This document shows, in pieces, positions 1-64,000 of a stretch of 64,000 bases of DNA (position 1 is its first letter; each line of letters opens with the position of its first letter). The translations under genes and the position numbers were made by a program. Origin of the DNA: a virus. A model generated the notes under the pieces. It ran no database searches, was not told where the DNA came from, and worked only from the letters and a program-made list of their open reading frames with translations. Location: IMG/VR virus record IMGVR_UViG_3300044644_001556; one strand, given 5' to 3'.

Positions 1-149
1 TTTGTTGACATTTTAACTCCAGTAAATAATCTGATAAACGAATATTGATTTTATATGAAAATTCAGTTATAATCCACACAATTGGATAAAAAAATAATAC
101 CTATTAAAATAATTAGTTTAAATAATTATTTTTTTAGGGAATATATGAC

Positions 150-353
150 ATGGAAAAGCCTATGGGATATTTACAAGTAATTGATAATTTAGTTTATCAC
201 GCGATACAAATTTTACAAGATTATAGTGATAATTGGGATGCGTTAAATCATATAGCAGTTGTATGTGCTGAAACTTATAATATACCATTTGATGTATTAA
301 AAGAAGATTACGAAAAAGCATTAGAGATTAAATTATTATATCTGGCTAGATAA
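150..353 (+). CDS. hypothetical protein
   Basis: 67-aa ORF with AGGGA RBS-like element; stop overlaps next start. Confidence 0.6.
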   Translation: MEKPMGYLQVIDNLVYHAIQILQDYSDNWDALNHIAVVCAETYNIPFDVLKEDYEKALEIKLLYLAR

Positions 354-1045
354 TGTATATACCGACAAATTCAAAACAATTATTAACTGATTGTACCAAA
401 CTATTATTATATTTAGAAACTCAAAATATAAACATAGATCACGGAATAAATGAAATTTTATTATTCGATAATCTTTTAACACAATATCCTAATATTGGAA
501 TTAAAGAACCAATAGTCGGACCAAAATTTAAAGATTTTATTTATTCGATGTACGAACAATACGATCAAATAATTAATTATAAAGATGTTTTACCATTTAT
601 GCCGTATAATATTAGAAGCGGCATTTATTCTTCGATATTAGGTTTAATGGCCGAATATATTTCATTATGGGTCGTAAATGATTTATATAAAAATGGAGAA
701 ATTTTACAAGATTTCAATAGTCAGTTAGCTGGGCATGATATTCGATATTTACATAATGATAATAATATCACAGCCGATGTAAAATTATCGACTACTGATT
801 GGACTAATGAAAAAAGTATTCATGTTCATAAAGATTGGTTCCACGAAAAGAAGAAATCTACTAGATTTCATATAGTTGATATACATAATCATTCGCATTT
901 TATTATAGGTAGATCGTTTTTACATTATAATCATGAAAAATACGGCGATTATATACCAATTAAACAAATGAAATCATATTCTATATACAGTAGACAAGAT
1001 ATATCCCATTTAATCGAATTATTTTACAATAAAGGTACCATATGA
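353..1045 (+). CDS. putative PD-(D/E)XK-fold nuclease
   Basis: GLMAE...GHDI...ADVK pattern resembles the E..D..(D/E)xK catalytic motif. Confidence 0.45.
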   Translation: MYIPTNSKQLLTDCTKLLLYLETQNINIDHGINEILLFDNLLTQYPNIGIKEPIVGPKFKDFIYSMYEQYDQIINYKDVLPFMPYNIRSGIYSSILGLMAEYISLWVVNDLYKNGEILQDFNSQLAGHDIRYLHNDNNITADVKLSTTDWTNEKSIHVHKDWFHEKKKSTRFHIVDIHNHSHFIIGRSFLHYNHEKYGDYIPIKQMKSYSIYSRQDISHLIELFYNKGTI

Positions 1046-1500
1046 AAAAAATAGCTGCAATTTTATTATTAACCCCACTTTTAAGTTTAGCTGATGCATT
1101 ACCTAATCCGATTTTAACTCCCGGTGAAATAAATCCAAAAATAACACAATCAAATATTCATAAAACAATATGCATCTCCGGGTTTACTGGTACGATAAGA
1201 CCACCAGTTTCGTATACTAATAAATTAAAAGCGGAACAAATAAATCAATATGGATATGCTGATAAAAATATGTCACATTATGAAGAGGATCATCTAATAC
1301 CGTTATCGGTAGGTGGTCATCCATCAAGTCCGAAAAATTTATGGCCAGAAGCTTATGCCGGAGCAGAGGGGGCGCGCAAAAAAGATGTATTAGAAGGCTA
1401 TATGCATAGAGCAGTATGCGACGGTAAAATTTCATTAAAAGATGCTCAATATATATTCACCCACAATTGGGTTTCAGTTTATTACCAAGTAATAAAATAG
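1042..1500 (+). CDS. secreted HNH-like protein
   Basis: Signal peptide MKKIAAILLL...ADA; YEEDHLIPLSVGG..NLWPE HNH-like motif. Confidence 0.6.
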   Translation: MKKIAAILLLTPLLSLADALPNPILTPGEINPKITQSNIHKTICISGFTGTIRPPVSYTNKLKAEQINQYGYADKNMSHYEEDHLIPLSVGGHPSSPKNLWPEAYAGAEGARKKDVLEGYMHRAVCDGKISLKDAQYIFTHNWVSVYYQVIK

Positions 1501-1562
1501 ATTGATTTATTTAAATTATTGATTTATAATATTATTTTACTAAATATAGATAGGTATTTCGA

Positions 1563-2225
1563 ATGCAAGCTAAATTAGAAGCAATGTTACAATTACAAGA
1601 TTCTTTTAATAAAAAAGTTCATCCGAATTGGATCGAACAAGGATTTAGATGGGATTTTGCTATTATGTGCGAAGCGGCAGAATTAATGGAACATGCCGGC
1701 TATAAATGGTGGAAAAAACAAGATCCTGATATGAACCAAATGATTATGGAAATGGTTGATATTTGGCATTTCGGTATGAGTATGGATTTAGCTAATTTAC
1801 CAGAAGGTGAAAAATTAAATTTAGAATCGGATTTAATTGTTAGTTGTTATATCAATTCGATAGCAAATGCTTGTGATGATCCGGTACATACTGACTTCGA
1901 TTTAGATGTTTTTAAAGACGGTATAGCACTATTAACCCATTTCGTAACTCAAGAAAATGCTATTTTTGCGGATGATATTTTCTTTCAAATGTGGTATTTA
2001 CTAGGTCTTAATTTAGACGATCTTTATAAAAAATATATTGGTAAAAATGCATTAAATGAATTTAGACAATTAAATGGTTATAAAGATGGTTCTTATATCA
2101 AAATCTGGCATGGCGAAGAAGATAATGAACAATTAACTAAAATTTTAGATAATATTGTTTTAGATGAAAATTTATATACTCATACATTAACTGCATTATC
2201 GGTTGTTTACGAAACCGTTAAATAG
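1563..2225 (+). CDS. dut: dimeric all-alpha dUTPase (dUTPase_2)
   Basis: EAAEL..YKWWK, EMVDIWHF, KNALNEFRQ.NGYK.GSY.KIW.GEEDNE motifs. Confidence 0.9.
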   Translation: MQAKLEAMLQLQDSFNKKVHPNWIEQGFRWDFAIMCEAAELMEHAGYKWWKKQDPDMNQMIMEMVDIWHFGMSMDLANLPEGEKLNLESDLIVSCYINSIANACDDPVHTDFDLDVFKDGIALLTHFVTQENAIFADDIFFQMWYLLGLNLDDLYKKYIGKNALNEFRQLNGYKDGSYIKIWHGEEDNEQLTKILDNIVLDENLYTHTLTALSVVYETVK

Positions 2226-2523
2226 ATAAACTTAATTTTACCAATTCATCGGGTGTTGCATTGTTCTTAAGTTTATTCGCCCGATATGATATCACTCGGA
2301 TATTATTTGCATTATATCCGAGTGATGAATCAATCCGATCTATAGAATAAGAATTATCTTCGACTTTTCCTCTATTAAAGGTTAATGGAATTCCTAAAAT
2401 CGGACAAGATATAGGATAATCTAATTCATATAAATCAGTTAATGATAAGTTAAAATCAATATTTCGTTTTTTAGCTGATGCTTTTAAACGATTGTATATA
2501 GTTTTAACTTCGGGTATGTACAT
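2218..2523 (-). CDS. small HNH-type endonuclease-like protein
   Basis: CPILG...SIDRIDSSLGY...N...IS..AN..K motif. Confidence 0.75.
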   Translation of the reverse strand: MYIPEVKTIYNRLKASAKKRNIDFNLSLTDLYELDYPISCPILGIPLTFNRGKVEDNSYSIDRIDSSLGYNANNIRVISYRANKLKNNATPDELVKLSLSI

Positions 2524-2527
2524 TAAA

Positions 2528-2707
2528 TTATCCCAATAATAATTCTTTATTATCTTCGGAAATTATTGAAATAGAAGCACCTTCATATAATGGATTTGTA
2601 GTTTTTAAAGACATCAAAGCCGATTGAGCTTCTAGCTGAGATTGATATTTTGATATAATTTGACCATTAAGTTTAATAGCGTATTGTTGCGGAGTATTTA
2701 ATAACAT
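2528..2707 (-). CDS. hypothetical protein (59 aa, not in ORF track)
   Basis: Manual translation MLLNTPQQYAIKLNGQ...KELLLG; fills the gap upstream of the HNH gene. Confidence 0.55.
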   Translation of the reverse strand: MLLNTPQQYAIKLNGQIISKYQSQLEAQSALMSLKTTNPLYEGASISIISEDNKELLLG

Positions 2708-2764
2708 GGAGTAATCCTAAAAAATAATTATATTTACAACAAATCTTCGAGCGAGTATAAATAT

Positions 2765-3385
2765 ATGTGTGAATTAACAATATCAGAATATAATAAAATA
2801 TATAATACAAATTTACCAGATAATCATCATGAATTAACAATAAAAGAATTAAATTTAGAATTAAATAATAATATGAATATATCATCAAACCCACCTATTA
2901 TATGGCTTACAGGATTACCACAATCCGGAAAATCAACCATCCTAGCAGAATTCGATAAAATACTCGAAGAACAATATATCGGCTCATTTATCATTGATAA
3001 TGACCACATTCAAACTAGTTTTTGTCTTGACTTAATTACTAACGCGGCGGATTGTCTAGATAAAGTTAGAATAGTAGCCGAAGTTGCTAAAATCGCATCA
3101 TATTCCGGCTGTATAGTTTTAACCACTGCCATCAATCCATTCCACTCTAGTAGATTAATAGCTAAAAATATATTAGGTGATGATTATGTTGAAGTTTTTG
3201 TTAATTGCCCACTAATTAAATGTGTAGAGCGAGATACAAAAGATTTATATCATGGAGCATTATTAGGCGGAACTGATATATCATATGAACAACCATTAGA
3301 ACCGCATCTTATTGTTGATAGTGGTAATAAATCAGCGAAAGAATGCGCTCAACAAATATTTGACTTTATTAGAAATAGATTATAA
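2765..3385 (+). CDS. adenylyl-sulfate kinase (CysC)-like P-loop kinase
   Basis: IIWLTGLPQSGKST, EVFVNCPL..C..RD.K.LY, YEQP motifs. Confidence 0.75.
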   Translation: MCELTISEYNKIYNTNLPDNHHELTIKELNLELNNNMNISSNPPIIWLTGLPQSGKSTILAEFDKILEEQYIGSFIIDNDHIQTSFCLDLITNAADCLDKVRIVAEVAKIASYSGCIVLTTAINPFHSSRLIAKNILGDDYVEVFVNCPLIKCVERDTKDLYHGALLGGTDISYEQPLEPHLIVDSGNKSAKECAQQIFDFIRNRL

Positions 3386-3504
3386 AATATAAAAGAATAT
3401 GCAGTAAAATCGGTTCATAATCGATCGATAGTATAAGAAAGGAATTTCACGATTATTGTTACTTTAAATTAAATTATTAAAATATTATTATAGGAATTAT
3501 TAAA

Positions 3505-4401
3505 ATGGCTCGTAATTTTAGCTTAGACGCATTAAAACAACATTTCGCAGCATCTGCACCACAAAATAATCAACAAAATAGCAATAATTATTATCCATTC
3601 TGGAATATGGATGCTGGTGATTCTGCGGTCGTTCGTTTCTTACCTGATAAAAATATGGATAATCCTTGGTTTTTATTAGAAAAAGCGCATCATGAATTGA
3701 TTATTGGTGGCGAAAAAAAGAAAGTACCTTGTTTAAAAAATTATAATAATGAAGATTGCCCAATCTGCAAAATGAGCCAACAGTTTTATAAAAACGAAGG
3801 CAAAGATACAGTAATGGGTAAACAATTATATAAGAAACGTCAATATTTGGGTCAAGTTTATGTTGTAGATGATCCACTCCCGATCGATAAAGAAACTGGT
3901 AAAAATTTAGATGGTGAAGTTAAATTAGTTTCCTTAGGTCAAAAAATTTACGAATCTATTAAAGATGCAGTTGAGACTGGTGAACTAGATAATGCACCAC
4001 ATTCTTATGATGAAGGTACAAACTTTATTATTAGAAAAACAATGAATGGCGTATATGCAGATTATTCAAGAAGTAGATTTGATAAACGACCTACTCCATT
4101 ACCTGCAGCTTTAGCTGATGAATTAGAAGACAAATTGGTCGATTTAACTACTTTATTACCAGCTAAGCCGGACTATGATTTTCTAGTCGAACAATTAAAT
4201 GCGCATTTAAATGGCGGTGATGCTCCAGTACACACATCAACTCCTACTCAATCGTATGAAGCTCCAGCTCCAGCAGCAACCACATACGAACCAACTCCAG
4301 TAGCAACACCAAAAGCTGCAGCACCAGTATCATTAGATGAAGATGATGAATCGGCTGCTGTTTTAGCTCAATTAAGAGCAAGAAAAAATACAATTAAATA
4401 A
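3505..4401 (+). CDS. single-stranded DNA-binding protein, T4 gp32-like
   Basis: VRFLPD, PCL..CPIC, G.NF.I.K...YADYS.S.F, acidic C-terminal region. Confidence 0.85.
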   Translation: MARNFSLDALKQHFAASAPQNNQQNSNNYYPFWNMDAGDSAVVRFLPDKNMDNPWFLLEKAHHELIIGGEKKKVPCLKNYNNEDCPICKMSQQFYKNEGKDTVMGKQLYKKRQYLGQVYVVDDPLPIDKETGKNLDGEVKLVSLGQKIYESIKDAVETGELDNAPHSYDEGTNFIIRKTMNGVYADYSRSRFDKRPTPLPAALADELEDKLVDLTTLLPAKPDYDFLVEQLNAHLNGGDAPVHTSTPTQSYEAPAPAATTYEPTPVATPKAAAPVSLDEDDESAAVLAQLRARKNTIK

Positions 4402-4572
4402 ATTGTATTTTTGGACAGGGACGTCTATTTAAATATAATGTATGAAAATTTTAACGTTTATTTTTTGGTTTATCTTTTTATGTAGCTTTACTAGTTTCAT
4501 ATATCATGAAATTATGGAAGATCATAGTAAGCCAATCGAAGAATCGGATATTATTAAATAGAGATTAGTATT

Positions 4573-5124
4573 ATGAAAAAAATATTTTTATTATTACCAT
4601 TATTAACTGCATGCAATAACGATCATCAACAACAACAAGTTCCTTACGTACAGCAAATACCACAAAATGCTTACGTTCAACAAGAACAATACCAGCAACC
4701 ACCGCAATATATACCACAACCAGTTATAGTTCAACAACCAATGGCTCAACAACCACAATATGTTCAACACGATTCTGGTTCGGGAGTTGGTAGTTTCGTT
4801 GCCGGAGCAGCTGCGGGCGCATTAGCATCACATGTTTATAATAAAATGAATGAACCTGATCAAATCAATCATTCAGCTAATACTCAACATTCTCCACATT
4901 TTAATACCGATGTTATAAGATCTCCGAGTAATACATCTTCGGCTAATTTAACTCCGAAGACTTTGACTCCAGCTCCGACTAAAAATTATATGGATATGAA
5001 TAAATTATCAGAACATTCATCTGATCGTAAATCATATTATTCAACTCCATCAGCTGCATCAAAACCAACACCATCTAAATCATCAGGTGGATTTATGAAT
5101 ATGAATAAATTAGCGAGAAAATAA
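4573..5124 (+). CDS. putative lipoprotein, Gln/Pro-rich
   Basis: Lipobox LTAC; GAAAGALA glycine-zipper-like segment. Confidence 0.6.
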   Translation: MKKIFLLLPLLTACNNDHQQQQVPYVQQIPQNAYVQQEQYQQPPQYIPQPVIVQQPMAQQPQYVQHDSGSGVGSFVAGAAAGALASHVYNKMNEPDQINHSANTQHSPHFNTDVIRSPSNTSSANLTPKTLTPAPTKNYMDMNKLSEHSSDRKSYYSTPSAASKPTPSKSSGGFMNMNKLARK

Positions 5125-5125
5125 A

Positions 5126-5707
5126 ATGATTATTAGAAAACAATTTAAATTCGAAGGCGCCCATATTGTTAGAAATTGCTCTTCAAATAGATGTAAATTT
5201 AGTATTCATGGTCATTCGTATGTAGTAGAAGTATTCTTTACTGCAGATGATTTAGATAACGGCCAAATGATTATGGATTTTGGTTTAATGAAAAATACCG
5301 TAGGGCAATTTATTGATTCGTTTGATCATGCATATACGGCTTGGTCGAAAGAATCACCGGAATTTAAAAATTTTATTAAAGACCATTCAGCTAGATATAT
5401 TGAAATGCCAGTTAGTCCATCAGCTGAAGCTTTATCTTTAATGTTCCTTTTTGTATTAGATAAAATCGTAGAAAATACTGAATTTAATAACGGCGAAGTA
5501 GGTGTTAGAATTAATTCAGTTCGAGTCCATGAAACGACTACTGGATATGCAGAATCATTCCGCGATGATTTAAAATTATTCCCGTATGAATTATCTGATA
5601 TCTTTATTAGTGAAGATATTAAAGAAGAATGGAAAGATCCTGATATGTGGAATAAATTGATTAATGGTGTTAAATTTAATAACCCAATTGTGGTCCAACA
5701 AGTATGA
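5126..5707 (+). CDS. queD: 6-carboxytetrahydropterin synthase (QueD/PTPS family)
   Basis: FEGAH..C...HGHSY, MDFG, FDH, PSAE, VHET motifs. Confidence 0.9.
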   Translation: MIIRKQFKFEGAHIVRNCSSNRCKFSIHGHSYVVEVFFTADDLDNGQMIMDFGLMKNTVGQFIDSFDHAYTAWSKESPEFKNFIKDHSARYIEMPVSPSAEALSLMFLFVLDKIVENTEFNNGEVGVRINSVRVHETTTGYAESFRDDLKLFPYELSDIFISEDIKEEWKDPDMWNKLINGVKFNNPIVVQQV

Positions 5708-5850
5708 ACGTAATTACTGTTGAATTTACTGAGGAAGTAAAACAGGATTTATTAAGTAAAGGTATCGATGTTTATAATGAAGTATGTAGAGCATTACCAT
5801 TTGAAGAAATCGATATTAAAGTAATTAAAGATCCCGATTCTGTAAATTAA
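5704..5850 (+). CDS. hypothetical protein (48 aa)
   Basis: ATGA overlap with queD stop; manual translation MNVITVEFTEEVKQ... Confidence 0.45.
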   Translation: MNVITVEFTEEVKQDLLSKGIDVYNEVCRALPFEEIDIKVIKDPDSVN

Positions 5851-5866
5851 TAAAAATATAATTTTT

Positions 5867-5897
5867 AAATAGTGGTTTTAATAACCACTATTTTTTT
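5867..5897 (+). terminator. intrinsic terminator
   Basis: AAATAGTGGTT/AACCACTATTT stem followed by T-tract. Confidence 0.6.
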
Positions 5898-5919
5898 AGC
5901 TAATACTTACGGATATAAT

Positions 5920-7014
5920 ATGAAATTTTTAAAAGATTTTAACAAAACAGTTAGTAAAATGGGTGAAGGTGTAAATACGGATACTTCACCTCCGGATTGG
6001 TGGTTCGGCTCTGGTAACTATGTTTTAAATAAAATTATCGCCGGTAATTTCGATCGATGTATAGGTCAGGGTAGAGTTACAGGATTAGCTGGACCATCAG
6101 GTGCAGGTAAAAGCTTTTTATTAGCTAATATCATTAAACAAGCTCAAAAAGAAGGTGCTTATATTCTTTTACTTGATAGTGAAGGGGCATTCGATGATGA
6201 TTGGGCAACTGCTATTGGCATCGATGTAACTAGTGAAAATTATAACTGTATTCAGGTTTGTACTATTCCTCAAGTAGTTAAAATTGTTAGTTCATTTACT
6301 AAAGGGTATCGAGAAGATTATCCAGATGGTAAAGGCCCGAAAGTTTTAATAGCAGTTGATAGTTGCGATATGTTAATGACTGACAGCGAATCGGAAAAAT
6401 ACGATAAAGGTAATCCGAATGCAGATCAAGGTCAACATCCAAAGCAAATCAAACAGATGTTAAAAACTTTCGTAAATGATATTAAATCATTATATGTTAG
6501 TATGATCGTTACGAAACAAGTTTATCCAGCTAATCATGATCAGTTATTAAAAGGCGAAGGTGCTTGGGTGGTTAATGATGCAATTCGATATTCATTATCA
6601 CAAATCATGTTAATTACTAAATTAAAATTGAAAAGTGATTCTGGTATTACCGGTATTAGAATGAAGGTTGAAGGTTTTAAAACTAGATTTGCTAAACCAT
6701 TTCAGCAAGTAACGATTGAAGTTCCGTATGATACTGGCATGAATCCATATAGTGGTTTATTGGATGTAGCTGTTAATATGGGAATTGTTACTAAAAGAGG
6801 TGCTTGGAATTATATCGAAGGAACTGATATTAGTTGGTCTGGTGAAAAAAATACAACAGAAGCACATTACTCTAAAATTTTAGAGCTAGCTGCAACCAAG
6901 GATGTTTTTTTACAAGTAGATGAAGAGGATGATGTTTCAGCAGCCGCATCTAGACAAAAAAAACTAATGGAAAAGCATGCACCAAAAGATGATGAAAGTG
7001 TAGATGTAGATTAA
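5920..7014 (+). CDS. uvsX: RecA-family recombinase UvsX
   Basis: GPSGAGKS Walker A, LDSE, KTRFAKPF; ATG 5920 preferred because GTG 5872 lies inside a terminator hairpin. Confidence 0.9.
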   Translation: MKFLKDFNKTVSKMGEGVNTDTSPPDWWFGSGNYVLNKIIAGNFDRCIGQGRVTGLAGPSGAGKSFLLANIIKQAQKEGAYILLLDSEGAFDDDWATAIGIDVTSENYNCIQVCTIPQVVKIVSSFTKGYREDYPDGKGPKVLIAVDSCDMLMTDSESEKYDKGNPNADQGQHPKQIKQMLKTFVNDIKSLYVSMIVTKQVYPANHDQLLKGEGAWVVNDAIRYSLSQIMLITKLKLKSDSGITGIRMKVEGFKTRFAKPFQQVTIEVPYDTGMNPYSGLLDVAVNMGIVTKRGAWNYIEGTDISWSGEKNTTEAHYSKILELAATKDVFLQVDEEDDVSAAASRQKKLMEKHAPKDDESVDVD

Positions 7015-7030
7015 ATTCTTTACTATTCGG

Positions 7031-7066
7031 GGTTAGTTAAATATAATATTTAACTAACCTTTTTTT
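7031..7066 (+). terminator. terminator hairpin containing a TAAATA late-promoter-like motif
   Basis: GGTTAGTTAAATA/TATTTAACTAACC stem plus T-tract. Confidence 0.55.
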
Positions 7067-7072
7067 ACTATT

Positions 7073-7675
7073 ATGAAATTACAAGAACTTATTTTAGAAT
7101 CGCCCGTTTTAACCGATAAAATATCTAACTATTTAGATAACCCGGTTAAAAATCAAAGTCAGTTAGAAAAATTTTCGACGATGCATAAACAGCATTTATT
7201 TGACTTGGGAAAATATACACACGTATTTAAAATTTATAATAATAATGATGAATATTATATAGCTATAGATAGTCATGATATGAAAATCGTTTATTATATG
7301 TCATATAATTTTACTAGCGTTCCTATATTGGGCATGGCAGTAAACCAATCATTTGTTTGGTTAGATAAAGATTACCCACACACTAAAGGATTACCGAAAA
7401 AAATGTTCTTTGATTATTTGTTAAAAGAACATAATATAGTCATTACTGATTCAATTCAAACTTGGGATGGTCGTGATTTTTGGTTAAGACGATTATTAGA
7501 AGCGTTTCAAAAACATTTACATGTTTATTATATTGATTTATCGAAAAATCATATAGAACCAGTTATGCGATATATGGATGTTTATAAATTAGATAAGAAA
7601 TATCAAATATGGGCTCCATTAGATTTAAATGCATACGATAGACGGTTAATTATTTCCACTACTGAATTATTATAA
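7073..7675 (+). CDS. hypothetical protein, possibly GNAT-like
   Basis: 200 aa; ITDSIQTWDGRDFW motif; N-terminus MKLQELILES. Confidence 0.5.
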   Translation: MKLQELILESPVLTDKISNYLDNPVKNQSQLEKFSTMHKQHLFDLGKYTHVFKIYNNNDEYYIAIDSHDMKIVYYMSYNFTSVPILGMAVNQSFVWLDKDYPHTKGLPKKMFFDYLLKEHNIVITDSIQTWDGRDFWLRRLLEAFQKHLHVYYIDLSKNHIEPVMRYMDVYKLDKKYQIWAPLDLNAYDRRLIISTTELL

Positions 7676-8139
7676 TGACTACTAGCTTAGATTTAATAAA
7701 AAAAGACTTAAAACATTTAGATAAAATTATAGAAATATACACTGAAGATTTAAACGAAGCCGATATTTTATTAAAATTAACTAATAAAAAAATCGATATG
7801 GCTAATGCCGAGCATTCGGGTTGGAAAAATTATTATCATGCAAAAGAAGTAGAAGTCAAATATTTAAAAGAATACGTTCGATCCAAATTAGATGAAGTCC
7901 ATGGTGAATTATGGGTAAAATATACTGAAAAGATGGATCGAGTATTAACTCAAAAAGATAAAGAACAATATATTAGAAGAGAACCAATTTATTTAAACAT
8001 ATTATCAGAATTTTTAAAAATACAAGAATTACATGAGCAATTTGTTAGATTAAATGAAAGTTTTACTACCAGAGGCTATGTATTAAATAATTTAACTAGA
8101 TTAATTACATCAGATACTAATGATTGGATCATACCGTGA
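7675..8139 (+). CDS. uvsY: recombination mediator UvsY-like protein
   Basis: Helical 154-aa protein ending RGYVLNNLTRL, positioned between uvsX and uvsW. Confidence 0.7.
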   Translation: MTTSLDLIKKDLKHLDKIIEIYTEDLNEADILLKLTNKKIDMANAEHSGWKNYYHAKEVEVKYLKEYVRSKLDEVHGELWVKYTEKMDRVLTQKDKEQYIRREPIYLNILSEFLKIQELHEQFVRLNESFTTRGYVLNNLTRLITSDTNDWIIP

Positions 8140-10148
8140 GTGATAAACCTACTATTAACGTAACTATACATGACGAAGTAAAATGCCAATTTATCGGTAT
8201 TGATAAAACCACAATTGATTACTTATATAATAAATTTAGCTTATTTGTAGAAAATTATAAATTTAACCCTAGATTTCAATTAGGTGTTTGGGATGGTAAA
8301 AAGCAATTTTTTACTAAACAAGGACAAACCTTTGTTTACCTTATGCCTGAAATTATTTCAATTTTAAAATCTAGAAATTATAATATTGAAATAATTGATA
8401 ATAGAAGTCTACCTTTTTACGACGTCAGTGATCCGATAGAAAAAGATTACTTTAGTCATATCATCAATAAAAAAACAAAAAAACCTTACATGTTAACGGA
8501 TCACCAGCATGAAGCTATTAATAAGATGTTACCGATTGGTAGCGGTATAGCTTTAGCTGGAACCGGCTTCGGTAAAGCACAACCTCTATATTGTAAAATA
8601 TTAACGCCTACTGGTTGGACTACTATGGGTGATATCAAATCAGGAGATTTGGTATTTACGCCTAAAAATACGGTTGCTAGGGTGGTTAATACGTACGATC
8701 AAGGTATTACTGACGTTTATAAAATTAATTTAGATGATGGTGGTGTAACTTACTCGCATATAGATCATTTATGGAAAATTTATAATCAAAGATGGTTATA
8801 TAGTGGAGAAGAACCTTTTAGTGTAATTTCTACTAACGAGATTATGGATATATTGAATAATACATCAAAAGATGTTTATTTGCCGGTTATTCCAATACCA
8901 ATTAATTTTAAAAAATATGATTATCATATCGATCCGTATATCACCGGTTGTATATTACCGTTCGTTGAAATCGAAAATGATCAATTAATCATTAAAGAGC
9001 GCAAAGCTAGTACCCATACCCACAGCGAAATAAAAATATCTAATCTTATAGATACATTTAAACAATACGGAATTATTATCAAATATTATGATAAAATCGG
9101 TAGATTAGAAGCGGAAAATAATTCCGGTCAGTTTATTATTGAGGCTGCTAAATCTACCATTATAAATCAAATGGAAATACCGACCACTTACGTATTTTGT
9201 GATAGTAATGATAGATTGCGTTTTTTGCAAGGTGCTTGTGATGTAGGCGGAACATTATCGAAAAATGGACAAATAAGTTTATCAATCCCAAATACTAGAA
9301 TTAAAAATCAAATTAGAGAAATGATTTTACTTCAAGGTGGGTGCCTTGATCCGTTAAATAATAGATCTAGTTACAACAAACGATTAAACTCGACAATTTA
9401 TTTTACTCATCATTATCCAGATGCGTTTTTTACTGAGTTAAGTAAGAAAAAACATTATATTTTACATAAAACGGATAATAGATCGAAATTATCTAAGAAT
9501 AGAAAAATTGTTAGTATTGAACATATCGGACAGGAACCGACTAGATGCATATACATAGATGACGCAGATCATCTATATATTACGGATGATTGTATTATTA
9601 CACACAATACCATTTTAAATGCTACTATGTGTGATGTTTATGCAAAGAAAGGATGCAAAACTTTAACTATAGTACCGGCTACAACATTAATTAATCAAAC
9701 TATTGCTCAATTTAAAGATTTAGGATTATCTGTTGGTCATTATAATTCCGAAAATCAAGATTTAGAACCAGATCATATAATTATGACATGGCAAACATTA
9801 AAGAATTATCCGCATTTGATCAAATTATTTCAGATGGTGGTAGTTGATGAATGTATTGCTGGATCTTCTAGTATTTTATTGGCTAATGGTTATACTAAAT
9901 TAATTCAAGATATTGCAGTTAATGACATTATTATGTCATTTGACGAGGAAGCCGGATATTTCGTAAGTGATCGAGTTAGTAAAGTACATAAAAATTTATT
10001 AAAATCATCTGATGAATTGATGTACGAATTGGAATTCGATAATGGGAACATTTTACAAGTAACTGGAAATCATTTAATTTTAACAGAAGGGGGTTATAAA
10101 CGAGCAGATCAATTAACGGAGGAAGATGAAATAATTAACAGTGGGTGA
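8136..10148 (+). CDS. uvsW: UvsW-like SF2 helicase, N-terminal precursor (cis-intein plus N-half of a split intein)
   Basis: F.P.F..G.WDGK N-domain, AGTGFGK, IVP, TWQ, VVVDE; GTG start overlaps uvsY stop (GTGA). Confidence 0.9.
   Translation: MSDKPTINVTIHDEVKCQFIGIDKTTIDYLYNKFSLFVENYKFNPRFQLGVWDGKKQFFTKQGQTFVYLMPEIISILKSRNYNIEIIDNRSLPFYDVSDPIEKDYFSHIINKKTKKPYMLTDHQHEAINKMLPIGSGIALAGTGFGKAQPLYCKILTPTGWTTMGDIKSGDLVFTPKNTVARVVNTYDQGITDVYKINLDDGGVTYSHIDHLWKIYNQRWLYSGEEPFSVISTNEIMDILNNTSKDVYLPVIPIPINFKKYDYHIDPYITGCILPFVEIENDQLIIKERKASTHTHSEIKISNLIDTFKQYGIIIKYYDKIGRLEAENNSGQFIIEAAKSTIINQMEIPTTYVFCDSNDRLRFLQGACDVGGTLSKNGQISLSIPNTRIKNQIREMILLQGGCLDPLNNRSSYNKRLNSTIYFTHHYPDAFFTELSKKKHYILHKTDNRSKLSKNRKIVSIEHIGQEPTRCIYIDDADHLYITDDCIITHNTILNATMCDVYAKKGCKTLTIVPATTLINQTIAQFKDLGLSVGHYNSENQDLEPDHIIMTWQTLKNYPHLIKLFQMVVVDECIAGSSSILLANGYTKLIQDIAVNDIIMSFDEEAGYFVSDRVSKVHKNLLKSSDELMYELEFDNGNILQVTGNHLILTEGGYKRADQLTEEDEIINSG
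8577..9608 (+). mobile_element. cis-splicing intein, 344 aa, class 3 signature, degenerate LAGLIDADG-like domain
   Basis: GK|AQPLYCKILTPTGW start; block B HLW; block F TRCI; end ITHN|T; FLQGACDVGG. Confidence 0.85.
9852..10145 (+). mobile_element. split intein N-fragment (IntN, 98 aa)
   Basis: DE|CIAGSSSILLANG block A; VTGNH block B; GYKRADQLTEEDEI then tandem TGA TAG stops. Confidence 0.9.
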
Positions 10149-10188
10149 TAGAACCGCATTTATTTACAAATTTTTTTAGGTCATAGAT

Positions 10189-10428
10189 ATGCAACATCAT
10201 TTTAGTATTGAAAAGTATTACAAAGGATTAGAAGACGGATACGTAGAAAAGTCAAAAATATCACAGCGAGTAAATTCGCCCCGATGTTGCGATCCATTAT
10301 TAATTCCGTTTATCTATAATGACCGAGGAGAAAAACAGTTTATAAGTGACGGTGATAGAATTGCAATAATAGATGGAGTTAAGATAATTAAATCTAGTAT
10401 TGTCAGGAAATTTAAAAAATACATATAG
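10189..10428 (+). CDS. hypothetical protein between the split-intein halves
   Basis: 79-aa ORF; no recognised motif. Confidence 0.55.
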   Translation: MQHHFSIEKYYKGLEDGYVEKSKISQRVNSPRCCDPLLIPFIYNDRGEKQFISDGDRIAIIDGVKIIKSSIVRKFKKYI

Positions 10429-10438
10429 AGGCACTAAA

Positions 10439-11014
10439 ATGAGTAACGAAAATGAAGTAACCATTAATAATGGAAATAATGGTAACAATAACGGAAATAA
10501 TGGGAATTCTAATAACGGAAATAATGGGAATTCTAATAATGGAAATAACGGAAATTCTAACAATAACGGTAATCACGATAATGGCCATTCTGGCAATAAC
10601 GACAATTCCGGGAATGGCGACAATTCGCATGATAACAATAACAACGATAATTATATTAATCCTGATGTTGATAGCGATATCCATGAGTTAGATGATATTG
10701 GTGATTCGGATAATATCGACGTAGAAGATCACGACGGTGATAATCCAATCAAACGAATATCATTATATGATTACGATGAAGTTTATTATTCGTTTGATTT
10801 ATCTAGAATAAGTTCTATAGTTATCCACAATAGCAAAACATTTGCTCAAACTGTTAGCTTAAGATTAGAGATAGATAGTACTAAAATTTATAAATTTTAT
10901 ACTAATCATAGAAATACAAAAAATGTTAAAATCGAAAGTTCATTTATTGAACAAGATACTTTTAGACAATTAGTTATAGACTTAGGTTTATACGATTATA
11001 GATTTCCATTTTAA
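10439..11014 (+). CDS. hypothetical protein with Asn/Gly/Asp low-complexity N-terminus
   Basis: ATG 10439 preceded by AGAGG; NNGNNGNS repeats, acidic tract, then a globular-looking C-terminus. Confidence 0.65.
   Translation: MSNENEVTINNGNNGNNNGNNGNSNNGNNGNSNNGNNGNSNNNGNHDNGHSGNNDNSGNGDNSHDNNNNDNYINPDVDSDIHELDDIGDSDNIDVEDHDGDNPIKRISLYDYDEVYYSFDLSRISSIVIHNSKTFAQTVSLRLEIDSTKIYKFYTNHRNTKNVKIESSFIEQDTFRQLVIDLGLYDYRFPF
10487..10558 (+). repeat. three tandem 24-nt units encoding NNGNNGNS
   Basis: AATAACGGAAATAATGGGAATTCT twice exactly, third copy degenerate. Confidence 0.85.
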
Positions 11015-11030
11015 ATGATGAGGAGATGAT

Positions 11031-11363
11031 ATGGAAAATAACGATTTTATTAACGTAGAGCTTTTTATACGTGGTCCGGATTTCCATATCATCGAACCTA
11101 TAGCCGATAAGTGGGCTGATGAGTTTGATTGCTATAGCATTATTAACTGCGGTTATCATTCGGCTTATATTTTTGAGGATTTTAATGTAATATATAAACT
11201 GAAACATTATAAAAATACTTATCTGCCAATATTAGCTGAAAATTTACCAGAAAATGCTTACGTTTTAAATATAACGGATTGGAATGGTAATATTATATAT
11301 ACCGCCGGCAAATATAATATAGATAGAGATAATTCAAAAATAGTCCATCATAGATATAATTAA
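11031..11363 (+). CDS. hypothetical protein between the split-intein halves
   Basis: 110 aa; GAGGAG RBS; stop 1 nt before the IntC gene. Confidence 0.65.
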   Translation: MENNDFINVELFIRGPDFHIIEPIADKWADEFDCYSIINCGYHSAYIFEDFNVIYKLKHYKNTYLPILAENLPENAYVLNITDWNGNIIYTAGKYNIDRDNSKIVHHRYN

Positions 11364-11364
11364 A

Positions 11365-11469
11365 ATGAAATTAATTAAAAGAACATTAATAGAAAAACCA
11401 GAATATGTTTATAATTTAGAAGTAGAAAAAAATCATAATTACGTCGCAAATGGCGTTGTAGTTTCAAAT
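11365..11469 (+). mobile_element. split intein C-fragment (IntC, 35 aa)
   Basis: MKLIKR...VYNLEVEKNHNYVANGVVVSN|C blocks F and G. Confidence 0.9.
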
Positions 11470-12279
11470 TGTCACGGATCAAAAGCAAAAACACTATATG
11501 AATTATTAACGGATTATGGTCAACATATAGTCCATAGATATGGATTAACCGGGACGTTACCGAAAGATCCAGTTAATAAATTACAAGTTCATATTGCGTT
11601 AGGTCATGTAAATTGTTCGTATTCAGCAAAAGATTTAATTGAATCTGGTTGGCTAGCTCAGCCTAATATTACCGTCGTTCAATTAGATGATATTCAATGC
11701 CTTCGAGATGGGGGCGTTAAAAAACCGCACGATTTAATGTACGAAGAAGAAGAACATTTTATCAAATCAAATACTCAACGATTACAATGGTTAGCTGATC
11801 GTATAGTAGCCGATTCTAAAAAATCAAAAGTAGGTAATACTTTAGTTTTAATCAATAATATTAAATTCGGTAAAGAATTGGGTGCATTGATTCCAAATTC
11901 ACATGTTTTAAATGGTTCGAATAAAGATTCAGCTAGAAAAGCAGTTTATGATTTATTCGAAACTAATGATGATGTTATTGCGATCTGTACTAAAGGTATA
12001 GCCGGCGTTGGATTGAGCGTCGATCGTATTTTTAATTTGGTGTTTATTGATGCTGGCAAATCATTTATAGCGACTATTCAGCAAATAGGTAGGGGTCTAC
12101 GAAAAGGTAGAGATAAAGATTCGGTTAATATTTCCGATATCTGTAGTAATATGACGTCAGCTGATGCCCGAATGAAAAAACGAATTGCTTATTATAAAGA
12201 AGCCGGGTATCCATTTAAATTAACTCAAGCGCAATATCATAAAAATACTGAAGTTGACGATATCTTCAATATTGATTGA
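11365..12279 (+). CDS. uvsW: UvsW-like helicase, C-terminal precursor (IntC plus helicase motifs III-VI)
   Basis: After the intein: CH, GLTGT (motif III), GVGLSV (motif V), QQIGRGLRK (motif VI). Confidence 0.9.
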   Translation: MKLIKRTLIEKPEYVYNLEVEKNHNYVANGVVVSNCHGSKAKTLYELLTDYGQHIVHRYGLTGTLPKDPVNKLQVHIALGHVNCSYSAKDLIESGWLAQPNITVVQLDDIQCLRDGGVKKPHDLMYEEEEHFIKSNTQRLQWLADRIVADSKKSKVGNTLVLINNIKFGKELGALIPNSHVLNGSNKDSARKAVYDLFETNDDVIAICTKGIAGVGLSVDRIFNLVFIDAGKSFIATIQQIGRGLRKGRDKDSVNISDICSNMTSADARMKKRIAYYKEAGYPFKLTQAQYHKNTEVDDIFNID

Positions 12280-12323
12280 TTTTTTCATACTATTATACTA
12301 TAATTTAACTTTACATTTAATGA

Positions 12324-13697
12324 ATGGGATCTTTTTATATGTCTATATATAATATTTTGCAAGAATTATCGGAAACTACAAAATCAACAATTAAAATTAA
12401 TATTTTAAAAGAACATATCGATAATGAATTATTAAAACGAGTATTCGTAGCTGCATTATCACCGATCAATATTTATTATATTAAAAAAATTCCAGACTAT
12501 ACTCCATCAGAAAATCCAACATTAACTTTAGATGATGCTTTAAGTAAATTAGTCGATTTTTCATCAAGAAAATATACCGGTAATGCAGCTATTCAACATT
12601 TAACTAATATCTTAAATGCATTATCCGAATCTGATGCTGATATTATTTCAAGAATTATTCAAGGTAATTTAAAATGTGGGGTTAATGAAAGCACCATTAA
12701 TAAAGTATTTAAAGATTTAATTCCAGAATATCCGTATCAGCGATGCTCTCAACTCAAATCAGCTAAAGCCGCAAAATACCCTTGGGATAAAGGAGTTTAC
12801 TCTCAATTAAAAGCTGATGGATTATATGCTAATTTAAATTATTCAAATGTGGGTGAAATTCGTATTTTAACTCGTGCCGGGCGCGAATTTGAATCTCATG
12901 ATCAATTTGCTAATATTATTGATTACGTAAAAAATAATTTTTATAAAAATACTCAAACGCACGGTGAGTTTTTAGTCGAAAAAGATGGTAAAATTTTACC
13001 TAGAGAAATTGGTAATGGTATATTAAATAAAGTTTCTAAAGGTGGAAAATTTGAAGAAAATGAAAAACCAATTTATATGGTTTGGGATCAGATTCCATTA
13101 GATAATGCAGTACCGAAAGGTCGTTATGAAAAAACCTATGATTTTCGGTATAGTGAATTAATTTCTCAAATTAAAACGAGTAAAGCAGATATTCAATTAA
13201 TTAAATCTAAATTAGTTTATAGTCTAGAAGAAGCATTAGCTGATTTTCAATATTGGTTATCTTTAGGTTACGAAGGTAGTGTTATTAAAAATCCGGATGG
13301 TTTTTGGCGCGATGGTACTAGTACCGATCAAATTAAATTAAAATTAATTGTTGAAGTTGATTTAGAAATTGTTGGTTATACTACTGGTACTGGTAAAAAT
13401 AAAGAAATGTTTGGTTCTATTATGACTAAAACGTCGGATGATTTATTAGAAGTAAATATTCCCGGTATTAAAGATGCTATGCGTAAATATATTCATGAAC
13501 ATGCCGATGAATTAATTGGGACTATCGTAGTCGTTAAATTTAATAATATCTTACCACCCACCGATAATAATACTAAATACTCATTATTCCTACCTCGATT
13601 CGTCGAGTTAAGATCCGATAAATTAATTGCCGATTCATTAGAACAAGTTATCGATCAATATGATAGTGCTATTAATAGTATGAAATATTTAGATTGA
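12324..13697 (+). CDS. lig: ATP-dependent DNA ligase, T4 gp30-like
   Basis: QLKADG (KxDG), EGSVIK, KLK, LFLPRFVELRSDK; start may be ATG 12339. Confidence 0.92.
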   Translation: MGSFYMSIYNILQELSETTKSTIKINILKEHIDNELLKRVFVAALSPINIYYIKKIPDYTPSENPTLTLDDALSKLVDFSSRKYTGNAAIQHLTNILNALSESDADIISRIIQGNLKCGVNESTINKVFKDLIPEYPYQRCSQLKSAKAAKYPWDKGVYSQLKADGLYANLNYSNVGEIRILTRAGREFESHDQFANIIDYVKNNFYKNTQTHGEFLVEKDGKILPREIGNGILNKVSKGGKFEENEKPIYMVWDQIPLDNAVPKGRYEKTYDFRYSELISQIKTSKADIQLIKSKLVYSLEEALADFQYWLSLGYEGSVIKNPDGFWRDGTSTDQIKLKLIVEVDLEIVGYTTGTGKNKEMFGSIMTKTSDDLLEVNIPGIKDAMRKYIHEHADELIGTIVVVKFNNILPPTDNNTKYSLFLPRFVELRSDKLIADSLEQVIDQYDSAINSMKYLD

Positions 13698-13722
13698 CAA
13701 AGTATTATTTTTAATATATAAT
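13694..13722 (+). promoter_or_regulatory. sigma70 consensus promoter
   Basis: TTGACA-N17-TATAAT. Confidence 0.8.
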
Positions 13723-13751
13723 CGGTAATATTTAACTACTAGGGATTACCG

Positions 13752-14243
13752 ATGATTTTGCAAAATGAAGAAGGTAAGCCATTCGTTATTGACGATATTA
13801 AAACTACGCCAGCTTATAACTATGTTTGGTGTTTAGATTTAAAAGAACAAGATTATATTTTATCCAATATTAAAATATTGGAAGAAAATACTTGTAGTAC
13901 GATAACTTTAATGGTCAATGGAACTACATTTAAAATGCCTGCGTATTGGTATATTTTAGTATGCGATCCCGAAACGACGCAATTAGATGCGGTTCAAGCT
14001 TCAACATTATCGAATAATATATTTTACGCTTTGGTTTATGGTGCATCGACTAATCAGCCAAGTTTCCTACCTATTCATGTTTTAAATTGGGAAGCCGAAG
14101 AAGTAAATGTTTATCCATCGACTACTAGAAATCTAATGTTATGTCATGATGTCGGCGATGGGAAATGGGTATCGATTTCTTTCTCCGATACGTATAATAG
14201 ATTTCTTAAAGATACTACTGCTAATAATTTGGTGAATTACTAA
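13752..14243 (+). CDS. hypothetical protein, beta-rich
   Basis: 163-aa ORF directly after a consensus promoter. Confidence 0.65.
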   Translation: MILQNEEGKPFVIDDIKTTPAYNYVWCLDLKEQDYILSNIKILEENTCSTITLMVNGTTFKMPAYWYILVCDPETTQLDAVQASTLSNNIFYALVYGASTNQPSFLPIHVLNWEAEEVNVYPSTTRNLMLCHDVGDGKWVSISFSDTYNRFLKDTTANNLVNY

Positions 14244-14322
14244 TGTGGGATATTAAAATAATGTGGGAATATATTAAAATTAAAATATTAGATATATTTG
14301 TTTATTTACTTAGGGGTAAGTA

Positions 14323-14667
14323 ATGGCAGTTAAAAAGAAAAAAACTAATGAAATTAGTGTAAGTGAATTTAAATCTTGGATTTCTGGTATTGAAGATATG
14401 CAAGAAGATGGTTGGGTTCCGAATAAAGTTCAATGGGATAAAATTAAATCTAAAATTAATCTATTATCCGAATCAGTCGATGCAGAGCCGTCAGAAATTA
14501 ACGAACCTCAAAAATATTATCAGCCTGCACCTCAAATGCCATGGCCCCAACCGCCACAATTTCAGCAACAGCCTTGGTTACCTCAAGCTCCTGGCAGTTA
14601 CGGTAATCCACCCAGTTTGGATGACGATATAACATATTCTGATGGTTCAAAACCTGCATTTTTATGA
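14323..14667 (+). CDS. hypothetical protein
   Basis: EFKSWISGIEDMQ..W.P...QW..I domain with Pro/Gln tail. Confidence 0.65.
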   Translation: MAVKKKKTNEISVSEFKSWISGIEDMQEDGWVPNKVQWDKIKSKINLLSESVDAEPSEINEPQKYYQPAPQMPWPQPPQFQQQPWLPQAPGSYGNPPSLDDDITYSDGSKPAFL

Positions 14668-15191
14668 TCGAATTAAAAGATCGAATTTTATGGTATGATG
14701 GTTCTATTAGTATAGATCCGAAAGATATACAGAAATATATTCGAGTAAAAAATTTATTTGTTACTCAATTAACAGACGATATTAAACAATATAATAAAAA
14801 TGTGGTTGATTCCGATCGTATAGTTATTAAGCAAGGGTTAAATGATTTCGATACGAAATGGAATATTCCTGATTTATATTTTAATATTGATGTTTTTGAT
14901 TATATTACGAATAAATTTTTAATGATTTGTGATGATGAGCGATATTCAGATAGTGAAGTGATTTTTAGATTTAAACGAATTAAAACTGAATATTCAATCT
15001 TTAATAAATTAGGATTAAATGATTTACTGCGGACATTGATTTATATTATTGATAAATTTAAACAAAATAATATAGTTTGGGGTGTCGGTAGAGGCAGTAG
15101 CGTAAGTAGTTATATTTTATATCTAATGGAAGTTCATGATATAGATAGTATAACTTACGATTTAGATTTTTCAGAATTTTTAGGGGGTTAA
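14664..15191 (+). CDS. stand-alone fragment of DNA polymerase III alpha (DnaE-like)
   Basis: WGVGRGSSVSSYILYL..VHDID...YDLDF.EFL matches the DnaE GxGRGS...FERFL region. Confidence 0.8.
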   Translation: MIELKDRILWYDGSISIDPKDIQKYIRVKNLFVTQLTDDIKQYNKNVVDSDRIVIKQGLNDFDTKWNIPDLYFNIDVFDYITNKFLMICDDERYSDSEVIFRFKRIKTEYSIFNKLGLNDLLRTLIYIIDKFKQNNIVWGVGRGSSVSSYILYLMEVHDIDSITYDLDFSEFLGG

Positions 15192-15192
15192 T

Positions 15193-15393
15193 ATGAGCTT
15201 TTCTATTCAAGATTTTTTATCTGCTCGCAAACGCGAAGACGAGAAAAAAAAAGAGCAAAATAGACGTAATACCGATACTTCAACTTCTAGTCTAACTGAA
15301 TCAAGTAGTTCATTTGGTTTCGGTAATAGTTATGATGGCGGAAGCTATGATAGCGGAAGTTGTAGCAGCGACGGTGGAAGTTGTGGTGATTAA
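15193..15393 (+). CDS. small Ser/Gly-rich hypothetical protein
   Basis: 66 aa in operon context. Confidence 0.5.
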   Translation: MSFSIQDFLSARKREDEKKKEQNRRNTDTSTSSLTESSSSFGFGNSYDGGSYDSGSCSSDGGSCGD

Positions 15394-15418
15394 ATTTATA
15401 TAATAACGGAGTTTTAAA

Positions 15419-15712
15419 ATGGGAAAAGTAAGAAGCGCTTTAGGTCAAGTTGTAGATTTTGATTTAATGCAATTAATGAATGATTTAAGTACGCCTAAAT
15501 CAAATAAAAAGCCGTATACGCCGCCTGCAGCGGCTCCTATCGACGATATTCAAGTTATAGAAGAAATTCCGGCATCTACGTACTACCAACCAAATTTTAT
15601 TAATGATGTCTCGCCATTAGCTGATAGAATTGATACTCCGGTAGCACAGCCATTACAAGTAGCAGAACCGTTAAATTCGGCCCCACCAGTAACTAAATCT
15701 AAAAAAGGTTAA
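15419..15712 (+). CDS. hypothetical protein
   Basis: RSALGQVVDFDL N-terminus; GGAG RBS. Confidence 0.6.
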   Translation: MGKVRSALGQVVDFDLMQLMNDLSTPKSNKKPYTPPAAAPIDDIQVIEEIPASTYYQPNFINDVSPLADRIDTPVAQPLQVAEPLNSAPPVTKSKKG

Positions 15713-15714
15713 TT

Positions 15715-15999
15715 ATGTTAAAACCATTATACGATTCGATTATTTTTCAATTTGAAGATGAAACTGAAGGGTTGGGGTTTAATAATATTTCAGCTGGGGG
15801 TATTATTTTTAAATCGTACGACCACGATGCGTCATCCGATAGGTACGCTAAAGTATTATATATAGGCGATGATTGTCAATTCGTTAAGGTTGGTGATCGT
15901 ATTTTGGTTGAACGTTTGCGCTGGACTGAAGGATTAAATTATGAAGGCCAGCGTTATTGGCGAACAACCGAAAAAGATGTTATGTTTATATCAAAATAA
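15715..15999 (+). CDS. divergent GroES-like co-chaperonin
   Basis: LKPLYD, GGII, VKVGDRILV, E.DV. Confidence 0.7.
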   Translation: MLKPLYDSIIFQFEDETEGLGFNNISAGGIIFKSYDHDASSDRYAKVLYIGDDCQFVKVGDRILVERLRWTEGLNYEGQRYWRTTEKDVMFISK

Positions 16000-16059
16000 T
16001 ACTTGATATCGTTGTACTATTATATTATAATATAATAAATTAAACTTAGGAAAAATATT

Positions 16060-16395
16060 ATGACTACTATTGAAAATAACTTAAATTTATCAGATACAGT
16101 ACCGACTCAAGTTGGTGATACTTTAGTTTTAAATCCAACTATTTTGCCGGATATTAAAAAATCAACCCAATTAGTTTTACAACGCGTTGAATCTACTGTA
16201 AAGTGTAATCGATATAATCGTAAAAAATTAGCGTATGGTATTATCGGTGATATGATGCAGTTTAATAATAAACGTCGAGTTATTGTCGCTAGATTAATGT
16301 GTGAATTAGGTGTAAATAGTAACTACGCTAACGTTTTAATCCAACAATATCGTACATTAAATGGTTTAGTTGAATCGAGGGCTGATTATGTATAA
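16060..16395 (+). CDS. hypothetical protein
   Basis: 111 aa; AGGA RBS. Confidence 0.6.
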   Translation: MTTIENNLNLSDTVPTQVGDTLVLNPTILPDIKKSTQLVLQRVESTVKCNRYNRKKLAYGIIGDMMQFNNKRRVIVARLMCELGVNSNYANVLIQQYRTLNGLVESRADYV

Positions 16396-16510
16396 TTATC
16401 GTATAATTTATCGGCCGAGATTAAATGGTAATTGGAGCTTATTAAATAATCCGACTTTAGGATTTCCTGATCAAATTTCAGTTAAGATTAACTATAGAAT
16501 AGTATAATAA

Positions 16511-16536
16511 AAAAGCCCATTATATAATGGGCTTTT
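16511..16536. terminator. bidirectional terminator (perfect palindrome)
   Basis: AAAAGCCCATTAT|ATAATGGGCTTTT between convergent genes. Confidence 0.75.
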
Positions 16537-16551
16537 ATTTTGCCTTTATTT

Positions 16552-18636
16552 TTACGCCAATACTTCTAAAGTAACAGCAAAAGAATAATATGTCGGTTTA
16601 ACGTCATCTGGTGTAAATGCAGCAACATCAGCCAATATCGGATTACTTATAGCAAAATCAGTTGATGGTGTATATGTATCTGCTGCAAAATATTGCAATT
16701 TAGTATTAATGTACAATACCGCATCTTTTAAAACTACACTTGAAAATGTAGGAGATGGGAAGCAGGTTGTATCAGAATTAATGATATTTGCACCGAAGGC
16801 TTTGAATGAATATGTAAAACCATCTAGCAAATCGTTAACCGCGAACGGTAATGAAGAATTAACTAAAATGCCGTTTAATACCGTATGTTTAATTGGTACA
16901 GTAACACCACCATTATTATATAAGGCTGGTGTAACATGGAAAGTATGGCGGCTAACCTTATCATTATATTCGATTACTAATGATACTTTAAATAATTTTT
17001 TAAAATTAGCTGCAGATATAGTTACATTAGATGAAGTTCCATCTACATTGTATTTTTTAGTTGCAGATGCGGTATTTTCTACAGTATATAAATCACCAAC
17101 ACCATCTACTTTAAAATCAAAGACGTATTGATTATGCGATAATAAATCTTTTATATCTTTTTTAGTTGCGATTTCTAAATTAACATTATGATCATTAAAT
17201 GTCGCTGGTTTTGCACCATAATATAAAATTTCGTTGATATATTTTGGCGTTATATTAACTGGAGGAACTGCACTAGAAGTTAACGATAATTCTTCGTAGG
17301 CTACCATCGAATGCCAACCGCCATTAACATTATCATAAACGTTTACTGTACGATCAATCGAAGCATTATTTAATTTACCAAAATAAACAGCCCCATCTTG
17401 ACCAGCTAGCGGTAATTTATTATTTGTGGTATATATTTGAGCATTTAAATTAACTGCAGCTCCGTTACTAATTACAAATAAACTATTAGAATCAGTTACT
17501 ATATTATTATTACCGTAGTATAACGTTCCGTTGCTTTCTGACGCTAATGTAATACTACTTTTTACTGGATTTATATATAACGCATTCCAAGAATTATCAT
17601 CGTATAATAAATTTAAAACATTAGTTGATTTATTATACCGTAATTTTGTTGCGATATAAGTCGATCCGGCAGTCGTATATTGAATTAATGAATCAGTATA
17701 TTGTTTATTAATAATATCATAATTATTAGTCGGTATTTGGTCTACTTGTAATTTATTACCCGGAGTATAAACTGCAACTTTTACTGGGTTTGCAATATCA
17801 TTAGCCGTAAATTTTAAAACATTATTTTCTGTAAATAATTGGTTAGTAAATGTAGTATTAGGTCTAGAGCCGATTACTGGATTGGTAGCCGAGGCATTAG
17901 TCGCCATACTACCACCAATATACGACCAAATAGGCGAACCGCCAGCATCAACATTAAAACCAGAACAAATATATAAACCAATACCACTTACTGGATTGGA
18001 ACTATAAAATAATTGACCTAATGTGGGATTAGCTGGTTTAGCTGAACCATTCTGAATAGCATTAACTGGCTGCCAATATTTAACTAATGATACATCAGAT
18101 AATATTAACATATAACTTGTATTTGTATCGGTATCGTACCAAATATCACCGACTGTATGATCTGCAGTAGATGGTTTAACGTTACTAGCAGTTAATTTAC
18201 CATCGACATATGATTTTGTTGCGTATGCGGTTAATGTATCGTTAGTTACAGTCGAGGTATTAACTAAAGCCCATTGGGAACCTGAAGCAATCGATATTAA
18301 GCTTTGATTTAATTGGTAATCAGTGCGGCGTGTTGGATCTGCTATCGCGATATCATAATTCGCGGACGAAATTGCAGCAGTTGTATGTTTAGTTTTACAT
18401 ACCAATAAACGATTTCCATCAAACCATAATTGGCCGGCGACTGGATTTCTCGGTTCATATATTGAATTAAAATTTTCTAATAATCTGACTAAATTAGTCC
18501 AAAAACCAGTACCGTAACCTCTATATTGCTTCCCGAATAATTGCAATGAGGTTGTTTCATCTAAAGAGTCTGGGGCTATATTAATCGTCGTTGGTGTATC
18601 TCCACCATAATTGATAATGTAATTTGTATCGGCCAT
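16552..18636 (-). CDS. virion fibre/baseplate-associated protein
   Basis: N-terminal TSL.LFG...YG...NL..LLENF..P.NP..GQLWFD domain; ATKSYVD; upstream TATAAATA. Confidence 0.65.
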   Translation of the reverse strand: MADTNYIINYGGDTPTTINIAPDSLDETTSLQLFGKQYRGYGTGFWTNLVRLLENFNSIYEPRNPVAGQLWFDGNRLLVCKTKHTTAAISSANYDIAIADPTRRTDYQLNQSLISIASGSQWALVNTSTVTNDTLTAYATKSYVDGKLTASNVKPSTADHTVGDIWYDTDTNTSYMLILSDVSLVKYWQPVNAIQNGSAKPANPTLGQLFYSSNPVSGIGLYICSGFNVDAGGSPIWSYIGGSMATNASATNPVIGSRPNTTFTNQLFTENNVLKFTANDIANPVKVAVYTPGNKLQVDQIPTNNYDIINKQYTDSLIQYTTAGSTYIATKLRYNKSTNVLNLLYDDNSWNALYINPVKSSITLASESNGTLYYGNNNIVTDSNSLFVISNGAAVNLNAQIYTTNNKLPLAGQDGAVYFGKLNNASIDRTVNVYDNVNGGWHSMVAYEELSLTSSAVPPVNITPKYINEILYYGAKPATFNDHNVNLEIATKKDIKDLLSHNQYVFDFKVDGVGDLYTVENTASATKKYNVDGTSSNVTISAANFKKLFKVSLVIEYNDKVSRHTFHVTPALYNNGGVTVPIKHTVLNGILVNSSLPFAVNDLLDGFTYSFKAFGANIINSDTTCFPSPTFSSVVLKDAVLYINTKLQYFAADTYTPSTDFAISNPILADVAAFTPDDVKPTYYSFAVTLEVLA

Positions 18637-18664
18637 GTTAGATTTTCCGTGGGAATAAATAACA

Positions 18665-18672
18665 TATTTATA
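18665..18672 (-). promoter_or_regulatory. T4-type late promoter-like motif
   Basis: TATAAATA about 30 nt upstream of a structural gene. Confidence 0.5.
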
Positions 18673-18701
18673 AACATAAAAACCACAAATTACTTTATTA
18701 A

Positions 18702-19496
18702 TTAAATATCAAACGTCTGCAAATCAAATCGCTTATAACATGATTCTGATGGATATCCTCTAGTATTAGATCTAATTTTGCAATTATCTAAATCAAATTG
18801 ATCACATCCATGTAAATGCCCATGTATCCAATATTGAATACTTCGATTATCTAGAATAAATTCTTCTAAACTAGAGCAATATAAACCATTCATAATAAAT
18901 GAACCTTTGTATCGGGCATCTATCGTTTCGAATGTTGGACTATGATGAGTTACTACTACTACTGGATCTTCGGATTGATAAGACGTAAAAAAATCAGTAA
19001 TAAATTGAATAAATTGTTGATGTAATGAATACCAATAATCTACATTGAATGGCTCGTGATTTTCAGTAATATAATGAAAATCGTTTAATAAACCGGCTGC
19101 TCGATATTTAGTCGATGGGTCGTTTTTATTTAAATCAGTCCACATAGTACCACCAATAAAAGTAACTCTGTCTAATTTTACAATTTCATTTTCTAAAATA
19201 TGCAAATTCGAATAACACTTAAATGCTTGTTTTAATTCGGGTAGATCAGTAATATCAGCTCCGTAATATTCATGATTACCCATTACCCAAATAACATGTT
19301 TATATAAATTAGTTACTTGATCGATAAATTTTAGAAATCGAGATATATTTCCGAATTTTACTGATTCGATATCGGTTTTTAAACGCGATATAGGCATTAT
19401 ATCGCCGGCTAAAATTAAAACATCCGCATTATCTACGTTATGAATTTCATAATCCGAAAATTCTAAATGCAAATCAGAACAGTATGTTACTTTCAT
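18702..19496 (-). CDS. calcineurin-like metallophosphoesterase
   Basis: SDLH, AGD, GNHE, THH.P, HGHLH. Confidence 0.88.
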   Translation of the reverse strand: MKVTYCSDLHLEFSDYEIHNVDNADVLILAGDIMPISRLKTDIESVKFGNISRFLKFIDQVTNLYKHVIWVMGNHEYYGADITDLPELKQAFKCYSNLHILENEIVKLDRVTFIGGTMWTDLNKNDPSTKYRAAGLLNDFHYITENHEPFNVDYWYSLHQQFIQFITDFFTSYQSEDPVVVVTHHSPTFETIDARYKGSFIMNGLYCSSLEEFILDNRSIQYWIHGHLHGCDQFDLDNCKIRSNTRGYPSESCYKRFDLQTFDI

Positions 19497-19512
19497 ATTA
19501 TTTTAAACCTTA

Positions 19513-19701
19513 CTATGATGAATAAAGTACAGGATGATAATTATCCAATACGCGGTTGATGCCTCGTACCAATAATATTGTTAATACTAGCCATACTAAT
19601 GGTATCAAGAAGAAGCTTGCAACTAATAATGCAACAATAACTACTATCAATGACATTAGCATATATAAAACGCCCATTTTTAAATACTCCGTATAAAACA
19701 A
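19513..19701 (-). CDS. small membrane protein
   Basis: Long hydrophobic stretch; start uncertain. Confidence 0.4.
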   Translation of the reverse strand: MFYTEYLKMGVLYMLMSLIVVIVALLVASFFLIPLVWLVLTILLVRGINRVLDNYHPVLYSS

Positions 19702-19799
19702 AATAGTTATTTATATTATAAACCGTTATTATCGCAGATTATAATAGTAGTTAATATTATAGCGCCGCATAGGTATATAAATTGCATCGAATCTAACAT

Positions 19800-20396
19800 T
19801 TAACCTCCGAATATATCAATTTGCCCTAGTTTTCTATCTTTCGCTAGCAAACACGCATCGGTCGTAATAATCTTATTTAATAATTTAAAATTTGTGATAT
19901 TAACTTCAGGCGGACCATTTAATATATCCATCTCATCGCGAATATTCATCCACAATTTACCTAAAATATTATCACCAATTAATAAACCATTACGTTCAAC
20001 CGTACCCCATAATTGATCTTTATGTGATTTTTCGACTATATCGCGATTACCAACCTCATTTAAAATACGTTTAATAAAAACGCTATTTTGATAAAATTTT
20101 AATCGCAAACAAAAATCCATTACTTCGACTCGAACATCATGCCAATCATCTCGAGTATATAATTTTCTATATTTTTTACTGGTCATTTTACTAGCCATAC
20201 CAGAATGCCCTTTTAATATCTCGGCTTGGTAATCAGGGAAATCTGGGAATCTACATGCTTGATATAACGCTTCGGTATTTTTAATTTTAACGCCGCCGAT
20301 AGTTACGCCATAATCATTCGACATATTAGATAACTCACCCCATTTTTCTTTTACTTTATTAAAAACGCAAGCTTCAGTTATAATATATTGGTCCAT
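19800..20396 (-). CDS. NADAR family protein
   Basis: LSNM, TEALYQA.RF, R.DW, LKF.QN, IVE.S..D..WG, G.N.LGKLWM.IRD. Confidence 0.88.
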   Translation of the reverse strand: MDQYIITEACVFNKVKEKWGELSNMSNDYGVTIGGVKIKNTEALYQACRFPDFPDYQAEILKGHSGMASKMTSKKYRKLYTRDDWHDVRVEVMDFCLRLKFYQNSVFIKRILNEVGNRDIVEKSHKDQLWGTVERNGLLIGDNILGKLWMNIRDEMDILNGPPEVNITNFKLLNKIITTDACLLAKDRKLGQIDIFGG

Positions 20397-20426
20397 ATTT
20401 ATCTCTCGATCTGATTGAAAAATAGT

Positions 20427-20455
20427 ATTATATCATAAAAGTAATACTAAGTCAA
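20427..20455 (-). promoter_or_regulatory. sigma70 promoter with extended -10
   Basis: TTGACT-N17-TATAAT with TGn. Confidence 0.75.
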
Positions 20456-20501
20456 TAATATGAGTTAAATACTTCTTTTTATATTATAATTATTAATTTT
20501 T

Positions 20502-21161
20502 ATGCAATATACTCATAATCCAATAGATATCCCAGATCTCGAAACTTCTTATAAAAACGGCTTGCGTTATTATCATTGTGGTGATAACAAATACCCATCC
20601 ATTACTTCGGTATTAGGATCGGAGCCAAAACCATATCTAATTGAATGGAGAAATCGAATCGGTAATTCAGCCGCAGATAAAGAAATGCAGCGTTGTGCGA
20701 CTAGAGGTACTAATGTACATGCCTTAGCCGAACTATATTTAAATAATATGGAAATAGATAAATCGAAATATGAAAAATCCGATATTGTAATGTTTAATAA
20801 ATTAAAAGTTGGATTAGCTAAAATTGATAATATATTAGCTCAGGAATGCGCGTTACATAGTGATTTTTTAGAAGTAGCCGGTAGATGCGATGTCGTAGCT
20901 CATTATAATAATAAACTATCAATTATTGATTTTAAAACCTCGAATGGAGTTAAAACCGAAGAACAGGTTTTCGATTATTTTTTACAAGAGACGTTTTATA
21001 TGATGGCGTTATTGGAACAAACTGGAATTGAAGCTGAGCAGATTGTTACTATTATATCAGTAGAAAAACAATTAGCGCCTCAGATTTTTATTAAAAGTCC
21101 GAAGCCTTATATTAAGCCATTAATGCATAGAATAGATAAATTTTATAAACGGGAATATTAA
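20502..21161 (+). CDS. PD-(D/E)XK exonuclease (Cas4/RecB-like phage nuclease)
   Basis: YPSITSVL, RGT.VH, AGRCD, IIDFKTS, Y.LQ. Confidence 0.85.
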   Translation: MQYTHNPIDIPDLETSYKNGLRYYHCGDNKYPSITSVLGSEPKPYLIEWRNRIGNSAADKEMQRCATRGTNVHALAELYLNNMEIDKSKYEKSDIVMFNKLKVGLAKIDNILAQECALHSDFLEVAGRCDVVAHYNNKLSIIDFKTSNGVKTEEQVFDYFLQETFYMMALLEQTGIEAEQIVTIISVEKQLAPQIFIKSPKPYIKPLMHRIDKFYKREY

Positions 21162-21352
21162 TCGTTTTGGCTATTTAGATATTCTATTATTAACTCTATA
21201 GCCAATAATAAACCGGCACCATACCCAAAAGCATAAGTTGTTTTATGATTTAAAGTTTTATTATATTCGTCTTGTAATCGTAATAAAATATCTTGCATAT
21301 ATTATCTCCTGCTGCGAAATATATTATATAATTCAAAACAATAAAAATCAAG

Positions 21353-22285
21353 TTATGCTTTAATGCCGGTCAAGGTAAATGATATTTTTTCAATTGCTGT
21401 TGTCGTAGTTCTAGTAATAGTAAATTTAGTATCCGGTTCTACTGTGCAATAAGTATCACTAAAAGTAGTTCCGATACTAGAGCAAGTTACGTAATAATTT
21501 CCCGATAATGCATTAGGTACTGTAATTTGACAAGATGCAATACCAATTGGTAAATTAATTGAACCAGTAACTAAAACTGTAGTTACTGAACTGCTACGTG
21601 ATTCAGTATAAGTAATTCCATTATTAATAGCACCAGCCGAGTCAATTATAACTTCAGTCATATTATGAGTAATAGTTAGTTTTATATTATCGTCTACATA
21701 TTTTTTCGTAGAGGCGTAAGATGAGTCAATTGTATTATCTGGTAATATTATTGCCCCATTTTTCGCACCGCCGACCAATTTAAGAAAATTACTTAATTCT
21801 GGGGGAGCCTCATTTCCACAATCGCATAATTTATTAAGAACATATTGTTTATTTGCTAATGATAGGTTATTGCTGGTACTCGTTATATTATTCAATAAAA
21901 GATGATCGATGACTCTATCATCCGATTTATTAAGCAAAATATAATTTTGTAATTTAGTTTTTAATATTGCTTCGGTAACATAATTTGTAACATTCGGCGA
22001 TTCTACATTACTAATAGCAACCCAATCAGTTCCAGTATATAATTTTAATTGATCATAAAATGAATCAAACCATAATTGGCCTTCAATTAGTTGATCGCCG
22101 TATCCGGGCGGATATTCGCCGCAAAAATTTTCGCACAGGTGCAATAAATTAGTATTTAAATAACTACCCCAATCAATTCTATCACGTCCGAATAATGTTA
22201 ACGATGTATCATTATTTAAGGTATTCGCTAATACAGTAATCGGTTTTTTTGTATTATTCGTAAAATCAATAATATAGTCAGACAT
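21353..22285 (-). CDS. fibre-like virion protein C'
   Basis: Shared N-domain; LFGR..DWG, PGY..Q..EGQLWFDS, CxC as in 24190..25173. Confidence 0.65.
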   Translation of the reverse strand: MSDYIIDFTNNTKKPITVLANTLNNDTSLTLFGRDRIDWGSYLNTNLLHLCENFCGEYPPGYGDQLIEGQLWFDSFYDQLKLYTGTDWVAISNVESPNVTNYVTEAILKTKLQNYILLNKSDDRVIDHLLLNNITSTSNNLSLANKQYVLNKLCDCGNEAPPELSNFLKLVGGAKNGAIILPDNTIDSSYASTKKYVDDNIKLTITHNMTEVIIDSAGAINNGITYTESRSSSVTTVLVTGSINLPIGIASCQITVPNALSGNYYVTCSSIGTTFSDTYCTVEPDTKFTITRTTTTAIEKISFTLTGIKA

Positions 22286-22294
22286 ATATTTCCT

Positions 22295-23266
22295 TTATGA
22301 TACTGAATTATTAGATGGTAATGCTTGTAAACCCATTACACTACCACTTATATTTAATTCGCCGGTTGTATCCGGTCTAGTGATAGTAAAAGAATGATTA
22401 TTAACTATAGTAACATGCAATTTAGTATATTTACCAATTGATTTACAATTAACAACCATATTAAATGCTGGTTTAATTTTAGCTACTGCCGAATCCATAA
22501 AATTAACCGGTAAATCTATAGTAATTGAATTTGCTGCGTCTGCTATAACTGCATTAAATTGAATCGAGGTAAATAATCCCGGTAAATTATTGGTCGTTGT
22601 GTTTTTTATCGTATATGTTGTTATTTTTTTAGAAGTATCTGAAGTATCTTCAACCGGATCGATAGATCCGATAGTTTGAACATATCTAATATTAGCTAAC
22701 GCACCATCTGGCGAACTAGAATTCAAATCGCCCAATAATAACGGGCCGGTCATTGATACTTGACCGTCAATTGCTACGAAATTATAATTTCCTTCGGTTA
22801 AAACGGTATCGACGTATAATTTAGTAACTGCTTCATTATTTAATTCAATAGTGGATGAACTTAAAATAGAACATAATGTATCAGGTCCATCGTACGTAAT
22901 ATATGATTTTAATATAGTATCTAGAACTAAAGAACTATTACTAATAGTAGGAATAGAATCGATGTATATAATATCGATCTTATCAGTATTTGGTTTTATA
23001 TTAATTTCATTCCATGATGTATTAAAAACATTTAATTTTTTAGTTTGGCTATTATAATAAACTTGGCCTTGTATTGGTTTTAAAGGCGGAGTTGTATTGC
23101 AAAAATTCTCAGTTAAATGTAATAAATTAGTTAATAAATCTTGCCCATAATTATAAGAATCATTACCAATTAATGTAAGTGAAGTTTCTTTATTTCTAGA
23201 TTTATAATTAATAATAAATGGAGTTGTATTTTTATCATTATATGAATAAATTGATAAATTACTCAT
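22295..23266 (-). CDS. fibre-like virion protein B'
   Basis: GQVYYN, PNTD..I.YID.IP as in 25170..26189. Confidence 0.65.
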   Translation of the reverse strand: MSNLSIYSYNDKNTTPFIINYKSRNKETSLTLIGNDSYNYGQDLLTNLLHLTENFCNTTPPLKPIQGQVYYNSQTKKLNVFNTSWNEINIKPNTDKIDIIYIDSIPTISNSSLVLDTILKSYITYDGPDTLCSILSSSTIELNNEAVTKLYVDTVLTEGNYNFVAIDGQVSMTGPLLLGDLNSSSPDGALANIRYVQTIGSIDPVEDTSDTSKKITTYTIKNTTTNNLPGLFTSIQFNAVIADAANSITIDLPVNFMDSAVAKIKPAFNMVVNCKSIGKYTKLHVTIVNNHSFTITRPDTTGELNISGSVMGLQALPSNNSVS

Positions 23267-24162
23267 GCTGAATACCCTATAATTGTAAACATTACTGTCG
23301 ATGCAACCACGCCGCTTTTAGTTATAGTAATTGTCCCTTTTTTATTAGCAAAATCTAATTTAACGGCGGTGTTACTAACCGCGTCAGCATCGAAAGTATT
23401 ACTATTAACACTATAATTAATTAAATTACTAACGTCATCTAATTTAATTGTGGTATTAGTATCGCTAGCACCTAAATAAGCAACACCGTAAATATAAGTT
23501 AATTTCGACGGTAAAAAAGTAACAATACTATAACAACCATTAGTTAAAATAACTTCATTGGTTATAGTCATTACCGGCAAATTATCATCTACATATTTTT
23601 TAGTAATAGCAGTATATTCACTAGAAAACTCATTAATTTTTACATTAGATATAATTGGACCCGAAGTAGGTTCAGGATTTCCAGTTAATGGAATAAATCC
23701 AGTCGGTCCACTAGGTTTTAATTTATCGACAAATTCTTTAGTTACTGCACTATAACCACTAGCATTATCTGATAATGGCTTTAATAATAATGGACCGCTC
23801 ATCATCCCATTAGATAACGGCAAATACTTATTTAATTTAATACCTAAATCATGTTCGGTTATGGCATCAGTCGGTTGTTTAGGTTTTTTGGAATAACCCA
23901 AATCAATCCATTCGGTTTTTGATTTAACTTTTAAATTATTATCTGATGTATCGTACCATAATTGCCCAATAATTGAATTTATAGGTTCATCATCATTACT
24001 AAAATGTTCTAATAAATGCAATAAATTAGAATTTAGATCTTTACTATAATTAATTGAATTTTTTCCGTGTAGTATTAATGGCGTCTGAGCATTATACGAT
24101 CGTTCAGGTATTAATAAATTTGTTTTATCAATATCTGTAAATTCTATAGTGTAATTAGTCAC
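23263..24162 (-). CDS. fibre-like virion protein A'
   Basis: TP..L.GK, PSKL.YIYG.AYLGA as in 26186..27106. Confidence 0.65.
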   Translation of the reverse strand: MTNYTIEFTDIDKTNLLIPERSYNAQTPLILHGKNSINYSKDLNSNLLHLLEHFSNDDEPINSIIGQLWYDTSDNNLKVKSKTEWIDLGYSKKPKQPTDAITEHDLGIKLNKYLPLSNGMMSGPLLLKPLSDNASGYSAVTKEFVDKLKPSGPTGFIPLTGNPEPTSGPIISNVKINEFSSEYTAITKKYVDDNLPVMTITNEVILTNGCYSIVTFLPSKLTYIYGVAYLGASDTNTTIKLDDVSNLINYSVNSNTFDADAVSNTAVKLDFANKKGTITITKSGVVASTVMFTIIGYSA

Positions 24163-24189
24163 GATTACTCCGAAATGCGTTTTGTTTGT

Positions 24190-25173
24190 TTAGGTCGAAC
24201 TATTAGTTTCAGAACTAATCATCCCATTTATCATAATATTGATAATTTCATCCACTGAACTAATAATTCTAGATATAGAAATTGATTTATCGTCTACTAT
24301 AGTATATGATATATTATTGGTTTTACCGGAATTCGGATCATTTGGCGTATATTGAAATATACTACTAGAAACCAAACATGTATAATCACCGACGAATGGT
24401 GTGTTCCAACTAATTGTCGCTTCAGTTTCGTTAATTGGGAATTTAAAATGTCCGGATATAGTCATTAATTTTTCATTTAAAGATTCGGTTGTATAACTTA
24501 TTAAATCATTAACGTTAGTAATACCGCCGGTTATTGTAATATTAGTATCGGTGGTATGTTTAAAAATTGATTTATTATCAACGTAACTTTTATATGCTGC
24601 AGTATGCGACGTATAATACATTTCTGGTACGTGAATTATATTGGTCGTCGTATCTCCCGTATTCTTTAAATACCCATCCATACTACTATCGCCGGCATAT
24701 AAACAAGCACAAACTCGATCTTTTACGTATCTTTTAGTAGCTAATGCATTATCGTTACTAGATACCGTTAATAATAAAGGTCCGGTCATTTTTTTAGTAT
24801 TTCCGGATATATTAATATAATCAGATAATGTATTGTTTAAAATATCCTTAGTTACATAATTTTCTATAGTATTAAACTCGGCATTACATATTACATCCCA
24901 AGTTAAAAAAATAGGATCAATGCATAATTTTAATTGTTTGGTTGCAGAATCAAACCATAATTGACCTTCCAATACTTGGTTATTATAACCCGGTTCATAA
25001 TCATTATTAAAATTATCTAATAATTTTAAAAAATTTTGATTTAATAGTTTACCCCAATCGGTACTACTCCGACCGAATAAAGCTAAAGTAGTTTCATTAT
25101 TAATAGTATTCGGCTTAATTTCTATTGTCGATTTACTATCTAAAAATTTTATATAATAATTATCTGATATCAT
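24190..25173 (-). CDS. fibre-like virion protein C
   Basis: Shared N-domain; MTGPLLL, ATKRYV fibre motifs. Confidence 0.65.
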   Translation of the reverse strand: MISDNYYIKFLDSKSTIEIKPNTINNETTLALFGRSSTDWGKLLNQNFLKLLDNFNNDYEPGYNNQVLEGQLWFDSATKQLKLCIDPIFLTWDVICNAEFNTIENYVTKDILNNTLSDYINISGNTKKMTGPLLLTVSSNDNALATKRYVKDRVCACLYAGDSSMDGYLKNTGDTTTNIIHVPEMYYTSHTAAYKSYVDNKSIFKHTTDTNITITGGITNVNDLISYTTESLNEKLMTISGHFKFPINETEATISWNTPFVGDYTCLVSSSIFQYTPNDPNSGKTNNISYTIVDDKSISISRIISSVDEIINIMINGMISSETNSST

Positions 25174-26189
25174 ATTAAATTACACTCATTCGTAATAACT
25201 GATGGGCTTTTTAATTCAGCTGATCTAAAACCAAATATAGTACCTTGAACTAATAAAGAACCAGTTTCTTCCGATCGTCTAAGAATAAATTGCGATCCGG
25301 ATAATACAGAAACAGAAACCCGTTTATGTAATGTTTTCGAATTACATACAATTGACATTTCATATTTAGTATTGTCGGTTTTTGTTGGTATGAATGCGAA
25401 TGGTAATGTAATAGTTTTATTTTTTTTATCTGGTAATGTACTACTAATACTAGTAGAAAAATTAATTACAGTAAATGCATTCGATTGATCTATTTTTCCA
25501 TTATCTAATAATCGACCAGTATTACGATAAGTAGTTATCATCATTTTTGTATCTGGATCTGCCGAATCAGTATAATTATAACTAAGAGTTGATAATTGAC
25601 CACAATTATCAACATACCCGACAGTAGCTGCTATATTTTTATTATCGAATCGAGATGGCGTTAATAGCAATAGCGATCCGGTCATATGAACTGAGCCGAC
25701 ATCCCGTTTCATATATTCCGATTTTACTTTAGATGGGATAACTGTATTTACGTATTGTATTGATACGGCTTCATTATCGTCAGTAAATTTTGTTTTTGAT
25801 GTTGTTATATCAACTGATTTAATATTTCCGGATAATGGTAAATAATTTACCAGCTCTTCTTTTAATGACATTGATCCGTTATTAATTGCTGGTATTTTAT
25901 CGACATAAACAATACCTAATGGGTCAGTATTAGGAGTGGTTATAATAGGCTGCCATTCAGTCGAGGTATAAACATTTAATTGTTTAGTTTCGTTATTATA
26001 ATATGTCTGACCTAATATCGGATTTTGTGGTTCATTGGGGCCGCAATAATTATTAGCTAATCTAATTAAATTAGTTAATAATTGCTCGCCGAAATTCGCA
26101 GCATCTGCTCCGACTAATACTAATGATGTTTCATTATTAACATCATCGATGGTATATGATTTTGATTGATTTGTTGATTTTATAATCAT
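25170..26189 (-). CDS. fibre-like virion protein B
   Basis: Shared N-domain; YLPLSG, MTGSLLL, AAT..YVD. Confidence 0.65.
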   Translation of the reverse strand: MIIKSTNQSKSYTIDDVNNETSLVLVGADAANFGEQLLTNLIRLANNYCGPNEPQNPILGQTYYNNETKQLNVYTSTEWQPIITTPNTDPLGIVYVDKIPAINNGSMSLKEELVNYLPLSGNIKSVDITTSKTKFTDDNEAVSIQYVNTVIPSKVKSEYMKRDVGSVHMTGSLLLLTPSRFDNKNIAATVGYVDNCGQLSTLSYNYTDSADPDTKMMITTYRNTGRLLDNGKIDQSNAFTVINFSTSISSTLPDKKNKTITLPFAFIPTKTDNTKYEMSIVCNSKTLHKRVSVSVLSGSQFILRRSEETGSLLVQGTIFGFRSAELKSPSVITNECNLI

Positions 26190-27106
26190 GATGTAAACCC
26201 CGTAATCATATAATACGCCTTTACTGCTACTGAATGACCATGTCTAATAATTTTAAATTCACCGGAATTAATATTATCAGTAATAATAGCGCAATCTACT
26301 GTTATATTTTCATCAACTATATCAATTATGTTAACTTGGGCATTATAACCATATAATGGGATATAATTTGATATATTGATAGTTATTATATTAGATTCGG
26401 CACCAATATACGCTGTTCCGAAAATATGAATTAATTTAGATGGGGTAAACCTAACGATATTAATCGTTCCTTGTACTGCATTGCTAGTCGAAGTTAAAGA
26501 TAACCCTTCTCTAATCTCGATTTGCGTGATAGTATTATCTACGTAATCTACCGTAACAACTTGATTATTTACGGTCGGGAGTTCATTCTTTAAATATAAT
26601 TTACCGGTTGCTAAATCATTACCAGATAATGGAATATATAAATGATCTTGAGGTATTTTACTATCTACGTATTTTTTAGTAGCTGCAGTTTCGTCTAAAT
26701 CGGAGTCGTTATTATCACACAATAATAAAGAACCTAACATATTACCGCCGGTTATCGGTAAGTAATTAGATAATTTTGATGTTACTTCAGCATTTAATAC
26801 TGCGTCCGATGGAATTACTGGAGGTCGAGTATATCCAACTTCTCGATATCCATCCGCCGATTCTTTTACCATTAATTTATCATTTTTACTATCGAACCAT
26901 AATTGCCCAACCACATCATTTAATGGAGCTGTATCATCAGCAAAGTTTTCTAATAAATTTAATAAGTTCTGATTTACATGACTACCCCATGATGTGCATG
27001 ATTTACCAATCAGTGTTATTGGAGTATCAGTATTAATTGATTTATACGGCACCCGGATCGCCTTATTATCGACATTCGAAAATTCAATTACGTAATTATC
27101 AGTCAT
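26186..27106 (-). CDS. fibre-like virion protein A
   Basis: Shared N-domain; YLPITGG.M.G.L.L, AATKKYVD. Confidence 0.65.
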   Translation of the reverse strand: MTDNYVIEFSNVDNKAIRVPYKSINTDTPITLIGKSCTSWGSHVNQNLLNLLENFADDTAPLNDVVGQLWFDSKNDKLMVKESADGYREVGYTRPPVIPSDAVLNAEVTSKLSNYLPITGGNMLGSLLLCDNNDSDLDETAATKKYVDSKIPQDHLYIPLSGNDLATGKLYLKNELPTVNNQVVTVDYVDNTITQIEIREGLSLTSTSNAVQGTINIVRFTPSKLIHIFGTAYIGAESNIITINISNYIPLYGYNAQVNIIDIVDENITVDCAIITDNINSGEFKIIRHGHSVAVKAYYMITGFTS

Positions 27107-27222
27107 AAGACACCATTAATTCTTAATCGCACAGAAAACCCCATTAGATACATATATCGGTATATTTATGCGTCTAATAGGGTTATAAAACCAAAAACTA
27201 TTATTTAATAAACGAAATCGTT

Positions 27223-28107
27223 CTAGTTTAAGTGAACTAATTTGATATAATCATTAGTATGGATCATATTGCGTAAGTGGATTTTGCAACCCGCTGCATT
27301 TTTATGACCACCCCCTCCAAATTTTAATGCTAATTTACTGACGTCATAATCACCATTACTTCTAAATGATAATAAAACATCACCAGATCCAGTAACTGAA
27401 TAACATGCTCCGAAAGTTCCAGATTCTGATGCTAATGTATTTCCTAATTCCGAAATAAAAATAGATGAGCAATTAACTATTAATCCTTCTTGATCATCTA
27501 TAATACATTTAAATCCGTGTTTAGCTTGGAATTTAACTTGTTGCTTAATAAATGCATCGATCGATTTACCTTTTTCTAAAAATTGATCTAGGTAAGCTGA
27601 ATTTTGACAATTATCTATAAGTTCATTCCACTTAATAAAATCATGTTCTATTAAACTTAATGATTTATTGAACCAAGCAATATCTGGAATATAATGATTC
27701 CATAAATCGTAATTTGAAATATATTGAATAGCAATCGGAGCGTTAATATTAGGATTAAAATAATCCCAAGTTAATAATGCACCCGATTTAGACATATCAA
27801 AAATAGCAAAATCTAACCCATCTAATGCGGTTTGAGCTGATTTATGATGGTCTAATATCAAAACACTTTTCGCTACTGATTGTATTAATAAACAGTAATC
27901 TCGGGGAAAACTAAAATCGACGATATAAACTTCTTTATTTCGGAATAATTCGATATCATAATCAGTTTGATATTGAACTGGAAAATAATCGGCATCTTCC
28001 CCAAATTTGCGGTATATAACACACGCTGCACCGAAACCATCAGTACAGGATTTATGATAACAAACTAATATGTCTTTAATCAAATCGCTCGCTAATATTT
28101 CAGTCAT
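27223..28107 (-). CDS. DHH/DHHA1 phosphoesterase
   Basis: YH..C.DG, VDFS, LDHH, GGGHKNAAG. Confidence 0.9.
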   Translation of the reverse strand: MTEILASDLIKDILVCYHKSCTDGFGAACVIYRKFGEDADYFPVQYQTDYDIELFRNKEVYIVDFSFPRDYCLLIQSVAKSVLILDHHKSAQTALDGLDFAIFDMSKSGALLTWDYFNPNINAPIAIQYISNYDLWNHYIPDIAWFNKSLSLIEHDFIKWNELIDNCQNSAYLDQFLEKGKSIDAFIKQQVKFQAKHGFKCIIDDQEGLIVNCSSIFISELGNTLASESGTFGACYSVTGSGDVLLSFRSNGDYDVSKLALKFGGGGHKNAAGCKIHLRNMIHTNDYIKLVHLN

Positions 28108-28618
28108 TTATACCAACCTTATCTAATTTTAAATATAAATCTTCGATGGTTCCATTATTTTCAATAATATAATCAACCAATGAATCATCAATTCCAGCTT
28201 CTGATACGTGATCAGAAACTAACCCAGTATCCCTAATTATTTTAATAATGATACCGCCATTATTTTTAATCCAATTTACTTCATTTTCAAATCGAACGTC
28301 TGGTATAACTACATTATTCGGCCCAATTTTAGAACTTAATATATTAACCCATATATTCGGATCAATCATATGCCTCCCCCATTCAGTTCCTAATGTAGCT
28401 GCTAATTTACGATAGGAAACTTGAATAAAAGGAATAGGGGTTTCTTTTAATTCATTGACGTACTTATCGATCGGAAAATCTCCGGCTAAAGCATAAACCA
28501 TATCTTTAATTGGAGAAGCAAATGATAAAATTTCATAATTATGTTTTTCATGGAAATAGGTCGCCGACGTATCTTTACCGGATCGCTTAAATCCAGCTAT
28601 ACCAATTATTTTTTTCAT
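28100..28618 (-). CDS. deoxynucleoside monophosphate kinase (T4 gp1-like)
   Basis: GFKRSGKDT, FA.PIK, LGTEWGR, DVRFENE, H.SE. Confidence 0.88.
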   Translation of the reverse strand: MKKIIGIAGFKRSGKDTSATYFHEKHNYEILSFASPIKDMVYALAGDFPIDKYVNELKETPIPFIQVSYRKLAATLGTEWGRHMIDPNIWVNILSSKIGPNNVVIPDVRFENEVNWIKNNGGIIIKIIRDTGLVSDHVSEAGIDDSLVDYIIENNGTIEDLYLKLDKVGIND

Positions 28619-29055
28619 TTAATATATCCGAATTGATTTAAGAATAGTTCAGTAATAGGTAATCGATTATATCGATACCACCAAATTTTACGTTGTAGTC
28701 GTTCAGTGATTCGAGCTTTAACTAAATTAAAATCTTTTTCTACCGGAACCCAATCATTAAATAAATCTTTCGGCCAAACCTCAGTCGGAAAATCATAATC
28801 ATTTTTAATTCCCCTTCGCGATAATTCAGATTTAATCAATAGATATCTATCATGTAAATATTTTCCTTTATTATAAAAGAAATAACAATGGCCAGTATTT
28901 AATGTATATTCCGGCGGTACTTTAGCCGGAACAAAACCATTCTTACTACGTAAAGTTCGCAATAAATTACTACATAACATTCTAGTTTCAACATATTCAG
29001 CTAATAAATGCTGGTCAGTTAAAATTTCAGGTTCAACAATATTAATTCGGACCAT
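28615..29055 (-). CDS. denV: pyrimidine dimer DNA glycosylase (endonuclease V)
   Basis: RIN.V....L.DQHLLAEY.E, YTL.TGH..FFYNK. Confidence 0.88.
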   Translation of the reverse strand: MVRINIVEPEILTDQHLLAEYVETRMLCSNLLRTLRSKNGFVPAKVPPEYTLNTGHCYFFYNKGKYLHDRYLLIKSELSRRGIKNDYDFPTEVWPKDLFNDWVPVEKDFNLVKARITERLQRKIWWYRYNRLPITELFLNQFGYIK

Positions 29056-29627
29056 TAATTAATCTCCAAGGATTTTAAAATTTGATTAAAACGAGTTTCA
29101 ACATCACCACTTAATATAACAACTTTATCTTCGCCAATATATTGGATTACTTGTTCGTAAATAGCATTTACCTCATCTTGGAATTCTTTATCTAATGATC
29201 GAACTCCATCATCTACTATTTCAAACTCAGGTCTAATAAAAAATATTTTATCATAATCTGCAATTTGATTTAATGTATCTAATTGATTTAATAAAGTAGA
29301 GGCTTTAATCTTTTTATTATTAAATTGATATAATGTATAAGTAAAACAATCTAAAATACCACGATCTGCAATAAAATTATGCTTCTGTAAATTACTTAAA
29401 TGAGTTAGCATAATATCTTGCTGCGTCTTATCATTACCATCTACACCAAACGGATTACCTAATGATCTAGGAATACTAGTTACAAAATCGTAATCATTAA
29501 ATAAACCAGATTCTTGCATTTTATTAACTAATGTAGTTTTTCCAGTAGACTGGGTTCCAGCAAATACAATTTTCATAATACCTCCATTAAAAAAATATAT
29601 TATAAAGTAATTAAATAATTTAATCAA
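29055..29627 (-). CDS. P-loop nucleotide kinase-like ATPase (AAA_28/NadR-like)
   Basis: GTQSTGKTT, DRG.LD, DDGVR; probable start near MKIVF. Confidence 0.75.
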   Translation of the reverse strand: MIKLFNYFIIYFFNGGIMKIVFAGTQSTGKTTLVNKMQESGLFNDYDFVTSIPRSLGNPFGVDGNDKTQQDIMLTHLSNLQKHNFIADRGILDCFTYTLYQFNNKKIKASTLLNQLDTLNQIADYDKIFFIRPEFEIVDDGVRSLDKEFQDEVNAIYEQVIQYIGEDKVVILSGDVETRFNQILKSLEIN

Positions 29628-29700
29628 TCAAAAATAATACTATTATACTATAGACCTTTGTCTACATATCGTATATAATATTGTTTTTAATTAGGAGATA

Positions 29701-30189
29701 ATGATGCGTAAATCTAAAGATATAACGAAATTTGATATTGAATGGCAAATTAAACGCGTTAGTTTAAAAAGTTATAAAACGTATATTGAAAAATGTGATG
29801 TTGCGGCTGATTATCTAATGAAAAATAAAAATATTGCGGATCGAGAAAGAGTTTTAAATTATTTGGAAGGTTTATCTATGGCATATAAAAATGCAGATAG
29901 AAAATATATTTTAGATTTTAAAGATGAATTAGCTAAGATTGAAGTTACTGCGGAAAATAAATGTAATGTTAATTTAAATGAATTTAGTCATAAAGAATTA
30001 ACGTCTGTTGGTAAAGATTTAATGGTTCGTGCTAAAGGTTGGTTAAAAGATGGTTATAGAAATGAAGAATTATTAAATTTTTTAACTCGAGTTTTAGAAG
30101 CGACTAATGATACTAAAAGATTAAATCAATTAAATGAATTAATTGAATATAGTAAGTCGTTGCAGAATACACATAGTTTCTTTTTCTAA
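29701..30189 (+). CDS. hypothetical protein
   Basis: 162 aa; AGGAGA RBS; lone plus-strand gene in a minus-strand block. Confidence 0.7.
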   Translation: MMRKSKDITKFDIEWQIKRVSLKSYKTYIEKCDVAADYLMKNKNIADRERVLNYLEGLSMAYKNADRKYILDFKDELAKIEVTAENKCNVNLNEFSHKELTSVGKDLMVRAKGWLKDGYRNEELLNFLTRVLEATNDTKRLNQLNELIEYSKSLQNTHSFFF

Positions 30190-30205
30190 TAAAAATTTAA
30201 ACAAT

Positions 30206-30232
30206 AAAAAAGGGATCTTACGATCCCTTTTT
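30206..30232. terminator. bidirectional terminator
   Basis: AAAAAAGGGATC/GATCCCTTTTT between convergent genes. Confidence 0.8.
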
Positions 30233-30241
30233 ATTTGGAAT

Positions 30242-31102
30242 TTATTTTACAAAAGATCTAAATGTTTTAATATTATAATCTAATAATTCCATATCGAAGT
30301 CGGTATGATCTAAATAATCAACTAATTTCGTTCCTACTTTATTATCCAACCCATATTCCTCATATCGAATACCATTAATTGCATGAACGATTGGATTCGA
30401 CGTATCGCAGCTTTCTAAGAATTTAAATGCGGGTCTTTGATAAACAGGTTCTTGATCCCGATAATAGATAAATTCTTGCGGTACACTACAACCCAATAGA
30501 TGAGTAGGTTTAGTCGGTAAATTATCGCGAATAAACTCGACTAATAATGGTCTATTCATAGAATATTCAGCCAAACAAAACTGATCATAATTACTAAAAA
30601 TAGTCTTAGATGTAACTGCGGTTCCATCTTCATGATAAGAAATTGGCATATTATTATATCCCAATGCATTTACTAGGAATCGATAATTAAAACATAATGC
30701 AATCTTATCGACTTTATCGAACATTTGATGATAACAATCAATAAATTCATTTAATGTAGTTCCTTGAATTACTCCGATCTTAATGCCGGGTAAGTCAAAT
30801 TTACTATTCCATTCTTCGGCTTTATCTACGGTTGCTTTACCATTACCGATAACGTCAGGAATAATATATTCAGTCGGTTGTAATTTGCGAATCCAATCAG
30901 CATACTTATCTGAGTTAAATGCGGTTCCTAACTCGAATGCACTATTATCTAAAATAACAGTTCTATCTAATTCGATTGATTTTTTATAAAAATCATAATA
31001 TTCCTGATTTTCTTCAAATAAATGAACTAATGCGTAATCATAATCATTAAATTCTCTAGATTTTTCTAGCAATGCAATAGGTACTTCATGTGAAATTTTC
31101 AT
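30242..31102 (-). CDS. TGT/DpdA-like TIM-barrel protein (tentative)
   Basis: ILDNSAFE, PDV, GVIQG, HLLG, SCDTS follow the order of TGT-superfamily motifs. Confidence 0.5.
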   Translation of the reverse strand: MKISHEVPIALLEKSREFNDYDYALVHLFEENQEYYDFYKKSIELDRTVILDNSAFELGTAFNSDKYADWIRKLQPTEYIIPDVIGNGKATVDKAEEWNSKFDLPGIKIGVIQGTTLNEFIDCYHQMFDKVDKIALCFNYRFLVNALGYNNMPISYHEDGTAVTSKTIFSNYDQFCLAEYSMNRPLLVEFIRDNLPTKPTHLLGCSVPQEFIYYRDQEPVYQRPAFKFLESCDTSNPIVHAINGIRYEEYGLDNKVGTKLVDYLDHTDFDMELLDYNIKTFRSFVK

Positions 31103-31104
31103 TT

Positions 31105-31902
31105 TTATCCTTTATGAACAGTTTTAATTAAATGAGATATGTATTTTAATACATATCCTGGCTTATCGGAAGTTTTTATTAATAAATTTAAAGATAAATT
31201 AAATAATTCTAATTTAGTTGGATATTCTGGGATACTATATTCAATATCATTGTCTTTATACAATTCAATTAAATCACTAATTTCAATTTGTTCAGCATCT
31301 TCAGCATCCATCATTAATAGGATAGTTTTAAATAACCCGCTAATTTCTTTAGTGAAGGTATCGCGATGTTTATTATGAAATGAAATCCAATCATATTTGT
31401 GATGTAATCGTTTAAAATCTGTTGATAGGAAAACAATAGCTGCATCTTTTTTGATGTATGGGATTCCATTAATGATCGACATAAACGGGCTCCAATTATA
31501 AAATAATCCCGTTTCGTAAGTTACCCCATCATTTTCAAAAGTTGATATGCAATCATATTTACCTAAGGTAATATCTTTACTTAACGTTCTGCATCTTAGT
31601 CCTCGATTTACTAATAATGGTGTATTTTTAATATATCCCATTACGTCGATAAAATGCTTAATCTTTGTATTGCAATAATCAGAGTAAATAGAATCCCGAA
31701 AATCAATTAATTGATTCTCAATAACTAAAAACGTACCACCATTCAGCAAATCATTTATATGAAATAAATTCGATTTTTTATATAATTTTGTTATATTACT
31801 ATTTTCATTAAAAGTATGTTTAATTTTACCGTCAATTAAAATTTTCGGTAAATCATTTTCAATCGATGTTTCAATTGGCGATTTAATTAATAATTTATTC
31901 AT
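31105..31902 (-). CDS. hypothetical protein, paralogue of 55312..56373
   Basis: Shares L.GG.F..E.QLIDFRD..Y and NW.PF.S.I.G. Confidence 0.65.
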   Translation of the reverse strand: MNKLLIKSPIETSIENDLPKILIDGKIKHTFNENSNITKLYKKSNLFHINDLLNGGTFLVIENQLIDFRDSIYSDYCNTKIKHFIDVMGYIKNTPLLVNRGLRCRTLSKDITLGKYDCISTFENDGVTYETGLFYNWSPFMSIINGIPYIKKDAAIVFLSTDFKRLHHKYDWISFHNKHRDTFTKEISGLFKTILLMMDAEDAEQIEISDLIELYKDNDIEYSIPEYPTKLELFNLSLNLLIKTSDKPGYVLKYISHLIKTVHKG

Positions 31903-32110
31903 CGATATTCCTTTATTTTGTAAATTTAAAGTCCGGTTAATGGTAATTCAGTTAATACCCAATGGACGACGATTTGAATCTCAAATTAGGGGGCAGATTC
32001 GTTATTAGATATTTCTAACCTTAGCGAGGCGAACTTAAAAAGTTCTTCGCAGATAAATTCGATCGTCGCTGCAAATTTAATCTACGTTACATACGAGTCA
32101 ATAAAATCAT

Positions 32111-32139
32111 ATTATACTACGTTTTCCCATATAAATCAA
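32111..32139 (-). promoter_or_regulatory. sigma70-like promoter
   Basis: TTGATT-N17-TATAAT. Confidence 0.6.
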
Positions 32140-32140
32140 C

Positions 32141-32305
32141 TTATTTTTTTATAAAAATCCATCGGCCGATTGGCGGTATAATTAGCGGTAAACCCAAAGA
32201 CAATATCAAAATTATCGATATTTCATCCGGAGTTAAAATATCAGTTAACCCAATGCTCAAGTATATAAAAATAATACTAAAAAAATAAACATCACCTCTG
32301 CTCAT
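32141..32305 (-). CDS. small membrane protein (54 aa)
   Basis: Manual translation MSRGDVYFFSIIFIYLSIG...; two hydrophobic segments; AGGAGA RBS. Confidence 0.5.
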   Translation of the reverse strand: MSRGDVYFFSIIFIYLSIGLTDILTPDEISIILILSLGLPLIIPPIGRWIFIKK

Positions 32306-32306
32306 T

Positions 32307-33050
32307 TTAATCTCCTAATAAAATATATTTGTCGATATATGAATGGAATTTTGGTTCATTCGGATAACTTCTAGGATTAGTTCGTATTTTACAATTATTA
32401 TAATCAACATCATAACCTTCGTGCATATGTCCATAAAACCAATAATCAATATTATCCATATATCTAGTTAAATCACTGGAATAACAACCATTCGATTCAT
32501 ATCGATCTTTAAATCGTTCATTGATTGTTAAATATGAGGGGGCGTGATGAGAGCATACTATATTCATATAATCGTTAGTTAGTTCTTGTTTTAATATCTT
32601 TATAAATTTACTATGTTCTTCCAACCAATCATAAACAGTTAATATATTACCATCACTTCTAACTGATTTAAAATCACTAATCATACGAGGAGCTTTTTTC
32701 ATAGTCATTGCGTCAGCTTTATGAAAATCGGACCAGCAAGTTCCACCAATAAATTTAACATTATCTATTACAATAGATTCATTATGTAATACTGTAATAT
32801 TATTAGTAAAATAATTTTTAATTTTATCGACTTGATTTAAATCATATTGATAAAATTCATGATTACCTAAAATATACAAAACGCGATCAAATTTAGATGA
32901 TATATCATTAAAAAACTTTTTTGCGAACCGCTCATTCAATAAATTCGCGGGAATAATATCTCCACATAAGATTAAAACATCGCCAGTATCATTGATCGTA
33001 AAATTCGGTGAAAATTCTAAATGGATATCAGATGTATAATTTATTTTCAT
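32307..33050 (-). CDS. calcineurin-like metallophosphoesterase (paralogue of 18702..19496)
   Basis: SDIH, CGD, GNHE, SHHAP, GHMH. Confidence 0.88.
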   Translation of the reverse strand: MKINYTSDIHLEFSPNFTINDTGDVLILCGDIIPANLLNERFAKKFFNDISSKFDRVLYILGNHEFYQYDLNQVDKIKNYFTNNITVLHNESIVIDNVKFIGGTCWSDFHKADAMTMKKAPRMISDFKSVRSDGNILTVYDWLEEHSKFIKILKQELTNDYMNIVCSHHAPSYLTINERFKDRYESNGCYSSDLTRYMDNIDYWFYGHMHEGYDVDYNNCKIRTNPRSYPNEPKFHSYIDKYILLGD

Positions 33051-33076
33051 TAAATGACCTATTAATTTAAGTCATT

Positions 33077-33105
33077 ATTATATAGTATTACATTTTAAAG
33101 GTCAA
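33077..33105 (-). promoter_or_regulatory. sigma70 promoter
   Basis: TTGACC-N17-TATAAT. Confidence 0.7.
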
Positions 33106-33136
33106 TAAATATCTATTTTTACTATGATTGTTTACT

Positions 33137-33775
33137 ATGAACCTTATTGAATTAGTCGAATCGAGCACAACTAATCTAAAATCATCCGCATATGATGAGT
33201 TATTAAAATATAAAGGAGATGATAATGCATTTATTCACTTCTCCGATATATCCATGGTAAGTTTATATCCGGATGCAAAATATCGCACTCCGGTTGGTTT
33301 ATATGGTTATCCATTAACTGCTACGTGGTCGTATTATAAAGTAGATCAAAGCAAATCATTTAAAACTTATCCTCAAGGTCATCGAAAATTTATTCATATT
33401 TTCAAAGTCAATAAATTAAATAAATTAATAAATGCGAATAATTACCACAAATCAAAAGAAGATATTGAAAAATTAATTAAAATTTATCCAGATATCGATA
33501 TTCGGGGTGAATGGGGGTGGTTATCCCAAAAACATTATAATCAATTTCAATTATTTTGGGAAATCACTAAATTTATTGCAAAGCAATTAGATAAAAAAAA
33601 TTACGAACAAAAATGGTCTAGTGTAATTAAAAAATTAGGTTATAATGGGGTAATTGAAACTAAACCATCAGGTTTAATTTTCGGTAGTGAACCGATTCAA
33701 ATGTTCGTTTTTAGTAGAGGTGATATTGAATTAATAGACTTTATTAAAAATGCGGATTATAAAGGAAAAAAATAG
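33137..33775 (+). CDS. hypothetical protein, possible ADP-ribosyltransferase-like fold
   Basis: FIHFS, TPVGLYGYP, LGYNGVI...EPIQ..VF; MNLIELVES start. Confidence 0.45.
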   Translation: MNLIELVESSTTNLKSSAYDELLKYKGDDNAFIHFSDISMVSLYPDAKYRTPVGLYGYPLTATWSYYKVDQSKSFKTYPQGHRKFIHIFKVNKLNKLINANNYHKSKEDIEKLIKIYPDIDIRGEWGWLSQKHYNQFQLFWEITKFIAKQLDKKNYEQKWSSVIKKLGYNGVIETKPSGLIFGSEPIQMFVFSRGDIELIDFIKNADYKGKK

Positions 33776-33793
33776 GGCGATCAGCCCTATTTT
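33766..33793. terminator. intrinsic terminator
   Basis: AAAATAGGGC/GCCCTATTTT stem. Confidence 0.65.
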
Positions 33794-33988
33794 CTTTTAT
33801 TCTTTTACGAAGGTGTAAGCACCATCATAATATGCATCCGCTAATGCGTCTTTTAATAACTTTAAAATATTTTCGTATTCTTCTTCTGGTATATCTAAAT
33901 TAGAAAATTTTTCGTATAATTTATCCAAATTAGTTTTATTCATATCATAGTCCCTATTTGTTGTTAAATTTAATTTTAAATTATTTAT

Positions 33989-34023
33989 AAAAAAGAAGGA
34001 CTTATAATAAATTATAAGTCCTT
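33989..34023 (-). terminator. terminator downstream of the tRNA
   Basis: AAGGACTTATAAT/ATTATAAGTCCTT stem with minus-strand T-tract. Confidence 0.65.
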
Positions 34024-34102
34024 TAGATGGATTTTAAAATTAATTTAAAATCAGTAGGAGAGCACAGAGATAAATCGGTATATTAATTAAAAAAGTATTT
34101 TG

Positions 34103-34176
34103 TGGGCCGGAAGGGACTTGAACCCCTAACCTGCCGATTATGAGTCGGATGCTCTAACCAATTGAGCTACGGGCCC
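34103..34176 (-). tRNA. tRNA with CAU anticodon, probably Ile2 (lysidine type), otherwise Met; CCA not encoded
   Basis: GGGCCCG TA GCTC AATTGGTTA GAGC A TCCGA CTCATAA TCGGC AGGTT AGGGG TTCAAGT CCCTT CCGGCCC A. Confidence 0.9.
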
Positions 34177-34207
34177 ACAAAATACTCTTAATTACTAATA
34201 TTTAATT

Positions 34208-34236
34208 ATTATATGTATTATTAATATAAAAGTCAA
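34208..34236 (-). promoter_or_regulatory. sigma70 promoter of the tRNA
   Basis: TTGACT-N17-TATAAT. Confidence 0.8.
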
Positions 34237-34239
34237 GCA

Positions 34240-34473
34240 TTAAATTAAATCAAATGTATCTTTATCAATAACTGTATAAATGGTCGGATACTTATATCTT
34301 GCAATTTTGCTGCCTGGGTAAGTTAGACATATCAATCGAGATGCATAATACAATTCAATAAACTCACCTCCGCGAACTACGTATTGAATACGATCATTAT
34401 TTAATGTAATAGATTCATCATCGATTAATCGGATGGTACTATTTTGTGTGATCATACTAGTTATCCAAATCAA
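34240..34473 (-). CDS. hypothetical protein
   Basis: 77-aa ORF; start uncertain. Confidence 0.4.
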   Translation of the reverse strand: MIWITSMITQNSTIRLIDDESITLNNDRIQYVVRGGEFIELYYASRLICLTYPGSKIARYKYPTIYTVIDKDTFDLI

Positions 34474-34697
34474 AATAAAAACATATTATAAAACAAATAA
34501 ATTTAAAATTCAATTTATTTTATGATTTGGTATATTCGGTGGATAAATATAATTAGATAATTTTAATTTTAGAGTATGCTTAGGTTATTTAATAGTATAA
34601 ATAGTACTTGATATAGCACATATTATATAGTGGTGTCTATAATAAATATGTAATACTCTAATATATTATACAAAACACAATTTTACGGAGCATATAT

Positions 34698-37289
34698 ATG
34701 ACTACAAATATTGCAATTAGTAATTGCGCAGTGGATGCAACCACAGCACCCCCAGGTAAAACGGATGTATTGCCAAATACTTCGATTATCCGTGCGGGTG
34801 TAACTACAAATTCACCAACACTAACCCAAAATATTGATAATTTTGGTGATGCAACTACTGTTGTACCAACTGGTTCATTCTGTACTGTAAATGAATTAAT
34901 TTGGGCGGTTCGTATGGCGGTTGAAGGTCGGGCGTACGGTACTCCGCCGGTAGATGCGGGCGGTAAAGTAACCTTAGCAAATGGTGGATCTAGAGGTGAT
35001 TTTACTCACAGCTATAAACCAGCTAATGGCGGTGCGTTAGTTGACGTCGATTCGGATTCATTTGGTCCATTTAAAGCAGATATAACCAATCCAGCGGGCG
35101 GCCCAATCGCCGGTTATGTTGGTTGGACAGGTTGGACTTTATATGATACTTTTCCGTTAACTGGAGATAATGATCCAAGTGGTATCGTTACTCAAGTTTA
35201 TCGTGCATTAAATAAAGACGGTGTTTCATACAAATATTCAATTTTCCGTTGGAATTTATTATTGAGTGAAATCAATATTACTTCTTGTGAAGCTTGGGAT
35301 AAAGTTACTAGAACGTCGACTAACGAAACTCATACATTCTTTGATTCATCACCGATTCCTTATAAATTAAACGAAACAAAATTAGTATTGATGATTAACC
35401 CGCGTTGGTTAGTTTTACAATCAATTATCTATGATGAACCATCTGTTTGGGCGGGCGTATTTGAAACTGCACGCGAAGATATTACTGACGTTGCAACTTC
35501 AACAAACCCAGGTTTGCCTTGCTGGGGTTGGATTTCATCTACTTTATGGTCGTTAGGTGCTAAATCATATTTAGAAAAACCGATGGGTGGTGGTGCTGGT
35601 GCTACCGGTACAGCAACCGCAAGTGATTATACATTATTAAGTATGCCTCGTACTAAATCTGGTGCGACTGGATTTGGTGCAGCTAAAGGTTGGGGTGCGG
35701 ATTACGGGGTAGCTCAATATCCAAACTGGTTGACTAGTACAACTCCTGCATTCGTTACTTATTTAAGTAATGATAATGTTGGTAATAAATTCCAAGCGAA
35801 CTCATGGGATACAACCAAACGTTTAGTATTACCGATTAAACCAATTCATGATTATGCAGCTAACTTCGTCGCTAACTATGGTACAATCTTTGGTTTAAAA
35901 GTATTGGCTCCAATTGGACCGATGATGACTAAAATTAAAGTTAATACCGATGCGGATGGTAACTATACACCGGTAGTAACTTCAACTTCAACTAAAATTC
36001 ATTGGTTATTAAATACTCACCATAAAGCGTCTGGTGGCGCCGTTGCATCAGGTAGTGATTCTAATTCATGGTTCCAAAATACACAATTAGGTATTACTAA
36101 TATTAATACTAGCCCAAATAAACCATTTGCTTTAGTTAATGTTGGTTCTATTTGTTATGCTATTGCGGTTGCGGGCGGTCAGTTAAATAAATTCTTAAAA
36201 ATCAATTTGGTAACTCAGCAAGTTGATGTAATATTTGATTTATTAACTTCTAGTGCTAGTAAAATAACGATTCCTACATTATCACCGGCCGATATCACTG
36301 ATCTAGGTTTAGCGACTGGTAACGAAACTGCAGTTCCGACTTTATTTTTTGATATTAAATATGATGGCGATCAATACATTTATTTAACAACAGACGTTGG
36401 TCTTATTCGTTATAGAATTACTGATGGTAAATGGGTTAATAGAAATAAAGTAGGTCCTGGCTGTCAAGCTATTTCATTAACAGCATCTAAAATTTACGTA
36501 GCGCCAAAAACCGCAAGCCCAGCACCAAAAATTTATTCATTAAATAGAGCTGATTTTTCGTGGCAACCACAATCAACTGATATCTTATTAACTGATTTTA
36601 CTGATGATGTTATTATGACTGATGCATGTACTGGTACTGACGGTAGTGTTTATTTTACGCCTGTTATACCTGCGACTAGTAATGGTTATTCAACAAGATA
36701 TCGCTTAATTAAAATTGATCCGGCGGGTGTAGTATCGTATCATCCGTTTACTGTCGGGACTGGTAATTTAGCGACGCGTCAAGCAGCACTTCAAGTATTA
36801 GATAGCAATAACTTATTATTATGGCAGGCGACTGGTGATGGTGGGGCATGTACATTATATGCAGTTCGTATTAATACCACTAAAATGACGATGATGAAAT
36901 CAATTGATACTATTCAATCAACTGGTATTGCATTGGCTGGGGCTGGTATTATTAGTAGCAAACGCATACAACATGCTAAAATCCAAGGTGTTATTATTGC
37001 CGCACCATATTACGTAACAACTATCGGTTCATATGCGACATTACAATTGTGTTCACAATCAACCTCTAATACATTAGGTGTATTATCTGCGGTTGCTGGA
37101 TTAAACGGCGTAGTTAATATTACGGATACTATCTCCCCGGCCGGCAATAACTTATTCGTTTGGGATGGCGTTCGTTTCTACGGTAATACCGATAGTAGTT
37201 TACATATCTTTAGTAAATTAAATAATGAATCATGTTTCTCTGATGGTTCAAAAAATATTTTATTAGGTCAAGTTACTTTACCGGCTTAA
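34698..37289 (+). CDS. probable virion structural protein with beta-propeller-like C-terminal half
   Basis: 863 aa, Thr/Gly/Ala-rich; GGAG RBS; upstream ATAAATA. Confidence 0.55.
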   Translation: MTTNIAISNCAVDATTAPPGKTDVLPNTSIIRAGVTTNSPTLTQNIDNFGDATTVVPTGSFCTVNELIWAVRMAVEGRAYGTPPVDAGGKVTLANGGSRGDFTHSYKPANGGALVDVDSDSFGPFKADITNPAGGPIAGYVGWTGWTLYDTFPLTGDNDPSGIVTQVYRALNKDGVSYKYSIFRWNLLLSEINITSCEAWDKVTRTSTNETHTFFDSSPIPYKLNETKLVLMINPRWLVLQSIIYDEPSVWAGVFETAREDITDVATSTNPGLPCWGWISSTLWSLGAKSYLEKPMGGGAGATGTATASDYTLLSMPRTKSGATGFGAAKGWGADYGVAQYPNWLTSTTPAFVTYLSNDNVGNKFQANSWDTTKRLVLPIKPIHDYAANFVANYGTIFGLKVLAPIGPMMTKIKVNTDADGNYTPVVTSTSTKIHWLLNTHHKASGGAVASGSDSNSWFQNTQLGITNINTSPNKPFALVNVGSICYAIAVAGGQLNKFLKINLVTQQVDVIFDLLTSSASKITIPTLSPADITDLGLATGNETAVPTLFFDIKYDGDQYIYLTTDVGLIRYRITDGKWVNRNKVGPGCQAISLTASKIYVAPKTASPAPKIYSLNRADFSWQPQSTDILLTDFTDDVIMTDACTGTDGSVYFTPVIPATSNGYSTRYRLIKIDPAGVVSYHPFTVGTGNLATRQAALQVLDSNNLLLWQATGDGGACTLYAVRINTTKMTMMKSIDTIQSTGIALAGAGIISSKRIQHAKIQGVIIAAPYYVTTIGSYATLQLCSQSTSNTLGVLSAVAGLNGVVNITDTISPAGNNLFVWDGVRFYGNTDSSLHIFSKLNNESCFSDGSKNILLGQVTLPA

Positions 37290-37293
37290 TATT

Positions 37294-40200
37294 ATGATAA
37301 CTGGTAATGTTACATTAAATATACAATTTGTTGGTGGGATCGCTGGTAAGGCGGGTAAATGCTCTACAATTACCGAAACCCCACCGACTGTAGTTAGTAC
37401 TAGTAATGCTAGCATTACCACGACGTCAAAAACTCAGCTAATTGGGGTTGGTATTAAACCAGCTCCAATAGCTCAATCAATTACTCCTATTGTGGGCCAG
37501 CCGTCAATGGTCCGTAATATTTACTTACTTAGCTATCTCGGTTTAATTACTCCAGTAAAAACAACTGGAGTAAAATTACCTAAAATTGGGGCTGTTGGTC
37601 CTGGTTTATTAATCATTAATAATGGTATAGTTAAAAAAGTTATTATTAAATGGGGTGGTATAGTTTCAGTTAAAGTCGGAAAAACTCGAGTTTTATTTGC
37701 GGCTGATTATTTAAATATTAATCCACCCGATATTAATCGCGTTTTTAAACCCGGAAAAGGTGTCGGTATACGTTTACCGAAAGTTGGCCGCGCTACGGGC
37801 GGTAATCAAGATTTAATTCAATATTCAAATACTTTTACATTTAGTAGTCCAAATCCAGTAACTAAAAAAGTAACTGGTTTAAAAAGTAGTAAAGTTGGTT
37901 TTGTTAAATATCCAGCTATTACTCAAAGTACATTAAGTTTTGCGTTCAATACAAAAGTACAAGCAAATACAACATTATACGCATATAACAAATATCAAAC
38001 CAAGGGTTCAAAACTAGTCCTGCATTCAGGTATTAGACCCACTAAAGTTGGTTCTGCGACATTTAAAATATCGGATTCTTTTGCGGGTTACATATCATCG
38101 TACCTACAATCAAATACCAATATTAATTTTATATCGAAATATCAAATAGATCGTTTATTTAAAACTAAAATAGTTTATACTGGGTCTAAACCAGCAAAAG
38201 TAGGTTCAGCTACTTTTAATATAGGTGATTCATTTGCTGGGTATATCTCGCAATATACTCAAACTAATACTAATATTAATTACATATCGAAATATCAAAT
38301 AGATCGATTATTTAAAACTAAAATAGTTTTTGCTGGGACTATAAATCCTAGTATCGGTAGTGCTGAATTTAGAGTATCAGATACGTATACTGGATATATT
38401 TCTCGATATACCCAAACTAATACTAATATTAATTATGTATCTACTTATCAATTAAATAATTTATATCAAAATACTGTTTATAATGGTTGCACTCAGGCAT
38501 TAGTCGGTAGTGCTGAATTTAGAGTATCGGATACGTATACTGGATATATTTCTCGATATACCCAAACTAATACTAATATTAATTTCGTATCTGCATATCA
38601 ATTAAATAATTTATATCAATCTGTAGTTTATAACAGTTGTACGCTGCCATTAGTTGGTGGGGCCGAATTTAGAGTCGCTAATTCATTTGCTGGGTATCAA
38701 TCACAATACTCACAAATTAATACGAATATTAATTACGTATCTGGATATCAACTTTCTAATTTATATTTAAGTTCTACTTATAATATTTGCAATACTGCAT
38801 TAATTGGAACATTAACATATCCAATAACAAAAACAAAAAATACAATTAATGTTTATAATGCAGTCAATAATATTAGTTATATCCAAACTAATGTTCCGAT
38901 TATTAAAAATTATGTCGGTATTCCTGCACAAATAGTCGGTACCTTAATATATCCGGTAGCGAAAACAAAAACAGTCAAATATGTTTATAGTAATGATACA
39001 TTAACCTATATTCAATCTAATGCTCCAGTTATTAAAGATTATGTGGGGGTTTTAGATCAGACAGTCGGTACTTTAATATATCCGGTAATTAAAACCGCGA
39101 ATACGATTAACGTTTATAGTCAAGGATTCTCTAGATATACTCAAAATAATACACAATTAATTAAAGAGTATGTCGGAATTAATATACCTAAAGTAGGCGT
39201 TACTAAACGTTTAATCATTGGTTATGAATTATATATTTCTACAGCTATAGTTAATCAGCCGGGTGGCGGTTTTTCTTCTAGATATGCGGGGCCGTATAAA
39301 AAATCAATTGGTATAACTACGGATTCATTTACAGTTTCCAATCAAGTACCGCCACAAATACAAGCGGCTATTGCTAATATTACTAGTGTATTCCGCGGCG
39401 TTACTAAAAAAGCACCTCCGTTTAAATGTAATTATCCGCCGTCGTTATTATACACTCGACCATACAACGACCCCACACTTGCGCTTCGGCCGGGGCATTA
39501 TGCCGGTAAATTAGTCGCAAAATATGGCTCGTACGTAATATATGATCATATTTTATTACCACCATTAGCCAGCGAATTAGTTGTACAGAAACGTTCTGGT
39601 GCTGCTGATAAAGCTGGATTTGTCGGTTGCTTCGTACCTAGATTGGGTACTACCGCATTATACGATAGAATACCGCAGGTATTCGCAGATTACCTACCAA
39701 TTGTTGATCTTAAACAATTAGAAAAAGCTGGACGTATTAAAATCGTCGGTATAGTTAAAAAGGGAATCGGATCTACTACTAATGCATACGTATTAAATAG
39801 TGACGGAATTGCGTCATCTATTGCGAATATACAAGCAAGAGTTGCCGGCAAATCCGGGTTCTATAGTTCGTTAGTTGCAGCGCCTGGTCGCATGGAATCA
39901 TGTGAAATTATCCCAGGATTATTTAGATTTGATTATAGCTATACTCCAACTCATACGCCGACAAAATCATACGTCTATACGTTCGGTGGTTTTAATAAAA
40001 CGCAAGTTGGTTATTTACCGAAATTAATGTATTTGGGGTCACCCCAACAAGATTATTCATATTCGCCACCGAATAACCCGATTCTTAATCAGGCAGCTAT
40101 TGGTTTTGATGGTTTATTACCTAGTTTATTACCGGGGGCGGTAGCTACAGCGTATATTAGTAAACAACAAGATTCGACGACTAACAAATATACTTATACT

Positions 40201-43200
40201 CCACCACCACTTCAGCTTAACGAAGCCGGAATCCAAGGCTTCGCTGGGTGTATTTTACCACCAATTGGCTTAGGCGTTCCTAGTATTATTACTGATTTAT
40301 CAGTAATTTATAAAAATACTGGATTCTTCGATCAGACGACAAAAGCATCAGCTTGGTCGTATTGTGGATATAATTTTGTACCAGTTGGTACGGCATTAGA
40401 TAAGATAGTTGATTATTATTTCGACGATACGGCATTTTCGTATCGCCCGTCATTTATTAATGATGTTTCGGTATTTTATAATGCATGGGTTGGGACGATA
40501 TCTCCAGCCGTTGGGACTGGTTATTCGATAGATTATATACCATCATCTGATGGTAAATTATATTATGATTATGCAAATGATTACCTTAATGCTAAAGGTA
40601 TTGATTTACATGGTTATACCGGCTGTAAAATAAGCCCTATCGCTACAGTTTTCGTATCGGATATTATTATTCCGGAGGGTAAACACGAATATTATTATTA
40701 CCTACGTAATTTATTAGATAGTAATATTCGCGATAATATCCAACGAAATCAAGTTTATGAAACTGCTACTATTTCTATTGGTGGAATTCCGAGTCAATTT
40801 ATTGGTTCTATATTAGATGCATATCCAGTTGATAGTTCATTTATTAGTAATATTGGTCGTAATATCCAGCGAACGATATTACTCGATAATTTAATATGTT
40901 CTGGCGTTACGTCGACTATTAATAATATAGTCGGTAATACAATAAACCCATTTAAATTAAATAATGCAATCGATACTACATTGCGATACCAATCAAATAT
41001 CATCGCTGATATTTCTGCAGTATTTAATGTAATTAAAACGGTATTAGTCGGTAAATCAGTAAACGCAATTAAATTAAATAACTTAGCGTCAACTGAGTTT
41101 AGATATCAAGAAAATATAATCCCGGCATTTACTGGCGAATATAAAGGTATTATTAGTACTACTAATATAGTATGTTCAGCTATCGGTACTAAAAATTACA
41201 TATCTTATAATGATACTACTTTAGTTCAAACTAATATTATCACTACAGTATCAAATGGTATTGGTTTATCTAATTTTTATGTTGGTGGTGCTCCAGTAAA
41301 ATTATCATTAATTACTGGATTAACTACTAATGCGACTCAGACGAATATTTTACCGTTTGCTGTATCTACTGGTATTGGTTGCGTTAATGTTTATGTCGGT
41401 GGTACTCCGGTAAAATCATCGTTAATTGCGGGATTAACTACTGATGCGACTCAGACTAATATTTTACCGTTTGCCGTATCTACCGGTATCGGTTGCGTCA
41501 ATGTTTATGTTGGTGGTACTCCGGTAACCTCAGATCTAATTACTGGATTAATAACTAATACTTTACAAGATAATATAGTTCCAGATGCCGTATCTACTGG
41601 TATTGGTTGTGTCAATGTTTATGTTGGTGGTACTCCGGTAACCTCAGATCTAATTACCGGATTAATATCTAATACTTTACAAGATAATATAGTTCCGGCA
41701 GTTATATCTACTGGTATTGGTTGTGTTAATGTTTATGTCGGTAATACTCCGGTAACTTCAGATCTAATTACCGGATTAATAACTAATACTTTACAAGATA
41801 ATATAGTTCCGGATGCCGTATCTACTGGTATTGGTTGTGTCAATGTTTATGTTGGCGGCACTCCGGTAACCTCAGATCTAATTACCGGATTAATATCTAA
41901 TACTTTACAAGATAATATAGTTCCCGATGCGGTATCTACCGGTATCGGTTGTGTTAATGTCTATATAGGTAATACATTAGATAGTGTCAATGGTGTTGTT
42001 GGTACTATCAATACTGATAATATCCAAAATAATACAATACCTTCAGTTATTCGTGTTTATTCTGGGTTTATTAATATACCGATTGGCTTTACTGAATCTG
42101 ATTTAATTGCAGTAACTGGTGAATTAGATACTACCATAGTTCAGGATAATATAATACCAGATATTATAACTACAGGTATCGGATTAACTCAGTCATATAT
42201 TGGTTCTGCTAGTACGCCAGCTGAGTCGGTCGGGGAATTAACTAATAATATACAAGATAATATAGTACCTGCGGATATATCCGTCGGTATTGGTATTGTT
42301 AATGTTTATATCGGGGCGACATTAACTGCAGTCAAATCAGTCGGCGAATTAACTAATACTTTACAAGATAATATAATACCAGAAATTATTACTGTTGGTA
42401 TTAGCGTCGATAAAATCTTCGTCGGTAATGCATTCGTCGAAAGATTAGTTATTGAAGGTGAATTATCTAATACATTACAGGATAGTGTATTACCTAGTTC
42501 GATAACCGCCGGTATTGGTTTAATTAATACTTATGTCGGTAATGCATTAGCCGAACATTTAATAATAATTGGCGAGATAACCAATACATTACAAGATAAT
42601 ATAATACCTAGCATTATAAGTGACGGTGTTGGTTTTGTTACCTGTAATATTGGTTGGACTGAACATATATTAGTTGAAAATATTGGTGATTTGGGTGATA
42701 TCAATAATCACTATATTCAAACTAACGATAGATTAAAACCAATAAGTGATGGTGTTGGTTTTGTTACTAGCAATATTGGTTGGACCGAGCATATATTAGT
42801 TAAAAATATCGGCGAATTAGGCGATATCAATAATGTATACGTTCAAACTAATGATAGATTAAAACCGATAAGTGATGGTGTTGGTTTTGTTACTAGCAAT
42901 ATTGGTTGGACTGAGCATATATTAGTTGAAAATATTGGTGATTTGGGTGATATCAATAATCGCTATATTCAAACTAACGATAAATTAAAACCGATAAGTG
43001 ATGGTGTTGGTTTTGTTACTAGTAGTAATATTGGTCATACTATCGGTAATGCAATATCGTTAAATTTTGATGATATTATCATAACGAATTATAATAATCA
43101 AGATAATATTGTTCCAGAGTTAATATCTATCGGCGTTGGTTTAATATCTAATATAATTGGTAGTGCATTATATGAACATATAGAATCAATAGATATTGAT

Positions 43201-43662
43201 TCTGGTGTTGCGGTATTGACAAATGATATAGATAATGATATAATATTTGGTGTCGGTTTAATATCTAATATAATTGGTAGTGCATTATATGAACATATAG
43301 AATCAATAGATATTGATTCTGGTGTTGCGGTATTGACAAATGATATAGATAATGATATAATATTTGGTGTCGGTATTGTTTCCAAATACAGTATTGGTCA
43401 TTATGAAGTTGTATTACCGCCAGCACCTTGGTCGTACCCAGAACACCCAGAACTTATTATATTTAATAGTATTTCCACTCCAACCTACGGAATAATACTA
43501 GATAAATATAATAATGAATTTACTGTTATGCCAAAACAGCAGTTAGAATCTATTGGTATTCCACCTGAATATATAGATTTTAATTCAGTTGGCTATAAAG
43601 GGGTGGTAATTATTACTCAACCCGCAACAAAACCGTTTAAATTATATCAATATTGGAGTTAA
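37294..43662 (+). CDS. giant repeat-rich protein, probably virion-associated
   Basis: 2122 aa with several blocks of 38-51-aa tandem repeats. Confidence 0.65.
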   Translation: MITGNVTLNIQFVGGIAGKAGKCSTITETPPTVVSTSNASITTTSKTQLIGVGIKPAPIAQSITPIVGQPSMVRNIYLLSYLGLITPVKTTGVKLPKIGAVGPGLLIINNGIVKKVIIKWGGIVSVKVGKTRVLFAADYLNINPPDINRVFKPGKGVGIRLPKVGRATGGNQDLIQYSNTFTFSSPNPVTKKVTGLKSSKVGFVKYPAITQSTLSFAFNTKVQANTTLYAYNKYQTKGSKLVLHSGIRPTKVGSATFKISDSFAGYISSYLQSNTNINFISKYQIDRLFKTKIVYTGSKPAKVGSATFNIGDSFAGYISQYTQTNTNINYISKYQIDRLFKTKIVFAGTINPSIGSAEFRVSDTYTGYISRYTQTNTNINYVSTYQLNNLYQNTVYNGCTQALVGSAEFRVSDTYTGYISRYTQTNTNINFVSAYQLNNLYQSVVYNSCTLPLVGGAEFRVANSFAGYQSQYSQINTNINYVSGYQLSNLYLSSTYNICNTALIGTLTYPITKTKNTINVYNAVNNISYIQTNVPIIKNYVGIPAQIVGTLIYPVAKTKTVKYVYSNDTLTYIQSNAPVIKDYVGVLDQTVGTLIYPVIKTANTINVYSQGFSRYTQNNTQLIKEYVGINIPKVGVTKRLIIGYELYISTAIVNQPGGGFSSRYAGPYKKSIGITTDSFTVSNQVPPQIQAAIANITSVFRGVTKKAPPFKCNYPPSLLYTRPYNDPTLALRPGHYAGKLVAKYGSYVIYDHILLPPLASELVVQKRSGAADKAGFVGCFVPRLGTTALYDRIPQVFADYLPIVDLKQLEKAGRIKIVGIVKKGIGSTTNAYVLNSDGIASSIANIQARVAGKSGFYSSLVAAPGRMESCEIIPGLFRFDYSYTPTHTPTKSYVYTFGGFNKTQVGYLPKLMYLGSPQQDYSYSPPNNPILNQAAIGFDGLLPSLLPGAVATAYISKQQDSTTNKYTYTPPPLQLNEAGIQGFAGCILPPIGLGVPSIITDLSVIYKNTGFFDQTTKASAWSYCGYNFVPVGTALDKIVDYYFDDTAFSYRPSFINDVSVFYNAWVGTISPAVGTGYSIDYIPSSDGKLYYDYANDYLNAKGIDLHGYTGCKISPIATVFVSDIIIPEGKHEYYYYLRNLLDSNIRDNIQRNQVYETATISIGGIPSQFIGSILDAYPVDSSFISNIGRNIQRTILLDNLICSGVTSTINNIVGNTINPFKLNNAIDTTLRYQSNIIADISAVFNVIKTVLVGKSVNAIKLNNLASTEFRYQENIIPAFTGEYKGIISTTNIVCSAIGTKNYISYNDTTLVQTNIITTVSNGIGLSNFYVGGAPVKLSLITGLTTNATQTNILPFAVSTGIGCVNVYVGGTPVKSSLIAGLTTDATQTNILPFAVSTGIGCVNVYVGGTPVTSDLITGLITNTLQDNIVPDAVSTGIGCVNVYVGGTPVTSDLITGLISNTLQDNIVPAVISTGIGCVNVYVGNTPVTSDLITGLITNTLQDNIVPDAVSTGIGCVNVYVGGTPVTSDLITGLISNTLQDNIVPDAVSTGIGCVNVYIGNTLDSVNGVVGTINTDNIQNNTIPSVIRVYSGFINIPIGFTESDLIAVTGELDTTIVQDNIIPDIITTGIGLTQSYIGSASTPAESVGELTNNIQDNIVPADISVGIGIVNVYIGATLTAVKSVGELTNTLQDNIIPEIITVGISVDKIFVGNAFVERLVIEGELSNTLQDSVLPSSITAGIGLINTYVGNALAEHLIIIGEITNTLQDNIIPSIISDGVGFVTCNIGWTEHILVENIGDLGDINNHYIQTNDRLKPISDGVGFVTSNIGWTEHILVKNIGELGDINNVYVQTNDRLKPISDGVGFVTSNIGWTEHILVENIGDLGDINNRYIQTNDKLKPISDGVGFVTSSNIGHTIGNAISLNFDDIIITNYNNQDNIVPELISIGVGLISNIIGSALYEHIESIDIDSGVAVLTNDIDNDIIFGVGLISNIIGSALYEHIESIDIDSGVAVLTNDIDNDIIFGVGIVSKYSIGHYEVVLPPAPWSYPEHPELIIFNSISTPTYGIILDKYNNEFTVMPKQQLESIGIPPEYIDFNSVGYKGVVIITQPATKPFKLYQYWS
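38035..38760 (+). repeat. about five 150-153-nt coding repeats
   Basis: VGSA(T/E)F...D...GYIS.Y.Q.NTNIN unit. Confidence 0.8.
41250..41970 (+). repeat. about six 114-nt (38-aa) coding repeats
   Basis: STGIGCVNVYVGGTPVTSDLITGLITNTLQDNIVPDAV. Confidence 0.9.
42615..43025 (+). repeat. about 3.2 126-nt (42-aa) coding repeats
   Basis: ISDGVGFVTSNIGWTEHILVENIGDLGDINN.YIQTND.LKP. Confidence 0.9.
43132..43375 (+). repeat. two near-identical 117-nt (39-aa) coding repeats
   Basis: GVGLISNIIGSALYEHIESIDIDSGVAVLTNDIDNDIIF twice. Confidence 0.9.
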
Positions 43663-43663
43663 T

Positions 43664-43858
43664 ATGTATAAAGTACTTAAAGAATTATTACCAAATTCAG
43701 ATCATCTTTATTATGAAGTTACTGATGAAGAATTAAGTTTAATTGAAGTTCATAAGTTCGTAACTGAATATCAAGGCTCGCGCGTTGTTGGTACTGATGT
43801 TCCAGTTCCTGCGATCGCCGGTAAAGAAGTTCGCGAACAAAATTTTTCATTCTTATAA
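43664..43858 (+). CDS. hypothetical protein
   Basis: 64 aa; GGAG RBS; last gene before a terminator. Confidence 0.65.
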   Translation: MYKVLKELLPNSDHLYYEVTDEELSLIEVHKFVTEYQGSRVVGTDVPVPAIAGKEVREQNFSFL

Positions 43859-43868
43859 AATTTTGTTT

Positions 43869-43899
43869 AATATGGGGCTCTTTGAGCCCCATATTTTTT
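43869..43899 (+). terminator. intrinsic terminator
   Basis: AATATGGGGCTC/GAGCCCCATATT plus T-tract. Confidence 0.85.
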
Positions 43900-44026
43900 G
43901 GTTGTAATATTTTTATATTTAAAAACTAAATATAATCATATAGTTATATTTCTCGGTGGTAAACATAGTATATGATAAATATACTTTATTATGTATTTTA
44001 TTATGTTTATTCGGAGTTAAATTACT

Positions 44027-47000
44027 ATGCTATCAGATGGCTTTCGATATCTAGAAGGTTCGGTAAATACCAATCTTACACTACCATTAACTACTAGTCT
44101 GCCATCGGTTTATACTCCTAATGAAGGTGAAGTAGTTTATGTAACTACTGGCTCAAATCCCGGATTCTATTTATATAATGGCGTTAGATGGATATGTGTT
44201 TTAAGCACTATAACTAATTCAACTGGTCACGTTATTTTAGATATAAAAACATTACCGGCTTTTAATGGTGATGTTACTTCGGAGGAAGGTAAAAATACAT
44301 TAACCTTAAATCAAATTATTCCGGCATTAGCTGGAACAACTGGAACTTTTAATTCAGTTACCGTTAATGAAAAAGGTTTAGTTGTAGGTGGTCATAATTA
44401 TACCGAATTATCGGATATGGGGATTACCTCATCCGATCCATTATTATCGTCATTTATTACGTCTAGTGCTAAAGGTGAGCCGGATGGTTTAGCTGGTTTA
44501 GATTCTAATGGAAAATTATTTGTTAATAATTTCCCAGAATTTATTGGCGGCGATGTTACATCGAGTGGTATTAGTGGAACCACGAAATTATTATTAAATA
44601 AAATATATAAACCATTTACGCCCGTTAATCCTACTGATACTGATCCATTAATATCAATTGCCGGACAATATAATTTATTAACGGTTAATGATAAAGGTTT
44701 AGTAACTGACGGTACAAAGTTAGAGTTATATACAAAATCGGAAATTGATGCATTATTAGGAATTGCAGTTTTTGAAGTTCCTGATATTTCGGTTACGGTC
44801 GGAACTAAAGTAGAACCGATTGATATTACAAACGTTTTATATGCACTTAATAATTATCCGAATATATTAAATTCAGTTCGTGGTGCAATTGTATTATTTA
44901 CCGGATTAGGTTTATCGTATATTAGAAAAACTGTATCTGCGAATAATCCATTAACTGATTGGGTCGAATTACCTCAGATATTAAATAATATTAATGGTGC
45001 GATGGTCCATAATTTATTAGTCTCTGATATTCGATTAATTAATACATCACCAAAATTACAATTAGTTATTAGAACTGATTGGGATAAGCGATTTACCTTA
45101 CCTGCAGCCAAAACGTTACCGTTAGGTGGACCAATCTTCGTATTTAAAAATACGGATCCGAATAATAGATACGCAGTTTATTCACACAATGATACGTTAT
45201 TATCATACGTCGATGCGGTAACTGATGTTAGTTTCTACTTACATGGTAATACTGACGATGATTGGACTTTTATTATTCAATCATCCAAAGATCATGAATT
45301 TATAGAAAATAAATCACCTAATATTAATTTAGTAGATCCGATTAGTTTAGTACCTAGCGATAAATTATATCCGACGCAGCGTGCCGTTAAAATGTATGTA
45401 ACGGATACTATTAAAAGAGATATTCTTGATTTAAAAGGCAAATCGGAATTAGTAGTAGGTGCTACACCACCGAGATTAAAAATACCAGGTTTTGCTACAT
45501 TAGATGTAAATAATTTCTTAACGTTATCGCAATTACCACCAGAAGCGGTTAATAAAACTTATAGTATTCCAGATACTTTTTTAGATAATCATGTTTATGT
45601 TAATGTAACTCGAACTAATTATTTAGATGCAATCGATAATTATGCATCGGTTAATAACGTAACGTATCAAATTGGTGATATCGTTATTTTAGATATTATC
45701 AAAAAAGTTTATATTTTACAATCTAAAAATCCTAGCGTCTGGGTCGAATTAGCATCGGGTGTTTTATCTATAAACGGCAACAAAGTTGGTGACGTTCATT
45801 TAGATGCTAGTGATATAGAAACCGGAGTTTTTGATCCGGCTAGAATACCAAATATCAATTATCTTAATGGTGTATTTGATAATGATTATATCACTGCCGA
45901 TTTAATATTAACCAATACTTCAGCTCCAATTCAATCATTAAAAACATTAACTCCAAATATTGATGTGTTTTTACCTGATGCTACTACTATGAGTAGTGTT
46001 GGGGTTCGATTCGTAATTCGAAATACCGGTGCTAAAACAAAGCCGGTAACTGATAGATTAATCAATATTAAATCTAGCGATGGGTCTATTTTATATCCAT
46101 TATATCCGACGCAATCAGTTAATATTTTATTAGTTAATACGACTATTGATTCCGCTGATTGCTGGGAAGTAATTGGTCAGGCTACATATCACCGATTTGC
46201 TGAGTTAGATTCAAATGCTAGATTATTGACTATCCAATTACCGACATTTATCGGCGATGTTACATCGCCGGGCGGAACCAATACTTTAACATTAAAAGAT
46301 GCACCATTCTATAATAGTTCGTATGTTTCTAATTTTTACGAATATACAAAAATTAATAGATCCGGTATCGCAATTGATGTAAAAAATAAAGTTTTTTCAA
46401 TACCTGATGTTTCTGGCTTACCACTACAGTCTGATCCAAATTTTGACCCGACTGCAAAATATTTAATTGATAATTCAACTTGCTCATATAGATGGGATGG
46501 AGTTCGTTATGTTTTAGATGATGATTTAATTGCATCGCATGTTTACATAATCGAAACTCCGGGTGCTGATAAATCGCATATTATTTTACCGAATTCGCCT
46601 GCATTATTAGCCAAACCAAAAGATATTGTTTTCGTTCGCGAACTTAAACGATCTTACATATTAACTGCAGATCCAGCGTCCCATTTACCAAATTGGGATT
46701 TGTTAACTACTGAAGGTAATTATATATGCCAATCCCTTATATCAATTCCTTTAGCCGTAGATATTATTTTAGATAAAGATTCCGATCAATTTCATTTATT
46801 TAAAACTAGTACTCAAAATGGTTCCGATAATTGGAAGTTCGTTTTACCTAGAGCTCGCACATTATCAATGGGCGGGATGTTATTTGTATTTAAAAATGCG
46901 GGTATTCGATTAGTAGATAAAGGTGTTGATATTATATCATATACCGGCGAATTAGTTTATACTGTTGAACCTGGTAGATTTATTAGTTTATATTTAAATT

Positions 47001-48505
47001 CATTTAATGATCATACTGGATGGGAAGTTGGTGAATTAACTGCTGGGACTGAAATATTATCTAATAAAAACCAACCGTATGGTTATGCTGGTTTAGATCA
47101 AGATGGTTTAATTCCCGATGCGATTATGCCATTTAGTTATAAATTAAGCAATTATCATATGGATACGATATTTGCCGATGTTATTATTGATACTGCTTAT
47201 AAAACTCACATATACTTACCTAGAATAGATAATCTATCCGTTACCTTACGTGATGCGGCAACTTATCTATTAGGTAATATGACTCATATTATCGAAAATA
47301 GAGGGTCATATACTTTAACAGTTCGTGATTTTACTGGAATTATAGTAGCTGAGATTAAACCAAGAACTACAACTAATTTATTATTAGTTGATAATGCAAC
47401 TTCAGCTGGTATTTGGGTTCCTTTATTAGGAACTGCGACGTCAATTAATTTTAGATGGTATCAAGATACTAATTTAAATATATCATCAAATAATATTAAA
47501 GTAGTTTACTTATCACCAACGGAATTATATTTAGTTTACTTAGATGGTATTAATAATCTAATTGGTCAACGCATAATTATAGTTAATAATATTGCAACTC
47601 TTGATCCGCCGTCTATTATTGACTCGGTTGTTGATCCGATATTCGACGTAGTTTCAGTAACTAGTACTATAGTGTTGATTACTTATATTGGTGCTATTAA
47701 TTATATCTCGGTTTGTTTTTATGATGTTGCTAGATCAGTTCTATCTGCACCGACGACCATATACGTAGATCAATTAGTTACTATTGATCGATTAGCGAAT
47801 ATTGATGCTTATAATTCAGTAATTTTATATCGAACTGCAGATAAAATGTCTTCTACGTTAATGGTAGATACGGCAGTTTTCCCTATAGTATTATGGGGTC
47901 AAATGGATTTACGAAACGATTTAAATTGCGTTGATTTAGCGCCGGTTAGTATTAGTCAAATGATGGCTGTTTTTTCAATCAATGGTTTATTTAGAATTGG
48001 GGCTTTTGCATTAAATAGAGTTACTTTCGGTGCAACATTAAGTGTTTGTTATGATATAGCGCCCGAACCTGCCATTAATGTTACTTTAACTACGTTAGCT
48101 ACTGGTCATGCATTATGTACGTATATAAATCAAGACCATTTCGTAGTTTTAACTATATTAAAAAATACGACCTATCAAGCGAATATATCTCATGGCGTCG
48201 CTAATATAGTAACAGTCGGACCAAAATTAACTTTAACTGGAGCGATTGCACGCAGAGTTTCAGTCAGTGCATTCGCTAATGATATTGTTTCGTGTGCTAT
48301 TCTAAATGATGGTGATTATATATCAGTGTTTAATTTAATCATAGATGATAATAGTATTACTATTCGTGACGCATCTGAACGTATAGTCGAAACCGGTTCC
48401 AATTCTTCAGTTAATGTATGTGCAGTTACTGATACCTCGGCATTATTAACTTATAATAATAACGTTGATAATAAATTGACAGCTAAATATTTAACACTCA
48501 ATTAA
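44027..48505 (+). CDS. tail fibre-like protein
   Basis: Repeated GDVTS, VTVN.KGLV..G, G.A.LD..G motifs, LP.A.TL..G modules and a propeller-like C-terminus. Confidence 0.65.
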   Translation: MLSDGFRYLEGSVNTNLTLPLTTSLPSVYTPNEGEVVYVTTGSNPGFYLYNGVRWICVLSTITNSTGHVILDIKTLPAFNGDVTSEEGKNTLTLNQIIPALAGTTGTFNSVTVNEKGLVVGGHNYTELSDMGITSSDPLLSSFITSSAKGEPDGLAGLDSNGKLFVNNFPEFIGGDVTSSGISGTTKLLLNKIYKPFTPVNPTDTDPLISIAGQYNLLTVNDKGLVTDGTKLELYTKSEIDALLGIAVFEVPDISVTVGTKVEPIDITNVLYALNNYPNILNSVRGAIVLFTGLGLSYIRKTVSANNPLTDWVELPQILNNINGAMVHNLLVSDIRLINTSPKLQLVIRTDWDKRFTLPAAKTLPLGGPIFVFKNTDPNNRYAVYSHNDTLLSYVDAVTDVSFYLHGNTDDDWTFIIQSSKDHEFIENKSPNINLVDPISLVPSDKLYPTQRAVKMYVTDTIKRDILDLKGKSELVVGATPPRLKIPGFATLDVNNFLTLSQLPPEAVNKTYSIPDTFLDNHVYVNVTRTNYLDAIDNYASVNNVTYQIGDIVILDIIKKVYILQSKNPSVWVELASGVLSINGNKVGDVHLDASDIETGVFDPARIPNINYLNGVFDNDYITADLILTNTSAPIQSLKTLTPNIDVFLPDATTMSSVGVRFVIRNTGAKTKPVTDRLINIKSSDGSILYPLYPTQSVNILLVNTTIDSADCWEVIGQATYHRFAELDSNARLLTIQLPTFIGDVTSPGGTNTLTLKDAPFYNSSYVSNFYEYTKINRSGIAIDVKNKVFSIPDVSGLPLQSDPNFDPTAKYLIDNSTCSYRWDGVRYVLDDDLIASHVYIIETPGADKSHIILPNSPALLAKPKDIVFVRELKRSYILTADPASHLPNWDLLTTEGNYICQSLISIPLAVDIILDKDSDQFHLFKTSTQNGSDNWKFVLPRARTLSMGGMLFVFKNAGIRLVDKGVDIISYTGELVYTVEPGRFISLYLNSFNDHTGWEVGELTAGTEILSNKNQPYGYAGLDQDGLIPDAIMPFSYKLSNYHMDTIFADVIIDTAYKTHIYLPRIDNLSVTLRDAATYLLGNMTHIIENRGSYTLTVRDFTGIIVAEIKPRTTTNLLLVDNATSAGIWVPLLGTATSINFRWYQDTNLNISSNNIKVVYLSPTELYLVYLDGINNLIGQRIIIVNNIATLDPPSIIDSVVDPIFDVVSVTSTIVLITYIGAINYISVCFYDVARSVLSAPTTIYVDQLVTIDRLANIDAYNSVILYRTADKMSSTLMVDTAVFPIVLWGQMDLRNDLNCVDLAPVSISQMMAVFSINGLFRIGAFALNRVTFGATLSVCYDIAPEPAINVTLTTLATGHALCTYINQDHFVVLTILKNTTYQANISHGVANIVTVGPKLTLTGAIARRVSVSAFANDIVSCAILNDGDYISVFNLIIDDNSITIRDASERIVETGSNSSVNVCAVTDTSALLTYNNNVDNKLTAKYLTLN

Positions 48506-48514
48506 GAGATTTTT

Positions 48515-49057
48515 ATGCGATTACCTAATATTACAATTAATGATCATGTAATACAAATACCAGCAGTATCATATACTAATGCAAATAAGCCCAGCAACCC
48601 AGTTTTAGGCGACTACTATTATCAAACTGACGGTATTACTGGTTTATATAAATTTACTGGTTTAAAATGGGATCATATGGGTGATTCGGTTCAACCAGCG
48701 AATCCATGGACTGTAGATTATAATAATAAAAAATTGATTAAATCATCATTTGTTGGTGAATTAGAAGATTTAACTGGCGCTGCTAGATATTATCCGGAAG
48801 AAGATATTTTATTAACCGATATTTGGGCTACTATTGGAGTTCCGTCTAATTTAGGAACTCGTATTAATCTATATAAAAACGGAAATACTTTATTAGAGTC
48901 AGTTTATATCCATCCAAATACTCATAAATCGATAATTATGAGTAATAATATACGATTAACCCCCGCTGATTATTTAACTATGGATTTACAAGCAACTGGT
49001 GGTTCTGATTTATTATTTACTGCAGTTTATTATGCGGTTATATATAGTGCGATATAA
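48515..49057 (+). CDS. probable virion protein
   Basis: PSNPVLGDYYY motif; L...DYLT.D....G.DL C-terminal domain. Confidence 0.55.
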   Translation: MRLPNITINDHVIQIPAVSYTNANKPSNPVLGDYYYQTDGITGLYKFTGLKWDHMGDSVQPANPWTVDYNNKKLIKSSFVGELEDLTGAARYYPEEDILLTDIWATIGVPSNLGTRINLYKNGNTLLESVYIHPNTHKSIIMSNNIRLTPADYLTMDLQATGGSDLLFTAVYYAVIYSAI

Positions 49058-49084
49058 GAAAAGCCGACATCAGTCGGCTTTTCT
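49057..49084. terminator. bidirectional terminator
   Basis: AGAAAAGCCGAC/GTCGGCTTTTCT between convergent genes. Confidence 0.85.
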
Positions 49085-49094
49085 AATTATTTAA

Positions 49095-49301
49095 TTACGA
49101 TAAAAACTCAGCCATTACAAAACGCATTAATTGATTACCTTCGCCAATAAATCTACGTTCCCGATCATATGTCTTATTACGCTGCTTATCATAAAAAGCT
49201 AAAGTTCGTTGATTACGATCAGTAATAGCAACTTCGGCTCCACCATGAATATCATTAAAATAACCGATAGTTTGTTGACGTCTATTATAAATAGGTTGCA
49301 T
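49095..49301 (-). CDS. hypothetical protein
   Basis: 68 aa with own promoter and AAGGA RBS. Confidence 0.65.
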   Translation of the reverse strand: MQPIYNRRQQTIGYFNDIHGGAEVAITDRNQRTLAFYDKQRNKTYDRERRFIGEGNQLMRFVMAEFLS

Positions 49302-49346
49302 AATTTTTTCCTTTAAATATTATTAGTTAATACAAACAACAAATAT

Positions 49347-49375
49347 ATTATAATGTAATACTATACTACAGTCAA
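49347..49375 (-). promoter_or_regulatory. sigma70 promoter
   Basis: TTGACT-N17-TATAAT. Confidence 0.8.
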
Positions 49376-49448
49376 GTTATTTTTAATCAGATAATAACCA
49401 TAAAAATGGGGTTAATTATTATAATAACCCCATTTAAGTTAATAGTAA

Positions 49449-49805
49449 TTAAATCATTAAAACTTCTAATAACTTTCTAGATTTTGATGGGGTTGCTGTA
49501 AATAATTCATCGAATTTTTCTTTAGGTAAATTCGCTTTTGCTGCAGTGGTCGAAATAGTTAATGATTCATACGATCCGGTTTCGGCGATAAAGTCGTATA
49601 CTGATAATGAGCATGTATTTGTCATTGTTGGTTTCGAATAAATTATTGTAAATAATTCGCTACTTAATTCTATTTGTGATAATGACTCATTATTGCCAGC
49701 TTCTTTAGCTAATTGTTTTTTTAACTCTTCGTATCTTATTTGAAGTGGTTTTATTTTATTATGTAATTCCGCAAATTCATTAATCAATTCATTAATTTCT
49801 GACAT
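49449..49805 (-). CDS. hypothetical protein
   Basis: 118 aa, N-terminal coiled coil. Confidence 0.6.
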   Translation of the reverse strand: MSEINELINEFAELHNKIKPLQIRYEELKKQLAKEAGNNESLSQIELSSELFTIIYSKPTMTNTCSLSVYDFIAETGSYESLTISTTAAKANLPKEKFDELFTATPSKSRKLLEVLMI

Positions 49806-50043
49806 TTTTAATTCCTATTGTTAAATTATTACTACATTATTAGCCGATACCTAATTCATCAACCATTTCACCGTACTGTTTTTCTAATTGATTTAATAAT
49901 GTTTTATTCGATTCTATTTTTTTAGCGGCATTCGGATCGAACATATGTATATACCCATGATAATGAATTGGGTAAGTTGTATTTTGTTCTTGCTTCTCTA
50001 TTTCCTCTGTCATTATTATGTTTCCATTGAAATTTTAATATTA

Positions 50044-50478
50044 CTAGGTTATTCGTCTTATTGGTCGAACGTTATTATATTGCGATAGATATTGGTTTCG
50101 CTTATCGAATGTAACTACATCATATCGATTATTAGTTTTTGTAGAAGTCCAATAGGAGCCATGCATTTGAGCAATTATATTAGTGATAATATTTTCTGAA
50201 ATACTAATTAATTCATACATAGATGGTAAATACCAATCATTATATCCACCGTAAACTAATCGATTACAATAATCATTAGCTTCATCCCAAGACATATTAA
50301 CTTTATTAACTGAAAATGGAGCTACAATAATATCAGCATTTACATTATGTTCGTTTATTTGAACATTAGATATCATTAACCCACCATATTCAGCGATTAT
50401 ATGTTTAATCTTAGATGGAATAAACAACACTTCAGGGTTTGTATGATAATTATATAAATTTAATGGCGGATTTACCAT
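50044..50478 (-). CDS. DUF1566/Lcl-like domain protein
   Basis: MSWDEA..YC..L.YGGYNDWYLPS..EL, YWTST, VRPIR. Confidence 0.8.
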   Translation of the reverse strand: MVNPPLNLYNYHTNPEVLFIPSKIKHIIAEYGGLMISNVQINEHNVNADIIVAPFSVNKVNMSWDEANDYCNRLVYGGYNDWYLPSMYELISISENIITNIIAQMHGSYWTSTKTNNRYDVVTFDKRNQYLSQYNNVRPIRRIT

Positions 50479-50593
50479 TTAACAAAACCTCTATAATACA
50501 ATAAATTTATATTTATACTATAATCGATTGATTTTATTAATAAAATCCCGACATATTTTAAAAATATGTCGGGATATATTTTAAGTACGGTTA

Positions 50594-51073
50594 TTATGAT
50601 TCGACGTACGTAGATTTATCCGGAACTGAATAAAATAATAAATCATCGTTCGTCGCATTGGCGCCTACTATAGTCGCAACTTCTGGACCAATTTCATGTT
50701 TATACATGATTTTAATATTACCATTAAAATATTCGATAACCGCAGCTAAATGCTGATCTTTATTCTCTATATAATTATAATCCGGATTATACTGTAAAAC
50801 GTCACTTAATAAAAAAGCCGAGGCAGTTCCGGTATTTACGTGAAATTTACCGATTGGTTTAAATGGGTTCTTTTCATTTCCGGTTGGTTGAATAATAGTC
50901 CAGGACATATTAGGTTGGACGTTAAACATAGTTGCGTAGGTATCCAAACCTAGCAATTCCATTTTATTACCTCTCGCGCATTTATCCCAATCACCCGGAT
51001 TATTCGGATTTAAAATATACGATGGGTCGGTAATAATAATGGTACCATTAAAATATTGTGTTATATCGTGCAT
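50594..51073 (-). CDS. hypothetical protein
   Basis: IIITDPSY...IGKF motif, 159 aa. Confidence 0.6.
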   Translation of the reverse strand: MHDITQYFNGTIIITDPSYILNPNNPGDWDKCARGNKMELLGLDTYATMFNVQPNMSWTIIQPTGNEKNPFKPIGKFHVNTGTASAFLLSDVLQYNPDYNYIENKDQHLAAVIEYFNGNIKIMYKHEIGPEVATIVGANATNDDLLFYSVPDKSTYVES

Positions 51074-51085
51074 AATTTATTATCT

Positions 51086-51550
51086 CTATTCATTATAAAA
51101 TCGATTAATGCTATCTAACATATCATCTAAGCTATTATAAACTAATACACTTGGATTAATCAATCCTAACTGAGTAATTACATCTATTTTTCTTACGTAA
51201 TTTGGATGGCATGCTACAAATATTTTTTTATATGTTGGTTTAGCATGGACGCCTAATTCATATAATGTAATTGGGCATACGGTTTCTTCAGTAAAATAGA
51301 ATAAGATAGCATTAGCTTCAATTAAATGATTATATTCCCACATAATTTGATTAACTGTCATATTGATATCAGTTATATCAAAATCTGATCTACGGGGGTT
51401 TATGAGCTGAATATCTAAATTAGACAATCGTTGCACTGCATAATCTTGCCAGTCAGAACAATTAGATATACCGCCAGCTAAAAATATAGATGGCCTATCA
51501 TCTGCTTTATATATTTCAGGACATTTTACTTCATACATGAGGAGTACCAA
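51086..51550 (-). CDS. nucleoside 2-deoxyribosyltransferase-like protein
   Basis: IFLAGGI..C.DWQ, NPRR, Q..WE, CPITLYELG. Confidence 0.85.
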   Translation of the reverse strand: MVLLMYEVKCPEIYKADDRPSIFLAGGISNCSDWQDYAVQRLSNLDIQLINPRRSDFDITDINMTVNQIMWEYNHLIEANAILFYFTEETVCPITLYELGVHAKPTYKKIFVACHPNYVRKIDVITQLGLINPSVLVYNSLDDMLDSINRFYNE

Positions 51551-51830
51551 ATGGATTTAATGCATATTCTAATGCCGTATTTGCAGTCCCTGTTTTATCC
51601 GTTGCCGAGACTTCTCGAACTTTTGGATATTTAATATCAAATACTGGTATACTCTCCTTTATAGTACTAGATTCTGTTTCGGATTGATCTAATTTAATTT
51701 CCGATAATATTTGTTTACTTCGTTTCTCGTAATCAAGACTTTTTGCTTTCAATTCGTCACTTTGCTCTGCATACATTTTAGCTAAATATGCAAATTCTAA
51801 GGCAGACTCAATTTGATTTACTAATTTCAT
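51531..51830 (-). CDS. hypothetical protein
   Basis: 99-aa ORF in operon. Confidence 0.55.
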   Translation of the reverse strand: MKLVNQIESALEFAYLAKMYAEQSDELKAKSLDYEKRSKQILSEIKLDQSETESSTIKESIPVFDIKYPKVREVSATDKTGTANTALEYALNPFGTPHV

Positions 51831-51867
51831 ATTATTTCTCAGTTGATTAAAATTTAGTGGTTGTTTT

Positions 51868-53190
51868 TTAAATTCCAGTAATAGCTCTGGCTCGAATTAT
51901 ATCTAATGATTCATCTATTAATAATTTACCATTTTCATAATAAGTTACTAAATTAGCGTCGTCAAATCGACCACCTTTTGATTTTTTACCAGAATCAGTA
52001 ATTGGGTCTTTAACTGTATCGATCCACGCACCATTAATTTCCATTGCTGATGTTTTTTGGGCGAAGCTATACGTATCTCGATTAACTTTTTGTAATAAGC
52101 CGCCACCTGAACCGTAAACTAAAGTTTCAGCTGCAAAACCAAGGGTACTTATTCTAGCACTTAAACCTTCAATCGCATCAGAGTCAATTCCATCACCTTG
52201 AATTAAACTTATATTATTTAAAACATTATAACCTTTACTATTTGAAGTATGGCCAAAATGATAATCGATTACTCTAATTAATTTAGGAATAATATCGTAA
52301 GGATCTCCGCTATCCGGGCGGATAACTACATGCAAATTCTTTTCTAAAATTAAATTTTTAAAATGGATACATAATGCTTCCGTATCTCGGTAAATATCAT
52401 AACCATCTAAAACTATTGATATAACTTCTTCGTTTTTGCAGCTATTTAATATATTGCCGATATAATCAATCTGATTATGTTTACCGTAAGCGCATTGAAT
52501 ACTATGTTCTGTTGCTCGAATTGAATGCCCAGCCATTGGTTCATTATAATATTTTCTTGCAGCTCTTAACGCAACTAAATTATCAGTACCTCTAAAATAT
52601 AATAAATGAGCCAAACCACCAATTTCTGACGTTTCTTGAGAAGAGACGCCCCGAGCTCCAAAATCATGCAATGCATAATTTAAATTATGCATATTATCTG
52701 ATGATCGGCTATATTCTTTTTTTAATCTAGAATAGTTAATATAATCATTAGAAGCAATGGTAGTCGGATACCAGACACTACGCTGCCACATAGACTCGAT
52801 ATATGAAGGTAACCAATATAATTCCGGATCATTACTTTCGATTGAATATAATGGAGTTCTCGATTGAGTTATAGAACCTTCGGGTACGCACTTAATAGTA
52901 ATCGGTAATAAACCACCATATTCATTTAATATCTTTTCCCAACCACTTCTATTAAAAGGTAATCCGTGGGCTGCTAATAATTCTTCAGCTTCATCTATAT
53001 TATCCTGAGTGATAGGATTTAATAGATGTTTTTTAATACTCATTTGAAAACCAAATGGTATAATAGTTTTATTAGGTTTTCTTGCTTCACCATATGCATA
53101 TTGAGCTGTAGTTCCGCTCGGATACATATTAAAATGGCTAGGTTTATAACTATCTGCGTCTAAGATAATATTCTGTACTAATTGAGTCAT
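51868..53190 (-). CDS. nadV: nicotinamide phosphoribosyltransferase
   Basis: DSYKPSH, HDFGARG, ATEHS, RPDSGDP, IQGDG, GSGGGLLQK.NRDT, KDPITD.GK.SK.G. Confidence 0.93.
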   Translation of the reverse strand: MTQLVQNIILDADSYKPSHFNMYPSGTTAQYAYGEARKPNKTIIPFGFQMSIKKHLLNPITQDNIDEAEELLAAHGLPFNRSGWEKILNEYGGLLPITIKCVPEGSITQSRTPLYSIESNDPELYWLPSYIESMWQRSVWYPTTIASNDYINYSRLKKEYSRSSDNMHNLNYALHDFGARGVSSQETSEIGGLAHLLYFRGTDNLVALRAARKYYNEPMAGHSIRATEHSIQCAYGKHNQIDYIGNILNSCKNEEVISIVLDGYDIYRDTEALCIHFKNLILEKNLHVVIRPDSGDPYDIIPKLIRVIDYHFGHTSNSKGYNVLNNISLIQGDGIDSDAIEGLSARISTLGFAAETLVYGSGGGLLQKVNRDTYSFAQKTSAMEINGAWIDTVKDPITDSGKKSKGGRFDDANLVTYYENGKLLIDESLDIIRARAITGI

Positions 53191-53500
53191 CGTTTTTCTC
53201 CCGTTGTTTCATCTCTTGCACTACGTTTCTAACTGGTATTACATATGATTCGGATATGCTATTATATAAAGAAGATTCAATCCAATAACCAACATTCCCC
53301 ATTCCGTATCTAGTTAAAAAGCTATTGATTTCCGCTATTTCCATTGCCTTAGGTAATCGCCAATCAGTATAACCACCGTAATTTAAGAATTGACAATATA
53401 TTGCAGCTTCTTCTTGATTTTGTAATTTAATAAATGCGTCGGATGCAATATCTAAAAAATAGTCTTGATATAAAAGTTCTTTTATCAATATCGTATTCAT
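53150..53500 (-). CDS. DUF1566/Lcl-like domain protein
   Basis: A.IYC.FL.YGGYTDWRLP...E, YW, VIPVR. Confidence 0.7.
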   Translation of the reverse strand: MNTILIKELLYQDYFLDIASDAFIKLQNQEEAAIYCQFLNYGGYTDWRLPKAMEIAEINSFLTRYGMGNVGYWIESSLYNSISESYVIPVRNVVQEMKQREKNDDSISTEYYLRRR

Positions 53501-54462
53501 TTATATCGATCATTTAAATAAGCTGGTTTTAAAAATTCAGCAGTCATAGCCATAATTATATCTCTATGATCATGAAATAAATTTAAATTATTGATTGCAT
53601 ATGATATATCGAACCACTGAACTTCGCTTGCGTCGTCGGCAGCTTTAATTTTAGGTTCGTATATTTCAGGAACTAATACTTGAAATAAAAAGCAATTAGT
53701 TACCCGCATTAAACCACCAAATTTGCGTTTTGGTGAATCAAATATATTATTAAATATCGTATAATCAATCGATTCGCGCTGATCTTTTTCTTTTATTTGA
53801 ATTCCGGCTTCTTCGAATAATTCGCGTTTCGCACAATCAAAGAAAGTTTCATCGTGATTTTTAAATCCGCCAGGTAATGCCCAAGTATCTTTCCCTGGTG
53901 CAAATTTGCGTTTAATTAATAAAATTTTACCGTCATTATAAATTAAAGCATCTGCACAATTAAACTGTAAGGTTTCAGGAAATGGATAACTAGCAAATAA
54001 TTCTTTTTCTTTATTGAAGAAATTGTATTCTTCTTGGACGCTAGGATGCAATAATCCGCACTCTAATAAATTATTACGTATATCTGTCGCGGTAGTATCA
54101 ATATCAGTATAAACTTCTACATATCTATAAGTCGGGAACCATTTTAGGTAATGATTATCTGGTTTAGTATGACCGTAAATTCGAACGTCATTAAATTTGC
54201 ATAATATTTCATTTACTTCGACTTTCCATAAATCGTCGTCATATAGATAATCATTTAATGGGAAAATCGTTACATCGGGAAACTCTTTTAATATCATATC
54301 TCGACGTTCTTGATATGTATAAGGGTTGCGTAGATTTCTCGATTGATTAGCTGAGCCTAATAAAATTACATGATTATCAGTTTCTTCGATCATTTTACTA
54401 ATAACTGCAATATGGCCGGCATGCAATGGTTGGCATCTACCTATAAAAACACCAGTTTTCAT
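53497..54462 (-). CDS. bifunctional NMN adenylyltransferase / Nudix hydrolase (NadM-Nudix)
   Basis: GR.QPLHAGH, GSA, RNP; WALPGGF...RELFEEAG Nudix box; ADDA, DH. Confidence 0.92.
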   Translation of the reverse strand: MKTGVFIGRCQPLHAGHIAVISKMIEETDNHVILLGSANQSRNLRNPYTYQERRDMILKEFPDVTIFPLNDYLYDDDLWKVEVNEILCKFNDVRIYGHTKPDNHYLKWFPTYRYVEVYTDIDTTATDIRNNLLECGLLHPSVQEEYNFFNKEKELFASYPFPETLQFNCADALIYNDGKILLIKRKFAPGKDTWALPGGFKNHDETFFDCAKRELFEEAGIQIKEKDQRESIDYTIFNNIFDSPKRKFGGLMRVTNCFLFQVLVPEIYEPKIKAADDASEVQWFDISYAINNLNLFHDHRDIIMAMTAEFLKPAYLNDRYK

Positions 54463-54810
54463 TTAATTACCTTTAATTTTATTAAATTTTTTAACATCAT
54501 CTAAAATAGTATGCGCTAAATTTACGGCTGATTGTTCATTTAATATTAAATGCGCTTGTTCTTTATGATAACCGGTAGTTAAAACTTCCCAAATAATTTT
54601 AAAACGATTATATGAACTAGACCAAAAATTAGAAGTAGATTCAACGTAAAAACTAAGCGTTATATCTTTAAATTCAGTTTCAGTATCTAATTCAATCCAA
54701 GCATGAACTTGATGTTCTGGGGAGCTACAAGCACAATTGATTATATAATTAGTAGCATTATCAAAATCAGTTCCTCTTGAAATACCTTCTGCCGGTTTTT
54801 GAACTTCCAT
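54463..54810 (-). CDS. hypothetical protein
   Basis: CxC...H motif, 115 aa. Confidence 0.6.
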   Translation of the reverse strand: MEVQKPAEGISRGTDFDNATNYIINCACSSPEHQVHAWIELDTETEFKDITLSFYVESTSNFWSSSYNRFKIIWEVLTTGYHKEQAHLILNEQSAVNLAHTILDDVKKFNKIKGN

Positions 54811-55298
54811 TATCTTTTACTCCAATGTGAATAAATTAATTCATCGAATGGAATTTGAGTTGCATTATAATCAGTAGTTACCAATGCATTACCATCTGTT
54901 AAATTTACAAATTTATATAATACATTATTTTTCGTATAAAATATATCGATCAGTGGTAATTTATTTTGCAATGTTTTAGTATGAATTAAATATCGAATTT
55001 GGGTTTCGTTAGTTAGATAATCATTAATCGTTTCCATTTTACGAATAATACTTTTGGGGACTAAAACCGGTCGTATTTTATAATCAATACGCAATGTAAT
55101 TAAAATCGCTTTTTCAAACTCTTTATGAAACGCAACTAATTCATACCAATCGTGATAATATAATGGATCTAATCTACGGGATGGTTCGAAATCATCATAC
55201 TCATCCGCATAATATAATTCATATAAATCGTCATCAAAATCAAAACAATCACTCATATAGCCTCCAAAATAAATTAAAAGAGTGGGGTCTAACCCCAC
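54810..55298 (-). CDS. hypothetical protein
   Basis: Probable start at MSDCFDF, after GGAGG. Confidence 0.55.
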   Translation of the reverse strand: MGLDPTLLIYFGGYMSDCFDFDDDLYELYYADEYDDFEPSRRLDPLYYHDWYELVAFHKEFEKAILITLRIDYKIRPVLVPKSIIRKMETINDYLTNETQIRYLIHTKTLQNKLPLIDIFYTKNNVLYKFVNLTDGNALVTTDYNATQIPFDELIYSHWSKR

Positions 55299-55311
55299 TC
55301 TATATTAAAAA

Positions 55312-56373
55312 TTAGATACCGAAGAATGCTTGATCTGGATTACTAAATGCACTTAATAATGGTGCAGTATTTAAATTATGCGATTTATTATTATTAGCTG
55401 GAAATAATAAGCCGTTAGCTAATCGTTGTAATGCTCCGGATGTACTTTCTTCCGTCTCTGCAGTATGAGTACTTAATTCCGTTGCTAAATTATAACAATC
55501 AAATTGAGTTAAATGACCTTTTACTTGAGCGGCGATATTTTTATCTTGGAAAACATTATCTTGATAATAATCACGCAGATGAATAATTGGATCACTAATT
55601 TTCATAATAGCATCTAATCTACGAACTTCGGCTGCACTATTAGATATTGCTCTTCTAGCTGCCGCATGTTTAGTTACTAACTGTAGATCAGATACCATTG
55701 CTCTTTCACGACCCATAATACTCAATCGATCGCGGACTAAACTACTTACTTTATTTTGCATTTGAATATTTGCAATTTGTAAATGTTCTTCCCAACGATT
55801 AACTAATGGAATACGACTATTAATTAATTCCGTACTACCTACCATTCCATTAGTACAAATCTGACGCACTAACTCAAATGATCCTTTAATAAATGAAGTA
55901 AACGGATTCCAATTAAAAATCATATTCGAAGTAAAATCTCCACCTTGTTGATAACCAGGAACGTCAAAATCTTGAGCACTCCATTTTTTCATTAACATAT
56001 AATCCGATGGAACAGTATTTAACCGCAATCCAGATCTGATATTACGTTCGTTTGTACTAACTCCAATATGAGCCATTAAATTATCAATGGCATTATCATC
56101 ATGAACAAAGCCGTTATATCCATTATCTCGAAAATCAATTAATTGATCTTCTACGAAAAAATAATTACCGCCAGTTAATCTCGCTTGCAATTGACTAGTA
56201 GCTAACTCAATATGCGGACTATTTAAAGCTTTTGAAATGCGTGAAGTTGAATCGAATAAATGCTCATGAGCTCCATTGATTACGATATGAGCTTGTACGT
56301 TACCAGCTTCATCAAAAACGTTAGATAATTTTACATCTGCATTGCGGTATAATGAATAATTTTGTTGGTTCAT
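55312..56373 (-). CDS. DUF932-like protein
   Basis: RQICTNGM motif; YNLATE..TH near the C-terminus. Confidence 0.6.
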   Translation of the reverse strand: MNQQNYSLYRNADVKLSNVFDEAGNVQAHIVINGAHEHLFDSTSRISKALNSPHIELATSQLQARLTGGNYFFVEDQLIDFRDNGYNGFVHDDNAIDNLMAHIGVSTNERNIRSGLRLNTVPSDYMLMKKWSAQDFDVPGYQQGGDFTSNMIFNWNPFTSFIKGSFELVRQICTNGMVGSTELINSRIPLVNRWEEHLQIANIQMQNKVSSLVRDRLSIMGRERAMVSDLQLVTKHAAARRAISNSAAEVRRLDAIMKISDPIIHLRDYYQDNVFQDKNIAAQVKGHLTQFDCYNLATELSTHTAETEESTSGALQRLANGLLFPANNNKSHNLNTAPLLSAFSNPDQAFFGI

Positions 56374-56434
56374 AATAATTAACTCCGATACGTTGTTATA
56401 TAAATTTAAATTGGTTATTTGTTACTACAAAGAA

Positions 56435-56463
56435 ATTATATCATACTTTCATACTACGGTCAA
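56435..56463 (-). promoter_or_regulatory. sigma70 promoter with extended -10
   Basis: TTGACC-N17-TATAAT with TGn. Confidence 0.75.
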
Positions 56464-56475
56464 GCTTTTTGTCCA

Positions 56476-57501
56476 TTAATCTTCTTTTAATAAAAAAGTA
56501 TTGGAAATAGTTTTAAAAGTAAAGTCGCTATCATGACTCTTATATACTAAACCTTCTCTAATCTTATGATTAATAGATGGGCCTTCGGCGAATGCTAATA
56601 AATCTACTAAATTAGTTGCAGAAACTTGTGATTTTTCACTAATAATAGGAACATGATTTCCAGTAAACCCAAGCTCAACCAAATCGTTATAAATTGATTT
56701 GCGTTCATCTGGTTTAGCATACCGTTTTTCGTCGATTAAAAAGATATCAAACACAAATAGTTGAGTTGTTTCGAATTTTTCGCGATTACCTTGGATGTTC
56801 GGACCCATTAATTCACCTTGAACCGCAATATTTTTGCCGTAACTTAGTAAAACTTGATCTAATTTACTATTTGAGAACATACGGACAAATGAATTATCTT
56901 TATTATCTTCGTCAATCTTTAATTCTAAATTTCTAGAACAAACACCCAACTCGCCATTGAAATAATATCCGGTAAATGAACTACCATCTAATTTAATAGT
57001 AATCTCATAGGATTCATTGATACGTTTTTCGAAAATATCACGAACTAAATTTTGACAACGCTCTTGATCGGTTTTGTGAATAAATGATGGAAAATTACCT
57101 TTAGCGTTACCGGCTAATTGCCCGTTGATAGGACGTTCCCATTTTTCAATACCTAATAGTTCAGCTATATCAGTTTCTGGCGTTACATCGATTAATTCCG
57201 GATATAATGATAATGGTAAGATTAAACCTTGAGAAATTTGCCCTCGTAATTTAATAGTTCTAATTCTCATACCATCTTTACCTTCCCATCGAATCGCTTT
57301 GCTTGCTAAAAAAGCGTACCGTTCATCAGTTAATGGTAAAAAACTATCGATCTCAAAATAAACACCTTTATCTCCGACTTGAAATTCTCCTTTTTTTACG
57401 ACGACCGGCCAACCACCATCTATAATCGCGCATTCAATTGCATCAGCATTTTCAATCGGAAGTAATTCTGTGATTGGTTTAATAGTTACTAATTGTCTCA
57501 T
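56476..57501 (-). CDS. RNA ligase, DRB0094/Rnl5 family
   Basis: PI.NAD.IE, YFEIDS, LRGQISQG, KTDQER, KLDGSS, QGEL.G, REGLV.K, FK.ISN.FLL. Confidence 0.9.
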   Translation of the reverse strand: MRQLVTIKPITELLPIENADAIECAIIDGGWPVVVKKGEFQVGDKGVYFEIDSFLPLTDERYAFLASKAIRWEGKDGMRIRTIKLRGQISQGLILPLSLYPELIDVTPETDIAELLGIEKWERPINGQLAGNAKGNFPSFIHKTDQERCQNLVRDIFEKRINESYEITIKLDGSSFTGYYFNGELGVCSRNLELKIDEDNKDNSFVRMFSNSKLDQVLLSYGKNIAVQGELMGPNIQGNREKFETTQLFVFDIFLIDEKRYAKPDERKSIYNDLVELGFTGNHVPIISEKSQVSATNLVDLLAFAEGPSINHKIREGLVYKSHDSDFTFKTISNTFLLKED

Positions 57502-57529
57502 TTATTTTACCTTATATTTTAAAGATTAA

Positions 57530-58573
57530 TTAAACTGCGGTTGATAACGAAGATAAATCTAATAATGGCAAATCAATATGTTCATCTTTTACGATATTAT
57601 GAATATCTTTTTTACCGAAAATTCCATTCGTACTTAAATATCTAAATAATTTTTTCATAGTCATCATTTCATCATAAGTAGCTACTTTTTTATTAAGCCC
57701 CAATAACCAAGCCATCGCCTGAGTAAAAGTTAAACCGATATCAAACGTCTGCTTTACTTCAGTTGGAATCTGCGGTAAGTTAACCGTTCTTAATTGAACC
57801 ATTAATTTCGGTAATTGTAATGGTTCAATTGATTGATATCCAAACTGTCTAGTTAATATAGTACCCGCATAAATAGCAAATTGTAAATTAACCATCAGAT
57901 TATTATCAACTTTATCAAATTGAGTAGATAAACCGATATATTCCTGGCTATCAGCGGCTTTTAATTTATTATTGCCTATTCCATCTAATGTTTTCCAAAC
58001 CGGCGTAGAGACTGAATATGCTCCATTATTAGCGATATAAGCCAAACAGTTACGATCTTCGATATAAACATCATCAGCAAAGCCGATATAATTTACGAAA
58101 ATAGAATGAGCTATTACTGCTCTAAAATTTCCGTTTTCGGATAGATGCTTTCCGCCCACTACCGCTAAATCAATACCGTCATAGAATGAATAAATGTAAC
58201 TACCGTCAAAAAACCATCTATATTCCGGTTTTAACATAGATAAGATTTTATCGAACACTGATTGCATTTGCGGAATCCATTCAATAGACTCATCAAATAA
58301 ACCAATAGTAAATCTTGAATTAACTGGAGCTCGTTCTAATGCTATAATATTACCGTCGTATAACATAATCGCACATTCTTGTGGGATAGTATAATTCGTA
58401 ACACCATGTACTTTTTTATAAAAACCAGTTATCGCTTTAGGGCAATCCATTTTATATGTCTTTTCGCGATCAGTTACGGTTTCATCGATAATCTGTAATG
58501 CACCAGACATAGAATTTAAAGATTTTACTTTAATACGTTTAATTTTAATTTTAGATGGTTCGAAAGTAATCAT
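57530..58573 (-). CDS. hypothetical protein
   Basis: 347 aa; GAGG RBS; own promoter. Confidence 0.7.
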   Translation of the reverse strand: MITFEPSKIKIKRIKVKSLNSMSGALQIIDETVTDREKTYKMDCPKAITGFYKKVHGVTNYTIPQECAIMLYDGNIIALERAPVNSRFTIGLFDESIEWIPQMQSVFDKILSMLKPEYRWFFDGSYIYSFYDGIDLAVVGGKHLSENGNFRAVIAHSIFVNYIGFADDVYIEDRNCLAYIANNGAYSVSTPVWKTLDGIGNNKLKAADSQEYIGLSTQFDKVDNNLMVNLQFAIYAGTILTRQFGYQSIEPLQLPKLMVQLRTVNLPQIPTEVKQTFDIGLTFTQAMAWLLGLNKKVATYDEMMTMKKLFRYLSTNGIFGKKDIHNIVKDEHIDLPLLDLSSLSTAV

Positions 58574-58613
58574 AATGGCCTCATGTAATTTGGTTTAATT
58601 TAAACAACAATTT

Positions 58614-58642
58614 ATTTTATCAAATATAAAGGAGAAAGTCAA
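58614..58642 (-). promoter_or_regulatory. sigma70-like promoter
   Basis: TTGACT-N17-TAAAAT. Confidence 0.6.
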
Positions 58643-58713
58643 GCCAAATCCAAGCCTATATATTATATTATTGTGTTAGCTTGATTTTAACTTAACTTAA
58701 GTTGTTGTTTTAA

Positions 58714-59790
58714 TTAGAAATGGGTGTAATCAAAAAGTTCTTCATTCCATTGATGTTTTGCATAGTAAATAATTTTATGAGAAGATGGAGTTCCAACTAC
58801 GCAAGTAGTATCTAGATTATCTTTCGATAATGGATTTACAATTTCATAGATATGGCACGGGCAATCTGGTCTCGCGGCGCGGCCAATCAATTGATTTAAA
58901 AAGCTATAACTACCGACATTAAGACCGATAACGACAGTATGACAATTTTTAACGTCAATACCTTCGCTTAATTTTTTACAACTAACTATAAATTTAACGG
59001 TTCCTTCACTAAATTGTTCTAAAATATCTTCAACTTCCTGTTTATTTTGATCTAATAATGCGACTGACGAATATCCTTTAGATAAGATATGATCATTAAT
59101 TCTGGTTACTTCTTTTTTAGTTTTAGCAAAGATCAAAGTACCATTCATCTGATCCGCATAATTATCGAATATATCAATAATAATTTCGGCCTTAGACCGT
59201 TCCGAACCATCAACTATAGTATGTAGATGAGTATCAGCTAAAAACCCTTGATTAACTGCTTCTTCGCGGCTAATAGGATTAATGATTTCTTCGAATTTAA
59301 TAATCATACCATCAGCTCGATCAGGAGTCGCAGTTAAACCAATTAATGGAATCTCACCTACCAACGTATCCAATTGATACTGCATTGAACTACATGCTTC
59401 ATGATGGGCCTCATCTAAGACCGTAATATCCCAACCTTCATCTATAACCGATTGTGGAATATCCGACATCATTGATTGTAAAATTAATTCTACATTACTA
59501 TCACCGATAAATGTTTTTTCAGCCTGAGTTAATAATCGATGAGTATGAGCAATAAACATTACTCTTAATTTACGATCAGTTACCCCTAATATTTCAGCTA
59601 ATTCTGGGCATCCTAAAGTACAAGCAATAGTTAATGTTTTCCCAGTTCCAGTCGGTAATACAACTAAGATTCTTTTTTTACCATCATTAATAGCTTGGAT
59701 AGATTGATTTCGAGCTGCAATTTGATACCAACGAACCGACTTATCACCATATAATTCATCAACAGATAATTCTTGGACTTGTTCAGACAT
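58714..59790 (-). CDS. SF2 DEAH-box helicase (ResIII-like)
   Basis: PTGTGKT, DEAHH, GLTATP.R, LSEGID, QLIGR..R. Confidence 0.9.
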   Translation of the reverse strand: MSEQVQELSVDELYGDKSVRWYQIAARNQSIQAINDGKKRILVVLPTGTGKTLTIACTLGCPELAEILGVTDRKLRVMFIAHTHRLLTQAEKTFIGDSNVELILQSMMSDIPQSVIDEGWDITVLDEAHHEACSSMQYQLDTLVGEIPLIGLTATPDRADGMIIKFEEIINPISREEAVNQGFLADTHLHTIVDGSERSKAEIIIDIFDNYADQMNGTLIFAKTKKEVTRINDHILSKGYSSVALLDQNKQEVEDILEQFSEGTVKFIVSCKKLSEGIDVKNCHTVVIGLNVGSYSFLNQLIGRAARPDCPCHIYEIVNPLSKDNLDTTCVVGTPSSHKIIYYAKHQWNEELFDYTHF

Positions 59791-59834
59791 ATATTCACCT
59801 TTTTTAAATTAGTTAAATGATACAACAAAAACAT

Positions 59835-59863
59835 ATTATAACTGATCTAATAAGGTAGATCAA
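59835..59863 (-). promoter_or_regulatory. sigma70-like promoter
   Basis: TTGATC-N17-TATAAT. Confidence 0.65.
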
Positions 59864-59877
59864 TCAAAAAGTAGACA

Positions 59878-60117
59878 TTAACCGATAGCAATCGTTTCAA
59901 TCATTAATTGATTTTTAAATGATCTGATATTTACAAAAATTTCACGATCGACTAAAACTCGTTCTAATAATTCGCATTCATATAAACCAGGATTAATATC
60001 ACTAAATCTTAATTTACGACCCTGATCAGATTTTCGGTTATCTGGTAATGCATGATCACCAAATAATTCAGTTACTAAGTTACGGATAATGGTTGTTGTG
60101 TTTTGGTTAGTAGTCAT
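59878..60117 (-). CDS. small hypothetical protein (paralogue family)
   Basis: GGAGA RBS; similar pattern to 61163..61399 and 62506..62784. Confidence 0.6.
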   Translation of the reverse strand: MTTNQNTTTIIRNLVTELFGDHALPDNRKSDQGRKLRFSDINPGLYECELLERVLVDREIFVNIRSFKNQLMIETIAIG

Positions 60118-60144
60118 ATTAATCTCCAGATAGGTTAGTTTAAA

Positions 60145-60363
60145 TTAACGATTTTCTAATTCAATTAGTTTATATGCTTTACCGTTCTTAAATGCAAAAA
60201 ACCCAACATTTGATTTATGAATCAATAAGTAATTGGCATCAACATGTACGTAATAACTAAAGCCGGTAATAATAGTTCCCAAAAACAAACCGATTATAAT
60301 ACCCCAAGAACCGGCTTTAATTTCATTGGAAGTATAACTTGGTAATTTTTCGCCCTTTTCCAT
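60145..60363 (-). CDS. small membrane protein
   Basis: Start reassigned to MEKGE after AGGAGA; one TM segment; the longer ORF start lies upstream of the promoter. Confidence 0.6.
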   Translation of the reverse strand: MEKGEKLPSYTSNEIKAGSWGIIIGLFLGTIITGFSYYVHVDANYLLIHKSNVGFFAFKNGKAYKLIELENR

Positions 60364-60409
60364 AATAATCTCCTTTATTAAATTGAAGTTAATATCCGAC
60401 AACAAATAT

Positions 60410-60438
60410 ATTATATCATACTTTAATACTTTGATCAA
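60410..60438 (-). promoter_or_regulatory. sigma70-like promoter with extended -10
   Basis: TTGATC-N17-TATAAT with TGn. Confidence 0.65.
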
Positions 60439-60452
60439 TCCGGTAGGCATAA

Positions 60453-60486
60453 AAATAGCCCATTAGTTATAACTAATGGGCTATTT
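60453..60486 (-). terminator. terminator (perfect 34-bp palindrome)
   Basis: AAATAGCCCATTAGTTA|TAACTAATGGGCTATTT. Confidence 0.7.
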
Positions 60487-60497
60487 AATATAAAATA

Positions 60498-60749
60498 TTA
60501 AGATATTGCTATTTGAGCAACAGTAGCTATAATTTTAACTGGAACTGTTGTTTCTACTGTAATTGTAGTTGCCGATGCAATTTTAATGCGCGATGATGCA
60601 GTAATATCTTGTTTGTAATTTACGTTATCCGCAGAATCACACCATACTGCAACAACTGGGCTAGTTAATGTTCCTAAACCATGTGTAATTGTGTGCAATG
60701 TATTTGCTGCTACCGCAGTATATCTATATCCGGTTACCGTAGTTGCCAT
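60498..60749 (-). CDS. small beta-rich protein, possible virion component
   Basis: TITHGLG...PVVAVW pattern seen in fibre-tip-type domains. Confidence 0.5.
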   Translation of the reverse strand: MATTVTGYRYTAVAANTLHTITHGLGTLTSPVVAVWCDSADNVNYKQDITASSRIKIASATTITVETTVPVKIIATVAQIAIS

Positions 60750-60786
60750 AAGAATTCCTATTAATAATAAAAAATTAAACTATATA

Positions 60787-61083
60787 TTATTTATTCTCAA
60801 TGCTTTCAATTACATCCCGGACTGCTATTACAAATAATTCATCTTTTTCTCGCCGCTTATTTTTACCCACATCATCACTAGCCCAGCATAAATCATACCA
60901 TTGTATTCCTTGAACTTCATTTTTGATCATCACTCTAATGGGTCTGGGTAATTTCTGTAGTTCAAAATTAGTAGGAAACCGCCAATCTTTATGATCATTA
61001 TAATCTAAAAACTGAACGTATAAAAAAGCATCACTCCAATTAAGCATTTTATTAAAAAATGGAGCTATTTCGATTTCATTCAT
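60787..61083 (-). CDS. DUF1566/Lcl-like domain protein
   Basis: IEIAP, LNWSDA..Y..L....DWRFPT..EL, VIAVR. Confidence 0.7.
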   Translation of the reverse strand: MNEIEIAPFFNKMLNWSDAFLYVQFLDYNDHKDWRFPTNFELQKLPRPIRVMIKNEVQGIQWYDLCWASDDVGKNKRREKDELFVIAVRDVIESIENK

Positions 61084-61162
61084 GTTAACCTTTTACTATA
61101 ATAAGTTAATTTACTAACAAATTATATTAGCAGATTATATAATCTGCTAATATTAAAATATT

Positions 61163-61399
61163 TTATTCGGAAAAATAATAAACCCGAATTTCTAAATTAC
61201 TACCGTTAATAATAGCACGCCCTCTAAACGGAGCAATTTTTTCATTAATTTCTTGTAATTGTTGATCAGTTACTTTAACATCTGAATAAATTAATAAACT
61301 ACCAGAACTAGTCCGTTCATTATTAAATTTTTTAAGTTGCTTCCCACCAACATAACTTACAATAGAACTAATTTCTTTAATTTGATCTTTACCGCTCAT
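61163..61399 (-). CDS. small hypothetical protein (paralogue family)
   Basis: GAGGA RBS; see 59878..60117. Confidence 0.6.
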   Translation of the reverse strand: MSGKDQIKEISSIVSYVGGKQLKKFNNERTSSGSLLIYSDVKVTDQQLQEINEKIAPFRGRAIINGSNLEIRVYYFSE

Positions 61400-61430
61400 A
61401 ATTATCCTCTATGGTTCGTTAACCAAGTAT

Positions 61431-61811
61431 TTATTTTTCTGCAGAAAACGAAATAGCAAATTGAACAATATCTTCTAATTTTTCAGCAATTAAATCATAT
61501 TCATCACAGTCTTTACTAGCTAAATTATAACATAATTGCCATTGATTATCAGACAAGTAATCATACTCGGTTCGCAGCCAATTAAACCATAATTTAAAAG
61601 TCTGGGCTAAACAATCAGTATGCTGTTTATAAAATTCATTGTATTCGACTTCGTTTATAAAAACTCGCTCTACACCAGCATCTGAAAAATTAACTGCTTC
61701 AAAATGACTATTGCATAGTTTAGATTCACCGCGCCTATAACCCCACCATCCATATTGCGGAACAATAGTTTTCGGAAATTGAACTTGAGATCGAAAATCA
61801 TAAAATAACAT
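61431..61811 (-). CDS. hypothetical protein
   Basis: 126 aa; GGAGGT RBS. Confidence 0.65.
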   Translation of the reverse strand: MLFYDFRSQVQFPKTIVPQYGWWGYRRGESKLCNSHFEAVNFSDAGVERVFINEVEYNEFYKQHTDCLAQTFKLWFNWLRTEYDYLSDNQWQLCYNLASKDCDEYDLIAEKLEDIVQFAISFSAEK

Positions 61812-61859
61812 AGCACCTCCAATTAAAAAATATTATTATAATACATTAATACTATAAAA

Positions 61860-62210
61860 TCAATCTATTGTTTTAACCGGTCTAACACCGTGAATATAAT
61901 GTTTACCGCAACTTTGACTAAAACCTTTTAAACTTTCAACCCAAGCATAATACATACTTTCTTCGGTCGACGTCCAATAATAAGGTAAATAAAATTTATA
62001 TTTTTCGTATCGAATATTCATTAAATTAGATTCAATAAACAATAACTCTTTCCTAGTTGGTAATCGCCAGTTTTTAAATCCATTAATTATTAATTTATCG
62101 CAATAAATTATCGACTGATCCCAATTTAATTCAGTCGCATAATCAGTCGGCGATATAATAATATTACCGCCGATATATAATCCACCTTGGTATTCTAAAT
62201 ATTTTTTCAT
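61860..62210 (-). CDS. DUF1566/Lcl-like domain protein
   Basis: LNW....YC.KL.INGF.NWRLPT.KEL, YYWTSTE, AW, VRPVK. Confidence 0.82.
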   Translation of the reverse strand: MKKYLEYQGGLYIGGNIIISPTDYATELNWDQSIIYCDKLIINGFKNWRLPTRKELLFIESNLMNIRYEKYKFYLPYYWTSTEESMYYAWVESLKGFSQSCGKHYIHGVRPVKTID

Positions 62211-62497
62211 TACTCTAATATAGCTAAGATATCTTCTTCTTTAATTAAAATAATTTCTTCTTTATTAACAGTTACTTCTTGACCAGCATATCGACCAAAT
62301 AAAACTCGATTTCCGACTTGAGTTTTTAAAGGACGCCAAGTTTCATCGGGCATAAATTTACCGATACCTGCTGCTATAACTTCACCGACTCCTGGTTTTT
62401 CAGCTGATTTGCCTGGTAAAATAATTCCGGATTCAGTTTCTTTTTCTTCCGGATCACGTTTAATAGCAATATAGTCAAATAATGGTTTAATATTCAT
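62210..62497 (-). CDS. groES: co-chaperonin GroES
   Basis: IKPL.D, TESGIILP..A.EKP..GEVIA.G.G, VG.RVLFG.YAG.EV, E.DILAI. Confidence 0.93.
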   Translation of the reverse strand: MNIKPLFDYIAIKRDPEEKETESGIILPGKSAEKPGVGEVIAAGIGKFMPDETWRPLKTQVGNRVLFGRYAGQEVTVNKEEIILIKEEDILAILE

Positions 62498-62505
62498 AAA
62501 AGCTC

Positions 62506-62784
62506 CTAGTTTGTGTATTCGATAATTTGATCATTCGCTCTAAATAAAACATGAATTGTTAATACTCGTTTATTGTATAATGAATTATACACTTTAATAT
62601 CACAATATTGTTTTACTAGACTATTTTTTAATTGGTTTACTTGATTATCGGTAATATCAATACCTTTATAAGTTAATCGTTTACCCAAAGAATCAACTTT
62701 TGTATTACATTTACTTTTACCGATAATAGATCTAACTATAGTATGAACGGTTGTCGTTCTAAGATCGCATTCTATTCTGCTCAT
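62506..62784 (-). CDS. small hypothetical protein (paralogue family)
   Basis: GAGGT RBS; see 59878..60117. Confidence 0.6.
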   Translation of the reverse strand: MSRIECDLRTTTVHTIVRSIIGKSKCNTKVDSLGKRLTYKGIDITDNQVNQLKNSLVKQYCDIKVYNSLYNKRVLTIHVLFRANDQIIEYTN

Positions 62785-62813
62785 ATTACCTCTTTAAAAT
62801 CGATATTTAAAAA

Positions 62814-63038
62814 CTACAAATTTCGAACTGCCCTAACATCCCATGCATATCCCTGATCATTAAATGTCGAATCATGAGTATCCCAACAATATGGAAGATC
62901 GTACACTTTACGTTCTACCGGAGTCGGTAATCGCCAATCTCGTTTACCATCTATATCTAAAAAAATTACATACGTTAATGCTTCATGATAAGTTTTACAT
63001 CTAACCCTCGTAAAATCGGGCGATATTTCAATACTCAT
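62814..63038 (-). CDS. minimal DUF1566/Lcl-like protein
   Basis: IEISP, EA..Y..LDIDG..DWRLPT..E, VRAVR. Confidence 0.7.
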   Translation of the reverse strand: MSIEISPDFTRVRCKTYHEALTYVIFLDIDGKRDWRLPTPVERKVYDLPYCWDTHDSTFNDQGYAWDVRAVRNL

Positions 63039-63062
63039 TTGGACGTCCGTGTCCGGTTTAAT

Positions 63063-63236
63063 CTAACGACTTTTTAAAACTAAAATACGACTGCGGATTT
63101 TATTTTTATCTCTAAGTCTGCTAGTTTTTTCAAATAATGCTTCTAATTGCGTTAAATTTAAGATCTTAATTCTCTGTTTGCCATTTTTCGTTAACGCTGG
63201 ATTAGCGCGTCTTTTCGCTTTGCTTACATTTGCCAT
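63063..63236 (-). CDS. small highly basic protein (57 aa)
   Basis: Manual translation MANVSKAKRRANPALTKNGKQRIK...LKSR; AAGGAG RBS. Confidence 0.6.
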   Translation of the reverse strand: MANVSKAKRRANPALTKNGKQRIKILNLTQLEALFEKTSRLRDKNKIRSRILVLKSR

Positions 63237-63297
63237 ACTTACTCCTTATAATGCATATTAAAACTTTATTATATGTTAATACATTAAAAATAACTAA

Positions 63298-63585
63298 CTA
63301 TTTGTAACGCAAAACATAACAATCAATCGGAATGTTTATTGGCTTGTCTGATTTAATATTACAGAATAAATTAATACTTTTACTGTCAGCCGAGATTATC
63401 GGCTGTGATATGGTTACTTTACTCATATACGTATCTTCGTTACCTTGCTCGTCTAAACTATCGACTATTACTGTAATTTGATTGCCGGGTCGTAATTTAG
63501 TAGCTAAAACACAGCCCGGTAATTCAATGTCTGATATATGAGAAGCTGGAATGCGTGCTAATATACTCTTCATTATAAATCTCAT
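63298..63585 (-). CDS. hypothetical protein
   Basis: 95-aa ORF. Confidence 0.5.
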   Translation of the reverse strand: MRFIMKSILARIPASHISDIELPGCVLATKLRPGNQITVIVDSLDEQGNEDTYMSKVTISQPIISADSKSINLFCNIKSDKPINIPIDCYVLRYK

Positions 63586-63608
63586 TTTTGTTGATATTAG
63601 TTTATATA

Positions 63609-64000
63609 TTATTCCTTCGCCGTATAATCATCGACCAATGATTTAATAATATTAGCATAATCAACATACCACGAACGAGGTAATCCTTTTTCACCACCAA
63701 TTGCATTTACCTTGGGTTTATCTCTTGTAAATTTTTCATCCGTTATATTAGTTTGTGGGGCCCCTAAAGTAACAGTTCCATTCTCGATAATAAAAGTACA
63801 TATTGGCGACGTATATGATTCGCATTCCTCACCATCAAACAAGGTAGCTTCTATTTGTAAAAATGGAAAAGCTTCTGCTATTTGAACCCAATCATCATAA
63901 ACTTCAGAAACCTCAGGCCACTTACCGATATTATGCGAATAGTAAATATTACCGGATGGATTGCACCATCCATTCGGCCCAAAGATAAACGAACAAGATC
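63609..64000 (-). CDS. hypothetical protein, probably running off the window end
   Basis: ORF track gives 63609..63842; the frame appears to stay open upstream to the edge. Confidence 0.45.
   Translation of the reverse strand, partial: SCSFIFGPNGWCNPSGNIYYSHNIGKWPEVSEVYDDWVQIAEAFPFLQIEATLFDGEECESYTSPICTFIIENGTVTLGAPQTNITDEKFTRDKPKVNAIGGEKGLPRSWYVDYANIIKSLVDDYTAKE

Follow-up and report, generated by a model that had tools for sequence, protein, structure and literature searches.

A uvsW-type helicase gene is interrupted at its two most conserved ATPase motifs by inteins of apparently different chemistry, and we consider it quite likely that the gene was colonised by two unrelated selfish splicing elements, with splicing that is probably constitutive. 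The part studied here (positions 7,676–12,279) belongs to the window, by which we mean the whole 64,000-nt stretch of virus IMGVR_UViG_3300044644_001556, and the ORF list, with checked coordinates, shows a uvsW-like helicase encoded there in two halves, an N-half at 8136–10148 and a C-half at 11365–12279. The N-half precursor carries, in order, an N-extein, the whole of intein 1, a middle extein and the N-part of a split intein. Its residues are numbered from a TTG at 8124, so that 4 has to be subtracted when counting from the GTG start at 8136.

8136–10148, plus strand: uvsW N-half precursor gene (ORF list; Pfam UvsW_N, Hint, Intein_splicing and ResIII)
8136–8576, plus strand: N-extein 1, the UvsW N-terminal domain and the start of the RecA-like lobe (alignment to intein-free homologues)
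8577–9608, plus strand: intein 1, 344 aa, A152–N495 (class 3 DnaB intein PDB matches; 32 homologues; AlphaFold/Foldseek)
9609–9851, plus strand: middle extein, 81 aa, from the Walker A Thr (GK/T; slashes mark splice junctions) to the DE of motif II (coordinates checked)
9852–10145, plus strand: split-intein N-part, 98 aa, C577–G674 (Pfam Hint and Intein_splicing; solved relatives; other alleles)
10189–10428, plus strand: conserved 79-aa ORF (present in relatives; family of 11–14 clusters)
10439–11014, plus strand: 191-aa ORF (ORF list; homologues in L008–L011)
11031–11363, plus strand: 110-aa ORF (ORF list; homologues in L008–L011)
11365–11469, plus strand: split-intein C-part, 35 aa (Pfam Intein_splicing positions 127–155 of 155; C-half alignment; PDB matches)
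11470–12279, plus strand: C-extein, 269 aa, Cys+1 (the DECH Cys) to the stop codon, including helicase lobe 2 (2oca match; Helicase_C)

The locus is best explained as an SF2 helicase gene of the uvsW type, carried by a large uncultured phage. The N-half matches Pfam UvsW_N (32.7 bits against a cut-off of 25.3), the C-half aligns from DECH onward to the T4 UvsW structure 2oca (E = 2.5e-12), and both halves match the T4 UvsW structures 1rif and 2oca in the PDB sequence search; two PHROG families labelled 'DNA helicase', phrog_16259 and phrog_9690, were also matched (E about 1e-44). A UvsW N-terminal domain, an SF2 core with motifs I and II, and Helicase_C are all present, which places the protein in UvsW. 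As in XacN1 and ph0011, the helicase gene has as neighbours a recA/uvsX-like gene and an ORF in the place of uvsY; the order recA/uvsX, 200-aa ORF, 154-aa ORF at the uvsY position, helicase is shared with the jumbo phage XacN1. When both inteins are removed in silico, a helicase of 497–501 aa remains that is colinear with intein-free relatives, and alignment of this product with the helicases of XacN1, Xoo-sp13, RsoM2USA and fHe-Yen9-04 is gapless at both junctions (GTGFGK/T in the window versus GTGAGK/S in intein-free proteins, and VVVDE/CHGS versus VIVDECHGV). Values of dN/dS are 0.01–0.06 for the catalytic exteins, with 0.01–0.06 in the middle extein among close relatives and 0.05 in the C-extein.

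Counted from GTG 8136, which overlaps the preceding gene's stop codon in a GTGA, the N-half precursor is 670 aa long, and it is 674 aa long from the in-frame TTG at 8124; gene callers chose 8136 in the 97% identical P0001. N-extein 1 ends in ...LAGTGFGK (Walker A), its last residue being K151 (8574–8576), the middle extein comprises exactly 81 residues, T496–E576, and ends in ...VVVDE, and residue +1 of the C-half is a Cys (11470–11472) followed by HGS. The same two-half layout occurs in two independent assemblies that are 95–99% identical, and an Rfam search returned no families such as group I introns.

Intein 1 sits exactly between the GK and the T of Walker A, with T496 as residue +1, a boundary (GK/A152...N495/T) set by intein-free homologues. 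Its signature residues are Ala1, His215 and Trp217 of block B, Cys475 at block F position 4, Thr493-His-Asn495 and Thr+1. Class 3 inteins are defined by a W-C-T triplet (block B position 12 Trp, block F position 4 Cys, block G position 5 Thr), by a position 1 without Cys, Ser or Thr and by Ser or Thr, rarely Cys, at +1; in them the first nucleophile is necessarily the Cys of block F, which gives a block F branched intermediate (Tori et al. 2010, PMC2807308). In the window, position 1 is Ala152, and H215-L-W217, C475 and T493-H-N495 align to their equivalents in 6rix and 6bs8, solved class 3 DnaB inteins of Mycobacterium that match by sequence with E = 3e-8. The Trp/Cys/Thr triplet is invariant across the 32 homologues, as is T496, the Walker A Thr at +1; position 1 is mostly Ala among alleles, with Asp in P0021 and P0027, Ser in P0019 and Cys in P0028-30. 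Judged by these residues, intein 1 is a predicted class 3 intein.

Pfam finds Hint (E = 1.4e-7) and Intein_splicing (E = 4e-5 and 9.5e-6). The AlphaFold model of intein 1 (pLDDT 88.9) has PI-SceI as its top Foldseek match (E = 8e-13) and also matches 6bs8, PI-PfuI and I-DmoI, consistent with a HINT fold with a nested LAGLIDADG domain. This domain lacks both catalytic Asp residues: its motif remnants, at 8934–8975 and 9210–9251, read ...GCILPFVE... and ...GACDVGG... versus ...GDG... and ...D(T/S)DG... in outgroups, so that the fold is there but the catalytic Asp or Glu expected at the end of each of the two LAGLIDADG helices is not, and Pfam gives no LAGLIDADG match for the window's intein 1. 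The dead domain has a dN/dS of 0.07–0.12 and the splicing parts one of 0.02–0.21. A same-site allele occurs in the E. coli phage ph0011, and near each splice junction of the window's intein 1 lies an extra, clade-specific Cys, C157 (intein position 6) and C490 (position 339).

The split intein lies between the DE and the CH of motif II, 81 residues beyond the intein 1 site. Its N-part has Cys1 and a block B TGNH and is followed by the stop codons TGA TAG at 10146–10151, while its C-part starts at ATG 11365 and ends ...VVVSN; a stop after the one and a start before the other, repeated in independent assemblies, mark two separate polypeptides. The closest solved relatives of the N-part are the Ssp DnaB mini-intein and NrdJ-1, and the C-part matches several inteins in PDB sequence searches, including Npu DnaE IntC. 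The class 1 residues C577, T-G-N-H and ...SN/C are kept in the window's clade and in S16, PM2, L021 and L023-type alleles. At block F position 4, every allele of the family has Asn (VYNLEV) instead of the Asp that is usual, but not universal, in class 1 inteins, and another solved intein reads IYHIQVE at the aligned stretch, likewise without Asp. Intein 2 is by these features a probable class 1 split intein that would splice in trans.

An earlier note on this DNA had described Walker A and motif II of UvsW as interrupted 81 residues apart, and an N-precursor with one and a half inteins; the coordinates and the colinearity with intein-free relatives agree, the one and a half being the 344-aa intein 1 and the 98-aa split-intein N-part. 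Its pairing of a cis-acting class 3 with a trans-acting class 1 intein is consistent with the hallmark residues of both. With Walker A and the DExH box physically interrupted, the proposed need for both splices to obtain an intact ATPase core follows from sequence and established SF2 helicase knowledge, and is supported. Dependence on Cys was rightly assigned to both reactions, each having at least one catalytic Cys (C475 in intein 1; C577 and Cys+1 in the split intein), with the second nucleophile of intein 1, Thr+1, being a hydroxyl.

The halves lie on one strand 1.2 kb apart, and the 1216 nt between them holds three ORFs. The 79-aa ORF is present in every window-clade relative with readable DNA (L008-L012, L022, L026, L027), in L012 and L022 as the sole ORF between the halves, and L025 and the P0016 contig have a called ORF of similar size in the corresponding place; the 79-aa ORF has a dN/dS of 0.10–0.27 and no Pfam, PHROG or PDB fold match. 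The 191-aa ORF, which begins at ATG 10439 after GAGG (the mechanical ORF start is TTG 10400), combines an N-part of Asn/Gly-rich tandem repeats with a conserved C-terminal domain (dN/dS of 0.06–0.22 in the C-domain versus 0.34–0.45 in the repeat part). The 110-aa ORF has a strong GAGGAG ribosome-binding site, and its stop ends one base before the C-half ATG. Neither of these two nor the 79-aa ORF matches a Pfam or PHROG family, and no endonuclease gene was recognised between the window's halves; relatives carry one, four or zero ORFs there. Because the halves are adjoining and co-oriented, with no convincing terminator in the sequence between them, separate control of their amounts is not suggested.

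The four allele states (intein-free, intein-1-only, split-only and double) are interspersed on the extein tree, with at least 11 changes from one state to another. The double state occurs in at least three extein lineages, at least 27 metagenomic protein clusters have the same one-and-a-half-intein N-half, and at least 20 protein clusters, with extein identities as low as about 45%, retain both elements. Intein 1 is present in one and absent from the other member of the sister pairs ph0011/Yen9-04 and P0024/P0035, and P0021 is nested among P0034/36/37/39; the intein 1 alleles of these comparisons have intact GDG and DxDG motifs. Phages S16 and PM2 and many metagenomic N-halves share the window's split-intein allele. 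Its identity to the T4-like S16/PM2 and the ph0011-like lineages is 42–49%, where exteins share only 23–40%, and within its own clade it is 46–56%, with P0019 (34%, divergent) and P0001 (98%, nearly identical) outside this range. Between-lineage branches in the trees measure 0.1–0.2 for the split intein versus 1–3 for the exteins. In S16, PM2 and L023, a 291–307-aa ORF between the halves matches phrog_15427 'endonuclease' (E = 9e-20 and 9e-26), the S16 and L023 copies being 36% identical. This pattern indicates probable horizontal spread of the split intein between distant uvsW lineages. Within the window's clade, where intein and extein subclades agree, both inteins appear to be inherited vertically, and P0022 and P0023, inside the 24-row clade holding the window, carry intein 1, its endonuclease domain degenerate, but not the split intein. 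In the window's clade, then, where the LAGLIDADG domain is dead and the halves enclose no recognisable endonuclease gene, selfish spread at present is not evident.

Precedents for a host protein with several inteins are the DnaB of Mycobacterium smegmatis, which combines class 3 with class 1, and the split dnaE of Trichodesmium erythraeum with its extra inteins. Liu and Yang are said to have described, in 2003, maturation of the latter by cis-splicing inteins together with a trans-splicing split intein; that gene differs in being cyanobacterial and chromosomal, with its halves at separate loci. In M. smegmatis DnaB the class 3 DnaBi1 follows directly on the Walker A GK (GK/S) and the class 1 DnaBi2 lies elsewhere in the ATPase domain; two inteins of differing chemistry have both to be removed (Kelley et al. 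2018, PMC6195587). The window's intein 1 resembles DnaBi1-type structures by sequence (E = 3e-8) and fold, but DnaBi1 is a mini-intein whereas intein 1 carries the dead LAGLIDADG domain; the host is SF4 DnaB rather than SF2 UvsW, and the second intein is in the H4 motif rather than in motif II and split across two genes. Conditional splicing has been experimentally shown for DnaBi1 (PMC6195587) and is hypothetical for the window's intein 1.

The fractured phage-metagenome genes of Dassa et al. 2009 (gp41-1, NrdJ-1, IMPDH-1, DnaE-1 and others; PMC2677866) are likewise DNA-metabolism genes broken at a class 1 split intein, with adjacent halves on one strand, and the DnaE-1 locus also has part of an additional in-frame intein. 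However, uvsW is not among their eight host enzymes, and the endonuclease gene of fractured loci, which S16, PM2 and L023 alleles do have between their halves (phrog_15427), is replaced in the window by three small conserved ORFs. Haloarchaeal MCM, too, is a helicase whose ATPase core is broken in or beside Walker A and Walker B by two independent inteins, one at site a in the P-loop and one at sites d/e near Walker B; the authors explain this by independent homing, co-homing being inefficient (PMC4760082; PMC10643990). There, both inteins are contiguous and have active endonucleases, and the host is archaeal. In Salmonella phage S16 (gp114/gp114.1/gp115, NC_020416) and Proteus phage PM2 (NC_055727), uvsW is split at the same DE/CH by the same split-intein family, with N-parts 49% identical to the window's and exteins only 23–28%; they differ in having no intein in Walker A and a single 291-aa endonuclease-like ORF between the halves, which GenBank annotates simply as two 'DNA helicase' genes.

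We find it hardly credible that intein 1 is instead a class 1 intein starting at Cys157 and leaving AQPLY in the mature protein. That Cys lies five residues past Ala152, begins a typical block A (CKILTPTGW...), and homologous same-site alleles begin with Cys (P0028-30) or Ser (P0019); but intein-free homologues go straight from GK to S/T with no AQPLY-like insert, the P0024/P0035 pair gives the same boundary, and the Cys157 position is Ser in outgroup alleles. Moreover, Q153 and P154 are invariant in 32/32 homologues, with residue 152 mostly Ala and otherwise Ser, Asp or Cys, the W-C-T triplet is invariant, and a retained AQPLY would destroy Walker A. It also seems very improbable that the halves function without covalent joining, with the split-intein parts as a docking clasp, or that the split gene is decaying and non-functional. 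The Asn at block F position 4 would fit this, and T4 uvsW is dispensable for plaque formation; yet the Asn variant is also found in cultured phages S16 and PM2, Cys1, TGNH, the terminal Asn and Cys+1 are conserved in all alleles examined, Cys+1 doubles as the C of DECH, and the exteins are under strong purifying selection (dN/dS 0.01–0.06).

The remaining alternative is a domesticated two-input switch, with inteins kept because UvsW would mature only under certain conditions, redox state or metals being sensed in the class 3 step via Cys475 and partner Cys residues and the concentration and timing of the halves in the trans step; we regard it as distinctly unlikely. If true, recombination-dependent replication would be licensed only when both conditions hold. 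Both elements are fixed and under purifying selection across a sizeable clade without homing means, clade-specific Cys residues stand at intein 1 positions 6 and 339, and in M. smegmatis DnaB both zinc and oxidation, the latter through an intramolecular disulfide, reversibly halt splicing of the class 3 P-loop intein (PMC6195587; PMC7360933). However, retention and purifying selection would be no less expected of an intein that is simply stuck in an essential motif (PMC2988022); one intein or none suffices in close outgroups, the split intein arrived horizontally, the halves seem to share a transcript and to be coupled in translation to the adjacent genes, and no signal-sensing element was found in the sequence. 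Conditional control of the helicase, as the earlier note proposed, finds no support, nor does independent control of the two gene products; the survey of uvsW in relatives that the note called for, which recovered all four states, instead favours what it named as the null explanation, parasites accumulating at conserved sites, through the scattered states, the decoupling of the split intein from the exteins and the endonuclease-like genes or intact LAGLIDADG domains elsewhere.

Some observations count against parasitism, namely purifying selection even on the dead domain together with wide persistence, which domestication also predicts, the clade-specific Cys residues near the intein 1 junctions, the recurrence of the double state, and the block F Asn of the split intein.

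Under double parasitism, intein 1, its endonuclease domain already dead, would have been in the ancestor of the clade that includes unsplit alleles; the split intein, which travels with an endonuclease-like gene in other lineages, would have come horizontally from a very different uvsW, and vertical inheritance of both would have followed; a fractured-gene model for split-intein genes is given in PMC2677866. Both would be kept because only exact deletion would restore the motifs, in line with the view that precise intein deletion alone restores a host gene, hence retention (PMC2988022). During maturation, Cys475 would attack the K151-A152 bond, the N-extein would pass to Thr496, Asn495 would cyclise and an O-to-N shift would seal GK-T. 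The 98-aa N-part of polypeptide one would dock with the 35-aa C-part of polypeptide two, a thioester at Cys577 would transfer the N-extein to Cys+1, and cyclisation of Asn35 would leave DE-CH sealed. An intact ATPase core would exist only in the doubly spliced product of about 497 aa. Splicing is most likely constitutive, and the 'AND' requirement would then be a consequence of double parasitism, not of regulatory design.

The uvsW-like helicase gene of the window is split into two open reading frames (ORFs) and interrupted by two inteins, within a row of recombination and replication genes:

5872-13697, plus strand: recombination/replication gene row (ORFs and Pfam), in the order RecA/UvsX-like gene, 200-aa ORF, 154-aa ORF, helicase, ATP-dependent DNA ligase
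8136-10148, plus strand: N-half of the helicase gene
8577-9608, plus strand: intein 1 (344 aa), within the N-half at Walker A (GK/T)
11365-12279, plus strand: C-half of the helicase gene

The N-half ORF ends at 10148 and most probably begins at GTG 8136, a codon that overlaps the stop of the preceding gene (GTGA) and was taken as the start by gene callers in the 97% identical homologue P0001; residues are counted here from the in-frame TTG at 8124, so that subtracting 4 gives the numbering from GTG. Alignment to the intein-free helicases of XacN1, Xoo-sp13, RsoM2USA and fHe-Yen9-04, to the intein-bearing helicase of E. coli phage ph0011 and to both halves from Salmonella phage S16 fixed all four intein/extein boundaries unambiguously, with the coordinates verified. 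Intein 1 is bounded as ...GTGFGK151 / A152...N495 / T496..., and the N-part of the split intein (intein 2) begins after ...VVVDE576 and runs from C577 to G674, followed by a stop. The first 35 residues of the C-half end in ...VVVSN and are followed by C-H-G-S. Exactly 81 residues separate the two insertions, and removal of both elements in silico yields a product colinear with the 513-aa XacN1 helicase, in which GxGxGK-T and DE-CH are restored. Pfam returned UvsW_N above its curated cut-off along with Hint and Intein_splicing on both ORFs, PHROG families made up of exactly such N-halves and C-halves were matched, and a sequence search of solved structures matched the halves to T4 UvsW; these matches lie far beyond chance. 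Together with the alignment, they confirm the anatomy proposed in the earlier note, including the 'one and a half inteins' carried by the N-precursor. No mention of a split intein in UvsW was found in the literature searched, and the GenBank records of S16 and Proteus phage PM2 enter the halves simply as helicase genes.

Two independent public assemblies show a layout identical to that of the window, at 95-99% identity over ~10 kb, which rules out an assembly artefact. Among 50,697 deposited phage records, a search for a close DNA relative matched only short patches, and an Rfam search found no family such as a group I intron. The gene order of jumbo phage XacN1 (RecA, ~200 aa, ~154 aa, helicase) is that of the window, where the 154-aa ORF occupies the place of uvsY in relatives; the order in ph0011 is similar, with the small gene annotated there as UvsY. 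Downstream, a 175-aa ORF (14664-15191), whose only match is to a short stretch of the DNA polymerase III alpha NTPase domain, is the same small gene found downstream of the helicase in XacN1 (ORF245) and at the relatives' loci L022 and L025. Elsewhere, the window carries a nicotinamide/nicotinate phosphoribosyltransferase gene (51868-53190, minus strand; NAPRTase E 1.6e-47, NAMPT_N E 1.3e-20), an auxiliary gene for NAD salvage, and three very large ORFs of 863, 2122 and 1492 aa (34698-48505) with no Pfam match at E 0.001.

Intein 1 shows every sequence feature of class 3 inteins as defined by Tori et al. (PMC2807308): Ala instead of a nucleophile at position 1, the W217/C475/T493 triplet and Thr+1. 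Its splicing blocks match the Mycobacterium class 3 DnaB inteins 6rix, 6riy and 6bs8 (E 3e-8; 6bs8 is entitled 'The class 3 DnaB intein from Mycobacterium smegmatis'), with every residue agreeing at H-x-W, R-C and T-H-N. AlphaFold, given 32 homologues, returned a confident model (pLDDT 88.9, pTM 0.90), and Foldseek matched it to the bifunctional inteins PI-SceI (E 8e-13), TliVMA and PI-PfuI as well as to class 3 mini-inteins and the LAGLIDADG enzyme I-DmoI; on these model-based matches, the middle 230 residues are predicted to form a LAGLIDADG-fold domain. Both catalytic acidic residues of this domain are lost in the window and its whole clade (...ILPFVE..., ...CDVGG...), whereas outgroup alleles at the same site retain ...GDG... 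and ...D(T/S)DG....

Each splice junction of intein 1 has a cysteine close by in the sequence. C157 (8592-8594), at intein position 6, is confined to the window's clade, with Ser in outgroups; C490 (9591-9593), five residues ahead of the terminal Asn, occurs in most of the clade and in the homologues P0022 and P0023, with Tyr or Phe in other outgroups. A start of intein 1 at Cys157 was rejected, because intein-free homologues lack the AQPLY insert, Ser occupies that position in outgroups and such a boundary would destroy Walker A. In this family of GK/T inteins, position 1 is Ala in most alleles, Ser in P0019, Asp in P0021 and P0027 and Cys in P0028-P0030, with the W-C-T triplet invariant throughout; the family thus forms a natural series that crosses from class 1 to class 3.

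Intein 2 has the residues expected of an ordinary class 1 split intein (Cys1, TGNH, a terminal Asn and Cys+1), and we assign it to that class on its sequence. The nearest solved relatives of its N-part are the Ssp DnaB mini-intein and NrdJ-1, and its C-part is nearest to several inteins, Npu DnaE IntC among them. At block F position 4, where class 1 inteins usually have Asp, every allele has Asn, in VYNLEV or VYNLHV (window 11404-11421; S16, PM2 and locus L021). Each intein is a new allele of a known class.

The survey of uvsW alleles proposed in the earlier note, which included a search of 5.8 billion proteins, recovered intein-free, intein-1-only, split-only and double alleles. The one-and-a-half-intein architecture recurs in about 27 clusters (627-717 aa), which align over 97-100% of the N-precursor at 27-97% identity; six full-length helicases (827-867 aa) carry intein 1 only, two 702-aa helicases have a shortened intein 1, and intein-free helicases are ~500 aa long. 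The cultured T4-like phages (S16 group, PM2) are split only, the homologue P0042 has, besides the split, a different intein with Cys1 placed three residues earlier in the P-loop, and a contiguous intein at the same DE/CH position occurs at locus L013, in another SF2 helicase. The extein tree requires at least 11 changes among the four allele states and places the double state in at least three positions kept apart by supported branches. Two sister pairs, ph0011/Yen9-04 (support 99/99) and P0024/P0035 (100/99), differ only by intein 1, which is also the only difference between P0021 and the four intein-free forms among which it is nested. A three-piece gene, raised by shorter split-only N-halves, was rejected: a word-based search gave two matches, and P0070, which we checked, ends at the contig end. 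On the contig of P0020, a lysozyme gene and two genes on the opposite strand come after the N-half, and a 299-aa opposite-strand gene lies ~1.8 kb off at the contig end; its C-half may be displaced or inverted.

Compared with the N-parts from S16, PM2, the ph0011-like lineage and P0042, the N-part of the split intein in the window shows 42-49% identity, close to the 46-56% found against its own clade (exceptions: divergent P0019, 34%; near-identical P0001, 98%). Over the same comparison, extein identity falls from 45-77% to 23-40%. Between-lineage branches measure 0.1-0.2 substitutions per site in the intein tree versus ~1-3 in the extein tree, although within the window's clade the split intein evolves faster than the catalytic exteins, a combination which argues that the split intein has moved between very different uvsW genes. 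Movement of both inteins as one block between distant lineages was rejected, as the 81-aa middle extein is no better conserved than the N-extein; identities across lineages are 30-40% for the middle extein, 26-32% for the N-extein and 42-53% for the inteins. In S16, PM2 and metagenomic locus L023, a homologous ORF of 291-307 aa lies between the halves (S16 and L023 copies 36% identical, E 3e-34); these two copies match phrog_15427 'endonuclease' (E 9e-20 and 9e-26), and the S16 copy gives weak NUMOD3 and TnsA-like signals. This arrangement is that of the 'fractured genes' of Dassa et al. (PMC2677866).

Inside the window's clade, inheritance appears to be vertical: intein and extein subclades agree, and the dead LAGLIDADG motifs are common to all members. 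P0022 and P0023, which have intein 1 only, with degenerate motifs, fall inside the same supported 24-row clade as the window, suggesting that intein 1 arrived first and the split intein later. The relatives' contigs L010 (2150-6105) and L011, corresponding to window 7675-11469, are nearly identical (9 mismatches in ~2 kb upstream, 13 in ~4 kb downstream) except for one block with 597 mismatches, which takes in the gene at the uvsY position, the complete N-half including both inteins, the ORFs between the halves and 36 nt at the start of the C-intein; the final mismatch lies 70 nt ahead of the C-extein. This is a recombination block with its right edge inside the C-intein, as expected near a homing/recombination hot spot.

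The content between the halves varies among the loci and contigs of relatives.

Content between the uvsW halves
L021: nothing (63 bp)
L012, L022: one ORF, 75-83 aa
L025, P0016 contig: one called ORF, 83-93 aa (not compared by sequence)
Window, L010, L011: three ORFs
L008: four ORFs
S16, PM2, L023: endonuclease-like ORF

The three intervening ORFs of the window have no family match in Pfam or PHROGs and are under purifying selection. The 79-aa ORF (10189-10428) is a constant passenger between the halves in the window's clade, with invariant motifs including G-x-E-D-G and D-G-D; a profile search of 1.84 billion representatives gave a family of 14 proteins, 11 of them 68-95 aa long. AlphaFold predicts it to be small and beta-rich (pLDDT 80), and the model matched nothing in the PDB. 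The ORF at 10439-11014 contains a 24-nt tandem repeat of ~4 copies (10465-10560, TRF score 136) that encodes Asn/Gly-rich heptads and shows a 24-nt indel relative to the 95-99% identical contig L026; its low-complexity N-part evolves fast (dN/dS 0.34-0.45) and its C-terminal domain is conserved (0.06-0.22).

Selection on the helicase and its inteins was estimated among three close relatives.

dN/dS by region
Middle and C-exteins: 0.01-0.06
N-extein: 0.08-0.16
Intein 1 splicing parts: 0.02-0.21
Dead endonuclease domain of intein 1: 0.07-0.12
Split N-part: 0.09-0.16

These low values argue against a decaying gene; they show that the gene is used and that its inteins have to go on folding, and the ratios read the same for a trapped parasite and a regulator, because a misfolding insert costs the helicase either way.

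The earlier note likened the arrangement to an AND gate, and this core is sound: both insertions interrupt ATPase motifs, so no intact ATPase forms without both reactions. The requirement is a trivial consequence of two insertions, and of a kind already known. The split dnaE of Trichodesmium, as Liu and Yang are said to have described in 2003, encodes several inteins. Close precedents for the combination also include M. smegmatis DnaB, in which a class 1 intein accompanies a class 3 intein placed identically at GK/(S/T) (PMC6195587), haloarchaeal MCM, whose inteins occupy the P-loop and the surroundings of Walker B (PMC4760082; PMC10643990), and a fractured DnaE locus with an extra intein (PMC2677866).

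The further suggestion, that helicase activity is conditionally controlled, was not borne out and draws by analogy on DnaBi1 only. At its fullest, it holds that in this phage clade both immobilised inteins were co-opted to license UvsW post-translationally through two inputs: the class 3 step would be restrained by a disulfide or metal trap (Cys475 with C157 and C490) and the trans step would be timed by separate translation of the C-half and by the three conserved small ORFs, so that activity would appear only at a defined stage or cellular state. Fixation across the clade after mobility was lost, purifying selection on the dead endonuclease domain and the clade-specific cysteines beside both intein 1 junctions leave it a low probability. 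The layout of the locus speaks against it, as the halves share a strand, are separated by 1.2 kb and have no convincing terminator between them, and the C-half start codon begins one base past the stop of the preceding ORF, an arrangement that does not suggest separate dosing of the halves; a promoter and terminator scan gave matches at chance level and is uninformative on separate transcription. We consider such a licence very improbable, and the finding by itself does not demonstrate a new regulatory principle. If the licence did operate, the switch to recombination-dependent replication would be gated along with helicase activity.

For protein engineering, the gene offers a natural, presumably mutually orthogonal intein pair whose members are separated by 81 residues of the same polypeptide. 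The class 3 cis-intein has GK/T junctions; the split intein is compact (98 + 35 aa), has Cys1 and Cys+1, uses DE/CH junctions and carries the unusual Asn at block F position 4. For intein biology, it provides a test bed for whether trapped inteins ever turn into regulators. With this finding, uvsW joins the phage replication and repair genes known as intein hot spots, and the natural series of intein-free, P-loop-intein-only, split-only and double alleles shows parasites accumulating at both ATPase motifs, followed by vertical carriage after loss of spread.

Follow-up and report, generated by a model that had tools for sequence, protein, structure and literature searches.

Results

A uvsW-like helicase gene divided between two open reading frames

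The uvsW-like gene described here is divided into two genes, and it is very probable that their products are united by a naturally split class 1 intein of canonical proportions (about 98 and 35 residues), which lies at the DE|CH sequence of motif II and would trans-splice the UvsW-like helicase into a whole protein. From the anatomy, conservation, selection, predicted docking and colinearity of the element, we infer that splicing most likely takes place; in the literature searched, we found no report demonstrating splicing for any member of the uvsW split-intein family. The stretch of DNA that was analysed (64 kb, hereafter the window) belongs to a large uncultured phage whose replication and recombination module is T4-like; genes for a gp32-like SSB and a UvsX-like recombinase are located upstream of uvsW, and a gene for an ATP-dependent DNA ligase is located downstream. 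A tblastn search within the 64-kb window detected a single uvsW-like SF2 helicase gene.

Table 1. Features of the divided uvsW region (positions in the window)
Feature	Position (strand)	Description	Evidence or remark
Gene A	8136-10148 (+), coding to 10145	Extein 1 + intein 1 + extein 2 + IntN	GTG start at 8136
Extein 1 of uvsW, 147 aa	8136..8576 (+)	UvsW_N domain and helicase motif I, ending GTGFGK	Pfam UvsW_N, E=1e-7
Intein 1, 344 aa	8577..9608 (+)	Contiguous, class 3-like; at GK|T of Walker A	
Extein 2, 81 aa	9609..9851 (+)	From Thr+1 of intein 1 to VVVDE, the first half of motif II / Walker B	
IntN, 98 aa	9852..10145 (+)	Cys1, block B VTGNH, acidic tail	Pfam Hint and Intein_splicing
Tandem stops TGA TAG	10146..10151 (+)	Closing gene A	Read from sequence
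Gap gene 1, 79 aa	10189..10428 (+)	No assigned function	Cluster 1
Gap gene 2, 204 aa from TTG	10400..11014 (+)		Cluster 2
Gap gene 3, 110 aa	11031..11363 (+)	No assigned function	Cluster 3
Gene B	11365-12279 (+)	IntC + C-extein	ATG start at 11365
IntC, 35 aa	11365..11469 (+)	Blocks F and G, ending VVVSN	Pfam Intein_splicing
C-extein, 269 aa	11470..12279 (+)	CH of motif II, then motifs III-VI	Pfam Helicase_C

Direct reading of the sequence showed that the product of gene A ends with ...QMVVVDE|CIAGSSS...VTGNH...EEDEIINSG, after which TGA and TAG follow, and that the product of gene B opens with a 35-residue segment (MKLIKRT...NHNYVANGVVVSN), which is followed by CHGSKAK and the Helicase_C lobe. 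The gene A stop and the gene B ATG are separated by 1216 nt, and the exteins, counted from the GTG at 8136, total 497 residues (147+81+269). The preliminary description had placed a 98-residue IntN and two stops after VVVDE, an IntC of 35 residues ending in SN before CHG at the start of a gene about 1.2 kb downstream, and three exteins of about 497 residues together. Our inspection of the reading frames and sequence agrees with the first of these to the residue and with the second, and the recount gave identical figures for the third.

The joined exteins possess the features of T4-type UvsW, namely the Pfam domains UvsW_N, DEAD/ResIII and Helicase_C together with motifs I, II and III-VI. When aligned with uninterrupted UvsW-like helicases of 490-502 residues, which are full-length proteins bearing UvsW_N, they showed 44-48% identity and no gap at either junction: extein 1 and extein 2 meet at GK|T, and VVVDE|CHGSK is colinear with the VVVDECHGAK of unsplit homologues. 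The C-extein by itself is 35-41% identical to UvsW-like helicases of jumbo phages.

Gene A is interrupted by a further intein at GK|T. Intein 1 has the class 3-like signature Ala1 ... W ... C ... THN|T, and a phmmer search of the PDB matched both of its ends to MchDnaB-1 (6rix, 4e-9) and to the class 3 Msm DnaB intein (6bs8, 4e-8). No Pfam endonuclease domain was found in intein 1. To judge from this layout, intein 1 must also be spliced in cis if a whole helicase is to be made. The preliminary description proposed that an active helicase can arise only by trans-splicing. The proposal holds for a covalently whole protein; "only" goes too far, given that non-covalent complementation is conceivable and that cis-splicing of intein 1 would be needed as well.

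The two halves carry an intact set of splicing residues

Pfam searches of the gene A product identified UvsW_N at residues 11-89, Hint at 575-660 (31.8 bits, with a cut-off of 29.7) and the N-terminal part of Intein_splicing at 593-671, and those of the gene B product identified the C-terminal end of Intein_splicing at residues 7-35 (profile positions 127-155 of 155) followed by Helicase_C. Judged by the profile matches, this domain pattern is far beyond chance. Intein profiles therefore recognise both fragments that had been designated as intein halves by eye, the tail of gene A through Hint and Intein_splicing and the head of gene B through the end of Intein_splicing. The PDB sequence matches of IntN and IntC were inteins only; those of IntN were best with DnaB mini-inteins (E about 1e-3), and those of IntC included a BIL/Hint domain, Spl DnaX and Npu DnaE IntC.

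The splicing residues Cys1, T-x-N-H, the terminal Asn and Cys+1 are all intact. In an alignment of 20 diverse relatives, E-1 and Cys1 (9852-9854) are invariant, as are the T, N and H of block B (VTGNH in the window) and, at the end of IntC (...VVVSN|CHG), the terminal Asn (N35), Cys+1 and His+2. IntC is exactly 35 residues long and starts with Met in all of the 30+ loci. Two customary residues are missing. The penultimate His of block G is absent, with Ser in the window, Ser, Ala or Lys among the relatives and His only in Salmonella phage S16, and the Asp at position 4 of block F is absent from the 20 aligned relatives, which have an invariant Asn there. Active inteins with such deviations exist; Npu DnaE ends with ASN, and Ser occupies F:4 in Mxe GyrA. 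Neither of the two customary residues is known to be indispensable for intein activity. The element has the features of a class 1 intein, these being a nucleophile at position 1, block B, the terminal Asn with Cys+1, a predicted HINT fold and an in-frame insertion whose removal restores a motif. The charge complementarity of the halves that had been suggested proved weak, since the net charge is -10 for IntN but only +1 for IntC (+2 over its first 15 residues) and varies from -3 to +5 among the IntC segments of 20 relatives.

IntN and IntC are predicted to associate

Co-folding of IntN and IntC in silico gave confident docking, in keeping with the earlier designation of the two fragments as a pair. 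The ipSAE value was 0.79 (0.78-0.80 in three runs), as compared with 0.02 for the best control; in calibration, the mark was reached by 58 of the 80 solved complexes and by 2 of the 110 mismatched pairs, and part of the pass may be explained by likeness to split-intein complexes that have already been solved. The partner pLDDT was at least 79, and the runs had at least 91% of contacts in common. By this prediction, the two halves associate. In the relative L063, this intein occurs naturally in contiguous form at the identical site, and its AF2 model adopted a HINT fold (pLDDT 84.7) with TM scores of 0.85 to NpuDnaB 4o1r (27% identity), 0.80 to the NrdJ-1 split-intein fusion 8ubs and 0.78 to 4kl5.

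Confident docking might also mean that the intein halves serve as a non-covalent clasp, holding the helicase lobes together with no peptide bond being made. Docking by itself could suffice to restore a two-lobe SF2 helicase, and the missing penultimate His and the Asn in place of Asp in block F would fit such a role. We regard the clasp as distinctly unlikely, however, because Cys1, T-x-N-H, the terminal Asn and Cys+1, all needless for a clasp, are invariant across lineages, and because the split falls inside DE|CH, so that approximately 133 residues of retained intein would occupy the ATPase site. Moreover, the contiguous versions (L036, L063 and L074) must splice, or else the gene is dead.

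Selection and genome context

In a comparison with a 96.4%-identical strain, dN/dS was 0.10 for IntN (9 synonymous and 4 non-synonymous changes) and 0.11 for IntC (2 and 1), the counts being small, and the exteins gave similar values of 0.04-0.10. Both intein halves are, by these substitution patterns, under purifying selection. One could suppose that a mobile element disrupted uvsW and that the gene is now decaying or dispensable, its function lost in this phage, and the presence of two inteins and three foreign ORFs might be taken as a sign of this. Such a loss is very improbable in view of the dN/dS values, which are 0.04-0.11 for every extein and for the two intein halves, the helicase motifs, every one of which is intact and colinear, and the maintenance of the arrangement in many diverged lineages.

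Another explanation is that the 1.2 kb between the halves is a product of mis-assembly, or that it is removed from the mRNA as an intron to give a contiguous intein. No evidence in favour of either was found. At least five independent assemblies of the 96.4%-identical strain, obtained from different runs, reproduce the layout with the same stop, three ORFs and ATG, and the gene A stop is identical in the 96%-identical strain L100. The ORFs in the gap are themselves under purifying selection (dN/dS against the same strain), and no Rfam intron family was found in 9700-11600. In relatives, the gap ranges from -4 nt (a stop/start overlap) to 1378 nt, being 15-51 nt in some, and each half has its own stop and Met; joining at the RNA level is therefore unnecessary. 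We consider an artefact or RNA-level repair extremely unlikely and close to refuted.

Three small genes occupy the gap

A free-standing homing endonuclease gene is absent from between the halves in the window, and three unrelated small genes are found there instead. None of the three ORFs had a Pfam or PHROG match, and hhalign comparison with the endonuclease of the relatives gave a probability below 1%. Gap gene 1 is present in every member of the window's clade, always directly after the IntN gene; it has only 20 homologous clusters, whose contexts, where checked, are all the uvsW gap, and no fold match was found for it. Gap gene 2, for which ATG 10439 (191 residues, with GAGG upstream) is the likelier start, has an Asn/Gly-rich, low-complexity N-terminal half and a conserved C-terminal half, and its repeat length varies between strains (183 residues in L100). 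Gap gene 3 has a dN/dS of 0.02 against the 96.4%-identical strain, and its stop lies 1 nt before the gene B ATG.

It is conceivable, if unlikely, that these small genes are functionally tied to the split intein, either as a new gap-resident selfish cassette or as factors that time or gate trans-splicing. The clearest candidate is the 79-residue family, found only directly after the IntN gene. If gating factors are indeed encoded there, UvsW activity would be controlled post-translationally during infection by a class 3 intein acting in cis and a class 1 intein acting in trans.

Relatives with the same split

The same DE|CH split occurs in dozens of metagenomic phage lineages, with the same layout in more than 20 distinct IMG/VR contigs, and in the cultured Salmonella phages S16 (gp114 / gp114.1 / gp115), STP4-a and SEA1 (uvsW_1 / uvsW_2) and Proteus phage PM2. 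The preliminary description suggested that the pair may be a new intein tool orthogonal to those in use; the element is already in databases, in S16 and many metagenomic phages. The catalytic residues do not vary even between lineages in which extein identity is only 25-40%. The gap of the relatives usually houses a gene for a free-standing endonuclease with PD-(D/E)xK and NUMOD3 (in L015, L033, L035, L050, L054, L058, L060, L064 and S16), which may be intact, decayed or lost, and some relatives have a contiguous mini-intein, the contiguous forms at this site being those of L036, L063 and L074 mentioned above.

Discussion

We propose that gene A would be translated into an N-lobe-IntN protein, from which the class 3-like intein 1 is excised in cis to restore GK|T, and that gene B would yield an IntC-C-lobe protein, its translation apparently coupled to termination at the gap gene just before it. 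Docked IntN and IntC would form one HINT fold, in which thioester formation by Cys1, attack by Cys+1 and cyclisation of the terminal Asn35 would follow. The product would be a contiguous helicase of approximately 497 residues with the junction VVVDE-CHGSK. As to origin, the gene represents uvsW among the "fractured genes"; within the window's clade, three unrelated small conserved genes have taken the place of the endonuclease.

With this element, the range of naturally split inteins widens to include a new host protein and a new site, motif II of an SF2 helicase. One family spans the stages in which the endonuclease is intact, decayed, or lost with the halves adjacent or overlapping, in which the mini-intein is contiguous, and in which the gap is refilled by other genes; because this is a natural series, the "gene-breaking" model of split-intein origin can be compared directly in one family. 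The homologue in cultured Salmonella phage S16 makes UvsW trans-splicing testable in a real infection. The pair is also a candidate protein-ligation tool, with Cys1 and Cys+1, an IntC of 35 residues and low similarity to Npu DnaE, gp41-1 and NrdJ-1.

The Npu DnaE split intein is divided into about 102 and 36 residues. The window's intein is like the Npu and Ssp DnaE inteins (PDB 4kl5, 1zde) in its N/C layout, Ser-Asn|Cys end and HINT fold, but its host protein is UvsW, from a phage, and the genes for the two DnaE halves lie at distant genomic loci. Membership in the cyanobacterial DnaE family was rejected, as the host is UvsW, IntC matches Npu DnaE IntC only at E about 0.15-0.7 and the IntN matches include no DnaE intein. 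The resemblance to these inteins that the preliminary description noted thus stands for layout and not for sequence and fold, in which DnaB mini-inteins and NrdJ-1 come closest among solved inteins. The Npu and Ssp DnaB mini-inteins (PDB 4o1r, 1mi8, 6frg) give the best sequence matches to IntN and the best structural match to the fused relative L063; unlike the window's intein, they are contiguous or artificially split, and reside in the DnaB helicase of bacteria. Atypically split inteins of the VidaL and AceL-TerL type, which have an IntN of about 15-30 residues and a long IntC, were likewise rejected for a 98-residue IntN and a 35-residue IntC.

The element in S16 (NC_020416) occupies the same DE|CH site of uvsW, with homologous IntN (97 residues, 49% identity) and IntC (35 residues, 51% identity) in separate ORFs of the same strand, as in the window. 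Unlike the window, S16 lacks intein 1 and has His as the penultimate residue; its C-extein is only 25% identical, and its gap of 828 nt contains a full-length phrog_22417 endonuclease (2e-197), whereas the window's gap has none. In the cultured-phage records, the annotation is of two "DNA helicase" genes and one hypothetical protein, with no mention of an intein; S16 gp115 is annotated as UvsW.

The "fractured genes" described by Dassa et al. 2009 (PMC2677866) combine split inteins with a homing endonuclease that is free-standing (gp41-1, gp41-8, NrdJ-1, NrdA-2 and IMPDH-1), and that paper also has gp41-7, which is without the endonuclease; its list of eight enzyme types includes neither UvsW nor the DE|CH site. 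The window's gene differs from these in having three non-endonuclease genes in the gap, a class 3-like cis intein in the same gene and low sequence similarity to gp41-1 and NrdJ-1 (E=0.026 for NrdJ-1). As in those cases, a phage gene with a role in DNA metabolism is divided at a conserved catalytic motif into two ORFs on one strand, the position of the split is canonical, with an IntN of about 100 and an IntC of about 35-40 residues, the window's relatives carry a PD-(D/E)xK + NUMOD3 endonuclease gene between the halves, and variants without the endonuclease occur, as with gp41-7. The uvsW split-intein element, which is the same in cultured Salmonella phage S16, is a further case of the known "fractured gene" kind.

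Organization of the split uvsW gene

The window holds a single uvsW, detected by tblastn with an unsplit homologue as the query, and it is present as three colinear pieces distributed over gene A and gene B. From the ORFs and a direct reading of the sequence, the best start of gene A is a GTG codon that overlaps the upstream ORF's stop, and the ATG of gene B lies 1 nt past the stop of the preceding ORF. The preliminary description had proposed that gene A ends in VVVDE followed by the N-terminal half of an intein (IntN), and that gene B begins with the C-terminal half (IntC). The end of gene A indeed reads QMVVVDE/CIAGSSS (the slash marks the intein junction), VTGNH and the acidic terminus EEDEIINSG, followed by TGA TAG, and the first 35 aa of gene B, which end in VVVSN, precede CHGSKAK. 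The lengths given there proved exact (exteins of 147 + 81 + 269 = 497 aa; IntN, 98 aa; IntC, 35 aa), as did the spacing of about 1.2 kb, the gap between the genes being 1216 nt. Neither a promoter/terminator scan, in which nothing exceeded the shuffled background, nor a megablast search of the locus against phage records, which returned no match, added to this picture.

Coordinates of the split uvsW locus and of other features discussed in the text
Feature	Source	Coordinates	Strand	Detail
Gene A of split uvsW	window	8136-10148	+	GTG start
Intein 1	window	8577-9608	+	344 aa
ORF79	window	10189-10428	+	
Gap gene 2	window	10400-11014	+	
Repeats at the start of gap gene 2	window	10439-10640	+	NGNNGNS
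ORF110	window	11031-11363	+	
Gene B of split uvsW	window	11365-12279	+	ATG start
phrog_16-like ORF	window	58714-59790	-	357 aa
ORF ending in IntN-like segment	L034	7016-8662		TNL/CVSGDTT
ORF starting with IntC-like segment	L034	9413-10474		IntC-like segment ends ILIHN/CVEI
AAA/RuvB-like ATPase	L014	4632-7169		845 aa

Pfam assigned Hint/Intein_splicing to gene A beside UvsW_N and DEAD/ResIII; in gene B it found Helicase_C and the final 29 positions of Intein_splicing. When each half was searched against PDB sequences, only inteins were matched (DnaB mini-inteins, NrdJ-1, Spl DnaX, a BIL/Hint domain and the Npu DnaE IntC). The prediction that joining restores intact GKT and DECH motifs was borne out, as the exteins align without gaps at GK/T and DE/CH to uninterrupted helicases of 490-502 aa, with 44-48% identity.

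A mis-assembly could give the same appearance. The same layout was found, however, in a strain of 96.4% DNA identity for which five or more sequencing runs were independently assembled (L100-L104): gene A has 670 aa and the identical stop, the three gap ORFs recur, and gene B has 304 aa. Another possibility is that the intervening DNA is removed from the RNA. An Rfam search of 9700-11600 with an E-value threshold detected no intron, the sole match being a chance snoRNA-like one. Moreover, RNA-level joining is not needed, because in relatives the halves overlap by 4 nt or are separated by 15 to 51 nt, and each half has a stop and a Met of its own.

Evidence for protein trans-splicing

Across 20 diverse relatives, the alignments show no change at E-1, Cys1, the T-x-N-H of block B, the terminal Asn, Cys+1 or His+2; every IntC is exactly 35 aa long, and IntN lengths run from 94 to 102 aa. 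The dN/dS values against the 96%-identical strain, which rest on small counts, are 0.10 for IntN, 0.11 for IntC, 0.04-0.10 for the exteins and 0.07 for intein 1. Two residues are atypical, Ser at the penultimate position and Asn in block F where Asp is usual, and both are conserved across the family. Either can be tolerated in active inteins.

Co-folding of the halves, each supplied as an alignment, gave an ipSAE of 0.79 (0.78-0.80 in three runs) as compared with 0.02 for the best control, although, with split-intein complexes already solved, such a pass reflects likeness to those as much as binding. In calibration, the mark used was reached by 58 of 80 solved complexes and by 2 of 110 mismatched pairs. 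Partner pLDDT was at least 79, and the runs had at least 91% of contacts in common. The same intein also occurs at the same site as a contiguous mini-intein in three relatives, and the model of the one in L063 adopts the HINT fold (pLDDT 84.7), with TM scores of 0.85 to NpuDnaB (4o1r) and 0.80 to the split-intein fusion of NrdJ-1 (8ubs; 30% identity); it also matches gp41-1 and Npu DnaE. Taken together, the observation is confirmed and the trans-splicing mechanism is well supported in silico, so that we consider it very probable.

Relatives and the DNA between the halves

Of the 120 protein clusters with the best matches to gene B, approximately 60 are of 279-335 aa, and uninterrupted forms of 473-510 aa are also present. 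All 19 of the short clusters that were aligned with gene B start with MK[LIV], contain NHNY or a closely similar motif and finish with [SA]N/CH. In IMG/VR loci the gap takes several forms.

Forms of the gap and of the intein in relatives
Form	Loci	Size
Free-standing endonuclease in gap	L015, L033, L035, L050, L054, L058, L060, L064	295-325 aa; gap about 905-960 nt
Decayed endonuclease remnants in gap	L017; L072/L073; L088	160 aa; 87 aa; two fragments
No gap gene	L038/L041; L049; L071	-4 nt; 15 nt; 51 nt
Contiguous mini-intein	L036, L062/L063, L074	134-141 aa

The relatives' endonuclease matches phrog_22417 and phrog_15427 ('endonuclease'), with Pfam TnsA-like N and NUMOD3 domains. A PD-(D/E)xK 'Vsr-like + NUMOD3' endonuclease type has been described in fractured genes (PMC2677866), and we infer that the gap endonuclease, which fits it, is this type of Dassa et al.

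On the extein tree the intein-bearing genes are patchily distributed; one clade of 22 is almost entirely intein-bearing, and the clade of seven that includes the window (support 99) nests among intein-less genes. The patchy distribution is consistent with either horizontal spread or repeated loss, and the contiguous forms in L036, L063 and L074 could, on this tree, be either ancestral or re-fused. In the motif II column of the helicase alignment, uninterrupted homologues have DECH (P0028, P0065), DECQ (P0049) and DEAH or DEVH (L039, L070, L089, L093). The alleles with Cys after DE may have lost an intein, or they may be sites competent for homing.

In the window's clade (L001-L005, L023, L025, L105/L106 and others) the endonuclease is never in the gap, and an ORF of 75-93 aa, ORF79 in the window, always directly follows the IntN gene. 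Among 5.8 billion proteins, this family is represented by only 20 homologous clusters, and all contexts checked were uvsW gaps. Two further gap ORFs are conserved in part of the clade, including the window; ORF79 and ORF110, the two tested, are under purifying selection. One could envision that these genes are endonuclease remnants. This was ruled out, because the window gap ORFs fall in no family of Pfam or PHROG, a tblastn search of the window gap with the relatives' endonuclease found nothing, and comparison of the gap-ORF and endonuclease alignments by hhalign gave probabilities <1%. The AF2 model of ORF79 is a small beta protein of moderate pLDDT (71.8), for which Foldseek found nothing in the PDB with E<1 and an Atlas feature search gave no usable match. 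Gap gene 2, which has 183 aa in L100, starts with Asn/Gly-rich low-complexity repeats that are not of equal length in the window and in the 96%-identical strain, and its conserved C-half is also present in L002-L004.

Intein 1 and other putatively interrupted genes

Intein 1, at GK/T, is carried by L036 as well as by the window's clade. It has Ala1 after GTGFGK, Trp, Cys and a T-H-N/T end, and both termini match the class 3 DnaB inteins MchDnaB-1 (6rix) and Msm DnaB-1 (6bs8); no endonuclease domain was recognisable by Pfam in its central ~240 aa. In L034, an ORF ending in an IntN-like segment is followed about 750 nt further downstream by one starting with an IntC-like segment, which appears to be a second fractured gene on the same contig as a split uvsW. 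The AAA/RuvB-like ATPase of L014, also found on a 205-kb contig of P0022, carries a contiguous intein with a faint LAGLIDADG match and sits a few genes downstream of split uvsW; such phages contain many inteins. The window's phrog_16-like ORF matches only positions 270-618 of this 986-position DNA helicase family and is a candidate for a further fragment of a helicase that is split or interrupted by an intein.

Comparison with known fractured genes

The element also occurs in cultured phages. In Salmonella phage S16, gp114 comprises the N-lobe and IntN, gp115 (annotated UvsW) comprises IntC and the C-lobe, and gp114.1 matches phrog_22417 at full length (2e-197). The window and S16 are 49% identical in IntN and 51% in IntC, but just 25% in the C-extein. 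STP4-a, Proteus phage PM2 and SEA1, where the genes are annotated uvsW_1 and uvsW_2, also carry it, and Lak phages match more weakly; the GenBank records annotate no split intein in uvsW. Our search of the openly accessible literature found no description of one in UvsW, and a prior description may exist in subscription papers. Phage genes of DNA metabolism that carry split inteins and have an endonuclease between the halves form a known group, for which gp41, IMPDH, DnaE, NrdA, NrdJ, ligase and terminase are listed as hosts and UvsW is not (PMC2677866). The split uvsW intein belongs to this class of fractured genes, and it is of value mainly for offering a natural series of evolutionary stages that bears on how split inteins arose, and for having a homologue in phage S16 that is cultured and tractable. 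Since the window pair is remote in sequence from Npu DnaE, gp41-1 and NrdJ-1, it is plausible that it would be orthogonal to all three.
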